64,000 bases of DNA from an uncultured delta proteobacterium. GTDB lineage: Bacteria > Desulfobacterota > Binatia > Binatales > Binataceae. Shown piece by piece: positions 1-64,000 of the stretch. A program made the position numbers and the translations under genes. Under the pieces are notes generated by a model, which was not told the DNA's origin, searched no databases, and was given only the letters and a program-made list of their open reading frames with translations. The DNA lies in contig CAWJET010000001.1 of NCBI GenBank assembly GCA_963842085.1, positions 224,001 to 288,000 of the forward strand. The letters are read 5' to 3'. How positions within the stretch are numbered: the stretch's first letter is position 1; the number at the start of each line of letters is the position of its first letter.

Positions 1-253
1 CGCGCCATCGCTTGAGCAGCAGCGCCGGTTCGCGAATCGCCTCGTCGTCGGCGATGTCGTCGATGAATCGGCAGAATGCATAAACCGCGTGCAGCGCGCG
101 GCGCCGCTCGGGCGGCAGCAGAATGAACGCGTAGTAAAAGCTTGACCGCGAGCGCCGCGTGATTTGCGCGCAGCGTTCGTAGTCGGCCTCGAGCGATGCG
201 ACGCCGCGGCCGGCCGCCTCTTCGAAGCCGTCGGCGCTGCCGTCAGGCTTCAA
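1..253 (-). CDS. hpnD: Presqualene diphosphate synthase HpnD (5' part; runs off the window)
   Basis: Manual translation gives ...LEADYERCAQITRRSRSSFYYAFILLPPERRRALHAVYAFCRFIDDIADD, the squalene/phytoene synthase N-terminus with a DDxxD motif. Probable TTG start at 253 overlaps the hpnC stop. Confidence 0.85.
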   Translation of the reverse strand, partial: MKPDGSADGFEEAAGRGVASLEADYERCAQITRRSRSSFYYAFILLPPERRRALHAVYAFCRFIDDIADDEAIREPALLLKRWR

Positions 254-1169
254 GCCGGCCACGAATCGCACTCCATCCGAGTTTGAAGTAGTCGAGTGTC
301 CGCAATTCCGGACGCATCCGGAACACATCGTAGTTGACGCGCTCGAGCGCGCGCAGGATCGCCAGCCCGCCGCCCGCGAACATCACGATGTCGCGCCGCA
401 GGCGCTTGTCCACGCGCTGGTGCAGTTCTCCGCCTTCCACGAGCATCGCGCGCGCCACTTCGACTTCATAACGCATCAAGTCCACGAACTCGCGCGACGA
501 CGTATGCGCGGCCAGGTCCGCCGGCGTGACTCCGAATCGTTCCATGTCGCGCCGCGGAAGATAAACGCGCCCCTTGTCGAGGTCGACTGCAACGTCCTGC
601 CAGAAGTTGGCGAGCTGCAATCCGCTGCAGACCAGGTCCGACAGATGCTGTCGCTCGGCGTCACGATAACCGAACAGGTAAAGCACCAGCCGCCCGACCG
701 GATTGGCGGAGTAGCGCGAATAGCCGAGCAAATCGTCGAGCGTGTCGAAGCCGTGGAAGTCCACGTCGGAGCGAAACGCCGTCAGCAAATCCTTGAACGG
801 CTCGCGCGGAATTTCGAAGCGGCGCACTGTATCCGCCAGTGCAATAAATACCGGATGGCGCGGCGCGCCGACATACGCCAGATCGAGCTGGCGCTCCCAT
901 TCGTCGAGCATCGCGCGGTCGCGATGCTCGTCGGCAAAGTCATCGGCCATTCGCGCGTATGCGTAAATTGCATACATGTGCGGGCGCATCTGGCGCGGCA
1001 TCAGCCACGACGCGACCGTGAAATTTTCGTAGTGCGACTTCGCCAGCCGCGCGCAGAATTCGTACGCGCTCGCGACGTCGAACGTCCCCGCCGGCGTCGA
1101 TGCGTCGGGCACCGCGGTCGATGCGTACGACGTTGCTCCGCCCTGCACGTTGGCCCGCACGGTCGCCAT
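243..1169 (-). CDS. hpnC: Hydroxysqualene synthase HpnC
   Basis: HYENF-x-VAS signature, YAYARMADDFADE, YSANPVGRLVL and LQLANFWQD. Start moved to the ATG at 1169, just after the dxr stop. Confidence 0.92.
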   Translation of the reverse strand: MATVRANVQGGATSYASTAVPDASTPAGTFDVASAYEFCARLAKSHYENFTVASWLMPRQMRPHMYAIYAYARMADDFADEHRDRAMLDEWERQLDLAYVGAPRHPVFIALADTVRRFEIPREPFKDLLTAFRSDVDFHGFDTLDDLLGYSRYSANPVGRLVLYLFGYRDAERQHLSDLVCSGLQLANFWQDVAVDLDKGRVYLPRRDMERFGVTPADLAAHTSSREFVDLMRYEVEVARAMLVEGGELHQRVDKRLRRDIVMFAGGGLAILRALERVNYDVFRMRPELRTLDYFKLGWSAIRGRLEA

Positions 1170-1173
1170 CGTC

Positions 1174-2343
1174 TCAGGCCGCGACCGGTCGCACTCCGAT
1201 AAGTTGGCGCGCGGCGGCTCGGGCCCATCCATCGGTCTCGAGCAAATCTTCGATCGTTCGTGCCGGCGAATTGTGATGCCGTTGCATGACCGTCTCGATA
1301 TGCCGCGGGATGTCCATGAAACGCACGCGTCCCGCCAGAAAACCCGCGACGAGCTCCTCATTGGCGGCGTTGAGACACGCCGTCATCGTGTTGCCCGCCG
1401 CGAGCGCGTCGTACGCCAGCCGCAGACACGGGAAGCGCTTCAGGTCAGGCTCTTCAAAAGTCAGGCGCGAATTTTCCGCCAGCGACAGCGGCTTTAGATG
1501 CGTCATCGGCAGCCGCCGGGGATACGCCAGCGCGTACGCCACCGGGATCGCCATGTCGGGAATCGCCATCTCCGCGATCACCGAGCCGTCGATCATCTCG
1601 ACCATCGAATGGATCACGCTCTGCGGATGAATCACCACCGAGACCTCGCCGGCCTTGAGGTCGAACAGCCAGCGCGCCTCGATCACCTCGAGGCCCTTGT
1701 TCATCAGCGTCGCCGAATCGATCGTGATCTTGCTGCCCATCACCCAGGTCGGATGCTTCAGCGCCTGTTCGACGGTGATCGACTCAAACCTGTCGGCCGG
1801 CCACTCGCGAAACGGTCCGCCCGACGCGGTCAAAATAATCCGCTTCAACGACTCGCGCCCGCGTCCTTCCAGGCACTGAAAAACCGCGTTGTGCTCGCTG
1901 TCCACCGGCAGCAGCCGCACGCGATTCTCGCGCACCGCCGCGGTGATCAACTCGCCCGCAATGACCAGCACTTCCTTGTTGGCGAACGCGATGTCCTTGC
2001 CGGCTTTGATCGCGGCCAGCGTCGGCCGCAATCCCATCGCACCGACCAGCGCCGACATCACGAGCTTCGCTTGCGGATGCGTCGCGACGGCGATCGCGCC
2101 TTCGAGTCCGTGCACAATCGTCACGCGCTCCGCCCGGACGCGTGCCGCCAGTTCGCGCGCTAGTTCGGGCGTCGCCACCGACACCAGTTCGGGATGAAAG
2201 CGCGTCACCTGCTCGGTCAACAGATCGAGGTTGCGTCCGGCTGCCATCGCGACGACGCGAAAGCGGTCGGCGAATCGCCCGACCACGTCCAGCGTCGTGA
2301 CGCCGACCGATCCGGTCGAGCCGAGAATTGAAATCGCTTTCAC
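1174..2343 (-). CDS. dxr: 1-deoxy-D-xylulose 5-phosphate reductoisomerase
   Basis: LGSTGSVG, ANKE, LPVDSEH, LTASGGPF, HPTWVMGSKITIDSATLMNKGLE and NAANE. Confidence 0.97.
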   Translation of the reverse strand: MKAISILGSTGSVGVTTLDVVGRFADRFRVVAMAAGRNLDLLTEQVTRFHPELVSVATPELARELAARVRAERVTIVHGLEGAIAVATHPQAKLVMSALVGAMGLRPTLAAIKAGKDIAFANKEVLVIAGELITAAVRENRVRLLPVDSEHNAVFQCLEGRGRESLKRIILTASGGPFREWPADRFESITVEQALKHPTWVMGSKITIDSATLMNKGLEVIEARWLFDLKAGEVSVVIHPQSVIHSMVEMIDGSVIAEMAIPDMAIPVAYALAYPRRLPMTHLKPLSLAENSRLTFEEPDLKRFPCLRLAYDALAAGNTMTACLNAANEELVAGFLAGRVRFMDIPRHIETVMQRHHNSPARTIEDLLETDGWARAAARQLIGVRPVAA

Positions 2344-2353
2344 TGCAGCCTGT

Positions 2354-4312
2354 TCAGTGCGATGCGGTCTCCGCCATCCGCTTGCGGAATCGTCCCAGCG
2401 CCATCAGCGGAAAGTAATGCGGGTACAAGTAGTAGCGAAGATAGAAGTGGTTCGGAAAACCGTTGCCGGTGGACTCCCGCTCATCCCACGCGCCCTCGTC
2501 GTTCTGCCGCTCTGAGAGCCACTGCGCGCCGCGCATCGCGGGTTCGCTGATCCCCGACTCACCCGCGATCAATCCGATCAGCGCCCACGCCGTCTGCGAC
2601 GCGGTGCTGGTCCCGCGCCCGTGCCACGCCGGGTCTTTGTCCGATAACGGGCTCTCGCCCCAGCCGCCATCCGGGTTCTGCTTCGACTTGAGCCATGCGA
2701 CCGCGCGCTTGATCCACGGCTCGTTGATATCTACGCCGATCGCGCGCAGGCCCGACAGCGCCGAAAAAGTTCCATAGATATAGTTGATGCCCCAGCGTCC
2801 CCACCAGTCGCCGGCCGGCGACTGATTTTTTTTGAGCCATTCGATCGCGCGCCTCGCCACCGGATGTTCGGTGCGATAGCCCACCGCTCCCATCATCTCG
2901 AGCACGCGCCCGGTTAGATCGGGGCACGACGGATCGGTCACCGCTTCCACGTCCGCCAGCGGCAGCTGATTGAGCCAGGTCGAATCGTTGTCAGCGTCGA
3001 ACGCGGCAAAGCCGCCGTCGCTCGATTGCATCCCCATCACCCAGTTCGCGCCGGCCCGAATCGCGCGCTCCCTGGCAGCGGCATCATCAGCCGTCGCGTC
3101 TGCCATCACCGACAGGATCACCGCCGAATCGTCCACGTCGGGATACCAGTCGTTGTAAAACTCGAAGGCCCAGCCGCCCGGCTCGAGCGCGGGCCGCTTC
3201 ACCGACCAATCGCCCTTCTTGAAAATCTGATGATCGATAAGCCATTGCGACGTTTGCTTGAGCGCCGGATGGTCGCCCGGCAATCCCGAGTCGAGCAGCG
3301 CCCGGCCCGCGAGCCCCGTATCCCAGTTGACCGAGACGCAGGGCATGTACATGTCGTAGTCATTGAAATGCCAAATCAGTTCCCGCGACGCCTCGATCGC
3401 TCTCTTCAGCACCGGATGGTCGTTGCGGTAGCCGTTGGCTTTCAGAGCCATCGCGCTCAGTAGGTAGCACGGCTCGATTCCGCCCCACGAGCCGTTCGCA
3501 TCCTGATGCTCGAGGAGCCATTCTTCGGTGTGGCGCAGCGCGCGCGCGCGCAGCGATTTTATTTTGTGCCGATCGTACAAGCGCAGCGCCTTGTCGGCGA
3601 GGTTCAGGGCGTTGCGCAGCGACAGCAATTTGTTTCCGCGCGGCTGCTTGAACTTCGTGAAATGCGGCGGCTCGATGTACAGCTCGAGTATCCCGCGCTG
3701 GTAGTCGATCTTTTTTTCCGGACGCGCCGCCTGCAGCATCATCAGTCCCATCAGCGTTCCGCGCGCCCATGAACCCAGCTCATAGATGTTGAACGGGAAC
3801 CAGTTCGGAAAAAGCGCGATCTCGACCGGCAGCGCGGCGGTCGCCTCCCAGGTTATCTGCCCCATCGCGGCCAGATAAAAGCGCGCGAGCGTGCCGCACT
3901 TGACGATGCCGCCCTTCGACAGGATCCAGCGCCGGGCCGCAGCCAGCGGCTCGTCACCCGCGCGCATGCCGGTGAGCTTGAGCGCAAAGTAACTTTCGAT
4001 CGTCGTCGACAGATACCCCTCGCCGCCCTGGTAAAGCGCCCAGCTTCCGTCCGGACTCTGAGTATCCAGCAGATGCTTCCTCAGGCGCGCCTCGAGTTCG
4101 ACGTCAACCGTGTCCATAAAGTGGTTGAAGATGATGAACTCGGCGTTCATCTCCGCGTTCGCCTCGAGCGGCGCGTGCCAGTAGCCCTCGGGCTTCTGCA
4201 GCGCCAGCAGCGCGCGCTGCGCGCGATCGACGGTGTAATCAATCCTGGCGACGAACTCGTCATGCGGCGACATCGCAATCGCGGCGTTTCCAATTTCAAT
4301 TGCCTGACTCAT
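2354..4312 (-). CDS. shc: Squalene-hopene cyclase
   Basis: Catalytic YPDVDDSA (DxDD), several QW repeats (QSPDGSW, QDANGSW, QNPDGGWGE, QNDEGAW), WWGRWGINYIYGT and C-terminal FYLRYYLYPHYFP. Confidence 0.96.
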   Translation of the reverse strand: MSQAIEIGNAAIAMSPHDEFVARIDYTVDRAQRALLALQKPEGYWHAPLEANAEMNAEFIIFNHFMDTVDVELEARLRKHLLDTQSPDGSWALYQGGEGYLSTTIESYFALKLTGMRAGDEPLAAARRWILSKGGIVKCGTLARFYLAAMGQITWEATAALPVEIALFPNWFPFNIYELGSWARGTLMGLMMLQAARPEKKIDYQRGILELYIEPPHFTKFKQPRGNKLLSLRNALNLADKALRLYDRHKIKSLRARALRHTEEWLLEHQDANGSWGGIEPCYLLSAMALKANGYRNDHPVLKRAIEASRELIWHFNDYDMYMPCVSVNWDTGLAGRALLDSGLPGDHPALKQTSQWLIDHQIFKKGDWSVKRPALEPGGWAFEFYNDWYPDVDDSAVILSVMADATADDAAARERAIRAGANWVMGMQSSDGGFAAFDADNDSTWLNQLPLADVEAVTDPSCPDLTGRVLEMMGAVGYRTEHPVARRAIEWLKKNQSPAGDWWGRWGINYIYGTFSALSGLRAIGVDINEPWIKRAVAWLKSKQNPDGGWGESPLSDKDPAWHGRGTSTASQTAWALIGLIAGESGISEPAMRGAQWLSERQNDEGAWDERESTGNGFPNHFYLRYYLYPHYFPLMALGRFRKRMAETASH

Positions 4313-4376
4313 ATCTCACCTTCGCCCGGACTCAGCCCGCGCTGAGCGGAGTTCCGCCGCGACCTCAGCGTATCCG

Positions 4377-5444
4377 CTATGGTATCACGGCGCACTTCAG
4401 AACAGCGCCGCGCTCCAGCATCTCAAACACTTGCGCCAATTCGCCAAGCCGCATCCGCGCATTGACGATCGCACCGGCATTCAGCGCGCGCCCGGCCAGC
4501 AATTCGTAAGCGCGCCGCACGTCACGCGGCCGGAAATGAAACGGCGCCATCAACGTCAGATTGTCGTAATGCATCAGCCGCGTATCGACGCTCAGTGCCG
4601 TGCCCGCCGGACATCCGCCAAAGAAAACCACCCGGCCCCCGCGCCGCACCCGCGCCAGCGCGTCCTGCCATCCCCCGACCTGCCCGGTGCACTCGATCAC
4701 CAGGTCGGGACCAAAGCCGCCGTTGAGCCGCGCGATTTCCGCGGCCGCGTCGGCGTTGTGCGCATCGATCACCCGGTCCGCGCCCATCTCCGCCGCCCAC
4801 TTCAGGCGCTGGGCGCCGCGCCCGACGACCGCTACCTCGCGCACGCCTGCCGCTTTCAGCACGAGCATGTGCAGGAGGCCGAACGCGCCGCCGCCGAGGA
4901 TCACCACCGTCTCGTCCTTTTCGGGACGCGCCATTTCATTCGCGTGAACCACGCACGAGAGCGGCTCCAGCAGCGCGGCTTCTTCGAACGGCAGCTCCGC
5001 GGGTTTGATAAACGTGTTGAGCGCGACGACGTGCGCCGGCAGCAGCAGCACGTCCGCGTAGGCGCCGTGCACCATTCGCCCGACCGCATCATCGCAAAGA
5101 TTTTCCTGGCGGTGCTGGCAGTAGAAACAGATCCCGCACGGCGCGGTCGGCGCCGACATGATTTCGTCGCCGGCCTTGAACGCGGTCACGCCCTCGCCCG
5201 CTTCCACCACCACGCCCGAAAACTCGTGCCCGAAAGGCATTGGAAGTTTCCACATCGGATGCCCGCGCCGATAGGTCTTCAGATCGGTGCCGCAACTGAG
5301 CGCGCACTTTATTTGAATCAGCAGTTCGCCGGGACCGGGGCGCGGAGCGACGTAGTCGCGCAGCTCGAAGCACCCCGGCTCGACCAGCACGGCCTGGCGC
5401 GAATGCGTCCGCGTAATCTGCACCGCCGCTTCAGCCGCGCTCAC
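4377..5444 (-). CDS. Zinc-dependent (MDR, sorbitol/threonine dehydrogenase-like) alcohol dehydrogenase
   Basis: CGTD and GHE catalytic Zn ligands, structural Zn CGICFYC...LC, EPLSC and GGGAFG Rossmann loop. Overlaps ispA by 4 nt. Confidence 0.9.
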   Translation of the reverse strand: MSAAEAAVQITRTHSRQAVLVEPGCFELRDYVAPRPGPGELLIQIKCALSCGTDLKTYRRGHPMWKLPMPFGHEFSGVVVEAGEGVTAFKAGDEIMSAPTAPCGICFYCQHRQENLCDDAVGRMVHGAYADVLLLPAHVVALNTFIKPAELPFEEAALLEPLSCVVHANEMARPEKDETVVILGGGAFGLLHMLVLKAAGVREVAVVGRGAQRLKWAAEMGADRVIDAHNADAAAEIARLNGGFGPDLVIECTGQVGGWQDALARVRRGGRVVFFGGCPAGTALSVDTRLMHYDNLTLMAPFHFRPRDVRRAYELLAGRALNAGAIVNARMRLGELAQVFEMLERGAVLKCAVIP

Positions 5445-6331
5445 AATTTACGCTCCACGACGAAGGTTGCGAGATGCCGCAGCGCGTCGGCGCGATCTCC
5501 GAAGCCTTGCAGCGCGCGATGCGCTCGCGTCTCCAGCTCGCGCGCTAAATCCATCGAACGCTCGACTCCCAGTATCGCCGGATAGGTCGCCTTGCCGCGC
5601 GCGAAGTCCTTTTGCGTGCGCTTGCCCATCTGCTCAGGCGTGCCCTGAACGTCCAGCAGGTCATCGACCACCTGGAACGCCAGTCCGAGCGCGCGCGCGT
5701 ATGCGTCAAGCGACTCGATCTGCGACGCGGTCGCGCCGCCCAGACGCGCTCCGCCGCGCACCGACGCCAGGAACAGCGCCCCGGTTTTCTTGCCGTGCAG
5801 TTCTTCGAGTTCCTCGACCGTCTTCGACTTGCCTTCGCCCAGTAGATCGATCACCTGCCCCGCAACCATCCCGCTCGAGCCCGCCGCGGTGGCGAGCTCC
5901 GCGACGGTTTCCAGCACGAGTCCCGGCGACGCGCTACCCTCCGCCGAGAGCGCGAGCACTTTGAATGCGTCGGTAAGCAGAGCGTCGCCCGCAAGCGTAG
6001 CGAGCGCTTCGCCATAAACTTTATGATTGGTCGGGCGCCCGCGCCGCAGGTCGTCGTCGTCCATGCACGGCAGGTCGTCGTGAATCAGCGAGTAGGTGTG
6101 AATCATCTCGACCGCGCATGCGAGACCCATCGCCGCCTCGACCTTGCCGCCAACCGCCTCGCACGACGCGAGCACGAGCACCGGCCGCAGCCGCTTGCCG
6201 CCCGCCAGCAGCGAGTAGCGCATCGCTTCATGCAATCGCGCCGACGCGCCCGCGCCTTCGGCGACACTGTGCGCGAGCGCCCGTTCAATCGTCTGAGCGC
6301 GCTCCTTCAAGTAGCTGTGCAGGTCGAACAC
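5441..6331 (-). CDS. ispA: Farnesyl diphosphate synthase / polyprenyl synthetase
   Basis: GGKRLRP, HTYSLIHDDLPCMDDDDLRRGRPTNH, KTGALF and FQVVDDLLD. Confidence 0.92.
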   Translation of the reverse strand: MFDLHSYLKERAQTIERALAHSVAEGAGASARLHEAMRYSLLAGGKRLRPVLVLASCEAVGGKVEAAMGLACAVEMIHTYSLIHDDLPCMDDDDLRRGRPTNHKVYGEALATLAGDALLTDAFKVLALSAEGSASPGLVLETVAELATAAGSSGMVAGQVIDLLGEGKSKTVEELEELHGKKTGALFLASVRGGARLGGATASQIESLDAYARALGLAFQVVDDLLDVQGTPEQMGKRTQKDFARGKATYPAILGVERSMDLARELETRAHRALQGFGDRADALRHLATFVVERKL

Positions 6332-6467
6332 GTTTCGTTTCTCTTTTCCGGATGCCGCCAGCGCATCCTCGACGGGACCTTTTCCCGCGCGCGATTTATT
6401 CCCTCCGACGCCAGGACGGTTCGCGCGTCAGCTGCGTGCGAGCGCTCTGCGTCGCGCCCGCAATTCC

Positions 6468-7472
6468 TCACGCCACGTAATGCCGCACCATGCGCCACGA
6501 GTCCTTGAGATTCTTGCCGAACTCGAGCGCCACGGTGCCTTCGAATCCCGAATGCAGCTTGCAGTCGCGACAGCGGAAATCCTGCTTGGTGCGATAGTAT
6601 TCCCAGTCCGTCGCCGCATGCATCTCGTCGAGCGTCTTGTAATGCCCGTTGGTGATCAGGTAGCACGGCCCCTTCCATCCTTGCGGATTGCGCGTCACCG
6701 TAGTCCACGGACTGCACTGCATCTCGCGCTTGCCGACCAGGTAGTCCAGGTAGATCGGCGTGTTGATTATCTTGTAGTCGTTCGCCATGTCGCGAACCTT
6801 GATGAACTTGGCCGGCATCTCCTCTTTCTTCAGATACTCTTCGTCGTTCTGCAGCACCTGGTAGTGATAGCCGGGGCTCAGCAGCATCCCGTCGACGCCG
6901 AGGCTCGTCAGGTACTTGATCATGTTCTCGAGCTCTTCGCCGCTGGTCTCGCGGAAGACCGTCGTGTTGGTCTGCACGCGGTAGCCCTTGTCCTTCAGCA
7001 TCTTGATCATCCTGACGACGATGTCGAAATGCCCCTGCCGGTCGGTCACGCGATCGTTGGTCTCGCGCATCCCGTCCAGGTGCAGGTTGAAGCTGAGATA
7101 GGGGCTCGGCCCCACCTGCTTGACGAAGCGCTCGAGCAGGATCGCGTTGGTGCAGATCATCACGTGACGCTTCTGATCCTCGATCAACCCGCGCGTCAGC
7201 GCCGCGATGTGCTTGTACATCAGCGGCTCGCCGCCGCAGATCGACACAATCGGCGCACCCGCCTCCTCGGCCGAGTGCAGCGCCTCGTCCAGCGGCATCA
7301 TGTCGCGAATCGTGTCCTTGTACTCGACGATTCGCCCGCATCCGATACACGCCAGGTTGCACGCATGCAGCGGCTCGAGCATCAGCACCAGCGGAAAATA
7401 TTTCTCGCCCGCCCGCTTCTTCGCGCGGATGTAGCGGCCCAGGTCGATCATCTGTCTCAGCGGAATGCGCAT
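6468..7472 (-). CDS. hpnH: Adenosylhopane synthase, radical SAM HpnH
   Basis: PLVLMLEPLHACNLACIGCG (CxxxCxxC), GAPIVSICGGEPL and C-terminal CRDCKLHSGFE. Start moved to the ATG at 7472. Confidence 0.9.
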   Translation of the reverse strand: MRIPLRQMIDLGRYIRAKKRAGEKYFPLVLMLEPLHACNLACIGCGRIVEYKDTIRDMMPLDEALHSAEEAGAPIVSICGGEPLMYKHIAALTRGLIEDQKRHVMICTNAILLERFVKQVGPSPYLSFNLHLDGMRETNDRVTDRQGHFDIVVRMIKMLKDKGYRVQTNTTVFRETSGEELENMIKYLTSLGVDGMLLSPGYHYQVLQNDEEYLKKEEMPAKFIKVRDMANDYKIINTPIYLDYLVGKREMQCSPWTTVTRNPQGWKGPCYLITNGHYKTLDEMHAATDWEYYRTKQDFRCRDCKLHSGFEGTVALEFGKNLKDSWRMVRHYVA

Positions 7473-7512
7473 GCTCGTGCGTTCTCCTGCAAGTCGAAGG
7501 TGAAGAAAAAAG

Positions 7513-8172
7513 TCAGGCGGACGGTGCGCCGCCCTCCGATGTAGATGTCCCCGACGGACCGAACAACCACTCACCCACCATCGCCACCGCCCCTTCGGGG
7601 TCAATCGCGTTCGCACCCATAAACAGGTATTCGATCAGCAATCCGTTCAGCGCCGACAGCAGGAACGCCGCCGCCGATTCCGGCGCCGTCCGCCGCGTGC
7701 AGATTCCCTTTTGCTGCGCGCTGGCGATCAGCTCGACCAGCATCGCGCGATATCCGCTGTAGAGCTTGAGCACCTGGTCGTTGAGGCTTTCGGAGAGCTT
7801 CTGGTCGTGGAGCATCTGCGCCAGGAAGAAACGGACCGAGCTGGCGTTGTCGCGCACAAACGACAGGTACGACTCGACCAGCTTCTGGATCTGCGCGCGC
7901 TCGTCCATCACCGACGCTTCTTCGGCAAAGTCGATAAAGTACGGCTCGAGCAGCCGGTTCAGCACCGCCACGAACAACTCTTCCTTGGTTTTGAAGTGCC
8001 AGAAAATAAGCGCCTTGCTGACTCGCGCCTCGCGCGCCACGTCCGACATCGACGTCTCATGGAACCCGCGATTGGCAAATAGCTGCATCGCAGCCTTAAG
8101 GATTTCGTCGCGCGAATCCTGCGATTGCACCCTCGCCTCCGACGCGCCCACTTTGACCTGCGATACGCCCAT
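7513..8172 (-). CDS. TetR/AcrR family transcriptional regulator
   Basis: HTH: ILKAAMQLFANRGFHETSMSDVAREARVSKALIFWHFKTKEELF. An alternative start lies at 8214. Confidence 0.93.
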   Translation of the reverse strand: MGVSQVKVGASEARVQSQDSRDEILKAAMQLFANRGFHETSMSDVAREARVSKALIFWHFKTKEELFVAVLNRLLEPYFIDFAEEASVMDERAQIQKLVESYLSFVRDNASSVRFFLAQMLHDQKLSESLNDQVLKLYSGYRAMLVELIASAQQKGICTRRTAPESAAAFLLSALNGLLIEYLFMGANAIDPEGAVAMVGEWLFGPSGTSTSEGGAPSA

Positions 8173-8272
8173 ATTTCGGCCCCGACGCCCCGCTCTGCTC
8201 CTGTCGTCGCCCATGGCAACGTGAACCGCAGCCTGTTAGTCGAGCCGCCATCTTCCGGTCACAAAAAGCGGC

Positions 8273-8286
8273 TAACCTTTCGGTCA
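8273..8286. promoter_or_regulatory. Candidate TetR operator (imperfect palindrome TAACC-TTTC-GGTCA)
   Basis: Imperfect inverted repeat upstream of tetR. Further CGGTCA half-sites at 8256, 8337 and 8345, and GACCG-N6-CGGTC at 8326-8341. Confidence 0.4.
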
Positions 8287-8401
8287 ATGAAAACATTAGC
8301 GTCACATTCTTGGAAGTTCAAGAGCGACCGTCCGAGCGGTCAGTCGGTCAGAGCGAGAGAGAATGCCTTCCCGCGAGGCATCGCCAGCTAACTATCTAAT
8401 T

Positions 8402-9433
8402 TTAGTGGATATTTATCTCGATACCGCTGTTGATAGACGATTGCCGCGCCGCCTGGATTAGCATTAGTGCAACACGCGCCTGGGCCAGGTTGCGCTTGGA
8501 TGCGGGCGAATTGGTTCCTTCGGAGACAGCTCCCTCGAACTCCTCTGCCACGCCGCCGAACCACGCCGAATGGTACGAGTCGTCGGCCATGTCCGCTATG
8601 GACAGGTCCTCAGCTTTCCCTGACCGATCAGTACACGTCACCCGATCCCCTTCAATCTCGATAGATGCGTGCTCTCCGTAGATGAGCGCAGAGGTCCGCC
8701 GCACTGGAGCGCGCCACGAAAGATGCGCCCGACAGACTGCTCCGTTCCCGAACCTGATTCGCACGTCGGCCACATCGTCAACGTTCGCGCCCGCCGGCGA
8801 CTCGAGCCGCGCTGAAACCGACACCGGCGGGTCGCCACCCAGCAGCCAATACATGAGGTAGAAGACGTGCCATCCGTGATCGATAAGAATCCCCCCACCC
8901 GACGCCGACGACGCACGCCACTCGCCACCGCTGCCGCCCGCGCCCGCAGGTTCGGTGCGCAGCCGATCGAGCGACATGAAGCGAATCGCGCCCAGCCTCC
9001 CGTCTTCGATCGCCGTGCGCGCCGCCGCATACGCAGGCGCGTACTTCCAGTTGTGCACGCACATCAGCACCCGCCGCTTCTCCGCTGCCAGCGCCGCCAG
9101 TTCATCGAATTCTCCAAGCGAAAGCGCAAGCGGCTTCTCGACCAGCACATGCGTCCCAGCCAGCAGCGCCGCGCGCGCTGCCCCGTGATGCAACCCCGGA
9201 GGACTGGCAACATCCACAAAATCCGGAGCCTCACCGTCGAGCATCAGCTCGAGGTCGTCATACACCCGAACATTCTTGATCAGCCGGATAGCCTCATGCC
9301 GCCGCTCGGAAACCGGATCGTGAATAGCTCCGATCGCAACATTCTCCCGCGTGCGCCATCCAGCCAGATGCGCCCGCGCGGCAACCTCGCCAAATCCCGA
9401 AATAGCGCCTCGCAGTTTTGTCCGACTAGCCAT
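8402..9433 (-). CDS. Gfo/Idh/MocA family oxidoreductase
   Basis: GFGEVA Rossmann loop, HVLVEKP and GGGILIDHGWH. Confidence 0.9.
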   Translation of the reverse strand: MASRTKLRGAISGFGEVAARAHLAGWRTRENVAIGAIHDPVSERRHEAIRLIKNVRVYDDLELMLDGEAPDFVDVASPPGLHHGAARAALLAGTHVLVEKPLALSLGEFDELAALAAEKRRVLMCVHNWKYAPAYAAARTAIEDGRLGAIRFMSLDRLRTEPAGAGGSGGEWRASSASGGGILIDHGWHVFYLMYWLLGGDPPVSVSARLESPAGANVDDVADVRIRFGNGAVCRAHLSWRAPVRRTSALIYGEHASIEIEGDRVTCTDRSGKAEDLSIADMADDSYHSAWFGGVAEEFEGAVSEGTNSPASKRNLAQARVALMLIQAARQSSINSGIEINIH

Positions 9434-9631
9434 CAGCGCCGCTAAGTTTCAGCCAAACGTCCTTCGCCCGCAACCCGGACCGCAGCAGCAAGTCTGCGGT
9501 GCAGCGGAAACATGGCATCGACGCGGCAACAATTCCGCCTGGTTCATGCGTCAATCCTCAGAGATTCCCGGTGGCAGCGCTCTTGCTCTCTCCCCCAATG
9601 AACGCCCAACAACAGGGAGGACAGGCGAATA

Positions 9632-9871
9632 ATGTCCGCATGGATCATAATCGGACTTATCTCAGGATGGCTCGCCGGAAAAATCCTAAACGGCAACGGC
9701 TACGGCATGATGGCTGACATCGGGCTCGGCCTGCTCGGCGGCGTGATCGGAGGAATGATCTTCGCGGTGCTGGGCGTGCGCGCGCACAACTTCATCGGCG
9801 CCGTCCTGATGTCCACGGCAGGCGCAACCGCGTTGGTAGTCGCAACGAGAATAATCCGCGACGAGATCTGA
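9632..9871 (+). CDS. GlsB/YeaQ/YmgE (transglycosylase-associated) small membrane protein
   Basis: WIIIGLISGWLAGKIL...DIGLGLLGGVIGG; three hydrophobic glycine-rich helices; GGGAGG RBS upstream. Confidence 0.88.
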   Translation: MSAWIIIGLISGWLAGKILNGNGYGMMADIGLGLLGGVIGGMIFAVLGVRAHNFIGAVLMSTAGATALVVATRIIRDEI

Positions 9872-9894
9872 GAGCGGCCCCTATCCGCATCAAG

Positions 9895-9993
9895 TGTCAT
9901 TCAGAGCAGGGTCCGCCGAGCGAAGAATCCCGGCAGCAGTGCAGAGGCGGGCGTGCATTCCGGGATTCTTCGCCGCAGCGGCTCTGAATGACA
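9895..9993. repeat. REP-like nested palindrome between convergent genes
   Basis: Perfect 13-bp outer IR TGTCATTCAGAGC/GCTCTGAATGACA and perfect 14-bp inner IR GCGAAGAATCCCGG (9920-9933)/CCGGGATTCTTCGC (9960-9973). Confidence 0.8.
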
Positions 9994-10004
9994 AACAGAA
10001 CTGA

Positions 10005-10856
10005 CTAAACGTACAGCGCCGCGATCTTCTTGAGCGTCCCTTCCGCACTCTCGAACGTCAGGTCGCCCAGGCCCGCGACGAACCGGCCCGCTCCTGCTTC
10101 CGCAAACTCTTTCAGCCCGTCCTGTACCTTCGCGCGATCGCCGCGGATACCGCCCATGATCGTGATGTCCAGATCCGCGAAATTCCTGCCGACTGCGGCG
10201 CACTCGCGCTTGAGTTCATCAACCCGCGTCTTCAATTGCGCCGCGTTCAACGCGATCGGACACCATCCGTCTGCCCATTTCGCCACGCGCTTGAGCGCGT
10301 TCTTGTCGAGGCTGCCGATCAACACTGGCGGCCCCGACTTCTGCGCCGGCTTCGGCAACGACTTCACCGGTGGAAATTTGACGTACTTGCCCTCGAACGA
10401 CGATTGGTCCTCGGTCCACAACTTGCGCATCGCGGCGACTATCTCGGCCGTTTCGCTCCATCGACGCGGGAAATCGACGCCGAACAAATCGCTCTCCTCG
10501 CGCAGCCATCCGGCGCCGATCCCGAACAGTACGCGGCCGCCCGAGTATGCGTCCAACGTCGCGAACTGCTTGGCGAGCGCGAGCGGTTCATGCTCAGGCA
10601 CCAGGCAGATTCCAGTGGCGAGTTTCAGCTTCTTGGTGACGGCGGCCGCCATGCTGAGCGTGATCATCTGATCGGCCATCGTGAAGTATGTCGGCGGAAT
10701 CGGACCTCCGGTGGGGAACTGCTGCTTGGGATTCGCGGGCATCGCCGGATGCTCCGGCACCCAGATCGATTCGAAGCCGAGCGATTCCGCGACACGCGCA
10801 AATTCCGCGGGATGAGCATTCCTGCCGGTGAACGGCGTCAGCAATCCAATTTTCAT
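10005..10856 (-). CDS. LLM-class (probably F420-dependent, Rv2161c-like) oxidoreductase
   Basis: AESLGFESIWVPEH, LAKQFATLDAYSGGRVLFGIGAGWLREE and RVAKWADGW. Start moved to the ATG at 10856. Confidence 0.88.
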   Translation of the reverse strand: MKIGLLTPFTGRNAHPAEFARVAESLGFESIWVPEHPAMPANPKQQFPTGGPIPPTYFTMADQMITLSMAAAVTKKLKLATGICLVPEHEPLALAKQFATLDAYSGGRVLFGIGAGWLREESDLFGVDFPRRWSETAEIVAAMRKLWTEDQSSFEGKYVKFPPVKSLPKPAQKSGPPVLIGSLDKNALKRVAKWADGWCPIALNAAQLKTRVDELKRECAAVGRNFADLDITIMGGIRGDRAKVQDGLKEFAEAGAGRFVAGLGDLTFESAEGTLKKIAALYV

Positions 10857-10955
10857 TTTGCCCTCATTAAGGTGCAGGGGCTGCCCCTGCCCAAGGAAGT
10901 GTGAACCCCCACGGCGGGGTCTCACATTCAATTAAGTGATCTACCCTTCCCCCCG

Positions 10956-11432
10956 CTACCACCCGAAAAAATCTTTCGCCGCCACAAACTTCGCGACGCC
11001 TGCTGCTTCGCCCGCGAGCCGGTCGACCTCCTGATCGCCGACCATCGTCGACGATGCCAGATTTACGCCATACAGGTTCGCCAGCTCCGTGATCATTCCA
11101 CCCTTGGGCTTGCGGCATTGGCAATTGTCGTCGTCCGTATGCGGACAGACTTGCCACCCGGTCAGGATATCGCCGAGCTGATGGTCGAGCTGGGCGAGCG
11201 CCGCTTCTACTTTTTCCGCCTTGAGGCGCCCGCGCCCGATCCCTGCCTGGTTGGTCACGACGAACATCAGATGGTTATGCAACGGCCGAAGCTTCTCGGC
11301 CACGCCCGGCAGCAGTTCGATTACGACGTTGCCGTCGGCGTCGAGCGGAAGCTCGCGCGTGTCGTTGAGTTTTACCAGCGTGCCGCCGAGATCGAAGAAC
11401 AGCGCCGCGTTGCCGTTCGGATTGGTCATCAA
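10956..11432 (-). CDS. HAD-IIIA family phosphatase (GmhB/HisB-N-like)
   Basis: FFDLGGTL, VVTNQAGIGRG, Zn site CPH...CQCRKP and MVGDQEVD. Confidence 0.85.
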   Translation of the reverse strand: MMTNPNGNAALFFDLGGTLVKLNDTRELPLDADGNVVIELLPGVAEKLRPLHNHLMFVVTNQAGIGRGRLKAEKVEAALAQLDHQLGDILTGWQVCPHTDDDNCQCRKPKGGMITELANLYGVNLASSTMVGDQEVDRLAGEAAGVAKFVAAKDFFGW

Positions 11433-11446
11433 AAAAAGATTTTCGC

Positions 11447-12811
11447 TTATGCGTGGCGCCAGTCAACGTGGTCGCGAACGTGCGCGAACACTTCGTCCAT
11501 TATCTCGACGCCGGCTTCGGCCTGCGCCTCGGTAATAACCAGCGACGGATTGATTCGAATCTTGGGAAAGTAGCCCATGATCACCAGCCCGCGCTTCAGG
11601 CATTCGGCGAAGATCAGCTCGGTGACTTTCTTGCCGAGCAGTTCCTTGGTCTCGAGATCGCGCACCAGCTCGACGCCTATCAGCAGTCCCTTGCCGCGGA
11701 CGTCGCCAATGAACTCGTATTTTTCCTTGAGCTGCACCAGCCGCGACAGCATCATCGCGCCGACCTTGCGCGAGTTCTCGACCAGATGCTGTCGCTCGAT
11801 CGCACCGATCGTTTCCGCCACGGCGACCGCCGCCAGCGGATTTCCGCCGTAGCTCGACGACGACGCGCTCGGCTTCCCGAACGGCTCCGCCTTGCCCAAC
11901 TCGTCGCTCAGCAGCACGCCCGAAACCGGGAAGCCGGAGCCCATTCCCTTGCCGACCGTGACGATATCGGGGCAGACGCCGCTATGTTCGACGCCCCACC
12001 ATTTTCCGGTCCGCCCGAAGCCGGTGATCATTTCGTCGGCAATCAGAAGCGCGCCGAAATCCTTGGCCACCGACTTGACCGCGGGCATCCAGTCGTCGGG
12101 CGGAATCACGTTGCCCGCCGTACCCTGCATCGGCTCGGCAACGATCGCCGCGAGCGCACCGCTGGAACTCATCTTGATCTGCTGGCGCGCGAAATCGACG
12201 CAGTAAAGCCCGCAGTCGGGATACTTCAACTTGAACGGGCATCGATAACAGTCCGCGTACGGCACTGTGTACTGCCCGGCCTGCAACGGACCGTAGCCTT
12301 GCTTCGATTCGTCGCCGATAAGTCCGAGCACGCCGCCGGTCTTGCCATGGAACCCGCCCCAGAAGCTGACGGCTTCATACTTGCCGGTCGCGGAACGCGC
12401 CAGCCGGAGCGCGGCTTCGACCGCCTCGGCGCCCCCGCTATATAGATGTGCGCGGTTGAGTCCGGCGGGCGCGACTTCGGCCAGCGCCTTGAACGCGGCC
12501 GCGCGCTCCCTGGTCGCGAACGTGCCGACTATAAGCCGCGACGCCTGGTTCGCGAGGGCCTGCGCCAATCCCGGATGCGCATGGCCGAGGCTGGCGACCG
12601 CGACGCCGGCGAAAAAATCGACGTAGGTGTTGCCGTCGGCGTCGGTCAGCGTCGCGCCCTCGCCGTGGTCGAACGCGAGGCCGGCGAGCAGAGAAATTCG
12701 CTGGCGGCCCGGGGCGATATATTTTTGTTCGAGGTCGAAAATCTCCTTCGACCTGGGTCCTGGAACTCGCGTCTTGATGGCCGGAAGCTTTCCGTTGCTG
12801 GAGGTCTTCAA
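11447..12811 (-). CDS. Class-III PLP-dependent aminotransferase (GabT/ArgD fold)
   Basis: SGGAEAVE, GFHGKT, AEPMQGTAG, LIADEMITGFGRTG and PDIVTVGKGMGSG (PLP lysine). Confidence 0.92.
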   Translation of the reverse strand: MKTSSNGKLPAIKTRVPGPRSKEIFDLEQKYIAPGRQRISLLAGLAFDHGEGATLTDADGNTYVDFFAGVAVASLGHAHPGLAQALANQASRLIVGTFATRERAAAFKALAEVAPAGLNRAHLYSGGAEAVEAALRLARSATGKYEAVSFWGGFHGKTGGVLGLIGDESKQGYGPLQAGQYTVPYADCYRCPFKLKYPDCGLYCVDFARQQIKMSSSGALAAIVAEPMQGTAGNVIPPDDWMPAVKSVAKDFGALLIADEMITGFGRTGKWWGVEHSGVCPDIVTVGKGMGSGFPVSGVLLSDELGKAEPFGKPSASSSSYGGNPLAAVAVAETIGAIERQHLVENSRKVGAMMLSRLVQLKEKYEFIGDVRGKGLLIGVELVRDLETKELLGKKVTELIFAECLKRGLVIMGYFPKIRINPSLVITEAQAEAGVEIMDEVFAHVRDHVDWRHA

Positions 12812-13674
12812 TTGATAGGGGTCCGATTCCTTGTTTGAATTTCCGGCGCGATTCTAGCGCGGGCGGCGAGCAGACTCATCGCGCGGTGTGCGATCGCACG
12901 CGCGGCAGATTCGCGCACCCGGCTGTAACTGGGCCAGTCGTTAAAATCGATAATCGCAAAACGATCGCCACTCAAGACCGCGTCTCCGCCCCATGCCTCC
13001 AGGCCGAGCGCCCCGGCTGCCGCGAAAGCCGCCTCCGACAACGCGCGCACAGCGGCTTCGGCGACTTGCTCGTCGTCCGGATGCACGCTGAAATGCGAAC
13101 CGCCGCCGACGCCGTAAAACTTGACCACCCGGCCGACGACTTCCTGCTGCACGTAGGCGAAGCGGATTCGGCGCCGCGCGAAATCGGCGAGAATCGATTC
13201 GACGCCCGCGCGATCGTCCGCCCGCTGCACGTCCTCGGGCGCGAGCGCGTGCAAGTCACCGCGCTTGACGAACACGCCCGCCGACAGATCGAGGCCCGTG
13301 AGCTTGCGCGCGTCGAGCGGCTCGTCCGCCGCGATCAGCACGCCCGGGGGCGTCGGCACGCCGGCCTGCTCGAGGCCGGCGGCGAGCAGGTCGCGGTAGC
13401 AGTTGCGAATCGAGAGCGCGGAGTTAAGCGCGACCGCACCCGCCTGCTCGACTTCGGCCAGCCGCTTGAGCGCCCGCGGTCCCTGGCACATCGGCAGCAC
13501 GAGATCGGCGCGCGGCGGTGCGGCAGCGGCGAAGCTGACCGCGTCGATTGCCTGGATCCCGACACCTTCGCCCTTCAGCTCCGCCAGGGTGGCATCTAGG
13601 ATCGCAGCGTCGGCCTCGACCTTGCCCGGTGAAAAGTCAGGCTCCCGATAAATTCCCAAAGCTCGATAGCTCAT
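12808..13674 (-). CDS. ATP-grasp-fold protein of unknown function
   Basis: LEQAGVPTP, VFVKRGD, YVQQEVVG..VKFYGVG and GLEAWGGD...IIDFNDWPSYS. 4-nt overlaps with both neighbours. Confidence 0.7.
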   Translation of the reverse strand: MSYRALGIYREPDFSPGKVEADAAILDATLAELKGEGVGIQAIDAVSFAAAAPPRADLVLPMCQGPRALKRLAEVEQAGAVALNSALSIRNCYRDLLAAGLEQAGVPTPPGVLIAADEPLDARKLTGLDLSAGVFVKRGDLHALAPEDVQRADDRAGVESILADFARRRIRFAYVQQEVVGRVVKFYGVGGGSHFSVHPDDEQVAEAAVRALSEAAFAAAGALGLEAWGGDAVLSGDRFAIIDFNDWPSYSRVRESAARAIAHRAMSLLAARARIAPEIQTRNRTPIN

Positions 13675-14396
13675 GGCATCTTCCGTATTGCGACGCGCGC
13701 GGCGTCGAGGTCCGACGCTTCATCCACATCGATCGATCCTTCGATCTCGATCGCGTCCAGCCGCATCCCGCGTTCGATGATCATCGCGAGGAAGCGGCGG
13801 AGCGCGTCGAGTCCGGTGCGGCGCGCGTCAGCGGCGTAGTCGAAAACTCTGGACGACAGGAAATAGAGCCCTGCCGTCACCATAGAAGTCTGACGGTTGC
13901 CCAGCCGCAGGATCAACCCATTCTCTGTTACATCGGCGTAAAGCGGCTTGGCCTCGCCGCGCCATCGCGTGACGGCGAGCACACCGGCCAGATTTTTGTC
14001 GCCACAATCCTCGATTTTCCGCCGCGACTCATTAACAAAACGCGCCAATTCCGCCTGCGGAATTACAGCGTCCACCGTCGCCGCGATAAACCATCCCGGC
14101 TGCAGCACCTCGCCAAGCGCCAGCATCGTTTCCATCGAATTGGCGGTGTCGCGAACGACGAGCCTGACCGACGGCGGAACCGCGAGCGCCATTTCGCCCG
14201 CGATACGCGCCGTCTCGGAGTTGATCACCGCGACGACCGAGTCGGCGCCCGCCTCCAGCAGCGCGCGCGCCTGCCGCGAGAGCATCGCCTCGCCGCCGAG
14301 CTTGACGAGCGGCTTGGGAATATCGTCGCGCGTCGAGACGCGCAGCCGGTCGCCGCGGCCGGCGGCAATAATCGCTCCTTGCAATCCCGTCACCAT
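13671..14396 (-). CDS. NTP transferase (sugar/polyol-phosphate nucleotidyltransferase)
   Basis: GAIIAAGRGDRL...PKPLV glycine-rich loop and C-terminal IDVDEASDL. Confidence 0.88.
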   Translation of the reverse strand: MVTGLQGAIIAAGRGDRLRVSTRDDIPKPLVKLGGEAMLSRQARALLEAGADSVVAVINSETARIAGEMALAVPPSVRLVVRDTANSMETMLALGEVLQPGWFIAATVDAVIPQAELARFVNESRRKIEDCGDKNLAGVLAVTRWRGEAKPLYADVTENGLILRLGNRQTSMVTAGLYFLSSRVFDYAADARRTGLDALRRFLAMIIERGMRLDAIEIEGSIDVDEASDLDAARVAIRKMP

Positions 14397-15118
14397 TGGA
14401 TTTGCGCAACCTCGTCGATCGATCGGATCGTGATGTCGGCCACACTCTCATCGTCGGCGTGTTGCGGGCTGGTGCTCAACCAGACCGTGCGCATTCCAAG
14501 TTTGCGCGCGGGTGCGCAATCCTTGGCGAGCGAATCGCCGATCATCGCGATCGATTCGGGCGCACATTGTAATTTTTTCAAAGCGGCTTCGAAGATGCCG
14601 GCCTCGGGTTTGAAAATTCCGACGCGCGAAGAGTCGGTCACCACCGCGAAGAACCGATCCATCTTCGCCTCTTCCAGGACGCGGTCGAGATTTCCGTAGA
14701 AGTTCGAGACGATGCCCAGCTTGAAGCGGCTTCTGAGCGGACCGACGACCTCGCGGCTGTGCGCGAGACCCACCGACGTCTCGCGGACAAAGGAGTTCGT
14801 GACACCCTCGACGAATCGATGGCGTCCGGCGGCGCCGGAATCGTCGAGCATCGCGCGAAGCGGGTCCGGCCCACTTTTCCGCAGGTATTCGAATTGATGG
14901 CCGACGAGGAATCGCGCCAGGTCCGTCATCCCGAAGCGCCCCACAACCCTCGTTGCGCCGTAGCCGATTCGCGTCGCGTGCTCGAAGGCCGGGTCGAGCT
15001 CGGCGCGCGAAATTCCGATGCCGACAGCACGGTAGCCGGCGAGGAACCGATCGAGCCAATGCGCAGGCCCGTCGAGCGTGCCGCCGAAATCGAATAGCAG
15101 AGCGGTGACCGTGGCCAT
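14390..15118 (-). CDS. HAD family hydrolase
   Basis: LLFDFGGTLD, GIVSNFYGNL, KPEAGIF and MIGDSLAKD. Confidence 0.87.
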   Translation of the reverse strand: MATVTALLFDFGGTLDGPAHWLDRFLAGYRAVGIGISRAELDPAFEHATRIGYGATRVVGRFGMTDLARFLVGHQFEYLRKSGPDPLRAMLDDSGAAGRHRFVEGVTNSFVRETSVGLAHSREVVGPLRSRFKLGIVSNFYGNLDRVLEEAKMDRFFAVVTDSSRVGIFKPEAGIFEAALKKLQCAPESIAMIGDSLAKDCAPARKLGMRTVWLSTSPQHADDESVADITIRSIDEVAQIQW

Positions 15119-15363
15119 GAAACGGCCAGTTTACCAGTCGCGGTGAGCAGCCTCTAGTTCAGGCTCGATCAACATGGCTTAATTGAAAGCAGAGCGATCT
15201 CGGAGGCAATGTGCTTCAAAGAACCGATGAAAAACGCTTTATACAACAGCCGAACTCATAATTGAGGGCCGAAGTTAGTAGCAAGGCTACTTCCGCTAGG
15301 GTTACTGCTGTGTTACGGTGACGCGGATCGCAGACGACGGGGAAACCGGGTTTTAATATAAGA

Positions 15364-16551
15364 TTGGTGATCGAAACTGCTCTAATCGCTGCACCCGACC
15401 GCGCCAGCAACGCGGTCTTCGGCCGTCCGCTGTTAGAGCGGCTGATGATTAATTGCGAGCGCGCCGGGATTAAACGCTTTGTCGTCGCGGCGCCGCGCGC
15501 GCAGTATGCAGAAGTCGCGCGCGCGATGGGCCGGTACAAAGATAGCGACACGGTCTCGATGGTAGAATCGTTGGCTGAGATTCTGAACCATCGGAATGCG
15601 CAGGAATTAGGCATCGATCCGTCGTCGCCCTGCGTGTTCTTTTCGGGAAACCTGGTATTTGCAAAGTCGCACCTGGCGCGAATCCTCGACGCCCACGCCT
15701 CCAATCCGAAGTCGGTACACCGGGCAGTCAGCACCGACGGTGACCGGGGCGGCGAAATCGCGACCGGCCCGGTCGGCGAGCTTCTGAAGAGTGGGGGAAT
15801 ATCGAACACGGTGGCGGCGCCTGCCCCGAGCCTGCTGCCGTTCGCGTTGAACGGACGGCCCGAGGATCGCGAGGAAGCGGAACTGCGGCTGGCGAAATCG
15901 GTTCGCGAGGAATCGGCGCACAAGGACGCGCCGATGGCGCGATGGGTAGACCGGCGGATTTCGTGGCGCATCAGCTACTGGCTCGCAGTGCATACGCGCG
16001 TCACGCCGAACATGGTGACGGTCGCCAACACAATGTTAGGGCTGTCGTGCGCGTGGATGTTCTCGGTTCCTAACTACTGGATGCGGCTGTTCACGGCGAT
16101 TTTCTTTTTGATCTCGATAACGATCGATGGCGTCGATGGCGAACTGGCGCGGCTCAAAATGGTCGAGAGCGAGTTCGGCGGCACGCTCGACGTGGTCACC
16201 GACAATATTGTGCACGTGGCGGTGTTCGTCGGACTGCTGGTCGGATGCTACCGCGTCGAGCACAGTCGCGCTTACCTGTACCTGATTCCGATCCTGCTCG
16301 GCGGATTTGCGGCCTGCGCTTACGCCACGTGGCGCGCCTTCAAGGTAAAGGGCAAGCAGGCGGCACAATGGCTGGACAAAATCGATCGATGGAGCGGGCG
16401 CGATTTCGCCTACCTGCTCGTGGTATTGGCCTTAATCAATCGGCTAGAGTACTTCGCCTGGGGAACGGCATTCGGTACTTACGTGTTTGCCCTGGTGCTG
16501 ATATGGATTACCGGCCGGACCGCATCGTCAATGACGCCTGAGAGCCTGTAG
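15364..16551 (+). CDS. CDP-alcohol phosphotransferase with N-terminal nucleotidyltransferase-like domain
   Basis: TPNMVT and the signature IDGVDGELAR...GGTLDVVTD in a multi-TM C-terminal half. The N-terminus (FGRPLLERLMINCERAGI) resembles NTP transferases. Confidence 0.88.
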   Translation: MVIETALIAAPDRASNAVFGRPLLERLMINCERAGIKRFVVAAPRAQYAEVARAMGRYKDSDTVSMVESLAEILNHRNAQELGIDPSSPCVFFSGNLVFAKSHLARILDAHASNPKSVHRAVSTDGDRGGEIATGPVGELLKSGGISNTVAAPAPSLLPFALNGRPEDREEAELRLAKSVREESAHKDAPMARWVDRRISWRISYWLAVHTRVTPNMVTVANTMLGLSCAWMFSVPNYWMRLFTAIFFLISITIDGVDGELARLKMVESEFGGTLDVVTDNIVHVAVFVGLLVGCYRVEHSRAYLYLIPILLGGFAACAYATWRAFKVKGKQAAQWLDKIDRWSGRDFAYLLVVLALINRLEYFAWGTAFGTYVFALVLIWITGRTASSMTPESL

Positions 16552-16583
16552 GAAGGAACCGCGGCCTTGCAGGCGGAGGAAGT

Positions 16584-17915
16584 ATGAACGGCAAGAAGCC
16601 CCGAATTCTGTTGGTGCAACCGACGACCGTCCATCTCGACGGCACCCCGCACAAGACGCGCTGGCGGCTGATCATGGGGCTGATGATTCCGCTGATGGCG
16701 GGACTGACGCCTGACGAATACGACGTGACGCTGTGCGACGAGCGCCTCGAGGACATCAACTTCGACGGCGGATGGGACCTGGTCGGCATGACCACGACCA
16801 TCGGCGCGTCGCTGCGCGCGTACCAGCTCGGCGACGAGTTCCGTAAACGCGGGATCCCGGTCGTGTTCGGCGGATTCCATGCGACGCTGCAGACCGAAGA
16901 GGCGCTGCATCATTGCGACGCGGTCGTGCAAGGCGAGGCCGACCTGGTGTGGCCCGAACTGCTGCAGGACTGGCGCGACGGCAAGCTCAAGCACATTTAC
17001 AAGGCCGACAAGCTGCACGACCTGAAGAACCTGCCACGCCCGCGCCACGAGCTGCTCAAGCTCAATCGCTACCTGTTCAAAGCGGTGCCGGTGCAGGCGA
17101 GCCGCGGATGCCCCTATCGATGTTCGTTCTGCGAGATTCCTGTGTTCTACGAGGGCGCCTATCGGACGCGGCCGATCGAGGACATCGTCGAGGAGATCAA
17201 GCAGGTCATGAAGGTGACCGGCTTCAAGCGCTTTCAGTTCATCGACGATCAGATCACCGGCAAGCACAAGTTCGCGCGCGAGTTGTTCAAGGCGCTCGAA
17301 CCGCTCAACATCCGCTTCTCGTGCCTGTGGACGATCAACTCGAATCACGACGATGATTTGCTCGAGCTTGCGGCCAAGGCGGGCATCTTCCACGTCAACA
17401 TCGGAGTGGAATCGATCAGCCAGGAAAGCCTGCTGTCGATGAACAAGATTCAGAATCACGCCGGGCAGTACAAGAAGCTGCTCAAGAAGCTCGAAAAATA
17501 CGGGATCTACTACTCGCTCAACTTCCTGTTCGGGCTGGAAGAGGATCATCCGGGAATTTTCGACGACACACTGAAGTTCCTGCATGAGGTCAAGGCGCCC
17601 GAGGCCTTCTTCAACACGGTGACGCCGCGCGTCGGCACGCCGATGCGCACGCAGCTCGAGAACGAGGGCCGCGTGATAATCCCCGACGCCGACCTCTACA
17701 CCAACAACTTCCGTTGCATGTTCGTGCCCAAGAACATGTCGCCGCAGGAAGTCGAGGAAGGCGTGTGGCGCTGCACCAAGGAGTTCTACTCGCTCAAGTC
17801 GATGTTCAAGCGGCTGCTGATGCCGCCGGGAAAGTTCACCTGGCAAGGACTGACTGAGAACATGCTCTTCTACTGGGGCGCGAAGCGGCAAATCGATCCG
17901 GTTGATTACTATTAG
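16584..17915 (+). CDS. B12-binding radical SAM enzyme
   Basis: N-terminal cobalamin domain (DLVGMT...PVVFGGFHAT), SRGCPYRCSFC, FIDDQ, GVES and TPRVGT; GGAGG RBS. Confidence 0.92.
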   Translation: MNGKKPRILLVQPTTVHLDGTPHKTRWRLIMGLMIPLMAGLTPDEYDVTLCDERLEDINFDGGWDLVGMTTTIGASLRAYQLGDEFRKRGIPVVFGGFHATLQTEEALHHCDAVVQGEADLVWPELLQDWRDGKLKHIYKADKLHDLKNLPRPRHELLKLNRYLFKAVPVQASRGCPYRCSFCEIPVFYEGAYRTRPIEDIVEEIKQVMKVTGFKRFQFIDDQITGKHKFARELFKALEPLNIRFSCLWTINSNHDDDLLELAAKAGIFHVNIGVESISQESLLSMNKIQNHAGQYKKLLKKLEKYGIYYSLNFLFGLEEDHPGIFDDTLKFLHEVKAPEAFFNTVTPRVGTPMRTQLENEGRVIIPDADLYTNNFRCMFVPKNMSPQEVEEGVWRCTKEFYSLKSMFKRLLMPPGKFTWQGLTENMLFYWGAKRQIDPVDYY

Positions 17916-17927
17916 GCCAGCCCGGAT

Positions 17928-18242
17928 TTGATCCTAAAGACTCTCGCGGTGCTGGTGCTTGCCGCGGTGCTCGAGGTGGGCGGCGATGCGCTGGTCCGGA
18001 TAGGGCTGCATACCTACGGCTACCCGCTTGCAGCAGGCGCGTTCGCGCTTTTCGCCTACGGCATCCTGGTCAATCAAGGCGGCGTCGATTTCAATCGCCT
18101 GATGGGAATCTACATCGCAGTTTTCTTCGTAGTGTCGCAGGCGATCTCACTCATTCTCTTCAAGCAGGTCCCCGACGATAGAATCCTGCTCGGCGGCGGC
18201 TTCATCGTAGCCGGCGGCCTGGTGATTCTGCTGATGACGTGA
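17928..18242 (+). CDS. Small 4-TM membrane protein (SMR/YnfA-like)
   Basis: 104 aa with four hydrophobic segments and an intramembrane Glu in TM1 (AAVLEVGGD). Confidence 0.7.
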   Translation: MILKTLAVLVLAAVLEVGGDALVRIGLHTYGYPLAAGAFALFAYGILVNQGGVDFNRLMGIYIAVFFVVSQAISLILFKQVPDDRILLGGGFIVAGGLVILLMT

Positions 18243-18371
18243 GTCGGCGCGCCGTCACGCGGCTGTAGCAGCAGCAGTAGAGCAGCAGGTTGCCCGATCA
18301 GGCGCGTCTTGCCGACGCGGGCGGCGATGGCGGTTAGGATCGGACGATTGAAAGAGTCAATTCCGCGTCGA

Positions 18372-19292
18372 TCAGTTGGTGGCTTGCAGGACGTTGGCCG
18401 GCACCGTCATCGTGACCTGCAGGCGTTTGCCGTTGCGCACGACGCTGAGGTAGACCAGTTCGCCCGGCTGAAGGTCGCGCATGCAATCCTGGAAGTCGAG
18501 AAAGTTGGTCACGCGGGAGCCGTCGACGCCGATGATCATGTCGTAGCTCTCGCCGACCTGCATGTAGTCCAGCGCGGGAATGACCACCACCGACAAGCCG
18601 CCGGAGAAAACCGCTCCCACCATCGCAGCCGCCGCGAGCGCGTCGTGGACGGTATGGCTGTAGGGCTGCAAGCCGGCGGCGGCGGCCGGGCTGCCTTTCG
18701 CGACGGCCGTGATCAGCAGGCCGTCCGCGTCCTCGCCGGATTTGAGCGTGCGCTTCGCTTCGCGCAATTGCATTCCGAACGGAGTCGAAAGCTCGCCCTC
18801 GCTGTCGAACTCCTGCAAGGCCCTGAGCTGCTCCGGCGGCATCCCGCTCTGCTCCTCCTGGTAACGCGCGATTTCATCGCGGTCGTCGGCGGGCTGCGAA
18901 TCCGTGGGGCTCGGCGGCTGCTGCGACGCGCCGGCAGGATTGGGGGGCTGAATCTCGACAGCGCCGGGCTGCGTGGCGTCCATGTCAGGCGGGGTCGGAA
19001 CCATGTTCGACGGACCACCGGTTGTGGCGGAATCGGCAGATGGCGCGGCCACCGTGCGCGGAGGCGCGGGTGCGGCGACTTCTGCGATCGGTGCGCCAGC
19101 GGCGGGTGCCGCGGCCGGGCTTGCAGCGGCGGCAGATGCGGCGGCGGTCTTCCATGTCGCAGTGGCGGCGGTGTCGGCGGACTGGGCGGCAGCGAGCGCG
19201 CTTGCGATCAGAACCAGCGTCATCGCGGCGAGCGATGCGCCCAAAGCGCGAGGCGCGCGCGCTCTGCTAGTTAAGTCTCCAGTGCTTTTCAT
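18372..19292 (-). CDS. Exported Ala/Pro-rich protein with C-terminal PDZ domain
   Basis: Signal-like N-terminus, low-complexity linker, then GLLITAVAKGSPAAAAGL...DMIIGVDG...LSVVRNGK. Start uncertain. Confidence 0.75.
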   Translation of the reverse strand: MKSTGDLTSRARAPRALGASLAAMTLVLIASALAAAQSADTAATATWKTAAASAAAASPAAAPAAGAPIAEVAAPAPPRTVAAPSADSATTGGPSNMVPTPPDMDATQPGAVEIQPPNPAGASQQPPSPTDSQPADDRDEIARYQEEQSGMPPEQLRALQEFDSEGELSTPFGMQLREAKRTLKSGEDADGLLITAVAKGSPAAAAGLQPYSHTVHDALAAAAMVGAVFSGGLSVVVIPALDYMQVGESYDMIIGVDGSRVTNFLDFQDCMRDLQPGELVYLSVVRNGKRLQVTMTVPANVLQATN

Positions 19293-20145
19293 GCTCCACC
19301 ACGCGGCCCTCTCGCTCGAGCTTTCGCAGGTGAGAGCGGACCGAGCTTGCCGCCGCCGGATGCAGATACTCGGGAACATCGGTGTATATCTTCTTCACGA
19401 TCGCCATCGCGTCGAGCGGTCCGGCGCCGTCCGAGAGCGCCTCGAGCACCTGGCGCTCGCGCAATTCGCGATGAGCGATATATTCACCGATCTTCTCTTT
19501 CGGATTGCGGATGACCGGACCGTGAGCCGGGTAAATCGTCTCGAGATCGAGCGCGAGCAGGCGCCGGAGCGAATCCATGTACTCGCCCAAATCGCCAGTA
19601 TCGTCGGGAATGACTGTAGTACCTGCGCCCAGCACGACATCCCCCGTGAACAGCGCGCGCTCTTCTTCAAGATAGTAGCACAAGTGATCGGGCGCGTGCC
19701 CAGGAGTAAAAACCGCACGCAGGGTGGCGCCTTCGGTGTGCACGACGGCATCGTGGCCGATCGCGGAAATCGCGCCGGCGGGAGCGTCGTGGCCCTCCCA
19801 CGGCATCTTCAGCACTTCCATCTCGCCGAATCGCTCGGTGACCTGCTTCACGCCTCCCAGGTGATCGACATGCGCATGTGTCAGGACAATTCGTTCGAGT
19901 TCGCTGCTGCCGGAGAGTTCTTTGAGCGCGGCTTGGAGCAGGTCGGCGTAAATCGCGACGCCCTGGCCCGTGTCGAGCAAGATCGGGCGCTTCGAGGTGC
20001 CGACGATATAAGTGTTCGTGCCGGGTCCGGTGAAGGGACTCGGATTCTGGCCGAGCACGGTGGCGACGCGCGGCGTGATCCGCGAGTAATCCGGCATCTT
20101 GAGACCGATCATCGAATCGGTCACGACCCGCCGCTGCTTGCTCAT
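19267..20145 (-). CDS. MBL-fold metallo-hydrolase (LACTB2-like)
   Basis: NPSPFTGPGTNTY, THAHVDHLGG, TPGHAPDH, FTGD, PAHG and a C-terminal winged helix. Confidence 0.9.
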   Translation of the reverse strand: MSKQRRVVTDSMIGLKMPDYSRITPRVATVLGQNPSPFTGPGTNTYIVGTSKRPILLDTGQGVAIYADLLQAALKELSGSSELERIVLTHAHVDHLGGVKQVTERFGEMEVLKMPWEGHDAPAGAISAIGHDAVVHTEGATLRAVFTPGHAPDHLCYYLEEERALFTGDVVLGAGTTVIPDDTGDLGEYMDSLRRLLALDLETIYPAHGPVIRNPKEKIGEYIAHRELRERQVLEALSDGAGPLDAMAIVKKIYTDVPEYLHPAAASSVRSHLRKLEREGRVVEHEKHWRLN

Positions 20146-20161
20146 CAGACGTCCCTCAGAA

Positions 20162-20932
20162 CTAGCGCCGGTTACGCTCAAAAATCAGCCGCAGTCCCTT
20201 TAATGTCAGAAACTCGTCCACTTCTTCAATCGTTTCGCTCTCGGGCGCAATCAGGTCGGCGAGCCCGCCGGTCGCGATGACGCGCGCCTTCTCGCCGCGC
20301 TCCTTCAGGATGCGCGCGACCAGTCCATCGACCAGCGCGGTGTAGCCGAAGATCAGCCCCGACTGAATCGAGCCGACCGTCGTGCGGCCCACGGCCTCGC
20401 GCGGGCGCACCAGCTCGACCCGATACAGCTTGGCGGCGTGCTCGATCAGCGCGTTCATCGAGACCCCGAGGCCGGGTGCGATCGCGCCGCCGGCGTATTC
20501 GCCCTTGCCGGTCACGTAGTCAAACGTGGTGGCGGTGCCGAAATCGACGACGATCGTTGCGCACGCGTAACGCTCGTAGGCGGCAACCGCGTTTACGATT
20601 CGGTCGGCACCTACTTCCTTCGGATTCTCGTAGAGGATCGGCATCCCGGTTTTGATCCCAGGGCCCACCATCAGCGGCACACAATGGAAATAGCGCTCGG
20701 CTAGTTGCTCCATCACCTGGTTCAGGGGAGGAACCACGCAGGCGATCGAAACTCCCTCAGGCCTGAGGCCGCCCACGAGGCCGGCGCCCGCAAGGAGAGT
20801 GTTGAGGAGCGCGCCGTGCTCGTCGGTGGTGCGATCGGGAATGGTCGAGATGCGCCAATGATTGCGCAGGCGCTCGCCTTCGTAGATTCCAATCACGGTA
20901 TGGCTGTTGCCAACGTCAATCGCTATCAGCAT
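20162..20932 (-). CDS. coaX: Type III pantothenate kinase
   Basis: IDVGNSHT, YENPKEVGADR, VVDFGTATTFD, GGAIAPG and ATGG. Confidence 0.95.
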   Translation of the reverse strand: MLIAIDVGNSHTVIGIYEGERLRNHWRISTIPDRTTDEHGALLNTLLAGAGLVGGLRPEGVSIACVVPPLNQVMEQLAERYFHCVPLMVGPGIKTGMPILYENPKEVGADRIVNAVAAYERYACATIVVDFGTATTFDYVTGKGEYAGGAIAPGLGVSMNALIEHAAKLYRVELVRPREAVGRTTVGSIQSGLIFGYTALVDGLVARILKERGEKARVIATGGLADLIAPESETIEEVDEFLTLKGLRLIFERNRR

Positions 20933-21033
20933 GACAAAATTCCCGCTCCGGCCAGCGTCGGCAACTGCGACGCGATCGGGCAAAGATAATAGCGCGCCGG
21001 CCAGGATTAAACGAAACGGCTGGCGCGGCGCCG

Positions 21034-21693
21034 TTAGTGATGGAATCCGAACGACGGAGCCGACATCATCATCGGCATCATCGGGCTGCCCGCCGGGCGG
21101 CCGAACGCGGACATCGAAGGCGGCATCATCCACGGGCCGGGGTTCAGCGGCGGGCGCGCGGCGCGGGTCAGCGGACTGCTCATCGGCACGTACGCTGATG
21201 CGGGAAGCGGCGAGGGTCGGTTCATCGTTCCCACAACGGTGGCCGGGTAAGGATACAACGGGTACGGAAATGCGTAAGCCTGCTGGTTCTGGTAATCGTC
21301 GATCGTGCCCCAGTCCTGGTTGGGCCCGGCATTGCTGGCAGTGTCGTCATCGAGCGTCGGCGGCGGCGCACCCGGCGAGGAAGCGTTGATGGCCTGGCCG
21401 TCGTCGTCGTTGGCATTTGCGCCGGTGCCGTCGCATGTATCGGGTGCGCCGTCCTTGGCGCACGTCACCTGGGGAATCTCCAGGACCTTGTCGGCTGTGT
21501 CCGCGTCTTCGTCGATGGCAGGGCCGGTGCGTTCCCAATCTGCGTCGGCGCCCGCGGCTGCGGGCGCAGAGGAATCGGCGTCTGCGCTGACGGCGGCATC
21601 CTGCGAAAACGCTGCGCGCACGTTCACAAAGACGGTTATCGCAAGCGCCGCGAAAACTGCGACGATCATTCGCCCCGGCTGCATGCCGCTCAT
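21034..21693 (-). CDS. Hypothetical exported low-complexity protein
   Basis: Signal-peptide-like N-terminus, Asp/Ala-rich middle and Pro/Met-rich tail. Fills the gap upstream of coaX. Confidence 0.65.
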   Translation of the reverse strand: MSGMQPGRMIVAVFAALAITVFVNVRAAFSQDAAVSADADSSAPAAAGADADWERTGPAIDEDADTADKVLEIPQVTCAKDGAPDTCDGTGANANDDDGQAINASSPGAPPPTLDDDTASNAGPNQDWGTIDDYQNQQAYAFPYPLYPYPATVVGTMNRPSPLPASAYVPMSSPLTRAARPPLNPGPWMMPPSMSAFGRPAGSPMMPMMMSAPSFGFHH

Positions 21694-21792
21694 AATTTGA
21701 GACTACCATTCGATCCGGGAAGCGCCAAGGCGAAATCGCGGGTGCGTGAAGGAGGTTTGCACGCTGGCCGCCAGCGGCTAAGATTCCGCGCT

Positions 21793-22536
21793 ATGCCGGA
21801 AGCAAAAGTCGCATTGGTAACCGGCGCGGGCCGCGGCATCGGCCGCGACATCGCGCTTAGAATGGCGAAGGAAGGGTACGCGGTCGGGCTGATCGCGCGG
21901 ACCAAGTCCCAACTCGACGAAACCGCGGAATTGATTCGCGCGCAAGGCGGCAAAGAGGTGGTGACGCCGACCGACGTCTCGCGCCGCGAGCAGGTAGTCG
22001 CCGCGGTCGAGACGGTCGAGCGCGAGCTCGGACCGATCGCCGTGTTGATCAACAACGCGGGCGCGTACTTGCGCAAGCGCTTCACTGAAATTACCGAAGA
22101 GGATTTCGACTTCCAGCTCAAGGTGAACGCCTACGGACCGTTCTTCTGCACGCAGGCCGTGATCGGCAAGATGGCCGACCGCAAGGCAGGCACGGTGATT
22201 TTCGTGCTGGGCTCGGAGTCGCGCAGCGGACCGGCGCAGTACTCGGCCTACAACGCGTCGAAGCTGGCGCAGCGCGCCATCGCGGAGTCGGTGGCCTACG
22301 AGTTCATGCATCTCGGCGTGCATGCCGCCGCGCTCGATGTCGACGGCGCCGTGGACAGCGCCCGCGTGCGCGAGTCGATGCCCGACGTCGATCCGTCGCA
22401 CTTCGTTCCGCCGTCGGCGATATGCGACGAGATCGTGCACCTGATCAATCAGTCGAAGAGCGCGTGGACATTCCAGGTCGACATGCGATCGTTCGTGCAA
22501 TGGCGTCCGCGCGTCGCGCCAAAGAAGAAGGCCTGA
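21793..22536 (+). CDS. SDR family oxidoreductase
   Basis: VTGAGRGIG, NNAG and YNASK. Confidence 0.92.
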   Translation: MPEAKVALVTGAGRGIGRDIALRMAKEGYAVGLIARTKSQLDETAELIRAQGGKEVVTPTDVSRREQVVAAVETVERELGPIAVLINNAGAYLRKRFTEITEEDFDFQLKVNAYGPFFCTQAVIGKMADRKAGTVIFVLGSESRSGPAQYSAYNASKLAQRAIAESVAYEFMHLGVHAAALDVDGAVDSARVRESMPDVDPSHFVPPSAICDEIVHLINQSKSAWTFQVDMRSFVQWRPRVAPKKKA

Positions 22537-22606
22537 TCCGGCAAGCGATGAAAAACGCCAATTGAGGGTCTGCGCAAGAGCGCTCGCCAACGCAGGATGC
22601 GACCAA

Positions 22607-22902
22607 CTATTCGCATTTCCATTTCGCCGCGGCCGCGGCCATGGCGGACTTCCGAAGTTGCCGAAACAGGCGGTCCTCCCATCGTAACGCCTTGTTGAAG
22701 TTCTCAAGCGCTTTCAGAACTTCGATGGGCGGTGGCGGTTCGCCGAAACCAGAGTCGAGACTTATCTTGTCGCCCGGCTTGTAGCGTCCAGGATCGGTAT
22801 GGGCCTGACGATGGCATAGTTGGCCTCGAAGGATCGGATCTTTTGTGGTGGCTCGATCAGCCGGCTCCAGCCTTCTTCCCACTTCTTGAATGTGGCTGCC
22901 AT
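22607..22902 (-). pseudogene. Possible frameshifted small gene remnant
   Basis: A 46-aa ATG ORF (22902-22762, MAATFKKWEEGWSRLIE...) overlaps a second frame that continues to 22607. No recognisable family. Confidence 0.25.
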
Positions 22903-22935
22903 CGATAAGAATCTTACACCCTTGGCAATATTCGG

Positions 22936-24903
22936 TTACGCCGCCCTTGCCAGCGATCTTTTCTCCGGCCCGACCGCTATTTTTGCCGCTGCGCCTTGTT
23001 CGGTCCGCGGTAGCAGACGTGCCGAGTTGAGAATGAAGGCTAGTTCGGAAGTCACGTGAATGAAGGCGGCCAAGGGCGGACTCAACAGGCCCACCGACGC
23101 CAGTGCGATGCCGATCAGGTCAACTCCGATCGTGCCGGCGAAATTCCACCAGATTACGCGCCGAGTCCATCGCGCAATCTCGAGCGTCTCGGTGAACTTC
23201 AACAAGTCGTTGCCGAGCAGGACAACGTCTGCGCTCTCGCGGGCGACGTCCGTTCCCGAACCCATCGCGACGCCTACACTGGCCTCTGCCAACGCGGGCG
23301 CATCGTTGATTCCGTCGCCGACCATAGCCACGACGCGGCCGGCTGCCACGAGGCTCTTGACGCGCGCGAGTTTCGTCTCCGGTAACAGGCCGGCTTCGAC
23401 CTCGCTGATTCCGAGAGCGCGGGCGACCATCGCGGCGACATGCTCAGTATCTCCTGTCAGCAGAACGCTCCGGATGCCCATACGATTTAACGCCTCGATA
23501 GCGCGCCGCGCCTCTGGCCGCACGGTATCGGCGATTACGATCGCCCCGAGAAGGCGGGCGTCGCGCGTAACGAAAACCTCCGAGGAAGTGTCCGCGTCAG
23601 CCGCAAAGTCGCGCGGCACTTCTATCGCTTGATCAATAAAAAGCCCGCGATTGCCTACCAGGATCGTCACGCCATTCACCACCGTCGCGATGCCGCGGCC
23701 CGGGAAATAGTCAAACCGCTCGGGCTCACGGAGTGAATGGTTTTTCGCCAACGCGAGGTTAACGATTGCTTTGCCTAGCGGATGCTCGGAACGCATTTCC
23801 GCCGATGCCGCCGCATCGAGGACTTCGTCTGCCGATACACCAGTCACTGGGACCATCGCCTGCACTTCGGTCTTGCCGAAGGTGAGCGTGCCGGTCTTGT
23901 CGAGAACGACAGTATCTACCCGGCCCAAAGTCTCCAAATACAGGCCACCTTTCACGATCGCGCCAAGCCGCGCCGAGCGACCGATGCCCCCCAGAATCGC
24001 CAACGGTGTGCCCGCAGCTATGCCGCACGCGCCCGCAACGATTATTACGGAAATGGTAGACCGCGCATCTCGGGTGATGATGAACGTGAGCACCGCAGCG
24101 GCGAGCGCAAAATAGACCAGATATCCTGCCAATCGATCCGCTAACTGCTGCACCGGCGCACGCGAACGTTCGGCATGCTCAACTGCCTCGATGATCCTGC
24201 CGTAGCTGGTGTCGCGCCCGATTCGCTCCACCCGCATCTCGAGCGCCCCCGATTGATTAATTGTCCCGGCATACACAACCGCTCCCGCTACTTTCTCGGT
24301 GGGCATCGACTCGCCCGTAATTCGGGACTGGTCAACAAATGAGTGGCCGCTGGTCACGATGCCATCGGTCGGCACCAGATCGCCCGGGTTGACGAGTACC
24401 GAATCACCGATACGCAGCTCTTCGGTGGAAAACTCGCGGATGCCGCCGGCGCGCCGAACCATGACCGAGCGGGGAATGAAATCCATCAAATCCCGGATGG
24501 CCCGGCGGCCGCGAGAAACGGTCATCCCCTCGAGCACCTCGGCGACCAGAACGAACAACGTGATGATGAGCGCGGTAAATAACTGCGAGATGCAAGCGGC
24601 CGCGACGATCGCGATGCTCATGGACAATTCCATGGTCATTCGTCGTTCGGCGGCATTCTCCGCCGCTTCCTTGAAGATTGGCCAGCCGCCGATCAGAACG
24701 CCCAATGCGCCGATCAGGCTTATGCTCTGGAACGGTTCCCAAAGTCGGAGCCACACGGCCGCCGTGGCAAGCGCGACCACGATGATGCGCGCCGATTCGA
24801 CCGGGCCCAAGACCCGGTTGCGGTCCTCAGCGGCCGAGGCGGTCGTTTCACGCTGAGCCTGATCGACTAAAGTCGGGACTTCGACTCGTTCACGCTGATC
24901 CAT
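22936..24903 (-). CDS. Heavy-metal translocating P1B-type ATPase
   Basis: TGES, DKTGTLT, SEHP, LTGD and GDGINDAP. The TM metal motif reads VAGACG. No N-terminal metal-binding domain. Confidence 0.93.
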   Translation of the reverse strand: MDQRERVEVPTLVDQAQRETTASAAEDRNRVLGPVESARIIVVALATAAVWLRLWEPFQSISLIGALGVLIGGWPIFKEAAENAAERRMTMELSMSIAIVAAACISQLFTALIITLFVLVAEVLEGMTVSRGRRAIRDLMDFIPRSVMVRRAGGIREFSTEELRIGDSVLVNPGDLVPTDGIVTSGHSFVDQSRITGESMPTEKVAGAVVYAGTINQSGALEMRVERIGRDTSYGRIIEAVEHAERSRAPVQQLADRLAGYLVYFALAAAVLTFIITRDARSTISVIIVAGACGIAAGTPLAILGGIGRSARLGAIVKGGLYLETLGRVDTVVLDKTGTLTFGKTEVQAMVPVTGVSADEVLDAAASAEMRSEHPLGKAIVNLALAKNHSLREPERFDYFPGRGIATVVNGVTILVGNRGLFIDQAIEVPRDFAADADTSSEVFVTRDARLLGAIVIADTVRPEARRAIEALNRMGIRSVLLTGDTEHVAAMVARALGISEVEAGLLPETKLARVKSLVAAGRVVAMVGDGINDAPALAEASVGVAMGSGTDVARESADVVLLGNDLLKFTETLEIARWTRRVIWWNFAGTIGVDLIGIALASVGLLSPPLAAFIHVTSELAFILNSARLLPRTEQGAAAKIAVGPEKRSLARAA

Positions 24904-24915
24904 CGCAAGGCCCTG

Positions 24916-25191
24916 CTACTTGAGGTATGCCTGAACAATATCGATCAGTTCTTCCGCGCCCCTGGCACGAGAGCCGCGTTCGTGATCCGGATCGACAACA
25001 TGCATCCGGATGTGGTCCTCAATGATCTCAACCATCAGGCTGTTCATTGCTCCGCGCGCAGCGACCACCAGATGAAGGACGTTGGCGCAGCCCTTTTCTT
25101 CTTCGACCGCTCTTTCGAGCGCACGGACCTGCCCGAGAACACGGCGCACTCGGTTCAGGAGCTTGGTTTTCTCTTTGATGGTATGCGACAT
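24916..25191 (-). CDS. rcnR: RcnR/CsoR/FrmR family metal-sensing repressor (RcnR-type)
   Basis: MSHT start with His3, Cys35, His60 and His64 at the RcnR positions; GAGGAG RBS. Confidence 0.85.
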   Translation of the reverse strand: MSHTIKEKTKLLNRVRRVLGQVRALERAVEEEKGCANVLHLVVAARGAMNSLMVEIIEDHIRMHVVDPDHERGSRARGAEELIDIVQAYLK

Positions 25192-25210
25192 AATCGAACG
25201 GGTTCTCCTC

Positions 25211-25226
25211 ATACCAAAGGGGGTAT
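25211..25226. promoter_or_regulatory. CsoR/RcnR-type operator 1
   Basis: ATACCAAAGGGGGTAT: ATAC/GTAT arms flanking a G-tract, directly upstream of the rcnR RBS. Confidence 0.65.
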
Positions 25227-25285
25227 AGTAATATACGGCATCGCTGAGGTCCAGCGCTGCATGAGTGCAATCGTTCGATTGGAAT

Positions 25286-25305
25286 CAATACCCTAGGGGA
25301 TATTG
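25286..25305. promoter_or_regulatory. CsoR/RcnR-type operator 2
   Basis: CAATACCCTAGGGGATATTG: near-palindrome with C/G tracts. Confidence 0.55.
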
Positions 25306-25347
25306 GCCTGGGTTCGGCGGAGCCGTCGCCATAGTGCTGGTCTCCGG

Positions 25348-26751
25348 CTAGCCCGCCGCCTCCCCGGTACGCATCGCCGATGCGCTCACCCCGTGAGTGG
25401 ATGCAATGATGCGGATAGCGGCACGGGTCAGGGGCACCAGGCTCGGGCGATGAATCTTGTCGAGCGTGTCGATGGCGTCGAAGAGGTAGAAGGGCGCGGT
25501 GAGGAAGTTGACCAGCGGCACGCCGGCAAGATGAAAGGGTCCGCCGTCGCTGGTTGGCATCGGGCCGAAGACATCGGGCGGAAGGATCAGCGAGCGCTCG
25601 AGCTGCTCGGCAACAATCGCCTCGCGCACCATCGCCTCGACCGGCGCGAGCCTGCTCGTGAACCACCAGCGCGGCTCTGGATGCCCGGAGGCCACCAGGC
25701 CGCCATCGCGCTCGATCATCTCGTTCGCGGCGTGCTCGAGGTGGACTTCGAGCACCACGCGCACCAGCTCCGTCCTGTGCCGGTCAATAAACGAGTGCAC
25801 GCCGGCGCCGCCGGCCATGTGTCCCGCGTTGAGGAGGAAGACCAGGCGGTGCGGGCGCTCCGCCGACGCAACGCGCGCCCAGTAGGTGGCCTGCGCCAGG
25901 ACCATCGCTACGCCCGATGCGTCCTCGACCGCGGACGACCACGGGCCGTCGTGGTGTGAGCCAACGATGACACTGTCCTCTTCGGCCCCGGGCAGTTCGC
26001 CAACGACGTTATAGCTGGTTATGTCGTGGCGGATCGCGCGGTTGACCAATGTGCCCTGCACGCTTCCCGCGTCGCAGTATTGTCGCATCCGTGCGCCGTC
26101 GCCGTCACTGATCCAGACTCCGGGGATCGCGCGCGCCACGCCATCATAGGGGACGTAGTAGCGGTACGAGTCGCCGGGGTAGCCGCTCAACACCCCTACG
26201 AATCCGATCGCACCCGCCGCGAGAGGCGCATCCATAACCGCCATGAGGTGTTGGCTGAACGGCAGTACCTGGTTGGCCCCGGCGAGGCTGCCGTGCGGAT
26301 CGTAGCGTCGCCAGTCGGTATAGGCTTCTCCCGCCACGGCGCCTGCGAGCAGCAGCGGCAGATCCGCCGGCGAACGCATGAGCGGAACGTCGACCAGAGC
26401 GATCGCGCCACGGACGGCGCCGGGCGTTTGGTCACGCCACGGGACGAGCGGCGCGTCGAGACCATCACCGTCGGTCGCCGCCGAATGCGGCAGCGAGAAG
26501 CATGGAACGCGCGCCTCGCCGCCATCCGCGCGCACTGTCAATGTTGACTCAAGCGGCTCCCAGTAAGGCAGTGTCACGGGCTCGAGCCGGACGTGCTCCA
26601 GCCCGAGTTGGCGGAAGCGCTCGAGGCAGAAGTTCTCGGTCCAGCGATCGGCTGCATACCCGGGTCGCCGAACGCCGCGGGCAAAGACGGTCTCGATCCA
26701 CTCGAAGATGGTGCGCTCGTCCGGGACGAACGCGTTTTGCAGCCTGTTCAT
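25348..26751 (-). CDS. M28-like metallo-hydrolase with PA-like domain
   Basis: NVVGELPG, VGSHHDG, AVEDASG and TSDGGPF...DTLDK. Start set at the ATG at 26751. Confidence 0.75.
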   Translation of the reverse strand: MNRLQNAFVPDERTIFEWIETVFARGVRRPGYAADRWTENFCLERFRQLGLEHVRLEPVTLPYWEPLESTLTVRADGGEARVPCFSLPHSAATDGDGLDAPLVPWRDQTPGAVRGAIALVDVPLMRSPADLPLLLAGAVAGEAYTDWRRYDPHGSLAGANQVLPFSQHLMAVMDAPLAAGAIGFVGVLSGYPGDSYRYYVPYDGVARAIPGVWISDGDGARMRQYCDAGSVQGTLVNRAIRHDITSYNVVGELPGAEEDSVIVGSHHDGPWSSAVEDASGVAMVLAQATYWARVASAERPHRLVFLLNAGHMAGGAGVHSFIDRHRTELVRVVLEVHLEHAANEMIERDGGLVASGHPEPRWWFTSRLAPVEAMVREAIVAEQLERSLILPPDVFGPMPTSDGGPFHLAGVPLVNFLTAPFYLFDAIDTLDKIHRPSLVPLTRAAIRIIASTHGVSASAMRTGEAAG

Positions 26752-26783
26752 CCTAACAGACTCGCGGAGAGGTGCGCAGGATG

Positions 26784-27257
26784 TCAGCTCGCGGCCGGCG
26801 CGTCCGCCTGCGGGACAGTTTCCGGCTTGCCTTGTGGCCAGGTCGTTTCGATCTCGCGCGAGTAAACGCCGTAGATCACATTCACCAATTCGGCATGCCT
26901 GATCAGGATTCTCATGTCGCCGGTGATCTTGACGCTGCCCTTGAGTCCGGCATCGATCAGATCGATCAGTCCCGCGGCGACTCCTTCGAATACCGAGGCG
27001 GGCAGCTCGAAAATGAAATCGAAGTCCTTGCGCGGCGGCTGGACCTCCACCTGCCGGTATTCGAGGCACTTGCCGTCGGAGAACACCACGACGAAATTGA
27101 GCACATCGCCGGCCGCAAGATACGGCGAGCGCGCATCGCCGACAATCTTCGCAAGTACGTGGAAAGTGCCGCGCGGCGCGTTGCGATCGACTTCGGGATT
27201 TTCATTCAGGATCTTCCTCAGAGCTTCGTACCATTCGGTAGTGTAAATCGCAGGCAT
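26784..27257 (-). CDS. SCP2 sterol-carrier-like protein
   Basis: YTTEWYEALRKILNENP...DLIDAGLKGSVKITGDMRILIR; GGAGGA RBS. Confidence 0.7.
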   Translation of the reverse strand: MPAIYTTEWYEALRKILNENPEVDRNAPRGTFHVLAKIVGDARSPYLAAGDVLNFVVVFSDGKCLEYRQVEVQPPRKDFDFIFELPASVFEGVAAGLIDLIDAGLKGSVKITGDMRILIRHAELVNVIYGVYSREIETTWPQGKPETVPQADAPAAS

Positions 27258-27270
27258 GATCGATCCTCCG

Positions 27271-28881
27271 CTAGTAGAGCCGTCCTTCCTGCTGCCAGAT
27301 TTTCGGCAGGCCAAAGTCGTGCGCGATAACCTTGTAGGCGTTGTAGCCGCCGGCCGCGCTGATTCCGCCGCCGCCCGCCGACGCGCCGCACATGTACAGT
27401 CCCTCGATTTCGGTGCGGTAGATGTGCTTCCGCGGCAGCCCGGGATTCATATGGCCGAGCCGACCGTGCGAGAAATCGCCCTCGGGCATCGCGATCCGCC
27501 GCTCCATGTCGAGGGAGACGTATAGCTTGTCCGCGAGCACGTTCTCGCGCGTCATGTTGGGGGCGTAGGTGCGCCAGAGCTCGAGGAATTTTCCGTTGTA
27601 CTCGCGCCGCACGGTGTCCCATTCCTCCGGGCTGAGGCACGAAGCGCGCGGAAAGAAGAACCATCCGTTCATCGCATGGAGTCCCGGCGGCGCCTGGCTG
27701 GGATCCCAAAGCGAGTTGACCCACGTACCCGCGCCGGGACGGTCGGGAATCTGCCCGCCGTAGGCCTGCAGGATGTAGTCGGAGACCTGGTGAGCGTCCT
27801 CGAATCCGACGATTGTGTAAAAGCACTTGTTGATGTCGGGGTTGTGCCGCGCGGACTTGTAGTCGGGTGGATTGCGCAATGCGAACGACGGCGTCCCGAG
27901 CACGTGCTCAGGACCGAAGCGCCAGTTCGCCATCCGCTCTTTGCGGAAGTCGCTCAGCTTCTCCCACCCCATCAGATCGACAAAGGTGGTTTTCGGATCG
28001 GCGTTGGACGCTATCAGCTTGCGCGCCTCGACCGTGCGCCCGTCCTTCAACCTGACGCCGGTGGTGCGTCCGCCTGAGTTCAGAATCTCGACGACCGGGC
28101 TGCTGTAGCGGAGGTCCGCGCCCGCCGCGAGCGCCGCACTCGCCATCGCATGCGCGAGGGTATGAGTGCCGCCGATCGACAGGTAATGATTGCCGCACAG
28201 CCAGATCACCGCCATCACGAATCCCATGCCGTCGCCGGCGTGCAGGTTAGCTCCCCATTCGACGCACTGGCGATACATCGTCGCCCGCATCTCGCTCGAC
28301 TCGAACACTTCGTCGATCAGCACCTTCGGGCACTTGTTCAGTTCTTGGGGTTTGAAGCCGATGTCGAGCCACAACTGCATCATCCGGCCCAGGATCGTTT
28401 CGTCGCGCCCATCAGACGGGACTTCGTTGGCCGGCGGGCTATAGAGCATAGCCGAGATGTAGTTGTTGGCATCGAGCACTTTGCGCCGGATCGCATCGAA
28501 AGTGTCGGCGTCGCGGCGCGAGTAGTGCGCGATGCTTTGGCGGGTCTTGTCCGCGAATTCGGGACGGTAGATGACCAGCGGCGGCCTGCCATCGGCAAAC
28601 GTAATCCCGACCTGCGCGTCGGGCTTGATCATCCGCGCGCCGAAACCGGGCAAGTCGAAGTCGCGATAGAAGGGCATCATCTCGATGAACTCCATGTACT
28701 GGGCATGGAGGTTGTGCCAGAAGCCGGGCACGGTGGCCTCGTCGGTATGCGCGCCGCCGCCTTCGTCGTGACGCCGCTCGAACATCCCGACTTTCAGGCC
28801 TGCGCGCGCGAGATAGGCGGCGAGGCACAGCCCGTTGTGGCCGGCCCCGATAATCACCGCGTCGTAAGATGCGTCTGCCAT
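27271..28881 (-). CDS. Phytoene dehydrogenase-like FAD oxidoreductase (COG1233), paralogue B
   Basis: DAVIIGAGHNGL...FERR..EGG, PGFWHNLH and YRTEIEGLYMCGAS; GAGGAG RBS. Confidence 0.9.
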   Translation of the reverse strand: MADASYDAVIIGAGHNGLCLAAYLARAGLKVGMFERRHDEGGGAHTDEATVPGFWHNLHAQYMEFIEMMPFYRDFDLPGFGARMIKPDAQVGITFADGRPPLVIYRPEFADKTRQSIAHYSRRDADTFDAIRRKVLDANNYISAMLYSPPANEVPSDGRDETILGRMMQLWLDIGFKPQELNKCPKVLIDEVFESSEMRATMYRQCVEWGANLHAGDGMGFVMAVIWLCGNHYLSIGGTHTLAHAMASAALAAGADLRYSSPVVEILNSGGRTTGVRLKDGRTVEARKLIASNADPKTTFVDLMGWEKLSDFRKERMANWRFGPEHVLGTPSFALRNPPDYKSARHNPDINKCFYTIVGFEDAHQVSDYILQAYGGQIPDRPGAGTWVNSLWDPSQAPPGLHAMNGWFFFPRASCLSPEEWDTVRREYNGKFLELWRTYAPNMTRENVLADKLYVSLDMERRIAMPEGDFSHGRLGHMNPGLPRKHIYRTEIEGLYMCGASAGGGGISAAGGYNAYKVIAHDFGLPKIWQQEGRLY

Positions 28882-28892
28882 ATAAGTCTCCT

Positions 28893-29303
28893 CTAACGCG
28901 CGCCGTCGCGGCCGAGTTTCATCAGCCGATGAACCCGCAAAGGAAGAAACGGGTTGCGCAACCGCGATTTCACTTTTAGATGTCCACGAAGATGCTCGAT
29001 TAGCGGATTGGTGCGGCCCTGGAGCAACTCGGTCAGCGATTGGTACGGTCCGGCAATGCTCGCATCGAGCGGTTCCGCACTGCCGTCGCACACCGCGATT
29101 TGACTGCCGAGAAAATCAACTGTGACCGACGCGTGATAATCGGTTGCCGTCAGTCCCAGGCGTCCGCGCAAGCGCCCGGCGCGACGCCGTCGCGAGGCTG
29201 AATCGGCCAACTGCTGTTCGAGGAACTGCTGGACGATCGACGCCAGCCCGCTGGTCGAGCCGTCGGCGAGCCGCACCTCGAGCTTTGAGTCCACGGAAAT
29301 CAT
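28893..29303 (-). CDS. SCP2-like protein
   Basis: GLASIVQQFLEQ...DASIAGPYQSLTELLQGRTNPLIEHLRGHLKVK (SCP2-type C-terminal pattern). ATGA overlap with the upstream gene. Confidence 0.6.
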   Translation of the reverse strand: MISVDSKLEVRLADGSTSGLASIVQQFLEQQLADSASRRRRAGRLRGRLGLTATDYHASVTVDFLGSQIAVCDGSAEPLDASIAGPYQSLTELLQGRTNPLIEHLRGHLKVKSRLRNPFLPLRVHRLMKLGRDGAR

Positions 29304-30892
29304 TGCCACCAGCGCTCGAGCTTCTGGTCCTGCGCGATAATCTCGAGCGCGTTATAAGCCGGCGCGAAGGTCACGAACCCGTGCGGATGCTGTGTGGCGC
29401 CGCACATGTACAGATTGCCGATTGGTGTCCGATACTCCGAAAGAATCGGGCCGGGACGATGGTCCAGCATGTTGCCGAGATCGATCAACCCGCCGATCCA
29501 GTCGGCCTGAACCATGTTCGGCATCCGGCGCGCGATGTCGAGCGGCGAATAGGTCGCCCAGTCGAGAAACGTGCTATCGCTCAGGTTGGGCGCGGCCGCT
29601 TTCCACACGTCGATGCATCGCTGGCCGTATTCGCGCGAGACTTTTTCCCACGCGCGCGGACCGCCGCTGGCGAGATTGTAAGGCGCCATCTGGCGGAGCA
29701 ACCCGGTGTAGCAGCCGTCGGGCGCGTCGGTCGGATCGTAAAGCGAGTTGACGGCGGCGTTGGGCCGCGGATTCAAGAGTTTGCCGGCGCGCACGTCGCG
29801 CCAATCGTCATTGAACTGCTTCTGATTTTCATAACCGAGGTTAACCACCCACGCGCGGTTGACGTCGGGATCGAACGCGGCCGCGCGATACTCCGGCTTC
29901 GCCGTCATCGCCAGATGGACACTAAAGAACGACCAGTCCATGTGTGGAAAGTGCTCGACTTCAGCCGCGAGCGGCGGCGAAAGGTTTTCGCGGCCGACCA
30001 GGCGGAAGAAAGTCTGCTCGAGGCTGATGGAACTCGCGACCACGTGCCGCGCGCGCACTTCGCTGCCGTCTTCGAGGCGGACGCCGACTGCTTTGCCGTT
30101 CTCGACCAGGATTTTCTCGACGCCATGATTCAGGAAGACGCGTCCACCGGCTTGCGCGAGCGCTTCCCACAATGAATGGGCGAGCGCGTGCGAGCCGCCG
30201 ATGCAGATGTGCCAGTTGTCGATCTTGCTCAGCAGCAGCGGGAACGAAACCGCGAGTCCTCGGCGATCGGTCGCGTAGCCCGCCAGCGCCGCGTGAAATG
30301 ACAGATGAGCCTTGACCCGATCGTTCTCGAAATGGTGGTCGAGGAATTCATTGATCGTCTGATGGCGCAAATGAACGCTCAGGTACTTGCTCTTTTCCTC
30401 TACGCCCCACGTCACCAGCGCCTTGGTGATGTCCTTGATCGAAGTCGGCGGCGAATACATCAAGGTGCGCAAAATCAGGTCGCGGTAGCCGCGCGCCTCT
30501 TCGTAAACGGCGTGGAAGGTGTCAGCGTCCTTGCGCGAAAAGCGCGCGATCGATTCGCAGGTCTTGCTCAGGTCGGTATGCACGACCAGCGCGGAGCCGT
30601 CGCCGAACACGCTCGCCATTTGCACCGGCGGCTGGACGTAGCGCAAGCCGTGCCGCGTGGTGAGTTCGAGATCGTCATAAACGGGGCAGATGCCGACCAG
30701 GGTGTGATAGTTCGCGTGAACGTTGTGCAGGAAGCCGGGCCGCGTCAGTTCCTCGGTGCAGAGTCCGCCACCTTCTTCGGTGCGCTTCTCGAACACCCCG
30801 ACGGACATTCCCGCCTTGGCAAGATAGGCGGCGAGCGCCATGCCGTTGTGACCCGCACCGATGATGATCGCGTCAAAAGTTGCATCGGGCAT
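29300..30892 (-). CDS. Phytoene dehydrogenase-like FAD oxidoreductase (COG1233), paralogue A
   Basis: DAIIIGAGHNG...FEKR..EGG, PGFLHNVH and YRTPIGNLYMCGATQHP. Confidence 0.9.
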   Translation of the reverse strand: MPDATFDAIIIGAGHNGMALAAYLAKAGMSVGVFEKRTEEGGGLCTEELTRPGFLHNVHANYHTLVGICPVYDDLELTTRHGLRYVQPPVQMASVFGDGSALVVHTDLSKTCESIARFSRKDADTFHAVYEEARGYRDLILRTLMYSPPTSIKDITKALVTWGVEEKSKYLSVHLRHQTINEFLDHHFENDRVKAHLSFHAALAGYATDRRGLAVSFPLLLSKIDNWHICIGGSHALAHSLWEALAQAGGRVFLNHGVEKILVENGKAVGVRLEDGSEVRARHVVASSISLEQTFFRLVGRENLSPPLAAEVEHFPHMDWSFFSVHLAMTAKPEYRAAAFDPDVNRAWVVNLGYENQKQFNDDWRDVRAGKLLNPRPNAAVNSLYDPTDAPDGCYTGLLRQMAPYNLASGGPRAWEKVSREYGQRCIDVWKAAAPNLSDSTFLDWATYSPLDIARRMPNMVQADWIGGLIDLGNMLDHRPGPILSEYRTPIGNLYMCGATQHPHGFVTFAPAYNALEIIAQDQKLERWWQ

Positions 30893-31253
30893 CGAAGAAT
30901 ACCTCTGGGGTTGTCCATCGTCTCATAGGTTGGCGACTATCTCGGCTGATACCGACCGAACGGTTGATACGCATAAGTTGTGCCTTACGAAGAAAAACCG
31001 CGCCCGGTTACGCGATGGCAGCTCTGATCGCCGCGCCAGCCGGACTGTCGCGTTTTCCTGAGAGGAAACCCCAAGCAATCAGTGAGACCGTGCTAAACGT
31101 CTGCCGGCAAGTCTGTATCCGTTCGCGCCCGCAACTGTCGCGATCGGCGACATAACCGAGCGCGCAGCCGGTGGAGCAAGTCGCGATCTTGCTCGAAACT
31201 GGCTGGCCTTGTCGGTTGGCGCGCGAGTTGCTCATTATCGCTGCTGGCTTAGT

Positions 31254-32405
31254 GTGATCTTCAAATTGCTACCGCTGGCCGGACTTAATTTCTGGCGCCG
31301 CAACCGGCAGCGCACGCTTCTGACCGTGCTAGCTGTCATGACTGCCTCGATGGTGTTCTCGGCCGTGATGGTCATCCCGTTTGCGATGTCCGCAATCGTC
31401 GATAGGGCAGACGCGGTTCCCCGCCTTGCAGTCACTAACCGTGCGGCCGTGAGAAGAGGACTGCCCGAATCGTACTACGACAGAATCGCCGCGCTGCCCG
31501 GCGTGGTGGCGGTGAACAGGATGAACTGGTTCGGTGGGATTTATGATGATGTGAGGCATCAGTTCCCGAGCATGGGCATCGATGCCGACAACCCCGACGT
31601 GATCTGGCCCGAGTACGCGCTCGACCATGAGCTGATCGAACGGTTCAAGAGCACCAAGAACGGCGCGATCGTCGGCATCGCCACGCTGCACCGTTTTCGA
31701 TGGCACATTGGCGACGAAGTCTCGCTCCATGAGCCCTCGATACCGTTGACCCTGACCTTCCGCATTGTCGGCACCATCAGCAGCGGTCCCGACCTGACCA
31801 TCTTCCTGTTCCGCCGCGACTACCTCGAGGACGCGATGCATGATCCCGGACTCACCAGCATGCTATGGGTCCGCTGCGCGAGCATGCGCGATGCGTCGCG
31901 TTTGGCCGCCACCATAGACGAGATGTTCCACAACTCTTCGGCCGAAACCCGTACGGAAACCGAGAAGGAGTTTATGGCGCAGATGGTTGCGAAATTCGCG
32001 CCGATTGCACACCTCGTGCAAGCGATCGGCCTCAGCGCGGTCCTGGCAATCGCGCTGGCAGTGCTGAATGCCGCGTCGATGACGGTGCGGGAGCGATCGC
32101 GCGAGATCGCGGTGCTCAGGAGTCTCGGGTTCACCTCGGGCCAAATCCTCTGGGAAACGGCGGCCGAAAACGGGATCATGGCGCTGCTGGGAGGAACCCT
32201 TGGCGTCGCGGTGGCGGCTACGATGCTCGATCGAGTTCGCGGATTTATCCCGAGCTTCGGTCCGCTGCTGTCATTTGGGCTGCCGGTGCCGGTGATGGCT
32301 GCCGGGCTCGCCGTCGCGGTCGCAGTCGGACTTGCCGCGGGAATACTGCCTGCCATCCGCGCGACGCACTCGACCGTGCTGGACGGCCTGCGCCGCGTTG
32401 CGTGA
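31254..32405 (+). CDS. ABC transporter permease (MacB/FtsX family)
   Basis: RNRQRTLLT, a large periplasmic loop, then VRERSREIAVLRSLGF and three C-terminal TMs. GTG start inferred. Confidence 0.88.
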   Translation: MIFKLLPLAGLNFWRRNRQRTLLTVLAVMTASMVFSAVMVIPFAMSAIVDRADAVPRLAVTNRAAVRRGLPESYYDRIAALPGVVAVNRMNWFGGIYDDVRHQFPSMGIDADNPDVIWPEYALDHELIERFKSTKNGAIVGIATLHRFRWHIGDEVSLHEPSIPLTLTFRIVGTISSGPDLTIFLFRRDYLEDAMHDPGLTSMLWVRCASMRDASRLAATIDEMFHNSSAETRTETEKEFMAQMVAKFAPIAHLVQAIGLSAVLAIALAVLNAASMTVRERSREIAVLRSLGFTSGQILWETAAENGIMALLGGTLGVAVAATMLDRVRGFIPSFGPLLSFGLPVPVMAAGLAVAVAVGLAAGILPAIRATHSTVLDGLRRVA

Positions 32406-32447
32406 GGTCTTCAGCGGCCGGCTGCTACGTTGAGCCGGCGGCGAAAC

Positions 32448-33644
32448 TCAGACCAGATTTGCGCGGCGATACATCGTGACGATCGCGGCTCCTCCAAGCC
32501 CAAGATTGTGCTGGAGCGCGACCTTGGCGCCCGTCACCTGCCGCTTGTCCGCTTCGCCCCGCAATTGCCAGTTGAGTTCCGCGCACTGCGCCAGGCCGGT
32601 TGCGCCCAGGGGATGGCCCTTCGAAATCAGGCCGCCCGATGGATTCACGACCACCTTGCCGCCGTAAGTGTTGGCGCCCGCGTCGACAAATTCACCGCCC
32701 TTGCCCTCGGGGCATAGCCCCAGCGCCTCGTAAGTGATCAGTTCGTTGCACGAGAAGCAGTCGTGGAGTTCGACCACGTCGACGTTCTCGGGTCCCAGAC
32801 CGCTTTGCTCATAGACCTTATGCGCGGCAGCCTTCGACAGATCAGCGCCGACCATCTTGATGCAGCTGCGCTCGGAAAACGTGCTGGCGAAGTCGGTCGC
32901 CATCGCCATGCCGAGAATCTCTACGGCCTTGTTCTCGAGCCCATGCTTCTTGACGAAGTCGGCGCTGGCCAGAATTGCTGCGCCTGAGCCGTCGGAGGTC
33001 GGGCAGCACTGAAGCTTGGTGAGCGGCTCATACACCATCGGCGCGCCGAGGATTCCTTCGAGTGAATACTCATCCTGGAACTGCGAGTAAGGGTTGTTCA
33101 CCGAATGCTTGTGGTTCTTCCATCCGATTTTTGCGAACTGCAACGCGGTCGTGCCGTAGCGCTCCATGTGCTCGCGGCCGGCGTTGCCGAACATCTGCGC
33201 CGCCGGCGGCGCCGGCGCGAAGCCGCGCAAGTCGGCCATCAGCTGGACGTGCTTGTCCATCGGATTGATGCGGTCTGTGTACTTGGCACCGAGCGAGCCC
33301 TTCTCCATCTTCTCAAAGCCGAGTGCCATCACGCAGTCCGCGATGCCGCCCTCGATGAATTGCTTGGCCATGAACAGCGCGGTCGAGCCGGTTGAGCAGT
33401 TGTTGTTGACGTTGTAGATCGGAATGCCGGTCATGCCGAGTCCGTAGAGCGCCCGCTCGCCGCAAGTCGATTCTCCGTAGCAGTAACCGACCACCGCTTG
33501 CTCGACGTTTTCGTAGGCGATCCCGGCGTCCTGCAGGGCTTTGGTGCCGGACTCCTTCGCCATGTCGGGATAGTCCCAGGCCCGCGAACCGGGCTTCTCG
33601 AACTTGGTCATCCCGACGCCTACGACGTAAACCTTCCGTCCCAT
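32448..33644 (-). CDS. SCPx-type thiolase (lipid-transfer protein)
   Basis: [40 protein letters not shown] and HNLGLGG. Confidence 0.93.
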
Positions 33645-33824
33645 GTTTGATCTCCCTTGAAGCCGCACTTTGCGCGGCGGCGCCATTTCTCAAAACCCTA
33701 TATTGCATCAAAGACAAAAGGAATCGAGCCGGCGGCTCGGATCGACGGCCGCACGCAAAAGGGCCGACCCACCTAGCGACTGTTAGGATAGAAACCCTGG
33801 TAGTTTCTGCTATTTTATTCGCGT

Positions 33825-33901
33825 CGGGGTGTGGCGCAGACTGGTAGCGCACTCGCTTGGGGTGCGAGTGGTCGCCGGTTCAAATCCGGCCACCCCGACC
33901 A
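33825..33901 (+). tRNA. tRNA-Pro (anticodon GGG)
   Basis: Cloverleaf: acceptor CGGGGTG/CACCCCG, D stem GCGC/GCGC, anticodon stem CTCGC/GCGAG with loop TTGGGGT, T loop TTCAAAT, encoded CCA. Confidence 0.96.
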
Positions 33902-34085
33902 ACTCGAAATCGGCTTGCTGGGTGGAAAAAGCTCTCCACCGGTGCGCGCGTTTTCGCCAGATCGAAGCTGAGTGATCTGTCGAATCATCGCCCGCGGGCA
34001 TCTCTCCGCTCAAGCGCGGAGAATCGCGTTTGGACTTCGCCAATCAAGGGCTTATTGGTAGGTAAAAGAGCGAGGAGGCTCACTT

Positions 34086-34637
34086 ATGCCGTTGAACGAT
34101 CCATGGTTCTGGGCGTTCCTGGCGGCGCTCGGATGGGGTTCCGGATGCGGCGCCTTCTTCGGTATCCCGAGCCTCGGACGCAGGCTTGAATTCGGCATCC
34201 CCATGTTCATCCTGGCCGAAGTCCCGCGTGTTCTGCTTCCGCTGCATTTCGTGGTCCAGCCTCGAATCGTTCCGAACCCGTCCTGGGTTGTCTGGGTTGG
34301 AATTCTCATTTTCGCCGGGAGCCTGGTCTTCGGAACTCCGGTCTTTCGCATCATTCCGTTAAGAGCGCCGGATAGCCGCGAGCCGCTTAGAACCGATGGG
34401 CTCTATGCCGTAGTCCGCCACCCGCTGATGCTATGCGACATCCTATGGCCGCTTGGCTGGTCCTTGATATTTGGTTCTGTCATAGGTGTCGTGCTCACTC
34501 CGGTGTGGCTGCTCGTGATCTGGGGAGAAACATATCTTGAGGAGGAGTCGCTCGTCCGGGAATATGGAGACGCTTATCGCCAGTTTCAGTCACGCGTCCC
34601 ACGCCTCTTCCCCCGCCTTCCTGGCTTCGGGCGGTAA
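34086..34637 (+). CDS. ICMT/PEMT-family membrane methyltransferase-like protein
   Basis: LRTDGLYAVVRHP...EEESLVREYGDAYRQFQSRVPRLFP; multi-TM; GAGGAGG RBS. Confidence 0.82.
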   Translation: MPLNDPWFWAFLAALGWGSGCGAFFGIPSLGRRLEFGIPMFILAEVPRVLLPLHFVVQPRIVPNPSWVVWVGILIFAGSLVFGTPVFRIIPLRAPDSREPLRTDGLYAVVRHPLMLCDILWPLGWSLIFGSVIGVVLTPVWLLVIWGETYLEEESLVREYGDAYRQFQSRVPRLFPRLPGFGR

Positions 34638-34640
34638 CCA

Positions 34641-35306
34641 ATGTATCCGCCAGTTACCGGCGCGACGCTCGGAATATTCGGGCTCCTGCTCGTCGTGCTC
34701 TTTGCGTTTGTCGAGGTGGGAGTCATCCGTGTTACCTATCAGCGCCTTGGCATCTCGCCGCGGATCGTGACGCTCTTGCTGTTCGCGATGATACTTGGCA
34801 GCTACCTCAATCTGCCCATCGCGACGATTTCGGCGCCGAGGATTCTGGAGAACCGGATCGTCTATTTCTGGGGCATGCCGTACGTCGTCCCCGGGCTCGT
34901 CTACCCCGGCCGCACGCAGCTTGCGATCAACGTGGGCGGCGCGGTAATCCCGATCGGGGTATGCGTCTACCTGCTCGGCCGGTTCAAAGCCTATGCAACG
35001 TCAATGCTGGCGACTCTGATCGTGAGCATTGTCGTTTACTGGAACTCGAGAGTGGTGCCGGGCGTCGGCATCGCGGTGCCGACCATCATCCCCGGTATCC
35101 TCGCAGCAGCGACCGCCTACATTCTGGATTCGCGGCGTTCGCCGGCAGTGGCGTACGTAGCCGGAACGCTCGGATGCCTGTTGGGCGCGGACATCATGAA
35201 CCTGCCCCTGGTCGCCCAGATGCAGGCCCCGGTAGCATCGATCGGAGGGGCCGGCACATTTGACGGGGTATTCGTTTCCGGACTGATAGCGGCAATACTC
35301 GCTTGA
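34641..35306 (+). CDS. DUF1614 family membrane protein
   Basis: GSYLNLP, LAINVGGAVIP, GTLGCLLGADIMNL and ASIGGAGTFDGVF. Confidence 0.85.
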   Translation: MYPPVTGATLGIFGLLLVVLFAFVEVGVIRVTYQRLGISPRIVTLLLFAMILGSYLNLPIATISAPRILENRIVYFWGMPYVVPGLVYPGRTQLAINVGGAVIPIGVCVYLLGRFKAYATSMLATLIVSIVVYWNSRVVPGVGIAVPTIIPGILAAATAYILDSRRSPAVAYVAGTLGCLLGADIMNLPLVAQMQAPVASIGGAGTFDGVFVSGLIAAILA

Positions 35307-35345
35307 GGAGCACGGCAGATCGTCTGGCGGTCCAGGCTCTGCGCA

Positions 35346-37376
35346 CTACTTCCGCGAATTCGCGGCGATCTCCAAGATCTCTTCCGATCCTGAGTCGAGG
35401 CGCGGACCAAGGATGCGACTCAGCTCGTCGGAACCAACGGTCTCCTCGCGCAGCAGCGCCTCTACAAGCCGATCCAAGCGCTCCCTTGAGCTTGTCAGGC
35501 AGCGGCGGACGCGATCATGGGTCTCCTCGAGCAAGCGCAGGACTTCCTGATCAATTCGCGCCGCCGTCGCTTCGCTGTAGTCGCGTCCCTGCGCGATCTC
35601 GTAGCCCAGGAAAGGTTGCTGCTCGTCCGTCTTGAAAGCCACGAGCCCGAGCTTGCTCATCCCCCACCGCGTCACCATCCGGCGCACCAGGCGCGTGGCC
35701 TCCACCAGGTCGTTCTCGGCGCCGGTGGTCACCTCGCCGAAGACGATCTCCTCGGCAGTGCGCCCGCCCAGCATCACGGCGATCCGCGCCTTTAGATAGG
35801 ACAGGCTCAGGTTGTGGCGTTCTTCTCCCGGAATCTGCTCCGTCATTCCAAGCGCCTGGCCGTGCGGCACTATCGTCACCTTGTGCACCGGATCTGCGGC
35901 CGGCGTCAGCCACGCCACTACTGCGTGTCCACACTCGTGATAGGCGACCACCCGCCGTTCGCCGGGATTAACAAGGTGCTGTTGGGCCGCACCCATCCGA
36001 ATCTTGTCCTCGCTCTCCTCGAAATCAGCCATCGTAACCGCCGGCCGATCATGTCTGGCTGCGGTAACCGCGGCCTCATTGCAAAGGTTCGCCAGGTCCG
36101 CTCCGCTCATTCCGATTGTGCTGCGCGCGAGAGCAGCCAGGTCCACATCGGTGGCAAGTCGCAGCTTGCGCGTGTGGATGCGCAGGATTCCCTCGCGCCC
36201 TTTCCGATCCGGAAGAGCAATCACGACCTGACGATCGAAGCGTCCCGGCCGCAGCAACGCCGGGTCGAGCACGTCCGGCCGATTAGTCGCCGCCAGAATG
36301 ATCACCTCGAAGCGCTCGTCAAAGCCGTCGAGTTCGCCCAACAGCTGATTCAGCGTCTGCTCGCGCTCGTCGTTCATCGCGCCCAGGCCCGCGCCCCGTC
36401 GCCGGCCAACCGCGTCAAGCTCGTCGATGAACACGATGGCCGGCGCCGCCTCCTTGGCTTGCCGGAAGAGATCTCGCACGCGGCTTGCTCCTACTCCGAC
36501 GAACATCTCGACGAACTCGGACGCATTGAGGCTGAAGAACGGGACCCCGGCCTCGCCGGCTACGGCTCGCGCCATAAGAGTCTTGCCGGTTCCCGGCGCT
36601 CCGACCAGCAGCACGCCTTTGGGAATCCGTGCGCCCAGGTCGTGGTACTTTTGCGGGTGCCTGAGGAAATCGACTTCTTCCTGAAGCTCGGCCTTGGCCT
36701 CGTCCGCTCCTGCCACGTCGTTGAAAGTGATCTTTGGCTGCTCGCTGCTGTAGCGCTTGGCCTTCATCCGCCCAAACCCGAACATACCCGACTGACCGCG
36801 CACGGCACGGTTGCTCAACCACCAGAAGAATCCGAACAGAAGTACCAGCGGTCCCCACTCGAGCAGCATCTCGACGAACCAGGGCATCGAGGACGAGGAC
36901 ACCTCGACGACGACATGGTGCTCAATCAGCAGCGCCATCAATCCAGGGTCACCGACCGCCGCGGGAAAGGTCGTGGCGAATTCGCGGTACTCTACCGGAG
37001 GAGGCGCTGCGGGCTTCTTGGAGGCACTCTGTGGAGCGGCGGAAGTTGGCGGCGGTTTTGATGACGCCGCAGAAGGTGGCGGGGTTTTCGACGAGGACTC
37101 GGCAGTCTCCGTAGCCGGCGGCCAGAGGAGAGGCTTCGCAAAGGCGCCGTCGATCGAATCTCCGGCAATGTGAACCGAGGGGACATTGCCCTCGCGTACC
37201 TGCGCGAGAAAGACGGAATAGGGAATCGGAGCCTTGGGCTGCGAGGGCGGCCACGATCCGGTCACGTACCAGAGCAGCACGGCCAGCGACATCAACCACC
37301 AGAACAGAACACTTCGAGGGACCTGCGGGCCCTTCTCCGGCATCCTCTTTTCCGGTCGCGCTTCCTGTTGAGGCAT
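35346..37376 (-). CDS. ftsH: ATP-dependent zinc metalloprotease FtsH (probably an additional paralogue)
   Basis: Two TMs, [39 protein letters not shown] and TTGAEND. Confidence 0.94.
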
Positions 37377-37566
37377 CTATCGTTCTCTACCGTTTACTAT
37401 GCTCCCTCTGGGATGGCGGGCAAGCCCGCGCAGCTGAACAAACGTTCGCAGGGTTATTAAATCAGAACTGGGTCCAGGCGCGTAAAAATGTCGTGCGGGC
37501 GGTCCCACCGGTTCCCGTAAAACCTTTGGTGGTGAGGCCGGCCCGCACGGCGGAGGCACAGATTGA

Positions 37567-39228
37567 TCAGGCAGGTTTAACTTTGGCCGAGAGCGTATCC
37601 CTTCCGAGCTTCTTGGAATTGCGCGAGAAATAATAAGCCCCGTAGATTCCCCAAACGACCGACAGCACCACCGCGATGATCGGTTCCTTCCAACTGCCGA
37701 GCCCTTCTAGCGGCCCGATGACGTAAAAAGCCATGCAGGCGAAATTCGCGAGCGCTCCGAACACCGGCACCACCATATGCTTGAAGCCGCTGAATTCGTG
37801 ATGCTCGCGGAAGGCCACGATGCAGATGACGTTAGTCAGACCGTACAGTCCGAACGTTCCAAAGTTGGAAATCAGCGTCACCAGAGAAAGCCCGTTCGGC
37901 AGCGCCGACAAGGTCGCGTTCGATCCTATCCCCAGCGCGTACCAGACTGTGTGCGGCAGCGTCGCGATCGTCTTGTCGTCCGGCGCGGCCGATCCGCAGA
38001 AGAAGAACAGCGCCGCGAATGCGCCCAGCACCGCCGAGATTGTCGCCAGCGTCCAGATCGCGCGATGCGGCGTCAGGTTTTCGCCATGCAGCATGCCGAA
38101 GTGCTCCGGCACCTCCTCGTCGCGGCCCATCGCATACGTCACACGCGCGCCGGTGTTGATGCAGGCCAGCGTCGTTCCGATCAGAGCGAGGAACACAGTC
38201 ACCGCTTCGAGTAGCATGAACGCCTGGCCATGGCCGCTGAGCAAGGCGTTTCCGATGATGACCATCATGTCGCCGATTGGCGCGGCCGAGCCTTTTGCGT
38301 CGGAGAGGCTGTAGGCGCTGTTCATGAAGTAGTTCGCGGCGAAGTATTCGATCATGTACATGAACAAGCACTGGATCGTAATCGATAGCAGCACGCCACG
38401 CGGAATGTCCTTGGTGGGGTTCTTGGCTTCCTCGCCCAGAGAGGTAATCGATTCGAAGCCGACCAGCAGCAGGATTGCAATCGTCGCCTGCAGCATCATC
38501 CAGTTGAAGTTGTGCGGCAGCACCACTGAGAGCGCACTTGTATGTGCTGGCGCATCGCCGCTGAACGCGTAGTGCAATACCTTGCTGGTGCCATCGAGAG
38601 CCATACCCGTGGATCCGTCGGGATGTCCAAGCCGGTAGGATATCGCAAGCGCGGTGAAAAATAGCAGCGCGACCCACTGGATTATGTTGATCACAAGATT
38701 GACCATCGTGGAGCCGACCACGCCCTTGTATGCGATCCAGGAGATTGCGTAGGCGAAGATAACCGCGATCACGGCCATGAAAACAGGTCCCGGAATTCCA
38801 GCGTTCATATAGTTGGGAGCTATGCTGCCGACGATGTAGCCGATCATGATACCGATCGTCGCCACCATCACGCCGGGGTAAACCCAATAGTACAGGTGCG
38901 ACGCCCAGCCGGTGACGAACTTCGCGATTCGGGCGAACTTGAAGGCGTGCGTGGTATTGAGAAACGCCTTCTCCGCGAAGAGATACGAGCTACCTGCCCC
39001 AGGATAGAGCTTCGCGAGCTCCGAGTACGAGACGGCGGTCGCGTAGGCAAGTACGACGGCGAAAAAGATTCCTGCCCACATCCCCATGCCGGACGGGTAC
39101 GCGTAGCCGGCTTGGACTACAAACGTGATCCATAGGAATGCTCCCGGTGCGATCAGCGCCATCGCGTTGACCGTGACACCGGTTAATCCCAGGGTCGGTT
39201 TCATTTTGGGTTCTGTTGCTTCGGCCAT
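37567..39228 (-). CDS. APC family amino-acid permease
   Basis: NAMALIAPGAF, YSELAKLYPGAGSSY, VGFES...EEAKNP and ARVTYAMGRD; about 12-13 TM. Confidence 0.9.
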   Translation of the reverse strand: MAEATEPKMKPTLGLTGVTVNAMALIAPGAFLWITFVVQAGYAYPSGMGMWAGIFFAVVLAYATAVSYSELAKLYPGAGSSYLFAEKAFLNTTHAFKFARIAKFVTGWASHLYYWVYPGVMVATIGIMIGYIVGSIAPNYMNAGIPGPVFMAVIAVIFAYAISWIAYKGVVGSTMVNLVINIIQWVALLFFTALAISYRLGHPDGSTGMALDGTSKVLHYAFSGDAPAHTSALSVVLPHNFNWMMLQATIAILLLVGFESITSLGEEAKNPTKDIPRGVLLSITIQCLFMYMIEYFAANYFMNSAYSLSDAKGSAAPIGDMMVIIGNALLSGHGQAFMLLEAVTVFLALIGTTLACINTGARVTYAMGRDEEVPEHFGMLHGENLTPHRAIWTLATISAVLGAFAALFFFCGSAAPDDKTIATLPHTVWYALGIGSNATLSALPNGLSLVTLISNFGTFGLYGLTNVICIVAFREHHEFSGFKHMVVPVFGALANFACMAFYVIGPLEGLGSWKEPIIAVVLSVVWGIYGAYYFSRNSKKLGRDTLSAKVKPA

Positions 39229-39322
39229 CCTTTACACCTTTTGCGTTGGGCGCAGCTTTGCGCGTTGCACTCAAGTCCCCCGATAGTTGGATATCGTCGC
39301 CAATTGCCTACGCGCGGACGGC

Positions 39323-39338
39323 AGCAGGAAGCATGCCA
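39323..39338 (-). promoter_or_regulatory. Sigma-54 (-24/-12) promoter for the APC permease
   Basis: Minus strand TGGCATGCTTCCTGCT matches TGGCACG-N4-TTGCW with correct GG-N10-GC spacing, about 95 nt upstream of the ATG. Confidence 0.6.
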
Positions 39339-39568
39339 CTAGTGGCTCAATCGAGAAGCAAAGTGAGTAAGGAATGGCGGGCCAACACCTGAAACGATAG
39401 GAGCTTTACAAAATGAAATGCTCGCCAGCCTATCTGAACTTTGATCGGCCCAGCGAAAATGAATCACAGCAGATGAAGGATTTCATTTTGCAATGTGGTC
39501 CAAATGACTCCAAGCTTTACGAATCGTTCTCAGACTGTTGACCAATGCCGACTCGCAGTCATGCTTGC

Positions 39569-39585
39569 TGCAAATTTTTTGTGCA
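39569..39585. promoter_or_regulatory. Candidate NtrC-like enhancer site
   Basis: TGCAAATTTTTTGTGCA (TGCA-N9-TGCA), about 230 nt upstream of the sigma54 site across an AT-rich spacer. Confidence 0.4.
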
Positions 39586-39638
39586 GTGCCGAATCAATGG
39601 GCGCTATGTTGCGATGCGGGTTCCCGTATGATCGCTTC

Positions 39639-40394
39639 CTACCGGGGCGCAGCGCCGAAGAATTCAAGCACGACCTCTTTGAATCGTGGATCTGCGGGCG
39701 CCGTCATATGGTCGCGGCCTGCGAGCATCACCAGCCGCGCTCCCGGGATCATCTTCGCCAGCGGCTCGGGATCTCCGATCGCGTCGTCGTTGGTTCCGAC
39801 GACGATCAGCACCGGGATCGGCACGGCCGCGAGCCTGGCGGGATCGAACGGCGCCCGCTCCGCGTCGATCAACGCGGCGAGCGCCTTCGAATCGTTGGGC
39901 ATCGACTCGGCGAATCGCCGGTACGCCTTTGCCACCGGACTCTTTATCGTCGCCGGATCGTCAGCGCGGTAGGCCGCAGAGATCGCATCGCGATCCGCCT
40001 TGTCTTCCAGACCGTCGTCGTAGGCGATTCCGCCCAGAACGATCGCGCGAAAGCGCTCCGGATGCGACAGCATCAGCTCCATCGCGATGCTCGCGCCCAT
40101 CGAGTAACCCATCAGAAGCGCCCGCTCGAGTCCGAGATGGTCCATCAGGCGCGTCACGTCGGCGCCTATGCTCGCGTAGCCGTACGCCTCGCGCGCTTGC
40201 GGCTTGTCGCTGAGTCCGTGCCCGCGCACGTCGGGCGCAATCACCCGGTATCTCGGCGACAGCGCCGCGATCCATCCGGTGCCACCCCAGTTGTGCTCCG
40301 CCGTGGACGCAAACCCGTGCACCAGGACGATAGGCCCGCCGGCGCCGACATCCTGGTAATGAATCCTGACGCCCGCTGAGTCGAAAAACGGCAT
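39639..40394 (-). CDS. Alpha/beta hydrolase
   Basis: LVHGFAS, DVRGHGLS, nucleophile elbow GYSMG and C-terminal His (GRDHM). Confidence 0.9.
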   Translation of the reverse strand: MPFFDSAGVRIHYQDVGAGGPIVLVHGFASTAEHNWGGTGWIAALSPRYRVIAPDVRGHGLSDKPQAREAYGYASIGADVTRLMDHLGLERALLMGYSMGASIAMELMLSHPERFRAIVLGGIAYDDGLEDKADRDAISAAYRADDPATIKSPVAKAYRRFAESMPNDSKALAALIDAERAPFDPARLAAVPIPVLIVVGTNDDAIGDPEPLAKMIPGARLVMLAGRDHMTAPADPRFKEVVLEFFGAAPR

Positions 40395-40484
40395 GTGTGG
40401 ACCTCCACGCTCCGACGATGGCGGAACTCTCCCCCCTTGCTGCCTGCCCGGGATACCTTAATCGTTGGCCGGCGTATCTGTATA

Positions 40485-41144
40485 ATGGCGCTGGCGATGG
40501 CGATTGACCTGGAAGACGCGCGCGAGCGGATGGTGCTCGAGCAGCTCGAACGCCGCGGGATTAAAGACCCGCGCGTGCTCGCCGCGATGCGCACGGTCGC
40601 CCGCCATCGCTTCCTGCCCGCGGAACTTCGCGAGCACGCCTACGACGACGGTCCCCTGCCGATCGGCGACTCGCAGACAATTTCGCAACCGTACATGGTC
40701 GCCCTGATGAGCGAGGTCGCCGGACTCACGGGCACGGAGAAAGTTCTCGAAATCGGCACCGGCTCAGGCTATCAGACCGCGGTGCTCGCGCGTCTGGCGC
40801 GGGCGGTCTATTCGGTCGAACTCAACGCGAATCTTCACGATCGCGCCCGGGCAATTCTTAGTTCGATGGGTTTCAGCAACGTCAACCTTCGATGCGGCGA
40901 CGGTTCGTTTGGATGGCCCGAGGAGGCGCCCTTCGACGTCGTGATGGTGACGGCGGCGATGCCGGGGATTGCGCTTCCGCTGCTCAATCAATTGACGCCG
41001 CAAGGACGGTTGGTTGCGCCGATTGGCGAAGACGAACTCCAGACCCTGGTGCGCATCAGCCGCAAGACCGGTCATTGGAGCGAGGAATATTTCGGCGAGT
41101 GCCGATTCGTAAAGATGACGGGCAAGCACGGCTTCCAGGATTAG
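40485..41144 (+). CDS. pcm: Protein-L-isoaspartate O-methyltransferase
   Basis: QTISQPYMVA, VLEIGTGSGYQTA and GWPEEAPFD. Start at 40485 or 40497; a TATAAT lies at 40481. Confidence 0.94.
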   Translation: MALAMAIDLEDARERMVLEQLERRGIKDPRVLAAMRTVARHRFLPAELREHAYDDGPLPIGDSQTISQPYMVALMSEVAGLTGTEKVLEIGTGSGYQTAVLARLARAVYSVELNANLHDRARAILSSMGFSNVNLRCGDGSFGWPEEAPFDVVMVTAAMPGIALPLLNQLTPQGRLVAPIGEDELQTLVRISRKTGHWSEEYFGECRFVKMTGKHGFQD

Positions 41145-41220
41145 CGCGCCGAAATTTTGCGGCTCGCAGCATGTGGCACGGTTGCGGTGATTAACGGCGG
41201 ATGATGCGATCGAGGAGTGG

Positions 41221-41970
41221 ATGACAGGGATGCGGTGGATTTCGCGCGCGAGCGTCGTAATCGCGCTCGCATCCTCGCTCGCGCTGGCAGGATGCGGTAG
41301 CGGCGCGCCGTCCTCTTATGTTGCCGCCGGCTCGGGGCGCCCCGTCACGCACGTCGTCGCGCCTGGCGACACCCTTTACCATATCGCGAGCGAGTACGGC
41401 GTCAGCGTCGGACGCCTGATGGCGGCCAACGGACTCAGCGACCCGCGCGAGCTGCGCGTCGGCGAAGAGCTGACGATCCCGGGCGGTTACCGGGCCGCGT
41501 CGATCGGGACGGCGTCGAGCGGTATGCGTCCGTATACCGGCGAGCGGGCGTCGCGCCAATTTCAGTGGCCGGTGGCGCAAGGAGTGGTGTCGTCGGGATT
41601 CGGAATGCGCAACGGCGCGATGCACGACGGCGTTGACATCGCGGCTCCGGCCGGCACTCCGGTTTATGCCGCCGATAGCGGCGTCGTGATCTTCTCGGGC
41701 ACGCTTCACGGCTACGGCAACACCGTGATCATTCGCCACGACGACAATTACGCGACGGTTTACGGCCACAACGAGCGCAACCTGGTCAGCGAGGGCGCTC
41801 GCGTCGCGCGCGGACAGGAAATCGGCGAGATCGGACGCAGCGGGCGCACCACCGGCGCCAATCTCCATTTCGAGGTGCGCCGCTCCAACGTCGCGCAGAA
41901 CCCGCTCGCCTATCTGCCCGAGCCCACATCGTCGGACGGGATCAGCTTTGCCGCGGCCGGCGGCAGCTAG
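41221..41970 (+). CDS. nlpD: LysM/M23 lipoprotein (NlpD-like)
   Basis: Lipobox LAGC, LysM (HVVAPGDTLYHIA), HDGVD, YGH and HFEVR; follows pcm. Confidence 0.85.
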   Translation: MTGMRWISRASVVIALASSLALAGCGSGAPSSYVAAGSGRPVTHVVAPGDTLYHIASEYGVSVGRLMAANGLSDPRELRVGEELTIPGGYRAASIGTASSGMRPYTGERASRQFQWPVAQGVVSSGFGMRNGAMHDGVDIAAPAGTPVYAADSGVVIFSGTLHGYGNTVIIRHDDNYATVYGHNERNLVSEGARVARGQEIGEIGRSGRTTGANLHFEVRRSNVAQNPLAYLPEPTSSDGISFAAAGGS

Positions 41971-42025
41971 TATCGTTGACCACCGCACGCCAGCTCGCCC
42001 AACAACCGTGCGATGGAATCAACGC

Positions 42026-42547
42026 ATGACCGCAGAAGAAATCAAAAAGCTGATTCGCAACGTCCCCGACTTTCCCAACCCCGGAATAATGTTCAGGGAC
42101 TTTACCCCGCTAATCGCCGACGCTCGCGGTTTCGCCGCAGTGGTCGATCAGTTGGCGGAGCCTTACCTCGGTAAAGTCGACCTCGTGCTCGGAATCGAGT
42201 CGCGCGGCTTCATCGTCGGCGCGCCCGTGGCGTATCGATTGGGCGTGGGCCTGGCGATCGCGCGCAAGCCCGGCAAGCTCCCGTTCCATACCTTCGATCA
42301 GGCGTACGATCTCGAGTACGGCAGCGCGTCGTTGGAGATGCATCAGGACGCGCTGGCGGGCAAGGGTCGCGTGCTGCTGGTTGACGACCTGCTGGCCACC
42401 GGCGGCACCGCTGCCGCGGCGCTGCAATTGGTCAAAAGGATCGGCGGCAACGTGATCGGATGCGCGTTCGTGGTCGAGCTCGACGCGCTCAAGGGACGCG
42501 AGCGCCTGGCGCCGGTCAACTGTTTCTCGCTGATCCACTATGATTAA
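42026..42547 (+). CDS. apt: Adenine phosphoribosyltransferase
   Basis: PDFPNPGIMFRD, GIESRGF, RKPGKLP, YDLEYG and VDDLLATGGT. Confidence 0.96.
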   Translation: MTAEEIKKLIRNVPDFPNPGIMFRDFTPLIADARGFAAVVDQLAEPYLGKVDLVLGIESRGFIVGAPVAYRLGVGLAIARKPGKLPFHTFDQAYDLEYGSASLEMHQDALAGKGRVLLVDDLLATGGTAAAALQLVKRIGGNVIGCAFVVELDALKGRERLAPVNCFSLIHYD

Positions 42548-42550
42548 GCG

Positions 42551-43468
42551 ATGCAGCCCTCGATGGACAATCACGAGCCGCGCGCGGCGGCGCGGTCGGA
42601 TCAGCGCCGGCTGCTGGTCGTCCTCGGCGTCACGTCGGTCTATCTCGTCACCGAGCTCGTCGGCGGTTATCTGACGGGCAGCCTGGCCCTGCTCTCCGAC
42701 GCGGTCCACATGCTGACCGACATCGCGGCGTTGTGCCTGGGCCTGCTGACGCTGTGGATCTCGACCCGGCCCGCCTCGTCGGCGAAAACCTACGGTTATC
42801 TCCGCGCGGAAATTCTGGGCGCGTTGCTCAACGGTTTTTTTCTGTGGCTGCTGGTGGTCTTCATCTGGATCGAAGCGATCGAGCGCCTGCGAGACCCGCG
42901 CCCGGTTTCAGGACTGGGCGTGATGGCGATCGCGACCGTCGGAATCGGCGTGAATGCCTTCTCGGCGTGGATAACCTCGACCGAAGCGCCCGGCCGGCTG
43001 AGGCGCGGGATGGCGATGCGCGCGGTGTTTGTGCACGTCACGTCCGATCTGATCGGCTCCGTAGGCGTGCTCGCGTCGGGCGCTCTGAACTATTTCACTG
43101 GATGGATGCAGGCCGATCCGGCGGTGAGCATATTGATCGGATGCCTGGTGTTGTACGGGTCATGGGGGCTGGTGCGCGAGGGCGTGGACATCCTGATGGA
43201 ATCGGTGCCGTCGCACATCAACCTGGACGAAATGCGCACGGACCTGCTGGCCGTCAGCGGCACCGAGGAAGTTCACGACCTTCACGTCTGGTGCCTCAGC
43301 ACTCGGCAAATCGCGCTGTCGGCCCACGCGGTGGTCGCGGCGGATGCGGATCGCGATCGAGTACTGGCCGAGATGTGCCATCTGCTGCAGACCAAGTTCG
43401 ACATCCACCATCTGACCTTGCAGCTCGAGCGCGACAATCGCCGCGAACACGAGCCGGAACATTTCTGA
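42551..43468 (+). CDS. Cation diffusion facilitator (CzcD/ZitB-like)
   Basis: SLALLSDAVHMLTD, HVTSD and VHDLHVW. Confidence 0.92.
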   Translation: MQPSMDNHEPRAAARSDQRRLLVVLGVTSVYLVTELVGGYLTGSLALLSDAVHMLTDIAALCLGLLTLWISTRPASSAKTYGYLRAEILGALLNGFFLWLLVVFIWIEAIERLRDPRPVSGLGVMAIATVGIGVNAFSAWITSTEAPGRLRRGMAMRAVFVHVTSDLIGSVGVLASGALNYFTGWMQADPAVSILIGCLVLYGSWGLVREGVDILMESVPSHINLDEMRTDLLAVSGTEEVHDLHVWCLSTRQIALSAHAVVAADADRDRVLAEMCHLLQTKFDIHHLTLQLERDNRREHEPEHF

Positions 43469-43477
43469 GTCGGACAA

Positions 43478-44113
43478 ATGAATGCCAACCAGACAATTTT
43501 CTACGACATCAACACGCAGCGCGACTTCATTCTGCCCGACGGTAAATTCCACATCGCGGGCGCGGAGAAGATCGTGCCGGTGTGGAAGGCGATTACCGAT
43601 CTCGCGCGCGATCAGAAAGTGCAGATCGTCTGCTCGGTCGACTGCCACGTTCCAGGCGATCCGCAACTGAAGAGTTGGGGCGGCCCATATCCCGATCATT
43701 GCATGGCGGGCACGCCCGGCCAGAAAAAAATCGACGAGACCGAGCCGCTCAATCCAGTGATGCTGGAAAACAAGGAATACACCACCGACGAAATTCAGAA
43801 GATTCTCGAGCATCGGGGAGAGATCGTCTTTCGACGCCAACAATTCGAGAAGCTCGCCGACAACGCTCACCTGAGCGCAATCCTGCGGCTCGTCCTGCGC
43901 CCCTACCAGGATGTCGTGATGTACGGCGTCTACACGGAGTCATGCGTTGCGCGTGAGCTCACCGCGCTCATCGGCGTCGGACCGAAGCTTCACCTGGTCA
44001 GGGACGCGGTCGCGATTATCGGCGAGGAATCTCCAACCTTTAACGAAAAATTGCAGCAGGAGGGCGTCAACCTGCTCGCGTTCGATGAGTTGAAGCTGCA
44101 AATGCTCAACTGA
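43478..44113 (+). CDS. Isochorismatase-family cysteine hydrolase (nicotinamidase-like)
   Basis: DINTQRDF, DCH, YPDHC and GVYTESCV. Confidence 0.82.
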   Translation: MNANQTIFYDINTQRDFILPDGKFHIAGAEKIVPVWKAITDLARDQKVQIVCSVDCHVPGDPQLKSWGGPYPDHCMAGTPGQKKIDETEPLNPVMLENKEYTTDEIQKILEHRGEIVFRRQQFEKLADNAHLSAILRLVLRPYQDVVMYGVYTESCVARELTALIGVGPKLHLVRDAVAIIGEESPTFNEKLQQEGVNLLAFDELKLQMLN

Positions 44114-45027
44114 TGGCCAGCTCTCAGCCAAGCGAGCCGGGCGCCCGCGACGAGGGCGCGCCGGGGTTTTACGACGAGCCCTGGGTTACGCCGCCGTTTC
44201 AGCCGTTGCGAGCGATCGGCTCGGTCATCTTGATCGCGTGCGGCTTCGGGCTCTATGAATACCTACTGGTGTCGTTCTGGTCGGTGCCGTGGATGGGCAT
44301 CCACGAACGAATTCCGTGGCCCGCGTTCGCGATCGCGCTGGCGGCGCTTGTGCTCTCGATTGCGGGCTTGCGCCTTGCCCTGGGACTCGCCTCGCCGCAC
44401 GCCAAACTTGGATTTGGCCTGTTCGCATTTCTGGCATGCATTGTCGTTGGAGCGGGCGGCGGCCGATTCCTCAGCTACGCGATGCGCGTGACGCTGAATC
44501 CGCCCTTCACGCTGAAGCTCGCATTGGGGCAGCGATTTCCAAGCTTCGCGCTCGTCGATCAGAACGACTCGCTTCACCGCGGCCCAGTGCCATCCGGCGC
44601 GGGCGCCAGCTTGATTTATGTCTATCGCGGAGACTACTGCCCGTTCGCGCGGTTCGAGCTCGCCGAACTGACCGCGCACGCCGCCGATTTCCACCGCGCC
44701 GGCGTGGATATTGTGGCCATCAGCACCGACGCGGTCGAGCGCTCGAAGATGCTCGCCGGATTTCTGCGCACGAAAATCCCGATGCTCAGCGATAACCGCG
44801 AATCGATCCTCGGGCCGCTCGGTCTCGTGCAACATCACCGCAACGGCGAGCCGGACAACGCGATACCCGCCTTTTTTATCCTTGATCGAAACGGCGTCGT
44901 GCGGTGGATTTTCACCTCGCCCTACTATCGCGAGCTGCCGCGGCCCGACGCTCTCCTCGACGCGGCAAAGTCAGTCATTGCCGGCGAGACGACGACGGGT
45001 CAATCGCCGACAGCATCGCCGCAGTAG
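44113..45027 (+). CDS. Membrane-anchored peroxiredoxin-like (AhpC/TSA) protein
   Basis: Three N-terminal TMs, then PSFALVDQN...YRGDYCPFA...VAISTD...PAFFILDRNGVVRW. Confidence 0.78.
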   Translation: MASSQPSEPGARDEGAPGFYDEPWVTPPFQPLRAIGSVILIACGFGLYEYLLVSFWSVPWMGIHERIPWPAFAIALAALVLSIAGLRLALGLASPHAKLGFGLFAFLACIVVGAGGGRFLSYAMRVTLNPPFTLKLALGQRFPSFALVDQNDSLHRGPVPSGAGASLIYVYRGDYCPFARFELAELTAHAADFHRAGVDIVAISTDAVERSKMLAGFLRTKIPMLSDNRESILGPLGLVQHHRNGEPDNAIPAFFILDRNGVVRWIFTSPYYRELPRPDALLDAAKSVIAGETTTGQSPTASPQ

Positions 45028-45652
45028 CCAGCGCCGGAGACTCGGCGGCGAATATCGCACCGATCGACGCGACTCCGGCCGGCCGCGCAGCCGGGTCAGG
45101 AGACGCAAACAGTTCGCGCGTGCGCTCGGGCGTGATGCCGCCGAGTGCGAAGACCGGAATCGCGCCCGCACCACACGCCGCGGCAAGCCCGCTCGGGCCC
45201 CACGCAGGCCCGGTGGCGGGCTTGGATAGCGGATCGAAGACGGGGCCGAATACCGCGAAGTCGGCGCCCTCGCGCGCGGCGCCGGCAACATCAGGCGGCG
45301 AGTGACTCGAGACTCCGATAAGCCGGTCAGGTCCAAGCAGCTTGCGCGCCATGCTGACGCCAATCGAATCGAACGGCAGATGAACGCCGTCGGCGTCCGC
45401 AGCAATTGCCACGTCGACACGATCGTTCACTAGCAGCGGCGCGCCGGCGCGCGTGCAGATTTGCCGAAGGTGCAGCGCCAGCTCGTAGAGCTCGCGCGCC
45501 GGCAAATCCTTTTCGCGCAGTTGCAGTGCGACCGCACCGTGCGGCGCCGCCGTAAGCGCCGCCTCGCACGCGGCGGCGAGATCGCCGCTCTTTACGACGC
45601 GGCGATCGGTGATGAGATAGAGTCGAAAGCTGACGCGCGGGCGCGACGACAA
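44975..45652 (-). CDS. thiE: Thiamine phosphate synthase
   Basis: LYLITDR, QLREKD, VNDRVDVA...DGVHL, GVSSH, FGPVF and ALGGI; lies in an operon with thiG. Confidence 0.88.
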   Translation of the reverse strand: MSSRPRVSFRLYLITDRRVVKSGDLAAACEAALTAAPHGAVALQLREKDLPARELYELALHLRQICTRAGAPLLVNDRVDVAIAADADGVHLPFDSIGVSMARKLLGPDRLIGVSSHSPPDVAGAAREGADFAVFGPVFDPLSKPATGPAWGPSGLAAACGAGAIPVFALGGITPERTRELFASPDPAARPAGVASIGAIFAAESPALATAAMLSAIDPSSSRRQ

Positions 45653-45658
45653 GGCGTC

Positions 45659-46435
45659 CTACCGTATCAAGCCAGTTAGCGGGCTCGACGCGGTCGCGTA
45701 GAGCTTGCGCTCGATCCGGCCGGCACGGTATGCGAGGCGGCCGGCCTCGACCGCGAGCTTCATCGCACGCGCCATCGCGATTGGATCCTTCGCGCCCGCG
45801 ATTGCGGTGTTCATCAGCACGCCGTCACATCCAAGTTCCATCGCCTCGGCAGCGTCGGACGCGGTGCCCACGCCCGCATCGACGATCACCGGCACCTTCG
45901 CCTGCTCGATGATAATTGCGAGGTTGAATGGATTGCGGATGCCGAGGCCGGAGCCGATCGGCGCCGCCAGCGGCATCACGGCCACGCATCCTAGCTCCTG
46001 GAGCCGAAGGCAAGTGACAGGATCGTCGGTGGCATACGGCATCACTTTGAATCCTTCCTTGACCAGCACGCGGGCCGCTTCGAGCGTCGCGACTACATCG
46101 GGAAACAGCGTCTGCTTGTCGCCGATCACTTCAAGCTTGACGAGCTCGCCGACGCCGACCTCGCGCGCGAGGCGGCAGGTGCGAATCGCCTCGTCGGCGG
46201 TGAAGCATCCGGCGGTGTTGGGAAGAATCTGGTAGCGCTTGGGGTCGAGGTAGTCGAGCAGATTTTCCTTGCCGCGATCGGTGATGTTCACGCGGCGCAC
46301 AGCGACGGTCACGATTTCGGCGCCGCTTTCCTCGACCGCAGCTTTGGTCTCCGCGAAGTCGCGATACTTGCCGGTGCCAACGATGAGACGCGACTTGAAT
46401 TTTTTGCCGCCCAATTCAAATAAAGTGTCCTGCAT
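45659..46435 (-). CDS. thiG: Thiazole synthase
   Basis: [34 protein letters not shown] and DAGVG. Confidence 0.97.
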
Positions 46436-46463
46436 ATTCTTTTCACTGCCTTGTGCGTGGCGG

Positions 46464-46682
46464 CTATCCGCCGCCGACGAAGTTGATTATCTCGACCTGA
46501 TCGCCCGCCCGTACAATCGTCGCGTCGTAGCTGGCCTTGGGCACGATCTCGCGGTTGATCTCGACGGCCACGCGGCTGCGGCGCATGTTCAGGCGTTCGA
46601 GCAGCGCGGTCAGCGGCGTGTCGGCGCTGAGCGGGTACGGATCGCCGTTGAGCGTGATTGAAGTTGCGATTGAATCCGGCAT
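46464..46682 (-). CDS. thiS: Sulfur carrier protein
   Basis: [12 protein letters not shown]...[13 protein letters not shown] (C-terminal GG). Confidence 0.95.
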
Positions 46683-46744
46683 TATTGAGCCGCTTCCCTG
46701 GTCTAGGGAAGCGGCCCAGGCGCAGCCGCGAACGTTGCGCCGTT

Positions 46745-46828
46745 GGCTTCCCTACGCCGGCATTACCCGGATCAGGTTCAAGGGGTTCTCCCGCAGGAGC
46801 TCTCAGTGCGAAATCGCACACCCCCAGC
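46745..46828 (-). ncRNA. TPP riboswitch aptamer
   Basis: Minus strand GGGGTG..CTGAGA..ACCCCTTGAACCTGATCCGGGTAATGCCGGCGTAGGGAAG matches the THI-box consensus, upstream of thiS. Confidence 0.95.
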
Positions 46829-46928
46829 CCGCTCCGACTATACGATCAAGCTCGGGAGGATGTCAAAAATGCGCCCGCCGCCGTATGGGTTGGTCGGATT
46901 GATTGACGCTATCAGCCGGCGGTTAGGG

Positions 46929-49190
46929 TCAGCCGCCGTTGAGTACGGCTGTCGCCTGATTCAGCCTGTCGCTGTAAGCGTTTAGCGCGGCGGCCGTCAG
47001 CTTGGCGTAGCGGTTGGCGTCAGGCCAGCGTTGTTCTTCGATTGCTTCGCGGACCCCGGGCAGCGTTTTGGCTTCGTAGCCGGTGTAGCGGCCGGGAGCA
47101 TAAATCAGATTCTTGTACCAGGTCCTTCCCGGCAGGCCTACACTCTCGGGGGCCAGGGTCTGGTCCAGGTTCTGCATAAGGGCTTGCACTCGCTCAATCT
47201 GAGAGCTGGATAGGTGTGACGCATTTTTCGCTAGCGCAGTGTCGTAGGCCTTGGCGCTGCGCTTCAGGCGATCGACGGCGTCCTCCAGGGCCGCGAACTC
47301 GATATGCGGGACGGGCTCGAGCGCCGTGGGCAGGCCGCTTGATTTGGTGGGATCGGCGGCAAGCCGGAACGCGTGGTCGTGGAGCAGTTTGGCTTGAGTT
47401 TCGGCTTCCTCGCGCTTGTCATCGGCGAGCTTCTTCACCTGATCCAGATAGTCCGAAATCGCACTCGCGAACGCGGTCGTGTTCTGGAGGGGAACATCGG
47501 AATCGGCGACGCGCAGCACTATCCGCCCGACCGTCTTCGCCAGCATCGCGTCATACACGAAGCCCGGATCGACGAACCGGCTGTGGTGCTCGAAGGTGTC
47601 GTAACGAGAGTGGTAGACGCCGCTCGAGTGGCCCTCTTCGTAGAAACCGACATCCAGCGCGGGCACGCCCAAGTGATCGAGAAAGGCTGAAAAGTCCGAG
47701 CCCGAGCCCAGCGCCTCGATAGGCAAGTCCTGGTCCCGGTCCGCTGCGATCTTAGCCTCGGCCCTGACGTGCTCCGTAGCGGTGGGCGCGAGAGCATCTA
47801 TGCGGATCTTCGCGCGCAGCCGATCGCCAATGGAAACGCCGGTCTCAGGATCGATTACGTCGTCGGCGACCTGGTTGACCAGATGCTGGAAGTCGGGGCT
47901 GCCACCTACACCTAGAAAGCCCCGCTCGTTGGAGTCAGAGTTTATGTATAGAACCACTTTCTTCTTGAGTTCGCTCGCGTGCTCCTCCGCCCATTCGGTG
48001 GAACCCATGAGCATCGGCTCTTCCGCGTCCCAACTCGTGTAGACGATCGTGCGTTTGGGCCGCCAACCCTGCTTGGCGAGTCCGCCGAAAGCCCTGGCCT
48101 CGGCCAGCAGTGCGACCTGACCCGACAGCGGGTCGGTGGCGCCGAACACCCAGCCGTCGTGATGATTGCCGCGCACGACCCACTCGTCCGGCCAGGTCGA
48201 GCCCTTCATTATCGCGATCACGTCATAGATAGGTTGGATCTGCCAATCGGACTTGACCGCCAGATGGACTACTGCGGGACCCGGTCCTACTCGATAGGTT
48301 ATCGGCAGCGCGCCGCGCCATGCTGGAGGAGCGACAGGTCCCGCGAGCGCCGCGAGGAAGACCTGAGCGTCGGCATAGGAGATGGGCAAGGTTGGTATTT
48401 TCATGATCGTCGGCGCGTCGGACATTTGGAGCCGCTTGGCGTCCTTGGTCGCACCGATGCCGGGCGTCAACGGATCGCCGGGATAGAGACCCATGTCGAG
48501 CACCGAGCCGCGCTGCACGCCGTACGGCGGGCGCATAGGACCGTTGGGATAAGTCTCGTCGATGGAGTAGCCGTCTTGTGCCGGGTCGGAGTAGATGATG
48601 CATCCGATCGCGCCGTGATCGTACGCCAGCTTGGGTTTCAACCCGCGCCATCCGGCGCCATAGCGCGCGATGACAATCTTGCCCTTGACGTTTACGCCCA
48701 GCCGCTGGAGCGTCTTGTAATCGTCCTGCATCCCATAATTGACGTAGACGAGACCGGCGGTGACGTCGCCGTCGTGCTGGTAATCGACATAGGCAGGCAG
48801 CGCGGGTTCAGTCGCAGTCGCACTGGAATCGCCAGGGATCGGCGGCTCTTGCAGCGTGGCTTTGAAGGGCTTGGCGCCGACCAGCTCCAGATTCTCGCTG
48901 ATTGGCTTGGGATAGAGCACCCAGAACGTCTCGATGTGCGCGTCCCAGCCCCAATCCTTGAACCAGGCAAGGATTTGGCCGGCGTTGGCCTTGTCGTGCG
49001 GCGAGCTGACGTGGTTCGGCTCGGCGGCCAGTAGCTTCATCCAATCGCGCAAGTCATTCGGGTGAATGAGAGCGTCGAAGTTGTGTTCAAGCGTGGCTTC
49101 ATCGGGCGAGGCCGGCGCCGGCGCGCCGAAGGCCACGCTCAGGCAAAGAAGAGTCGCCGTCGCGAGCGAGATGGCGAGCTTTGAACTAAT
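46929..49190 (-). CDS. M28 glutamate carboxypeptidase II-like peptidase (PA and TfR-dimerisation domains)
   Basis: GNHHDGW, GATDP, WDAEE, YINSD, GSGSDF and YHSRYD. The start is uncertain (see findings); the first canonical start codon is at 49136. Confidence 0.9.
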   Translation of the reverse strand: MSSKLAISLATATLLCLSVAFGAPAPASPDEATLEHNFDALIHPNDLRDWMKLLAAEPNHVSSPHDKANAGQILAWFKDWGWDAHIETFWVLYPKPISENLELVGAKPFKATLQEPPIPGDSSATATEPALPAYVDYQHDGDVTAGLVYVNYGMQDDYKTLQRLGVNVKGKIVIARYGAGWRGLKPKLAYDHGAIGCIIYSDPAQDGYSIDETYPNGPMRPPYGVQRGSVLDMGLYPGDPLTPGIGATKDAKRLQMSDAPTIMKIPTLPISYADAQVFLAALAGPVAPPAWRGALPITYRVGPGPAVVHLAVKSDWQIQPIYDVIAIMKGSTWPDEWVVRGNHHDGWVFGATDPLSGQVALLAEARAFGGLAKQGWRPKRTIVYTSWDAEEPMLMGSTEWAEEHASELKKKVVLYINSDSNERGFLGVGGSPDFQHLVNQVADDVIDPETGVSIGDRLRAKIRIDALAPTATEHVRAEAKIAADRDQDLPIEALGSGSDFSAFLDHLGVPALDVGFYEEGHSSGVYHSRYDTFEHHSRFVDPGFVYDAMLAKTVGRIVLRVADSDVPLQNTTAFASAISDYLDQVKKLADDKREEAETQAKLLHDHAFRLAADPTKSSGLPTALEPVPHIEFAALEDAVDRLKRSAKAYDTALAKNASHLSSSQIERVQALMQNLDQTLAPESVGLPGRTWYKNLIYAPGRYTGYEAKTLPGVREAIEEQRWPDANRYAKLTAAALNAYSDRLNQATAVLNGG

Positions 49191-49277
49191 TTCGGGCCTC
49201 CCGGGGCGCGGCGCGATAAATCACCGGCGTCCGCCCTCCCTGGTACCGGCGAGGAGCGCGAGCGATGTTGCTTCGGC

Positions 49278-49535
49278 TCAGTATCCCTTCTCGGGGATCA
49301 CTGTATTCTTGTTACCCCCGGTCTCCGGACCGTGGCAGGCCGCGACCTGGTCCACCGAGGCATTCAAGTTAGCCGCGATCTGGGCGTCGGTCTGTCCGGC
49401 CTGCGCCTGCGTTTTAACGACGTCGCAATCGACCGGGACATTCGACGGGGAAAACATCGAGCACCCCGAAAGTCCTGCCATGAATAACAGTCCCGATGCG
49501 GTTGCGATCCAAGTATTGCGTACCTTTCGCTGCAT
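49278..49535 (-). CDS. Small hypothetical lipoprotein
   Basis: Basic N-terminus, hydrophobic core and lipobox LSGC; two further Cys; GGAG RBS. Confidence 0.75.
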   Translation of the reverse strand: MQRKVRNTWIATASGLLFMAGLSGCSMFSPSNVPVDCDVVKTQAQAGQTDAQIAANLNASVDQVAACHGPETGGNKNTVIPEKGY

Positions 49536-49702
49536 TATTTTTCTCCGGTTAGATCAGAATCTCTGCTCGGTTTCCCCACATGCATTAACATTCACAAAAC
49601 CATCCGCGCACTCTTATCATTTGTCGCCAAAATTCGATAGTAAGGCGGTGCAGTCCAAGTCGGCTTGCGTCTGCGCGCGCGAAGTTGGAAATTCAGCGTT
49701 CG

Positions 49703-50830
49703 ATGAGAATTGAAACGCAACGCCCGACCGTCGCCGAGATCGATCTCGCCGCGCTGCGCTCGAACTTCCGCGCGCTGAGGGCCGTGGCCGCGCACGGCGA
49801 ATTGATGGTGGTGGTCAAGGCCGACGCATACGGGCATGGCGCCGTGACGGTGGCGCGTGCGCTGATCGACGAAGGCTGCCGTCACTTCGGAGTCGCCACA
49901 CTCGACGAGGCGCGCGAGCTGCGACAGGCGGGAGTTCGCGCGCGCGTGTACCTGCAGGCGGGCTTCTTCGTCGAGCAGGCAGCGGAGATCATCGCGCTCG
50001 ACTTGACCCCGTTCGTCTTCGACGCCGCGATGATCGCGCCGCTCGACCGCGCGGCCGCGTCGGCGGGCCGCAAAGATTTCCCGATTCACCTCAAGGTTGA
50101 CAGCGGCGCGACCCGGCTGGGCGTGATGCCCGCGAACATTCCCGATGTGATCGAGGCGGTGCGGCACGCGACGGCGGTGCGCCTCGAGGGCGTGTGCACG
50201 CTGCTGGCCAACGCCGGCGATCCGCAGAGTCCGATCACCGACACGCAACTCGGCGTCTTTAACAAAGCGATCGAGACGCTGAAGGCGGCCGGGATAAATC
50301 CCTCGGTGATCCACGTCGCAAATTCCGCGGCGCTGGTGCTGCGCTACGACTCGCATTTCAACCTGGCGCGGCCGGGTCTGGCGGTCTATGGCCTGCCGCC
50401 CGTGGCCGCCGTGCGCGAGCGCGTGGAGCTGCGGCCCGTCATGACCTTCAAAACGCGGCTGATGCAAATCAAGCGCGCGCCGGCCGGCAGCGGCGTCGGC
50501 TATGGGCATACGTTCGTCACGCCGCGCGAAAGCCTGATCGGCGTGCTGCCGGTCGGTTACGCCGACGGTTACCGCAGAGGGCTGCAGCACGGCGGCGAAG
50601 TGATCGTGCGCGGCGCGCGCGCGCCGGTGGTCGGCGCAGTCTCGATGGATCTGACGACGATCGACTTGACCGACATCGCGGGCGCAGCGGTCGGCGATGA
50701 GGTAATCTTGTGGGGCGAATCGGGCGGCGAGATTATCAGCGTGAACGAGGTCGCGCGTCTGGCGCAGACAATTTCGTACGAGATGCTATGTACGGTCGGC
50801 AAACGAGTGCCGCGCGTGATTCGGAGCTAG
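49703..50830 (+). CDS. alr: Alanine racemase
   Basis: VVKADAYGHG (PLP lysine), ANSAA, ARPG, VGYG, GYADG, SMD and ISYE. Confidence 0.93.
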   Translation: MRIETQRPTVAEIDLAALRSNFRALRAVAAHGELMVVVKADAYGHGAVTVARALIDEGCRHFGVATLDEARELRQAGVRARVYLQAGFFVEQAAEIIALDLTPFVFDAAMIAPLDRAAASAGRKDFPIHLKVDSGATRLGVMPANIPDVIEAVRHATAVRLEGVCTLLANAGDPQSPITDTQLGVFNKAIETLKAAGINPSVIHVANSAALVLRYDSHFNLARPGLAVYGLPPVAAVRERVELRPVMTFKTRLMQIKRAPAGSGVGYGHTFVTPRESLIGVLPVGYADGYRRGLQHGGEVIVRGARAPVVGAVSMDLTTIDLTDIAGAAVGDEVILWGESGGEIISVNEVARLAQTISYEMLCTVGKRVPRVIRS

Positions 50831-52405
50831 ATGGCGATGAGCAATGAAAGGGTCACGATCAGGCGGGCGCTGATAGGCGTCGCGGACAAGGCCGGCGTGG
50901 CGGATTTAGCCAAGGCGCTGGCGCGGCACGGCGTCGAGATCGTATCGACCGGGGGCACCATGGCGGCTCTGGAAGCGGCCGGCGTGAAAGTCCGATCGGT
51001 CGAGAGTTTCACCGGCTCGCCCGAGATGCTCGACGGACGCGTCAAGACGCTGCATCCGAAGATTCACGGCGGAATTCTGGCGCGGCGCGCCGACGAGAGC
51101 CATCGGCGCCAGGTGCTGCAGCATGGGATCGAGCCGATCGACCTGGTGGTCGTGAATTTCTATCCATTCGAAAAGACAGTTGCGAAGTCAGGCGTGAGTC
51201 TCGACGAAGCGATCGAAAATATCGACATCGGCGGACCCACGATGGTGCGCGCCGCGGCAAAGAATTATGCCGACGTGGCGGTCGTCGTCGATCCGGCGGA
51301 CTACGGCGCGATCGCCGTCGAACTCGACGCGAACCGGGGCGCGCTCACCGCGGACACGCGATGGCGGCTGGCGCGCAAGGCGTTCGCGCGCGTGACCGCG
51401 TACGACGCGGCAATCGCGAACTACCTGGGCGCGCATACGAGCGCCGGCGACGTGTCTCCACTCGGCGAGACCTTCAGCCTTGCGCTCGAGCGCGAGCAGG
51501 CGCTGCGCTACGGCGAGAATCCGCATCAGGTAGGAGCGCTGTACGGCCGCTTCCTTGAGATCGCGCATCAGCTTCACGGCAAAGAGCTGTCGTTCAACAA
51601 TGTCGTCGATATCAGCTCGGCAATGAACCTGATGCTCGAGTTCGAAGACGAGCGGCGCGCGGTCGTGGCGATCCTCAAGCACAACACTCCCTGCGGCGTG
51701 GGCGTCGCGGATACGCTGAAGGGCGCGTGGGACAAGGCGTTCGCAACCGATCCGGACTCGCCGTTCGGCGGCATCATCATCGCGAATCGGCCGTGGGAGA
51801 TGGAGTTCGCGCGCGCGGTCGACGAGCTGTTCACCGAGGTGCTGATCGGCCCTGCGTATCCAGACGACGTGATCGCGTTCCTGCGCAAGAAGAAAAATCG
51901 GCGCGTGATGACGTTCAACTCGAAGGCGGTGGATCGCAACGAACTCGACGTCAAGAAGGTGCTCGGCGGATTGCTGGTGCAGACACCGGATCTGGCGATC
52001 GAAGACCCGCGCAAGGGCAAAGTCGTGACGCGGCGGGCACCGACCGACGCCGAGCTGCGCGCGCTCACGTTCGGAATCAAGGTCTGCAAGCATATCAAGT
52101 CCAACGCGATCGCATTCGTCGCCGAAGATCGCACGCTGGCGGTCGGCGGCGGTGCGACCTCGCGCATCGATCCGGTGTACGCGGCGCGCGAAAAAGCGGC
52201 GCGGCTCAAAGTTCCGCTCGAAGGTTCGGTGCTAGTGTCCGAAGCGCTGTTTCCGTTTCCCGACGGCCCGACGCTCGCGGCTGAGGCGGGCGCGACCGCG
52301 ATCGCGCAACCCGGAGGCGCCGTGCGCGACGATGAAGTGATCGCGGCGGCCGACAAGTTCGGTCTCGCGATGGTATTCACGGGGGTGCGCCACTTCAGGC
52401 ATTAG
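50831..52405 (+). CDS. purH: Bifunctional AICAR transformylase / IMP cyclohydrolase
   Basis: STGGT, GRVKTLHP, IDIGGP, LRYGENPHQ, KHNTPCG and RHFRH. Confidence 0.96.
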   Translation: MAMSNERVTIRRALIGVADKAGVADLAKALARHGVEIVSTGGTMAALEAAGVKVRSVESFTGSPEMLDGRVKTLHPKIHGGILARRADESHRRQVLQHGIEPIDLVVVNFYPFEKTVAKSGVSLDEAIENIDIGGPTMVRAAAKNYADVAVVVDPADYGAIAVELDANRGALTADTRWRLARKAFARVTAYDAAIANYLGAHTSAGDVSPLGETFSLALEREQALRYGENPHQVGALYGRFLEIAHQLHGKELSFNNVVDISSAMNLMLEFEDERRAVVAILKHNTPCGVGVADTLKGAWDKAFATDPDSPFGGIIIANRPWEMEFARAVDELFTEVLIGPAYPDDVIAFLRKKKNRRVMTFNSKAVDRNELDVKKVLGGLLVQTPDLAIEDPRKGKVVTRRAPTDAELRALTFGIKVCKHIKSNAIAFVAEDRTLAVGGGATSRIDPVYAAREKAARLKVPLEGSVLVSEALFPFPDGPTLAAEAGATAIAQPGGAVRDDEVIAAADKFGLAMVFTGVRHFRH

Positions 52406-52416
52406 CAGGCCGCGCG

Positions 52417-53724
52417 ATGAAGGTACTGGTCATCGGCAAAGGCGGGCGCGAGCACGCGATCGTGTGGCGGCTCCATCAGAGCGAGACCGTGTGGAAGATT
52501 TTTTGCGCGAGCGGAAACCCGGGGATCGATCAAATCGCGGAGGCGGTGCCGATCGCGCCGACCGACGTAGCCGCGCTGGTGGAATTCGCGAAGTCGAAGG
52601 CGGTCGATCTGACGGTCGTAGGTCCGGAGGACCCGCTCGCCGCTGGAATTGTCGATCAGTTCACGCGCGCGGGGCTTAAAATATTCGGGCCGACCGCGGC
52701 TGCGTCGCAACTCGAGACCAGCAAGTCGTTTGCGAAAACGATCATGCGCGAGGCGGGCGTGCCGACCGCCGACTTCGCTGCGTTCGACGACGCCGACTCC
52801 GCGCGCCGCTACGTGAAGTCGCGCACCGGATCGATGGTCGTCAAGGCCGATGGGCTCGCGCTTGGCAAAGGTGTCACCGTTTGTCACGGGGTCAAGGCCG
52901 CTCTGGAAGCGGTCGCGGATGCGATGGAGCGGCGGCGCTTCGGAGCGGCAGGCAATCGCGTAATTGTCGAGGAGTTTTTGACCGGCCAGGAAGTTTCTTT
53001 TTTCGCGCTGTGCGACGGCAAGAACGCCATCCCGCTCGGCACCTTCCAGGATCACAAGGCCGTGTTCGAGGACGATCGCGGCCCCAACACCGGCGGGATG
53101 GGCGCGTACTCGCCGGTCCGGCAATTCGGCCCCGAAATGGAAGCGCGCGTGATGCGCGAGGTGGTCGGGCCGACGCTGGCGGCGATGAACGCACGCGGAA
53201 TTCCGTTTCGCGGACTGCTGTTCGTGGGATTGATGATCGACGGCGAGCGAATCAACGTGCTCGAGTTCAACGTGCGCTTCGGCGATCCCGAATGCGAAGC
53301 GCTGATGATGCGGCTGGACAGCGACCTGGCCGAAAACCTGCTCGCGTCGGCCAACGGGAATGTCTCGGATGCGGCGGTAAGGCTCTCGCCGCGGAGCGCG
53401 GTGGCGGTCGTGCTCGCGTCGGGCGGATACCCGGGCGAGTACAAAAAGGGCATCGCGATTCGCGGGCTGGACCGGCTCGAAGGCAACGTCCCGTCGGACA
53501 TCAAGACAAAATGGGCGATGAAAAAAATCCGCGTGAAGGTTTTTCATGCAGGCACTGCGATGCGCGACGCGCAATTGGTCACGGACGGCGGGCGCGTGTT
53601 GACGGTGACCGCAATGGCGCCGGAGCTGGCGACGGCGGTCGGTGCGGCATACGAGGCGGCGGAAATGATCGAGTTCGAGGGACGTCATTTCCGGCGCGAC
53701 ATCGCGCGGCGTGCGCTCGGATAG
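52417..53724 (+). CDS. purD: Phosphoribosylamine-glycine ligase
   Basis: GKGGREHA, VGPE, KADGLALGKGV, QDHK, GPNTGGMG and EFNVRFGDPE. Confidence 0.97.
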   Translation: MKVLVIGKGGREHAIVWRLHQSETVWKIFCASGNPGIDQIAEAVPIAPTDVAALVEFAKSKAVDLTVVGPEDPLAAGIVDQFTRAGLKIFGPTAAASQLETSKSFAKTIMREAGVPTADFAAFDDADSARRYVKSRTGSMVVKADGLALGKGVTVCHGVKAALEAVADAMERRRFGAAGNRVIVEEFLTGQEVSFFALCDGKNAIPLGTFQDHKAVFEDDRGPNTGGMGAYSPVRQFGPEMEARVMREVVGPTLAAMNARGIPFRGLLFVGLMIDGERINVLEFNVRFGDPECEALMMRLDSDLAENLLASANGNVSDAAVRLSPRSAVAVVLASGGYPGEYKKGIAIRGLDRLEGNVPSDIKTKWAMKKIRVKVFHAGTAMRDAQLVTDGGRVLTVTAMAPELATAVGAAYEAAEMIEFEGRHFRRDIARRALG

Positions 53725-53729
53725 TCGCG

Positions 53730-54335
53730 ATGTCTCGCGTCGAAGATGGGATCGCGGCGTTGAAAGCCGGCGAGCTGGTCGTCTATCCGACCGAGACGTT
53801 CTATGCGATCGGCGCCGACGCTTTTTCAGCGACGGCGATCCGGCGGCTGTTTCGAGTGAAGCGGCGCGAGGCGCGACGTCCCGTTGGATTGATCGCAGCG
53901 GACGCTGCGATGGCATTTTCGGTGGCTCGCGAAATACCGAGCAACGCACGGCGGCTCGCGGACGCATTCTGGCCGGGACCGCTGACGCTCGTGTTGCCGG
54001 CACGCGGCGACCTTGCGCCGGAGCTGGTCGGAGCCGACGGTGTCGGCGTGCGCGTGTCGCCCAATCCGGTCGCGCGCGCACTCAGCGCGGGAATCGGGCG
54101 GCCGATCACTGCGACCAGCGCGAACCTGAGCGGAGCGGCGCCGGCCAGCACGTTAGACGAAGCGCGCGCGTCGCTGGGTGAAAAAGTTAAAGTTTACCTT
54201 GAAGGTGGGAAATTGACGGCCTCGGCGCCGAGCACAGTCGTGGCGGTCAGCGGAAGCGAGTGGAAAATGGTGAGAGTGGGAGCGATTTCGGAAAGTCAGA
54301 TAGCGGCGGCGCTGGCCGCAGACGCGCTGAAATGA
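53730..54335 (+). CDS. tsaC: L-threonylcarbamoyladenylate synthase (TsaC/YrdC)
   Basis: YPTETFY, KRR, FWPGPLT, TSAN and STVV. True start is the ATG at 53730. Confidence 0.92.
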   Translation: MSRVEDGIAALKAGELVVYPTETFYAIGADAFSATAIRRLFRVKRREARRPVGLIAADAAMAFSVAREIPSNARRLADAFWPGPLTLVLPARGDLAPELVGADGVGVRVSPNPVARALSAGIGRPITATSANLSGAAPASTLDEARASLGEKVKVYLEGGKLTASAPSTVVAVSGSEWKMVRVGAISESQIAAALAADALK

Positions 54336-55624
54336 GCGGGCTCAGCAAACGCATCGAGCCGTTTCGCGCGCTCATGTACAACCGCAAGATCGCCGGCGAG
54401 CCGGCGCGCGTGGTGGCGCCGCCGTACGATTTGATCGGCACGGAGCGTCAGAATCAACTGTACGAGCGCAGCCCGTACAACGTCGTGCGGCTCGAACTCG
54501 GGCGCGAGTCGGACCGCTACGCCGCAGCGGAAACAACGCTCGCGGAATGGCTGGCGGCGGGCGTCGTCGAGCGGTCGGTGCGTCCCGCAATTTTCCAGTA
54601 CACGCAAACTTTCGACGTCGAGGGGCGGCAGCTGCATCGCACGGGATTTATCGCGCGAGTGCGTCTCGAGGAATTCGATCGCGGGCGTATCGTGCCGCAT
54701 GAGCGAACTTTCCCGGCCGCGAAGGAGGACCGCCTGCGCCTGCTGACCGCGCTGCGGGTCAACACGAGCTCGATCTTCGGGCTCTATTCCGGCGCGCATC
54801 CCGAGCTCGACCGTTTGCGCGAGCAGGTGGCCTCGCGCTCGCCGCTGATCGATCTGGTCGACGACCTGGGAATCCGCAACGAGCTGCGGCCGATCGAGGC
54901 GGCCGGCGAAATCGCGATCATTCAGCGCGAGCTCGAGTCGCCGCGCATCCTGATCGCCGACGGACATCATCGCTACGAAACCGCGCTGAACTATCGCCGC
55001 GCCCGGCGCCACGAGAGTGCGTCGAGCGAGGCGGAGCCGTACGACTACACGATGATGACGCTGGTGGCGTGCGACGATCCCGGCTTGGTGATTCTGCCGA
55101 CGCATCGGGTGGTGAAATCGCTGCCCGCCAGCGCGATCGCGTCGTTCACGGATCGCGCGCGCGAGGTGTTCGACGTCGAGGAGATCGCCCATCGCGACGA
55201 ATTTCGCGCGCGCCTGAACGGTTCGAACAGCGGCGCGATCGGCGTCGTGTTGAAGGGCACTTCCAACTATTTGATTCTGCGGCTCCGCAGCAGCGCCGCG
55301 ATGGAGGCGGCGATGCCCGAAGCGGCGGCCGAGGTCCGGCGCCTCGACGTGTCGGTGCTGCACGCGCTCGTGTTCGATCGAATATTTGGGCTCGGCGCCG
55401 ACGAGATTCGCAAAGGCGGAAACATCGAATACACCATCGAAATCGGCGGTGCGCTCGGCGCAGTCGCGAATGGACGTGCCGATGGTGCGTTCCTGATGAA
55501 TCCGCCGAGGATCCAGGATGTCGAGCGGGTGAGCGACGCAGGCGCGACGATGCCGGAGAAATCGACCTACTTCCATCCCAAGCTGCTGACCGGCCTGGTT
55601 ATGAATCCGCTGTTCGGCAGTTAA
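54332..55624 (+). CDS. DUF1015 family protein
   Basis: APPYD, PHERT, IADGHHRYETA, LPTHR and MPEKSTYFHPK. Confidence 0.9.
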   Translation: MSGLSKRIEPFRALMYNRKIAGEPARVVAPPYDLIGTERQNQLYERSPYNVVRLELGRESDRYAAAETTLAEWLAAGVVERSVRPAIFQYTQTFDVEGRQLHRTGFIARVRLEEFDRGRIVPHERTFPAAKEDRLRLLTALRVNTSSIFGLYSGAHPELDRLREQVASRSPLIDLVDDLGIRNELRPIEAAGEIAIIQRELESPRILIADGHHRYETALNYRRARRHESASSEAEPYDYTMMTLVACDDPGLVILPTHRVVKSLPASAIASFTDRAREVFDVEEIAHRDEFRARLNGSNSGAIGVVLKGTSNYLILRLRSSAAMEAAMPEAAAEVRRLDVSVLHALVFDRIFGLGADEIRKGGNIEYTIEIGGALGAVANGRADGAFLMNPPRIQDVERVSDAGATMPEKSTYFHPKLLTGLVMNPLFGS

Positions 55625-56257
55625 ATGATGGACCGGCAAAGTCGCGGGTCGCGGTTAATCCTGGTTCGCCACGGCGAGACTGAGGGCGAGTCGAGCATCA
55701 GGTATCACGGCCGCACCGACGTGGCGCTGTCGGAACTCGGACGCGCGCAGATGCGCCTTGCGGGCCGCGCGATCGCGACGCGTCATGGCGCGAACAATCT
55801 CGCGCGCGTTTTTTCGAGTCCGCTGGTTCGTGCATCCGAAGGCGCACGAATCGTGGCAGGCGACTTGGCGCCGCTCGTCACGATTGATGAATTCGCCGAA
55901 GTTCACTTCGGACTGTTTGAAGGACTTACCGCCGATGAGATTCGCGAGAGCTATCCCGACGAGTTCGCGCGATGGAACGCCGACCGGCTTGCGCCGAGCT
56001 ACGCCTACCCCGCCGGCGAAAGCCGCGCCGCTTTTGCCGATCGCGTCGAGCGCGGCCTGGAACGCATGCTGACGCTATGGAGGCCGCGCGCTAACGACGC
56101 GCTGTTAGTGGCGCATCGCGGCGTAATTCGCGCGATCGTGCGAAAGCTCACGGGTCGCGAGCCCGTCGTGGAGCTGGGATCGATTCATATTCTCCGCTTC
56201 GACGGCGGCTGGCATGCCGAGATGCTCGACGTCATCGATCACCTCGACAACACCTGA
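55625..56257 (+). CDS. Histidine phosphatase (phosphoglycerate mutase-like)
   Basis: LVRHGET, SSPLVRA, EVHFGLFEG, GES and VAHRG. Confidence 0.9.
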   Translation: MMDRQSRGSRLILVRHGETEGESSIRYHGRTDVALSELGRAQMRLAGRAIATRHGANNLARVFSSPLVRASEGARIVAGDLAPLVTIDEFAEVHFGLFEGLTADEIRESYPDEFARWNADRLAPSYAYPAGESRAAFADRVERGLERMLTLWRPRANDALLVAHRGVIRAIVRKLTGREPVVELGSIHILRFDGGWHAEMLDVIDHLDNT

Positions 56258-56259
56258 AC

Positions 56260-57042
56260 TCACACGCGGCGCAGCACGCCCGTCCAGCGGTAACGGCATC
56301 GGTCGAGCGGCCTGGTGAAAGACAGGTCGCAGTAGGCGGCGACCATTTTGAACATCCCCGAGGCGAGCGCGGCGAGTTCCAACGTGGCGGGAATGGTGTA
56401 GCGCACCGGAATCAAATCGCGAGTGGTTACAGCGCCGGCGGGAAAGTTGATGGTGCATTCGAGTTCGTAGATTGAATGCAGCGGCGAGTGCCACGCGATG
56501 GGGCGATGGAACTCACGGATGTTGAGTGTAACGCCGCCGGCGCTCGCCTCGCGCTCGCGCCACATCGTGCGCTGCGACACGCGCGGAATCGGATCCTGGC
56601 GATCGATGTCGATGCAATACAAGCCGCCGCGCTTAAGCGCGCGGCCGACAGACTTGAGATGCGAGAGCAGGTCGGCGTTCTCGACGAGCACCGGAAATGT
56701 CTCTGACATAAAGATTGCCGCGTCGAATGGGCGCTCGGGGAGAGTGAACTTTTCGATTGGCCGGCGGTAGAAGCGAAGATTCGCAAGTTCGCCCGCTTTG
56801 CGCCGCCCCGCCGCGATCATCGTAGTTGAGCGATCGATTCCGACGACCTCGAATCCGTCTTGCGCCAGCAATCGTCCGTGGGGCGAGTCGCCGCACGCGA
56901 TGTCGAGGACTCGGCGCGTCGGCCGCTTGCGATGGCGATTCCAGACCTGTTGCAGGAAAAGCACTTCGGCCGGAATTTCGCCGGGGCTTTCGAGGTGCGC
57001 GCGGCGGAAGACGTCGGGATACTCGTAGATGCTCGGTTCCAC
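56260..57042 (-). CDS. Class I SAM-dependent methyltransferase
   Basis: VLDIACG, VVGIDRS, FDAA and LKRGG. Confidence 0.85.
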   Translation of the reverse strand: MEPSIYEYPDVFRRAHLESPGEIPAEVLFLQQVWNRHRKRPTRRVLDIACGDSPHGRLLAQDGFEVVGIDRSTTMIAAGRRKAGELANLRFYRRPIEKFTLPERPFDAAIFMSETFPVLVENADLLSHLKSVGRALKRGGLYCIDIDRQDPIPRVSQRTMWREREASAGGVTLNIREFHRPIAWHSPLHSIYELECTINFPAGAVTTRDLIPVRYTIPATLELAALASGMFKMVAAYCDLSFTRPLDRCRYRWTGVLRRV

Positions 57043-57157
57043 GGCGATGAGCGTACAAGCGCCGCGTGCGGGAATCGACGCTTGAGATTTCGCGGCGAAC
57101 GGCGGGATAATGCCCGCGCATCCGAGTTCCTGAACGACCGTTTAGGAGAGAGCCACG

Positions 57158-58369
57158 ATGAGCAAGCCGCTCGAAGGAATCAAGGTCGTCGAGATCGCGC
57201 AGGAAATCCAGGGACCGTTCGCGTCGCTGATCCTGGCCGACATGGGTGCCGACGTGGTCAAGATCGAGAACAAGGAGACGGGAGATCTGAGCCGCTGGAT
57301 GCTGGCTGCGCTGATCGGCGGACCGGACGTCAGAAACGCGACGGTGTCGCATTACTTCATCGCAATGAATCGCGGCAAGCGGAGCATCACCGCCGACCTC
57401 AAGAAGCCCGACGCGATCGAAATGGTGCGCCGGATGATGAAATCGTACGACGTACTCGTCACCAACTATCGACCGGGCGTGCTCGACCGGCTGGGACTCG
57501 GCTACGACGACGCGCGCAAGATCAATCCGCGCATAGTGTATGCGCAGGGAAGTTCGTGGGGACCGAAGGGGCCGTGGGTGACGCGCCCGAGCCGCGACAC
57601 GCTCGCGCAGGCCGCGAGCGGCGTGATGGCGAAGACGGGGATGCCGGCCGATCCACCGCTGGCGGCGGGAATATTCATCGCGGATCACTCGGGCGCGCTC
57701 AGCCTGGCGAGCGGCGTGCTGGCGGCGCTGTTCGCGCGCGAGCGCACCGGCAAGGGGCAAAAGGTCGACGCGTCGATCTACGGCACGATGATCGCGATGC
57801 AGGGGATGGAGATCAATTACACGTCGATCACCGGCGCCGAGCCCGAGCGCGCGGGCCGCGGACATCAGTTCCTGCGCGGCGTGTGGGGCGCGTTCCCGAC
57901 GCGCGACGGATTCATCTGTATTGCGGGCGTGGACGAGAAGCGCTGGCCGTCGTTCTGCAAGATCGTCGGGATTGAGCATCTCGAGAAGGATCCCGAGTAC
58001 TCGGACAACGTGATTCGCAATTTTCACGGCGACAAGATTCAGAAAGTGCTCGACGAGATCTTCCCGAAGCAGACGAGCAAGGAATGGCTCAAGCAACTCA
58101 CCGACGCCGACATCCTGGCGACCGAGGTCGTCGATTACCGCACGATGCTGCAAAGCGAGCAGGCACGCGTCAACGGCTACCTGCTCGAACTCGACCATCC
58201 GGTGGCCGGCAAGGTGCTCGTGTCGGGCACGCCGATAACGATCAACGGCGAAGTTACGACCGATGCGAAGGCCGCGCCCGAACACGGGCAGCATACCGAG
58301 GAAGTGCTGCTCGAGCTCGGCTACACGTGGGAAGAGATCGGCGCGCTGCGCGACGGCGGCGCGGTGTAG
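57158..58369 (+). CDS. CaiB/BaiF family (class III) CoA transferase
   Basis: PLEGIKVVE, LADMGADVVKIE, NRGKRS, NYRPG, IADH and APEHGQHTEEVL. Confidence 0.93.
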   Translation: MSKPLEGIKVVEIAQEIQGPFASLILADMGADVVKIENKETGDLSRWMLAALIGGPDVRNATVSHYFIAMNRGKRSITADLKKPDAIEMVRRMMKSYDVLVTNYRPGVLDRLGLGYDDARKINPRIVYAQGSSWGPKGPWVTRPSRDTLAQAASGVMAKTGMPADPPLAAGIFIADHSGALSLASGVLAALFARERTGKGQKVDASIYGTMIAMQGMEINYTSITGAEPERAGRGHQFLRGVWGAFPTRDGFICIAGVDEKRWPSFCKIVGIEHLEKDPEYSDNVIRNFHGDKIQKVLDEIFPKQTSKEWLKQLTDADILATEVVDYRTMLQSEQARVNGYLLELDHPVAGKVLVSGTPITINGEVTTDAKAAPEHGQHTEEVLLELGYTWEEIGALRDGGAV

Positions 58370-58377
58370 CGACGGGT

Positions 58378-59313
58378 TCACGGGCGGGTCACTCGGTATA
58401 TGACGAACGTGCCGTTTACGTTCTCGTGGTAGTAGAGTGATTTCTCGTCGGGCGACAATGCGGGAGCTTCCGCGAATCCAGTGATCGCTTCGATTTTGCG
58501 CGGCTTGCCGAATGGCTTTGAAATCTTTGCGCGTGTCGCCGTGTAGATCGCCGGTAGCGTCCCGTCAAACCGAGTGAAGAAAAATTCGAGGCCCGACTTC
58601 GAGATGTCGGGCGCGTAGTTGAGACCGTGCATGTTGATCTTGCGCATGATCCTGGCGCTGTTCTCAACGCGCGCAAATTGACTGCCCGCGCGCCTGGCCA
58701 TCGAGATGCTCGCGCTTAACAGATCGCCGCCGGCCGTGTAGACGCCGTCATCAAAATACAACGTGCTGCCGTCGGGGCTGATGCACGCGTCGAAATTTAC
58801 GTCGCCCGGCGTGAGCTTCGAAATTCCCGGCACGATCGCGACGCCCGAGCAACTGCCGTCGGAAAAGGTACACCAATAAATAGTCGAAAAAGTTTGCGCG
58901 TAACTTCTGTTCGACACGAAATAGAAAGTGTTGTTGACGTCCATCGAGGCGACCGCATCCAGGAACGTTGAGTTGACGCCGCCGATTTCACCCTGGAACC
59001 GGAAGGTCAAGCCGGTCTCGTCGACCGGCGTCGCGTAGTACAAGTTAGTGTCAGGGGCGCTGTTCGAATTGTTGAAGAACAGGTAGTTGCCGTCGGGGCT
59101 GACGAACGGCTCCATCGCGTCCTGGCTGTAGCCCTCAATCGTCAGGGGTTGGGGATTGGTGAATACGCCAAATGCCGGCTTGGCGTCCGGTGCTCCGGCG
59201 ATGGAGGCGCCAGCGCCCGCGTTGACTGTGAACGCTCCAGTGAGCAGCAACAGCCAAATCATCGCACAAGTGAAACCTCGCCAGGTCGAAATCATTTTCA
59301 CGGCGACTTCCAT
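58378..59313 (-). CDS. Exported PD40/TolB-like beta-propeller protein
   Basis: Signal-like segment and repeated SPDG/SPDE motifs (PFVSPDGNYLFF, CISPDGSTLYF, PALSPDEKSLYY). Start at 59313 or 59295. Confidence 0.78.
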   Translation of the reverse strand: MEVAVKMISTWRGFTCAMIWLLLLTGAFTVNAGAGASIAGAPDAKPAFGVFTNPQPLTIEGYSQDAMEPFVSPDGNYLFFNNSNSAPDTNLYYATPVDETGLTFRFQGEIGGVNSTFLDAVASMDVNNTFYFVSNRSYAQTFSTIYWCTFSDGSCSGVAIVPGISKLTPGDVNFDACISPDGSTLYFDDGVYTAGGDLLSASISMARRAGSQFARVENSARIMRKINMHGLNYAPDISKSGLEFFFTRFDGTLPAIYTATRAKISKPFGKPRKIEAITGFAEAPALSPDEKSLYYHENVNGTFVIYRVTRP

Positions 59314-59373
59314 GTTACATATTAATTCACTCACGCGCCCTGATGACTGCGACCGAATCGAGGAGGAACGGCT

Positions 59374-59805
59374 ATGGCGCTGGCGGCTCGTATCTCTATC
59401 GCGACGCTCGGCGTGAGCGATCTCGCGCGCTCGACCAGGTTCTATCTGGCGCTCGGCTGGGAACTGACGGCGGACTCCTCGTCCGAGATCAGCTTCTTTC
59501 GCACGGCAGGCGGAGTGCTGGCGCTCTACCCTTTCGAGCTGCTCGCCAAAGACACGACTTTGCCGGCGGTGCGAACACGAGGATTCGGCGGAGTGACGCT
59601 CGCGATCAACGTCGAGCGCCCCGAGGACGTGCAGCCGGGACTCGACACGGCGAAGGATGCAGGTGCGACAATTCTCAAACCCGCGACGAAGGCGGACTGG
59701 GGAGGGGTGTCGGGATATTTCGCCGACCCCGACGGTTATCCGTGGGAAGTTGTGTGGGCGCCCAGGTCGAAATTCAAGCCCGACGGCTCGCTGGATGTCA
59801 GTTAG
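59374..59805 (+). CDS. VOC/glyoxalase family protein
   Basis: TLGVSDLARSTRFY...WGGVSGYFADPDGYPWEV; GAGGAG RBS. Confidence 0.9.
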   Translation: MALAARISIATLGVSDLARSTRFYLALGWELTADSSSEISFFRTAGGVLALYPFELLAKDTTLPAVRTRGFGGVTLAINVERPEDVQPGLDTAKDAGATILKPATKADWGGVSGYFADPDGYPWEVVWAPRSKFKPDGSLDVS

Positions 59806-59815
59806 ACAATTGCGC

Positions 59816-60526
59816 ATGGCGGAACGGCACATCGTTGCGATGGGCGGCGGCGGATTCTCGATGGAGCCGCGCAATCCGAAGCTCGACGATTTTGTCTTGA
59901 GCCTCGCGCGGCGCAAGCGGCGTCCGCGGGTGTGCTTCGTCGGCACCGCGAGCGGCGACAGCGATTCCTACATCAGGCGTTTCCACGACGCGTTTCCGCC
60001 GTCGCGCGCCGCCGCGACTCATCTCACTTTCTTCGAGCGAACGGTTCGCGACCTCAAAACGTTCGTGATGGACCAGGATGTTATCTATGTCTGCGGCGGC
60101 AGCAGCGCGAACATGCTCGCGGTGTGGCGCTTGCACGGCCTCGACAAAGTGCTGCGCGCGGCCTGGAACGCGGGCGTCGCGATGGCGGGAATCAGCGCGG
60201 GCGCGATTTGCTGGTTCGAAGACGGCCTGACGGATTCGTTCGGCATGCCGTTTCGCGCGCTCGACGACGGGCTCGGGTTCGTGCGCGGGGCCTGCTGTCC
60301 GCATTACGACGGCGAGAAAGAGCGGCGCCCGGCGTTGATGCGATTGATCAAGCGTGGATTTCCGTCGACGCTCGCGCTCGACGACGGGGCGGCTGCGCAC
60401 TTTGTCGGGACGCGGCTGATGGAAGTCGTTTCCTCGCGGCCGAAAGCGCGCGCGATCCGTGTCGAGCTCAGGCGCGGGGTGGTGGCTGAGACGACACTTC
60501 CGGTGCGGTACCTCGGCGCGAGCTGA
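59816..60526 (+). CDS. Peptidase E (S51) family protein
   Basis: VAMGGGG, GTASGD, IYVCGGS, GISAGA (Ser nucleophile) and CPHYD. Confidence 0.88.
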   Translation: MAERHIVAMGGGGFSMEPRNPKLDDFVLSLARRKRRPRVCFVGTASGDSDSYIRRFHDAFPPSRAAATHLTFFERTVRDLKTFVMDQDVIYVCGGSSANMLAVWRLHGLDKVLRAAWNAGVAMAGISAGAICWFEDGLTDSFGMPFRALDDGLGFVRGACCPHYDGEKERRPALMRLIKRGFPSTLALDDGAAAHFVGTRLMEVVSSRPKARAIRVELRRGVVAETTLPVRYLGAS

Positions 60527-60544
60527 CGAAACAGTCAGACGTGA

Positions 60545-61908
<1,364 letters not shown>

Positions 61909-61909
<1 letters not shown>

Positions 61910-63447
61910 TGCCCACGCGGCCGCCGGTTGCAGCGCTGGTGATTTTCGACGGATGGGGAATCAGCAAGAGCGGCGCGTCGAACGCGATCGCGGCGGCGAC
62001 GACTCCGGTGATGGACCGCCTCTACGCCACGCAGGCGCACACCGAGCTCGCCGCGTCGGGCGAGGCGGTGGGACTGCCGCCGGGCGTGATGGGCAACTCC
62101 GAAGTCGGGCATCTCACGATCGGCGCGGGCCGCGTCATCTACCAGGACCTGATGCGAATCACGAAAGCGATCGGGAGCGGAGCGTTCGCGCGCAACCCGG
62201 CGATTGTCGATGCTATCGAAAAGACCGTCGCGAACGGCACGACGCTGCATATCTGGGGACTGCTTTCCGACGGCAGCGTGCACAGTCATATCGATCATCT
62301 GATGGCATTGCTCGACGCCGCCGCGGCGAATGGCGCAACCCGGATTGCGGTTCACGCCGTGCTCGACGGGCGCGACAAGCCGCCGCGCTCGGCCATCGCG
62401 TTTATCGATCAGCTCGAAGCGAAGCTGAAGCGGCTCGGATGCGGGCGAATCGCGACGGTCACGGGGCGATACTACGCGATGGATCGCGACAAGCGATGGG
62501 AGCGAGTGGAGCGGGCGTGGCGCGCGATCGTCGAGGGCGAAGGTGTGGCGGCGTCAAGCGCGCGCGTGGCGGTGGAGAATTCGTACGCCGACGGCAAGAG
62601 CGATGAGTTCGTCGAGCCGCACGTGATCGGCAAGCGAGCGCCGATGGCGGACGGCGACCAGGTGATCTGCTTCAACTTCCGCGCGGACCGCGCGCGCGAG
62701 CTGACGGCCGCAATCGCGTTCGAGGGATTTTCCGGCTTCCGCCGCGAGCGCATCCCGAAGGTCGGCTACGTGTGCATGACCGAGTACGATCGCACGTTCG
62801 CACTGCCGCTGGCGTTCGGTCCGGAAGACGTGCGCAACACGCTGGCGGAAGTGATGGCGCACGCGGGGCTCAGGAATTTGCGCGTCGCGGAGACCGAGAA
62901 ATATGCCCACGTCACGTACTTTCTCAACGGCGGCGTCGAGAAGGCGTTCCCGCTCGAAGAGCGCGCGCTGATTCCGTCGTCGAAGGTCGCGACCTACGAC
63001 CTGGAACCGGCGATGAAAGCGGCCGAGATCGCGAGGCGCGCCGCCGAGGAAATCGCGGGCGGCAAGTTCGATGTGGTCGTGATGAACTTCGCCAATCCCG
63101 ACATGGTCGGGCATACCGGCAACTTCGCGGCGACGGTGGCGGCGGTCGAAGCGACGGACGCGGCGCTGGGCGTCGTGATCGACGCACTGGCGAAGCGCGG
63201 CGGCGTCGCGCTGGTCACGGCGGATCACGGCAACGCCGAATTCATGGCCGACCCCGCGACCGGGCAGGCGCATACCGCGCATACAACGAATCCGGTGCCG
63301 CTCATCCTGTACGATCCGAAATTCAAGGGGAGGCTCAATGACGGCGGGACGCTCGCGGACGTGGCGCCGACGCTGCTCGGGATGCTCGACGTGAAAACGC
63401 CGCCGGAGATGACGGGGCACGATTTGAGGGTCCAGATCGAGCGCTGA
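61909..63447 (+). CDS. gpmI: 2,3-bisphosphoglycerate-independent phosphoglycerate mutase
   Basis: DGWG, MGNSEVGH, GRYYAMDRD, NFRADR, ETEKYAHVT, DMVGHTG and TADHGNAE. Confidence 0.97.
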
Positions 63448-63667
63448 CTTGCAGGTTCGCGAACGCGAACAATCGGCGAATGCCACCATTAGCTGTGGTT
63501 CGGCGACTGATCGACCACCATCGGTGGGTTCGTTCCGTCAAAATTTGTTTCGGAAGAGAGGGGAATCGCGTCGCGATTTTCAGAGGTGCAGACAAGCCAA
63601 TGGCGTTGTGAGCGATGCTCATATGCGATCAATAGCAAGGCGGGCGTGGAGGGGATAAGGCTGCACA

Positions 63668-63804
63668 GTTCATCCCTGAACTAAAATGGCACTGCAACAA
63701 GGAGCGCGCGCAGCGCGCGAGTGAGAGACCGGAACCGGCTTCGCGTGCGCGAAGCTGTCCGAGATCCTTCCATCCGCTCGCGCTGCTCACTTCGTCAGGA
63801 TGAC
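63668..63804. repeat. Degenerate REP-like palindrome (GTCATCCTGA...TCAGGATGAC type)
   Basis: Left arm GTTCATCCCTGA, right arm TCAGGATGAC, internal GATCCTTC and a hairpin GCTTCGCG/CGCGAAGC. Resembles the element at 9895. Confidence 0.5.
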
Positions 63805-63825
63805 AACTCGCGTGCGTGCGTTGGA

Positions 63826-63984
63826 CCTCACCCTCCGCGTCGCTTCGGCGCGCGTCGACCTTTCCTCGGATAAGGAGAGGTCAGGATTTGCAGAGTCGTG
63901 AATCGCGCGCGAAAGGAATCGCGCGCTGAATTTGGTCCCTCACCCGCGCCGCGGCGGCGCGACCTCTCCCGATAGGGAGAGGGG
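63826..63984. repeat. Two tandem BoxC-like repeats
   Basis: CCTCACCC...GACCTTTCCTCGGATAAGGAGAGG (63826-63880) and CCCTCACCC...GACCTCTCCCGATAGGGAGAGGG (63937-63983). Confidence 0.65.
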
Positions 63985-64000
63985 AAGTTACCAGCGGATG

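Follow-up and report, generated by a model that had tools for sequence, protein, structure and literature searches.

A widely conserved, uncharacterised gene cassette beside hopanoid genes of a Binataceae bacterium, predicted to make an amino-cyclitol phosphodiester

Beside the hopanoid genes of an uncultured Binataceae bacterium lies a divergent gene cluster, and the question is what its enzymes make. The window examined is the whole 64,000-nucleotide stretch of DNA, in which the original prediction read eight genes as one polar-lipid head-group pathway acting on an aminated, possibly methylated or rearranged, polyol.

Organization of the locus

All eight ORFs are present. The minus-strand operon begins with a HAD-IA phosphatase (14390..15118; Pfam Hydrolase and HAD_2) and continues with a stand-alone NTP-transferase, a predicted cytidylyltransferase (13671..14396; NTP_transf_3 and NTP_transferase), a 288-residue ATP-grasp enzyme (P0001; 12808..13674), a class-III (omega-type) PLP aminotransferase (11447..12811; Aminotran_3, 315 bits) and a HAD-IIIA phosphatase of the histidinol-phosphatase-domain type (10956..11432; TIGR01656, 88.7 bits, cut-off 84.15). 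The first four ORFs overlap successively by 7 nt (14390-14396), 4 nt (13671-13674) and 4 nt (12808-12811, TTGA). The HAD-IIIA ORF follows after a gap of 14 nt; its start could equally well be an ATG 3 nt further into the ORF. The predicted order, overlaps and gap of these coupled genes are confirmed, as is the 245-nt divergent spacer (15119..15363) that is presumed to hold both promoters. The spacer is AT-rich in relative terms only: GC is 0.568 at 15000-15499 against 0.61-0.71 in most nearby 500-nt intervals, and three intervals between 16000 and 18000 are likewise at 0.57-0.60. A sigma-70 consensus scan of the spacer found no site; promoters are still possible there.

On the plus strand, a CDP-alcohol phosphotransferase (P0002; 15364..16551, CDP-OH_P_transf at residues 213-368) is followed by a co-oriented B12-binding radical-SAM enzyme (16584..17915; Radical_SAM and B12-binding) and a small hydrophobic ORF (17928..18242) with only a sub-threshold YnfA/UPF0060 match. 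Pfam and NCBIfam profiles confirmed the families originally assigned (HAD, NTP_transferase, Aminotran_3, HAD-IIIA, CDP-OH_P_transf, B12-binding and Radical_SAM). The minus strand also encodes an F420-dependent LLM-class oxidoreductase (10005..10931; TIGR03619, 245 bits, cut-off 166.9), a Gfo/Idh/MocA NAD-dependent dehydrogenase (8402..9433; Pfam GFO_IDH_MocA and C-terminal domains) and, as genomic context only, the adenosyl-hopene transferase HpnH (6468..7616; TIGR03470, 377.7 bits, cut-off 225).

Conservation and genomic context

The locus contains a widely conserved, uncharacterised cassette that makes one biosynthetic unit. Its conserved core consists of the HAD-IA phosphatase, NTP-transferase, ATP-grasp enzyme, class-III aminotransferase, Gfo/Idh/MocA dehydrogenase and a CDP-alcohol phosphotransferase of the IPCT/DIPPS or AF2299 type. 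In 12 other genomes of the phylum the first four genes are contiguous at 12/12 loci, with a Gfo homologue 3' of the aminotransferase at 11 and the CDP-alcohol transferase at nine; like the other co-occurrence counts given here, these are taken from related genomes and are not independent. The first four genes were also found in dozens of loci from other phyla, many with the Gfo gene, and the same gene order occurs in Syntrophobacteraceae, Verrucomicrobiota, Elusimicrobiota, Polyangiaceae, Gemmatimonadota and Ignavibacteria. A Pfam scan of eight long ATP-grasp homologues revealed six NTP-transferase-ATP-grasp fusions, one HAD-NTP-transferase-ATP-grasp fusion and one fusion of ATP-grasp to a CDP-alcohol transferase; locus L058 encodes a 718-residue ATP-grasp-aminotransferase fusion. 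Recurrence across phyla and as fusion proteins places the arrangement beyond chance. Nor do the genes fall into characterised unrelated clades: none reaches the cut-off of the GabT, GmhB or sugar-1-phosphate transferase equivalogs (GabT, 255.7 against 506.65 for the aminotransferase, which reaches no NCBIfam equivalog cut-off; GmhB, 84 bits against 178 for the HAD-IIIA protein). We found no assay of any cassette enzyme in the literature.

The conserved core differs from the eight genes as first drawn: the Gfo gene had been missed, and the two distal plus-strand genes are not part of it. The radical-SAM enzyme is syntenic with the cassette only within Binataceae, with 15 Binataceae-type loci encoding versions of 88-93% identity. 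Its orthologues in six other genomes (45-53% identity) do not lie beside a cassette gene, and Pfam scans of four of these neighbourhoods showed no relation to the cassette. There is thus little support for a methylated or rearranged polyol. Assignment of this enzyme as HpnJ or HpnR was ruled out, with scores far under both cut-offs (81.6 against 577.6 bits and 49 against 650, respectively). The small ORF, proposed as a membrane component, is not conserved: tblastn gave no match at E<=0.1 in 92 related loci. The HAD-IIIA gene is an addition specific to Binataceae-type loci, lying 3' of the aminotransferase in 15 of 18 of these and in no other locus, and the F420 oxidoreductase is a lineage-specific neighbour whose homologues lie 3' of HAD-IIIA in only six of the 18.

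HpnC, SHC and HpnH near the cassette score above their NCBIfam cut-offs; the cassette is 3.8 kb from hpnH and beside SHC. Side-chain genes of the hopanoid pathway (hpnH, hpnI, hpnJ, hpnA and hpnL) are found next to the cassette both in this genome and at many related loci, with HpnH homologues in the fetched flanks of eight loci (four above cut-off) and true HpnJ at most 1.3 kb from the cassette in seven. No cassette gene itself reaches any Hpn cut-off. In the phylum sample SHC is present in 13/16 cassette-positive and 21/135 cassette-negative genomes. Of 19 further genomes with the gene order of this locus, 17 have SHC; of 17 genomes with the other aminotransferase-bearing order, 16 lack it. 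The distribution of the present cassette subtype follows that of hopanoid producers, and hpnH or hpnJ is often its immediate neighbour. HpnL-like flippase-type proteins (PF03706) are encoded in all four cassette loci annotated at that position (L043, L058, L083 and L104), and in three of them genes for Mla or outer-membrane efflux are present as well. Outside the present locus, HpnL-like neighbours reach 82-113 bits, under the HpnL cut-off of 195.65. Another locus, L066, is flanked by sphingolipid-type genes. A membrane lipid head group is the most likely product of the cassette.

An NTP-transferase/HAD/CDP-alcohol-transferase set beside inositol-phosphate synthase in Bacteroidota, which the original prediction had mentioned, is real and homologous to the cassette. 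Bacteroides vulgatus and Prevotella carry a putative "alternative inositol-lipid cluster", with functions predicted only. It includes homologues of the NTP-transferase, the CDP-alcohol phosphotransferase and the HAD hydrolase and is frequently adjacent to myo-inositol-phosphate synthase (MIPS), and PI-dihydroceramide is described in two species having only this cluster (Heaver et al. 2022, PMC9246714). ATP-grasp does not occur in the main text of that paper. The Bacteroidota loci that we fetched encode the same ATP-grasp family, between the NTP-transferase and the transferase, and share an LPG-synthase-TM/HpnL-like gene with the cassette loci. They differ in having neither aminotransferase nor Gfo dehydrogenase and in having a short transferase without the N-terminal domain, and their proteins are only 24-36% identical to those of this locus. 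Relative to this known amine-less cluster, the cassette here adds the aminotransferase and Gfo genes, and in this lineage it stands among hopanoid genes.

Properties of the cassette enzymes

The ATP-grasp ORF has no Pfam or NCBIfam match. A profile search of solved structures, together with an AF2 model (pLDDT 95.6) that aligns to RimK and LysX with Z ~22, identifies its product as an ATP-grasp enzyme of an undescribed family for which there is no Pfam model. At 50% identity the family comprises 866 representative clusters. Among its members the best Pfam E-value is that of Ins134_P3_kin (weak matches in 12/82, best E 3e-5), and the metal motif D-x-N is common to this family and ITPK chains, where RimK and PsnB have E-x-N. 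The enzyme is predicted to be an ITPK-like cyclitol or cyclitol-phosphate kinase; its fold fits ligases (RimK, LysX and Ddl) at least as well as kinases, and its best solved-structure profile match is the peptide ligase 7drm. The family is kept in the amine-less Bacteroidota variant, so the amine is not needed by the ATP-grasp enzyme. The HAD-IA phosphatase, kept in 12/12 phylum loci, is also retained in that variant. The NTP-transferase, likewise conserved in 12/12 phylum loci, carries the canonical signature AAGRGDRL...KPL.

The aminotransferase is the best-conserved cassette gene, its orthologues being 73-83% identical inside Binataceae and 47-63% outside, with the exception of a fragmented match at 61% in L095. 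Its likely partner is the Gfo/Idh/MocA protein, predicted to oxidize an alcohol to the ketone. The best NCBIfam match of this dehydrogenase is the inositol 2-dehydrogenase IolG (73 bits, far under the cut-off of 355), and inositol dehydrogenases are no closer to it than are sugar or NDP-sugar dehydrogenases.

The CDP-alcohol phosphotransferase has an N-terminal degenerate cytidylyltransferase-like domain and six TM helices, with the motif D-G-V-D-G-E-L-A-R...G...D...D intact. Its best NCBIfam match is IPCT/DIPPS (76.7 bits, under the cut-off of 580) and its best sequence match among solved structures is AF2299 (E 4e-15). The model (pLDDT 90.7) gives as best fold matches IPCT-DIPPS of Archaeoglobus fulgidus (PDB 4MND; E 1e-9, TM 0.61), spanning both the N-terminal cytidylyltransferase-fold domain and the six helices, and AF2299. 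The predicted resemblance to di-myo-inositol-phosphate synthesis, with its cytidylyltransferase, CDP-alcohol phosphotransferase and phosphatase logic, is thus borne out. However, the N-domain of the cassette transferase reads AAPDRASN in place of the GxGxR loop, and a gene of its own encodes the active NTP-transferase. The cassette also adds an ATP-grasp enzyme, an aminotransferase and a dehydrogenase, and its genomic context points to a lipid more than to a solute. AF2299 (PDB 4O6M), solved with CDP-glycerol (Clarke 2015), likewise has two domains of which the cytidylyltransferase-like one is non-catalytic, and is ~18% identical to the cassette transferase in structural alignment. All 13 cassette transferases scanned match best to IPCT/DIPPS, archaetidylinositol-phosphate synthase or PIP synthase, which are inositol-phosphate-handling families. 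The latter two, next-best for the transferase of this locus, share with it the scheme in which a phosphodiester is formed on inositol phosphate and then dephosphorylated, there by PIP phosphatase; unlike the cassette transferase, these synthases use CDP-diacylglycerol or CDP-archaeol from the membrane enzymes CdsA/CarS, and neither a soluble NTP-transferase nor an ATP-grasp enzyme is required.

That the locus itself encodes no inositol-phosphate synthase is no ground for excluding inositol, since a MIPS gene lies 108 kb from the cassette in the same genome and MIPS is within the fetched flanks of 22/92 loci (12 with the aminotransferase, 10 without). In the phylum sample MIPS was detected in 13/16 cassette-positive genomes, the three misses being 62-85% complete, and in 92/151 genomes overall, so that co-occurrence alone is weak evidence. 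The adjacency of MIPS and the amine-less inositol-lipid variant of Bacteroidota make inositol the most likely substrate, aminated by the dehydrogenase/aminotransferase pair.

Proposed pathway and alternatives

We put at roughly 0.55 the probability that the soluble enzymes and the one membrane transferase build an inositol-derived amino-cyclitol phosphodiester, probably a lipid head group. An aminated cyclitol phosphodiester, as first proposed, is still the best reading, the aminotransferase and Gfo genes being present together or, as in Bacteroidota, missing together. MIPS, encoded elsewhere in the genome, would provide myo-inositol 3-phosphate, one ring hydroxyl of which would be oxidized by the Gfo/Idh/MocA dehydrogenase and the resulting ketone converted to an amine (inosamine) by the class-III aminotransferase. 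The ATP-grasp enzyme, as an ITPK-like kinase, may add the phosphate destined to bear the nucleotide, the NTP-transferase would form the CDP-cyclitol, and the CDP-alcohol phosphotransferase would couple this to an acceptor alcohol. A HAD phosphatase would take off the leftover MIPS phosphate. Possible acceptors in this lineage are glycerolipids, sphingolipids and bacteriohopanepolyols, the last through their terminal hydroxyl. Four of these reaction types recur in streptidine biosynthesis, where an inositol dehydrogenase, also of the Gfo/Idh/MocA type, an aminotransferase, a kinase and a phosphatase act on myo-inositol; that pathway differs in its DegT/StsC-type aminotransferases and APH-like kinase, and is not known to include CDP activation or a membrane transferase.

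AF2299 and DIPPS, the closest relatives of the cassette transferase among solved structures, do not process lipids according to Clarke 2015, which also describes CDP-alcohol transferases with six TM helices as using soluble acceptors; this speaks for a soluble product or else for steps in a PIPS-like order. A soluble product might be a DIP-like compatible solute (amino-substituted di-inositol phosphate or a related diester) made from CDP-cyclitol and a second cyclitol phosphate, followed by HAD dephosphorylation; the full-length fit of the transferase to IPCT-DIPPS and AF2299, its best NCBIfam match and the one or two phosphatases conserved in the cassette are consistent with this. We nevertheless think such a solute unlikely, because the genes flanking the cassette include flippase-like HpnL-type, Mla, outer-membrane efflux, hopanoid and sphingolipid ones, PI-dihydroceramide lipids accompany the homologous cluster of Bacteroidota (Heaver 2022), and the conserved ATP-grasp enzyme would be left with no role.

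In a PIPS-like, lipid-first order, the ATP-grasp enzyme would phosphorylate a lipid alcohol, which would be bacteriohopanetetrol in this lineage and ceramide in Bacteroidota. The NTP-transferase would form a CDP-lipid, the membrane transferase would couple this to inositol 3-phosphate, HAD would take off the leftover phosphate, and the bound inositol would then be aminated by the Gfo and aminotransferase pair. The cassette transferases have six TM helices and do resemble enzymes whose acceptor is inositol 1-phosphate, and this order would explain the conserved HAD and a CDP-alcohol-transferase-HAD fusion (Heaver 2022). The cassette also follows makers of non-glycerol lipid alcohols, namely the genomes with SHC and the sphingolipid producers of Bacteroidota. 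However, the ATP-grasp-aminotransferase fusion better suits consecutive small-molecule steps, and the other aminotransferase-bearing gene order is largely found without SHC. Moreover, both the ATP-grasp enzyme and the NTP-transferase are soluble, and their folds are not known to act on lipids. We judge this order of steps doubtful.

An NDP-amino-sugar pathway without inositol is quite improbable; in it a sugar-1-phosphate nucleotidylyltransferase would act first, WbpB/WbpE-like enzymes would then oxidize and transaminate its product, and the result would serve a glycan or glycolipid. The weak best matches of the NTP-transferase are indeed sugar-1-phosphate enzymes (AglF, archaeal GlmU, MurU and a heptose-pathway protein), and the Gfo protein also matches UDP-GlcNAc 3-dehydrogenase and WbpB. 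Among the loci compared, however, no glycosyltransferase is conserved alongside the cassette, whereas the CDP-alcohol phosphotransferase and MIPS are, and the aminotransferase is of class III and not of the DegT type usual for NDP-sugars. Finally, proximity to hpnH and SHC might suggest that the aminotransferase is HpnO, itself a class-III enzyme, making aminobacteriohopanetriol beside an unrelated operon, but this is very improbable given its 48-58% identical orthologues in the same cassette in 16 genomes in which no SHC was found, its translational coupling to the ATP-grasp gene and its fusion to ATP-grasp in L058.

Gene Content and Conservation of the Cassette

The cluster that the original prediction had described as eight genes for an undescribed head group, an aminated and possibly methylated or rearranged polyol, beside a hopanoid operon was recovered in full, with every reading frame where it had been placed (10956-18242). 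The minus strand encodes a HAD-IA hydrolase (14390-15118), an NTP-transferase (13671-14396), a 288-residue ATP-grasp protein (12808-13674), a class-III aminotransferase (11447-12811) and a HAD-IIIA phosphatase (10956-11432). The plus strand encodes a 395-residue CDP-alcohol phosphotransferase (15364-16551), a B12-binding radical-SAM protein (16584-17915) and a hydrophobic open reading frame (ORF) of 104 residues (17928-18242). The first seven were assigned by Pfam and NCBIfam family, save for the ATP-grasp protein of the window, which matches neither database. On the sequence, the minus-strand genes were verified to overlap by 7, 4 and 4 nt and to leave one gap of 14 nt. The divergent spacer is 245 nt long with a local GC of 0.568; a promoter scan found no site in it, and over the whole scan sites were no more numerous than in shuffled sequences. 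Beyond the HAD-IIIA gene, the minus strand continues with an F420-dependent LLM oxidoreductase (10005-10931), a Gfo/Idh/MocA dehydrogenase (Gfo; 8402-9433), a TetR regulator (7513-8214) and, further along, a hopanoid block of HpnH, FPP synthase, Zn-dehydrogenase, squalene-hopene cyclase (SHC), Dxr and HpnC. The database proteins nearest to those of the window bear Candidatus Binatus or Binataceae names.

Several other features of the region were recorded. The longest ORF for HpnH (6468-8214 region) shares about 100 nt with the TetR gene; because the match to the HpnH model begins at residue 49, the true start probably lies further in. A pair of long, overlapping ORFs occupies the two strands at 18309-19379; that on the minus strand (18372-19379), which encodes a PDZ domain, is probably genuine, and the plus-strand ORF has no match. 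A gene of the CrtO-like carotenoid ketolase/desaturase family (27271-29091; 150 bits, below the cut-off) lies 9 kb past the cluster. The same genome has a second full-length SHC gene outside the window, on contig C1 at 465567-467435 (684 bits).

A search of 151 genomes of the same phylum detected the ATP-grasp protein in 16. In all 12 loci examined from this sample the HAD, NTP-transferase, ATP-grasp and aminotransferase genes are contiguous, with Gfo next in 11, the CDP-alcohol transferase in 9 and an HpnH homologue in 4. A wider pattern scan that took a single genome for each species gave at least 594 loci; the 80 that were retained fall into three arrangements. In arrangement A1 the aminotransferase is followed directly by Gfo, and a long transferase (mostly 375-543 residues) is encoded elsewhere in the locus; it occurs in Binataceae, Syntrophobacteraceae, Desulfoferrobacter suflitae, Verrucomicrobiota, Elusimicrobiota and Polyangiaceae. 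Arrangement A2, from Gemmatimonadota, Ignavibacteria and one Bacteroidetes MAG, has a short transferase (mostly 283-324 residues) between the aminotransferase and Gfo, a placement seen by tblastn in 14 of the 17 loci and by Pfam in L104, with L089 and L100 assigned from spacing alone. Arrangement B consists of NTP-transferase, ATP-grasp, short transferase, a flippase-like gene and HAD, with neither aminotransferase nor Gfo, and is found in Sphingobacterium, Dyadobacter, Olivibacter, Muribaculum, Prevotellaceae and other Bacteroidales. Eight long ATP-grasp homologues that were scanned proved to be fusions: six of NTP-transferase with ATP-grasp, one of HAD, NTP-transferase and ATP-grasp, and one of ATP-grasp with the CDP-alcohol transferase.

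The recurring order and the fusions delimit a conserved unit of six genes that includes the Gfo dehydrogenase. The co-occurrence across genomes anticipated by the original prediction was thus borne out in several phyla, and the core of its gene set is real, with the omission of Gfo, the neighbor of the aminotransferase in nearly all of the phylum loci. The HAD-IIIA gene adjoins the aminotransferase in Binataceae-type loci only (15/18).

Two locus peculiarities were noted. In L058 (9992-12148) a single ORF of 718 residues joins ATP-grasp and class-III aminotransferase, in a locus that also has HpnI-like, HpnJ, HpnA and HpnH genes. Locus L016 (G083:C8:104000-123900) has a duplicated or split cassette with two ATP-grasp copies and two CDP-alcohol transferase matches, between the parts of which lies a relative (38% identity) of the B12 radical-SAM gene of the window.

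The radical-SAM gene and the small membrane ORF, both counted as pathway members in the original prediction, fared less well. The former adjoins the transferase gene in 15 of 18 Binataceae-type loci, where it is 88-93% identical as against 43-83% for its neighbors. Orthologues at 52-57% identity occur in Geobacter, Geotalea, Geomonas, Nitrospirota and Elusimicrobia, and among six genomes of the phylum sample with orthologues (45-53%) none has the gene beside any cassette gene. The four annotated contexts of these orthologues contain either LarC and HIT or HcyBio, with or without MarC. In two genomes of 1.7-1.8 Mb (L108:1774-4704 and L112:6813-9734) the orthologue has a gene of the LarC nickel-insertion type on one side and one of the HIT family on the other, a context that suggests a conserved non-lipid function. 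The radical-SAM gene is therefore only weakly linked to the cassette; its position reads as lineage-specific synteny, with the 32-nt spacing in the window as the one argument for a possible pathway role in Binataceae. A methylation or rearrangement role was dropped because the orthologues are unlinked to the cassette outside Binataceae, though within that family it may still apply, and a phosphonate logic (a Fom1/Fom3-like route) was dropped once this and the adjacency of inositol-phosphate synthase (MIPS) genes had been seen. The small ORF has no homologue in the 92 related loci searched.

Protein Families of the Cassette

The 288-residue protein belongs to a hitherto undescribed family of ATP-grasp enzymes, which comprises 866 representative clusters at 50% identity and has no Pfam model. 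Its AlphaFold model (pLDDT 95.6) shows the ATP-grasp fold of three domains, in which the Lys and the Asp/Asn residues that bind Mg are conserved; within the family Lys-137, Lys-185 and Asn-245 are invariant, and Asp-231 and Asp-243 are at least 90% conserved. The model aligns with RimK with a Z-score of 22.4 and a root mean square deviation of 3.1 over 254 residues, with LysX at a Z-score of about 22, and with Ddl at a Foldseek E-value of 1e-13. Against solved structures, a profile of 82 members matched the graspetide ligase PsnB (7drm) at 3e-8 and RimK at 5e-6, and plant and human inositol-phosphate kinases (ITPK) at 1e-6 to 3e-5 over just the last 50-70 residues. The top match, 7drm, identified as PsnB by the search listing, was taken as no functional hint. 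Ligases and kinases score alike, so that the fold alone does not tell the two apart, and a language-model atlas likewise returned RimK-like and Ins134_P3_kin-like clusters.

A kinase is favored by two weak pointers. The ITPK model PF05770 (Ins134_P3_kin) has no match in the protein of the window but matches 12 of the 82 members weakly, and its E-value of 3e-5 is the best that any Pfam model gave for a member, ahead of ATPgrasp_ST (0.0019; 15/82) and RimK (0.0072; 9/82). In addition, a D-x-N metal motif that is invariant in the family aligns with the D-x-N of the ITPK chains, where RimK and PsnB have E-x-N in the printed alignments.

In the CDP-alcohol transferase the family motif DX2DGX2AR...GX3DX3D is intact and reads DGVDGELARLKMVESEFGGTLDVVTD. 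Among 34 homologues Asp-255, Gly-256, Gly-259, Ala-262, Arg-263, Gly-272 and Asp-280 are invariant, and Asp-258 and Asp-276 are at least 90% conserved. The model (pLDDT 90.7) consists of an N-domain of cytidylyltransferase fold followed by a domain of six transmembrane helices. Its top Foldseek match is 4mnd, the Archaeoglobus fulgidus IPCT-DIPPS, over the whole length (E-value 1.3e-9, TM 0.61/0.60); AF2299 is also matched and is the nearest solved relative by sequence (4e-15), and the N-domain further matches KdsB, IspD and TarI. The protein shares with IPCT/DIPPS the N-domain fold, the six transmembrane helices and the catalytic motif, but not the full-length score (76.7 bits against a cut-off of 580 for NF041135, with only residues 185-381 matching) or the glycine-rich GxGxR loop. 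Its N terminus reads ALIAAPDRASN, and in the N-domain Arg-26 is the sole invariant residue, with Gly-35 at least 90% conserved. The separate NTP-transferase does have a glycine-rich loop, AAGRGDRL, so that the two together resemble a split IPCT alongside a DIPPS-like enzyme. For each of the 13 cassette transferases that were scanned, of either length, the best match was to IPCT/DIPPS, archaetidylinositol-phosphate synthase or PIP synthase, with scores far under the family cut-offs.

By sequence, the NTP-transferase, Gfo and aminotransferase gave generic family matches alone among solved structures. The aminotransferase scored at best 358 bits against a class-III equivalog cut-off of 552, and 255.7 against 506.65 for GabT; no equivalog cut-off (GabT, ArgD and others) was reached among the best 25 of 69 matches. 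An assignment as HpnO is argued against by orthologues in the same cassette in 16 genomes in which no SHC was found. The HAD-IIIA protein scored 84.2 bits against 178 for GmhB and exceeded only the domain-level TIGR01656 (88.7 against 84.15). The radical-SAM protein fell under the cut-offs for HpnJ (81.6 against 577.6), HpnR (49.1 against 650), BchE (102.5 against 481) and the PhpK family (87.4 against 600).

Substrate and Proposed Pathway

The sole MIPS gene in the genome of the window is at C1:115920-116258, 108 kb from the window start. Within the fetched flanks MIPS was present in 22 of the 92 loci, 12 of them with the aminotransferase and 10 of type B, and in some loci (e.g. L023 and L025) it lies between cassette genes. 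In the phylum sample it was found in 13 of 16 cassette-positive genomes, the three others being 62-85% complete, against a background of 92/151. Given these occurrences, the absence of a MIPS gene from the cluster, noted in the original prediction, does not speak against inositol.

The 'alternative' inositol-lipid cluster of Bacteroides vulgatus and Prevotella, as described by Heaver 2022 (PMC9246714), places an NTP-transferase, a CDP-alcohol phosphatidyltransferase and a HAD protein beside MIPS. There it is a prediction, drawn from PI-dihydroceramide in two species that lack the Bacteroides thetaiotaomicron genes, and a transferase-HAD fusion is reported; an ATP-grasp protein goes unmentioned in the main text. 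All three genes are present in the window and are homologous to those of Sphingobacterium, Dyadobacter, Prevotellaceae and Muribaculum loci. Arrangement B matches this cluster; the cassette of the window differs in the distance of its MIPS gene. Taken together, MIPS adjacency, the family matches of the transferases and the likeness of type B to the Heaver cluster make inositol the likeliest compound for the pathway to start from. Aminotransferase and Gfo are either both present or both missing, which suggests that an amine takes the place of one inositol hydroxyl.

We infer an order of seven steps that uses all of the conserved genes and agrees with most fusions. MIPS would supply Ins-3-P, which would be oxidized by Gfo and transaminated; the ATP-grasp enzyme would add a second phosphate, the NTP-transferase would move CMP, the membrane transferase would make the phosphodiester, and the HAD protein would take off the leftover phosphate. 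Fusions of ATP-grasp with aminotransferase, of NTP-transferase with ATP-grasp and of transferase with HAD fit this order. A PIPS-like order that starts with the lipid is a rival to it. A variant acting on free cyclitols, in which the HAD protein would come before the dehydrogenase, the aminotransferase and the kinase, would resemble streptidine biosynthesis.

The general reading, an amino-cyclitol phosphodiester cassette that starts from inositol, has in our estimate a probability of roughly 0.55. It keeps part of the original interpretation and revises the rest: the substrate is probably inositol, Gfo is part of the unit, the radical-SAM gene is no more than weakly tied to it and the small ORF is out. 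The kind of system, CDP-alcohol head-group synthesis with IPCT/DIPPS logic, is known; the six-gene amino variant, the ATP-grasp component and the association with hopanoid clusters are new. Neither the cassette nor its ATP-grasp family nor any inosamine phospholipid was found described in the literature searched, with the reservation that supplementary tables may hold gene lists. Neither inosamine nor phospholipid occurred in the titles and abstracts found, nothing was found for hopanoid with CDP-alcohol and aminotransferase or for bacteriohopanepolyol with ATP-grasp, and no functional work on the 'alternative' inositol cluster subsequent to Heaver 2022 came to light. The main text of a hopanoid-neighborhood preprint (10.1101/2025.07.29.667474) contains no mention of ATP-grasp, CDP or nucleotidyl.

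The ATP-grasp family seems to be an unmentioned part of the 'alternative' inositol-lipid route that has been put forward for Prevotella and Bacteroides of the gut. The amino variant occurs in at least six phyla. If the amino-cyclitol reading is right, an amino-cyclitol phosphate head group is predicted, which might account for part of the 'unidentified aminophospholipids' in polar-lipid profiles of soil bacteria. Culturable carriers are Desulfoferrobacter suflitae DRH4 (amino variant, adjacent to hpnJ) and Sphingobacterium multivorum (amine-less).

Product and Relation to Hopanoid Clusters

A rival to a lipid product is a soluble, DIP-type compound, a reading favored by the resemblance of the transferase architecture to DIPPS and AF2299. 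According to Clarke 2015, AF2299 and DIPPS do not process lipids, and the six-helix architecture is associated with soluble acceptors. A crude hydropathy count of transmembrane helices gave no split of the transferases into soluble- and lipid-acceptor types. A lipid product, for its part, is favored by genes around the cassette. A flippase-like PF03706 protein is encoded in all four loci annotated at that position (L083, L104, L043 and L058), its best NCBIfam match being HpnL at 82-113 bits, under the cut-off, and MlaE/F/D, MlaC and outer-membrane efflux genes are present in three of the four. In L083 (11785-12785; Sphingobacterium multivorum NCTC11343) the PF03706 gene is divided into ORFs of 186 and 162 residues, which may reflect a frameshift or sequencing error. 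Sphingolipid-type neighbors flank the cassette of L066, on a Verrucomicrobiae chromosome (13084-15707): a class-I/II aminotransferase and a fatty-acid desaturase with the N-terminal motif of sphingolipid delta-4 desaturases. These neighbors hint at a link to ceramide synthesis.

SHC was present in 13 of 16 cassette-positive and 21 of 135 cassette-negative genomes of the phylum sample. In further genomes a match was obtained in 17/19 for A1 (two of the 17 being fragmented and sub-cut-off, and one resting on the unpublished genome G186, else 16/18), 1/17 for A2 and 0/11 for B; because the genomes are related, these counts overstate independence. A search of a 5.9-Mb Ignavibacteriaceae chromosome gave no SHC. 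As arrangements A2 and B show, the module does not depend on hopanoids to work. True HpnJ genes (728-758 bits; cut-off 577.6) lie no more than 1.3 kb from the cassette in L019, L043, L047, L058, L090, L101 and L105, and HpnH is above its cut-off in L014, L018, L019 and L058, the last of which also has HpnA above and HpnI slightly under the cut-off.

For hopanoid producers with this gene order, an extension that we consider unlikely is that the long transferase links a phospho-amino-cyclitol to the terminal hydroxyl of bacteriohopanetetrol, or a CDP-hopanepolyol to inositol phosphate. The product would then be a composite hopanoid with a phosphodiester link, or 'hopanoid phospholipid', and would escape the acetylation-based analysis that is the usual hopanoid method. 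The tie of the cassette to hopanoid clusters makes the question of phospho-linked hopanoids testable.

HpnJ-like B12 radical-SAM genes were also observed in two amine-less Bacteroidales loci (L081:16035-17474 and L103:10731-12173), at 167-177 bits against the cut-off of 577.6. No SHC was found in either genome. Both genes lie within about 1 kb downstream of MIPS and may encode an enzyme that forms a carbocycle, or catalyzes a related reaction, on a head group made of inositol or a sugar.
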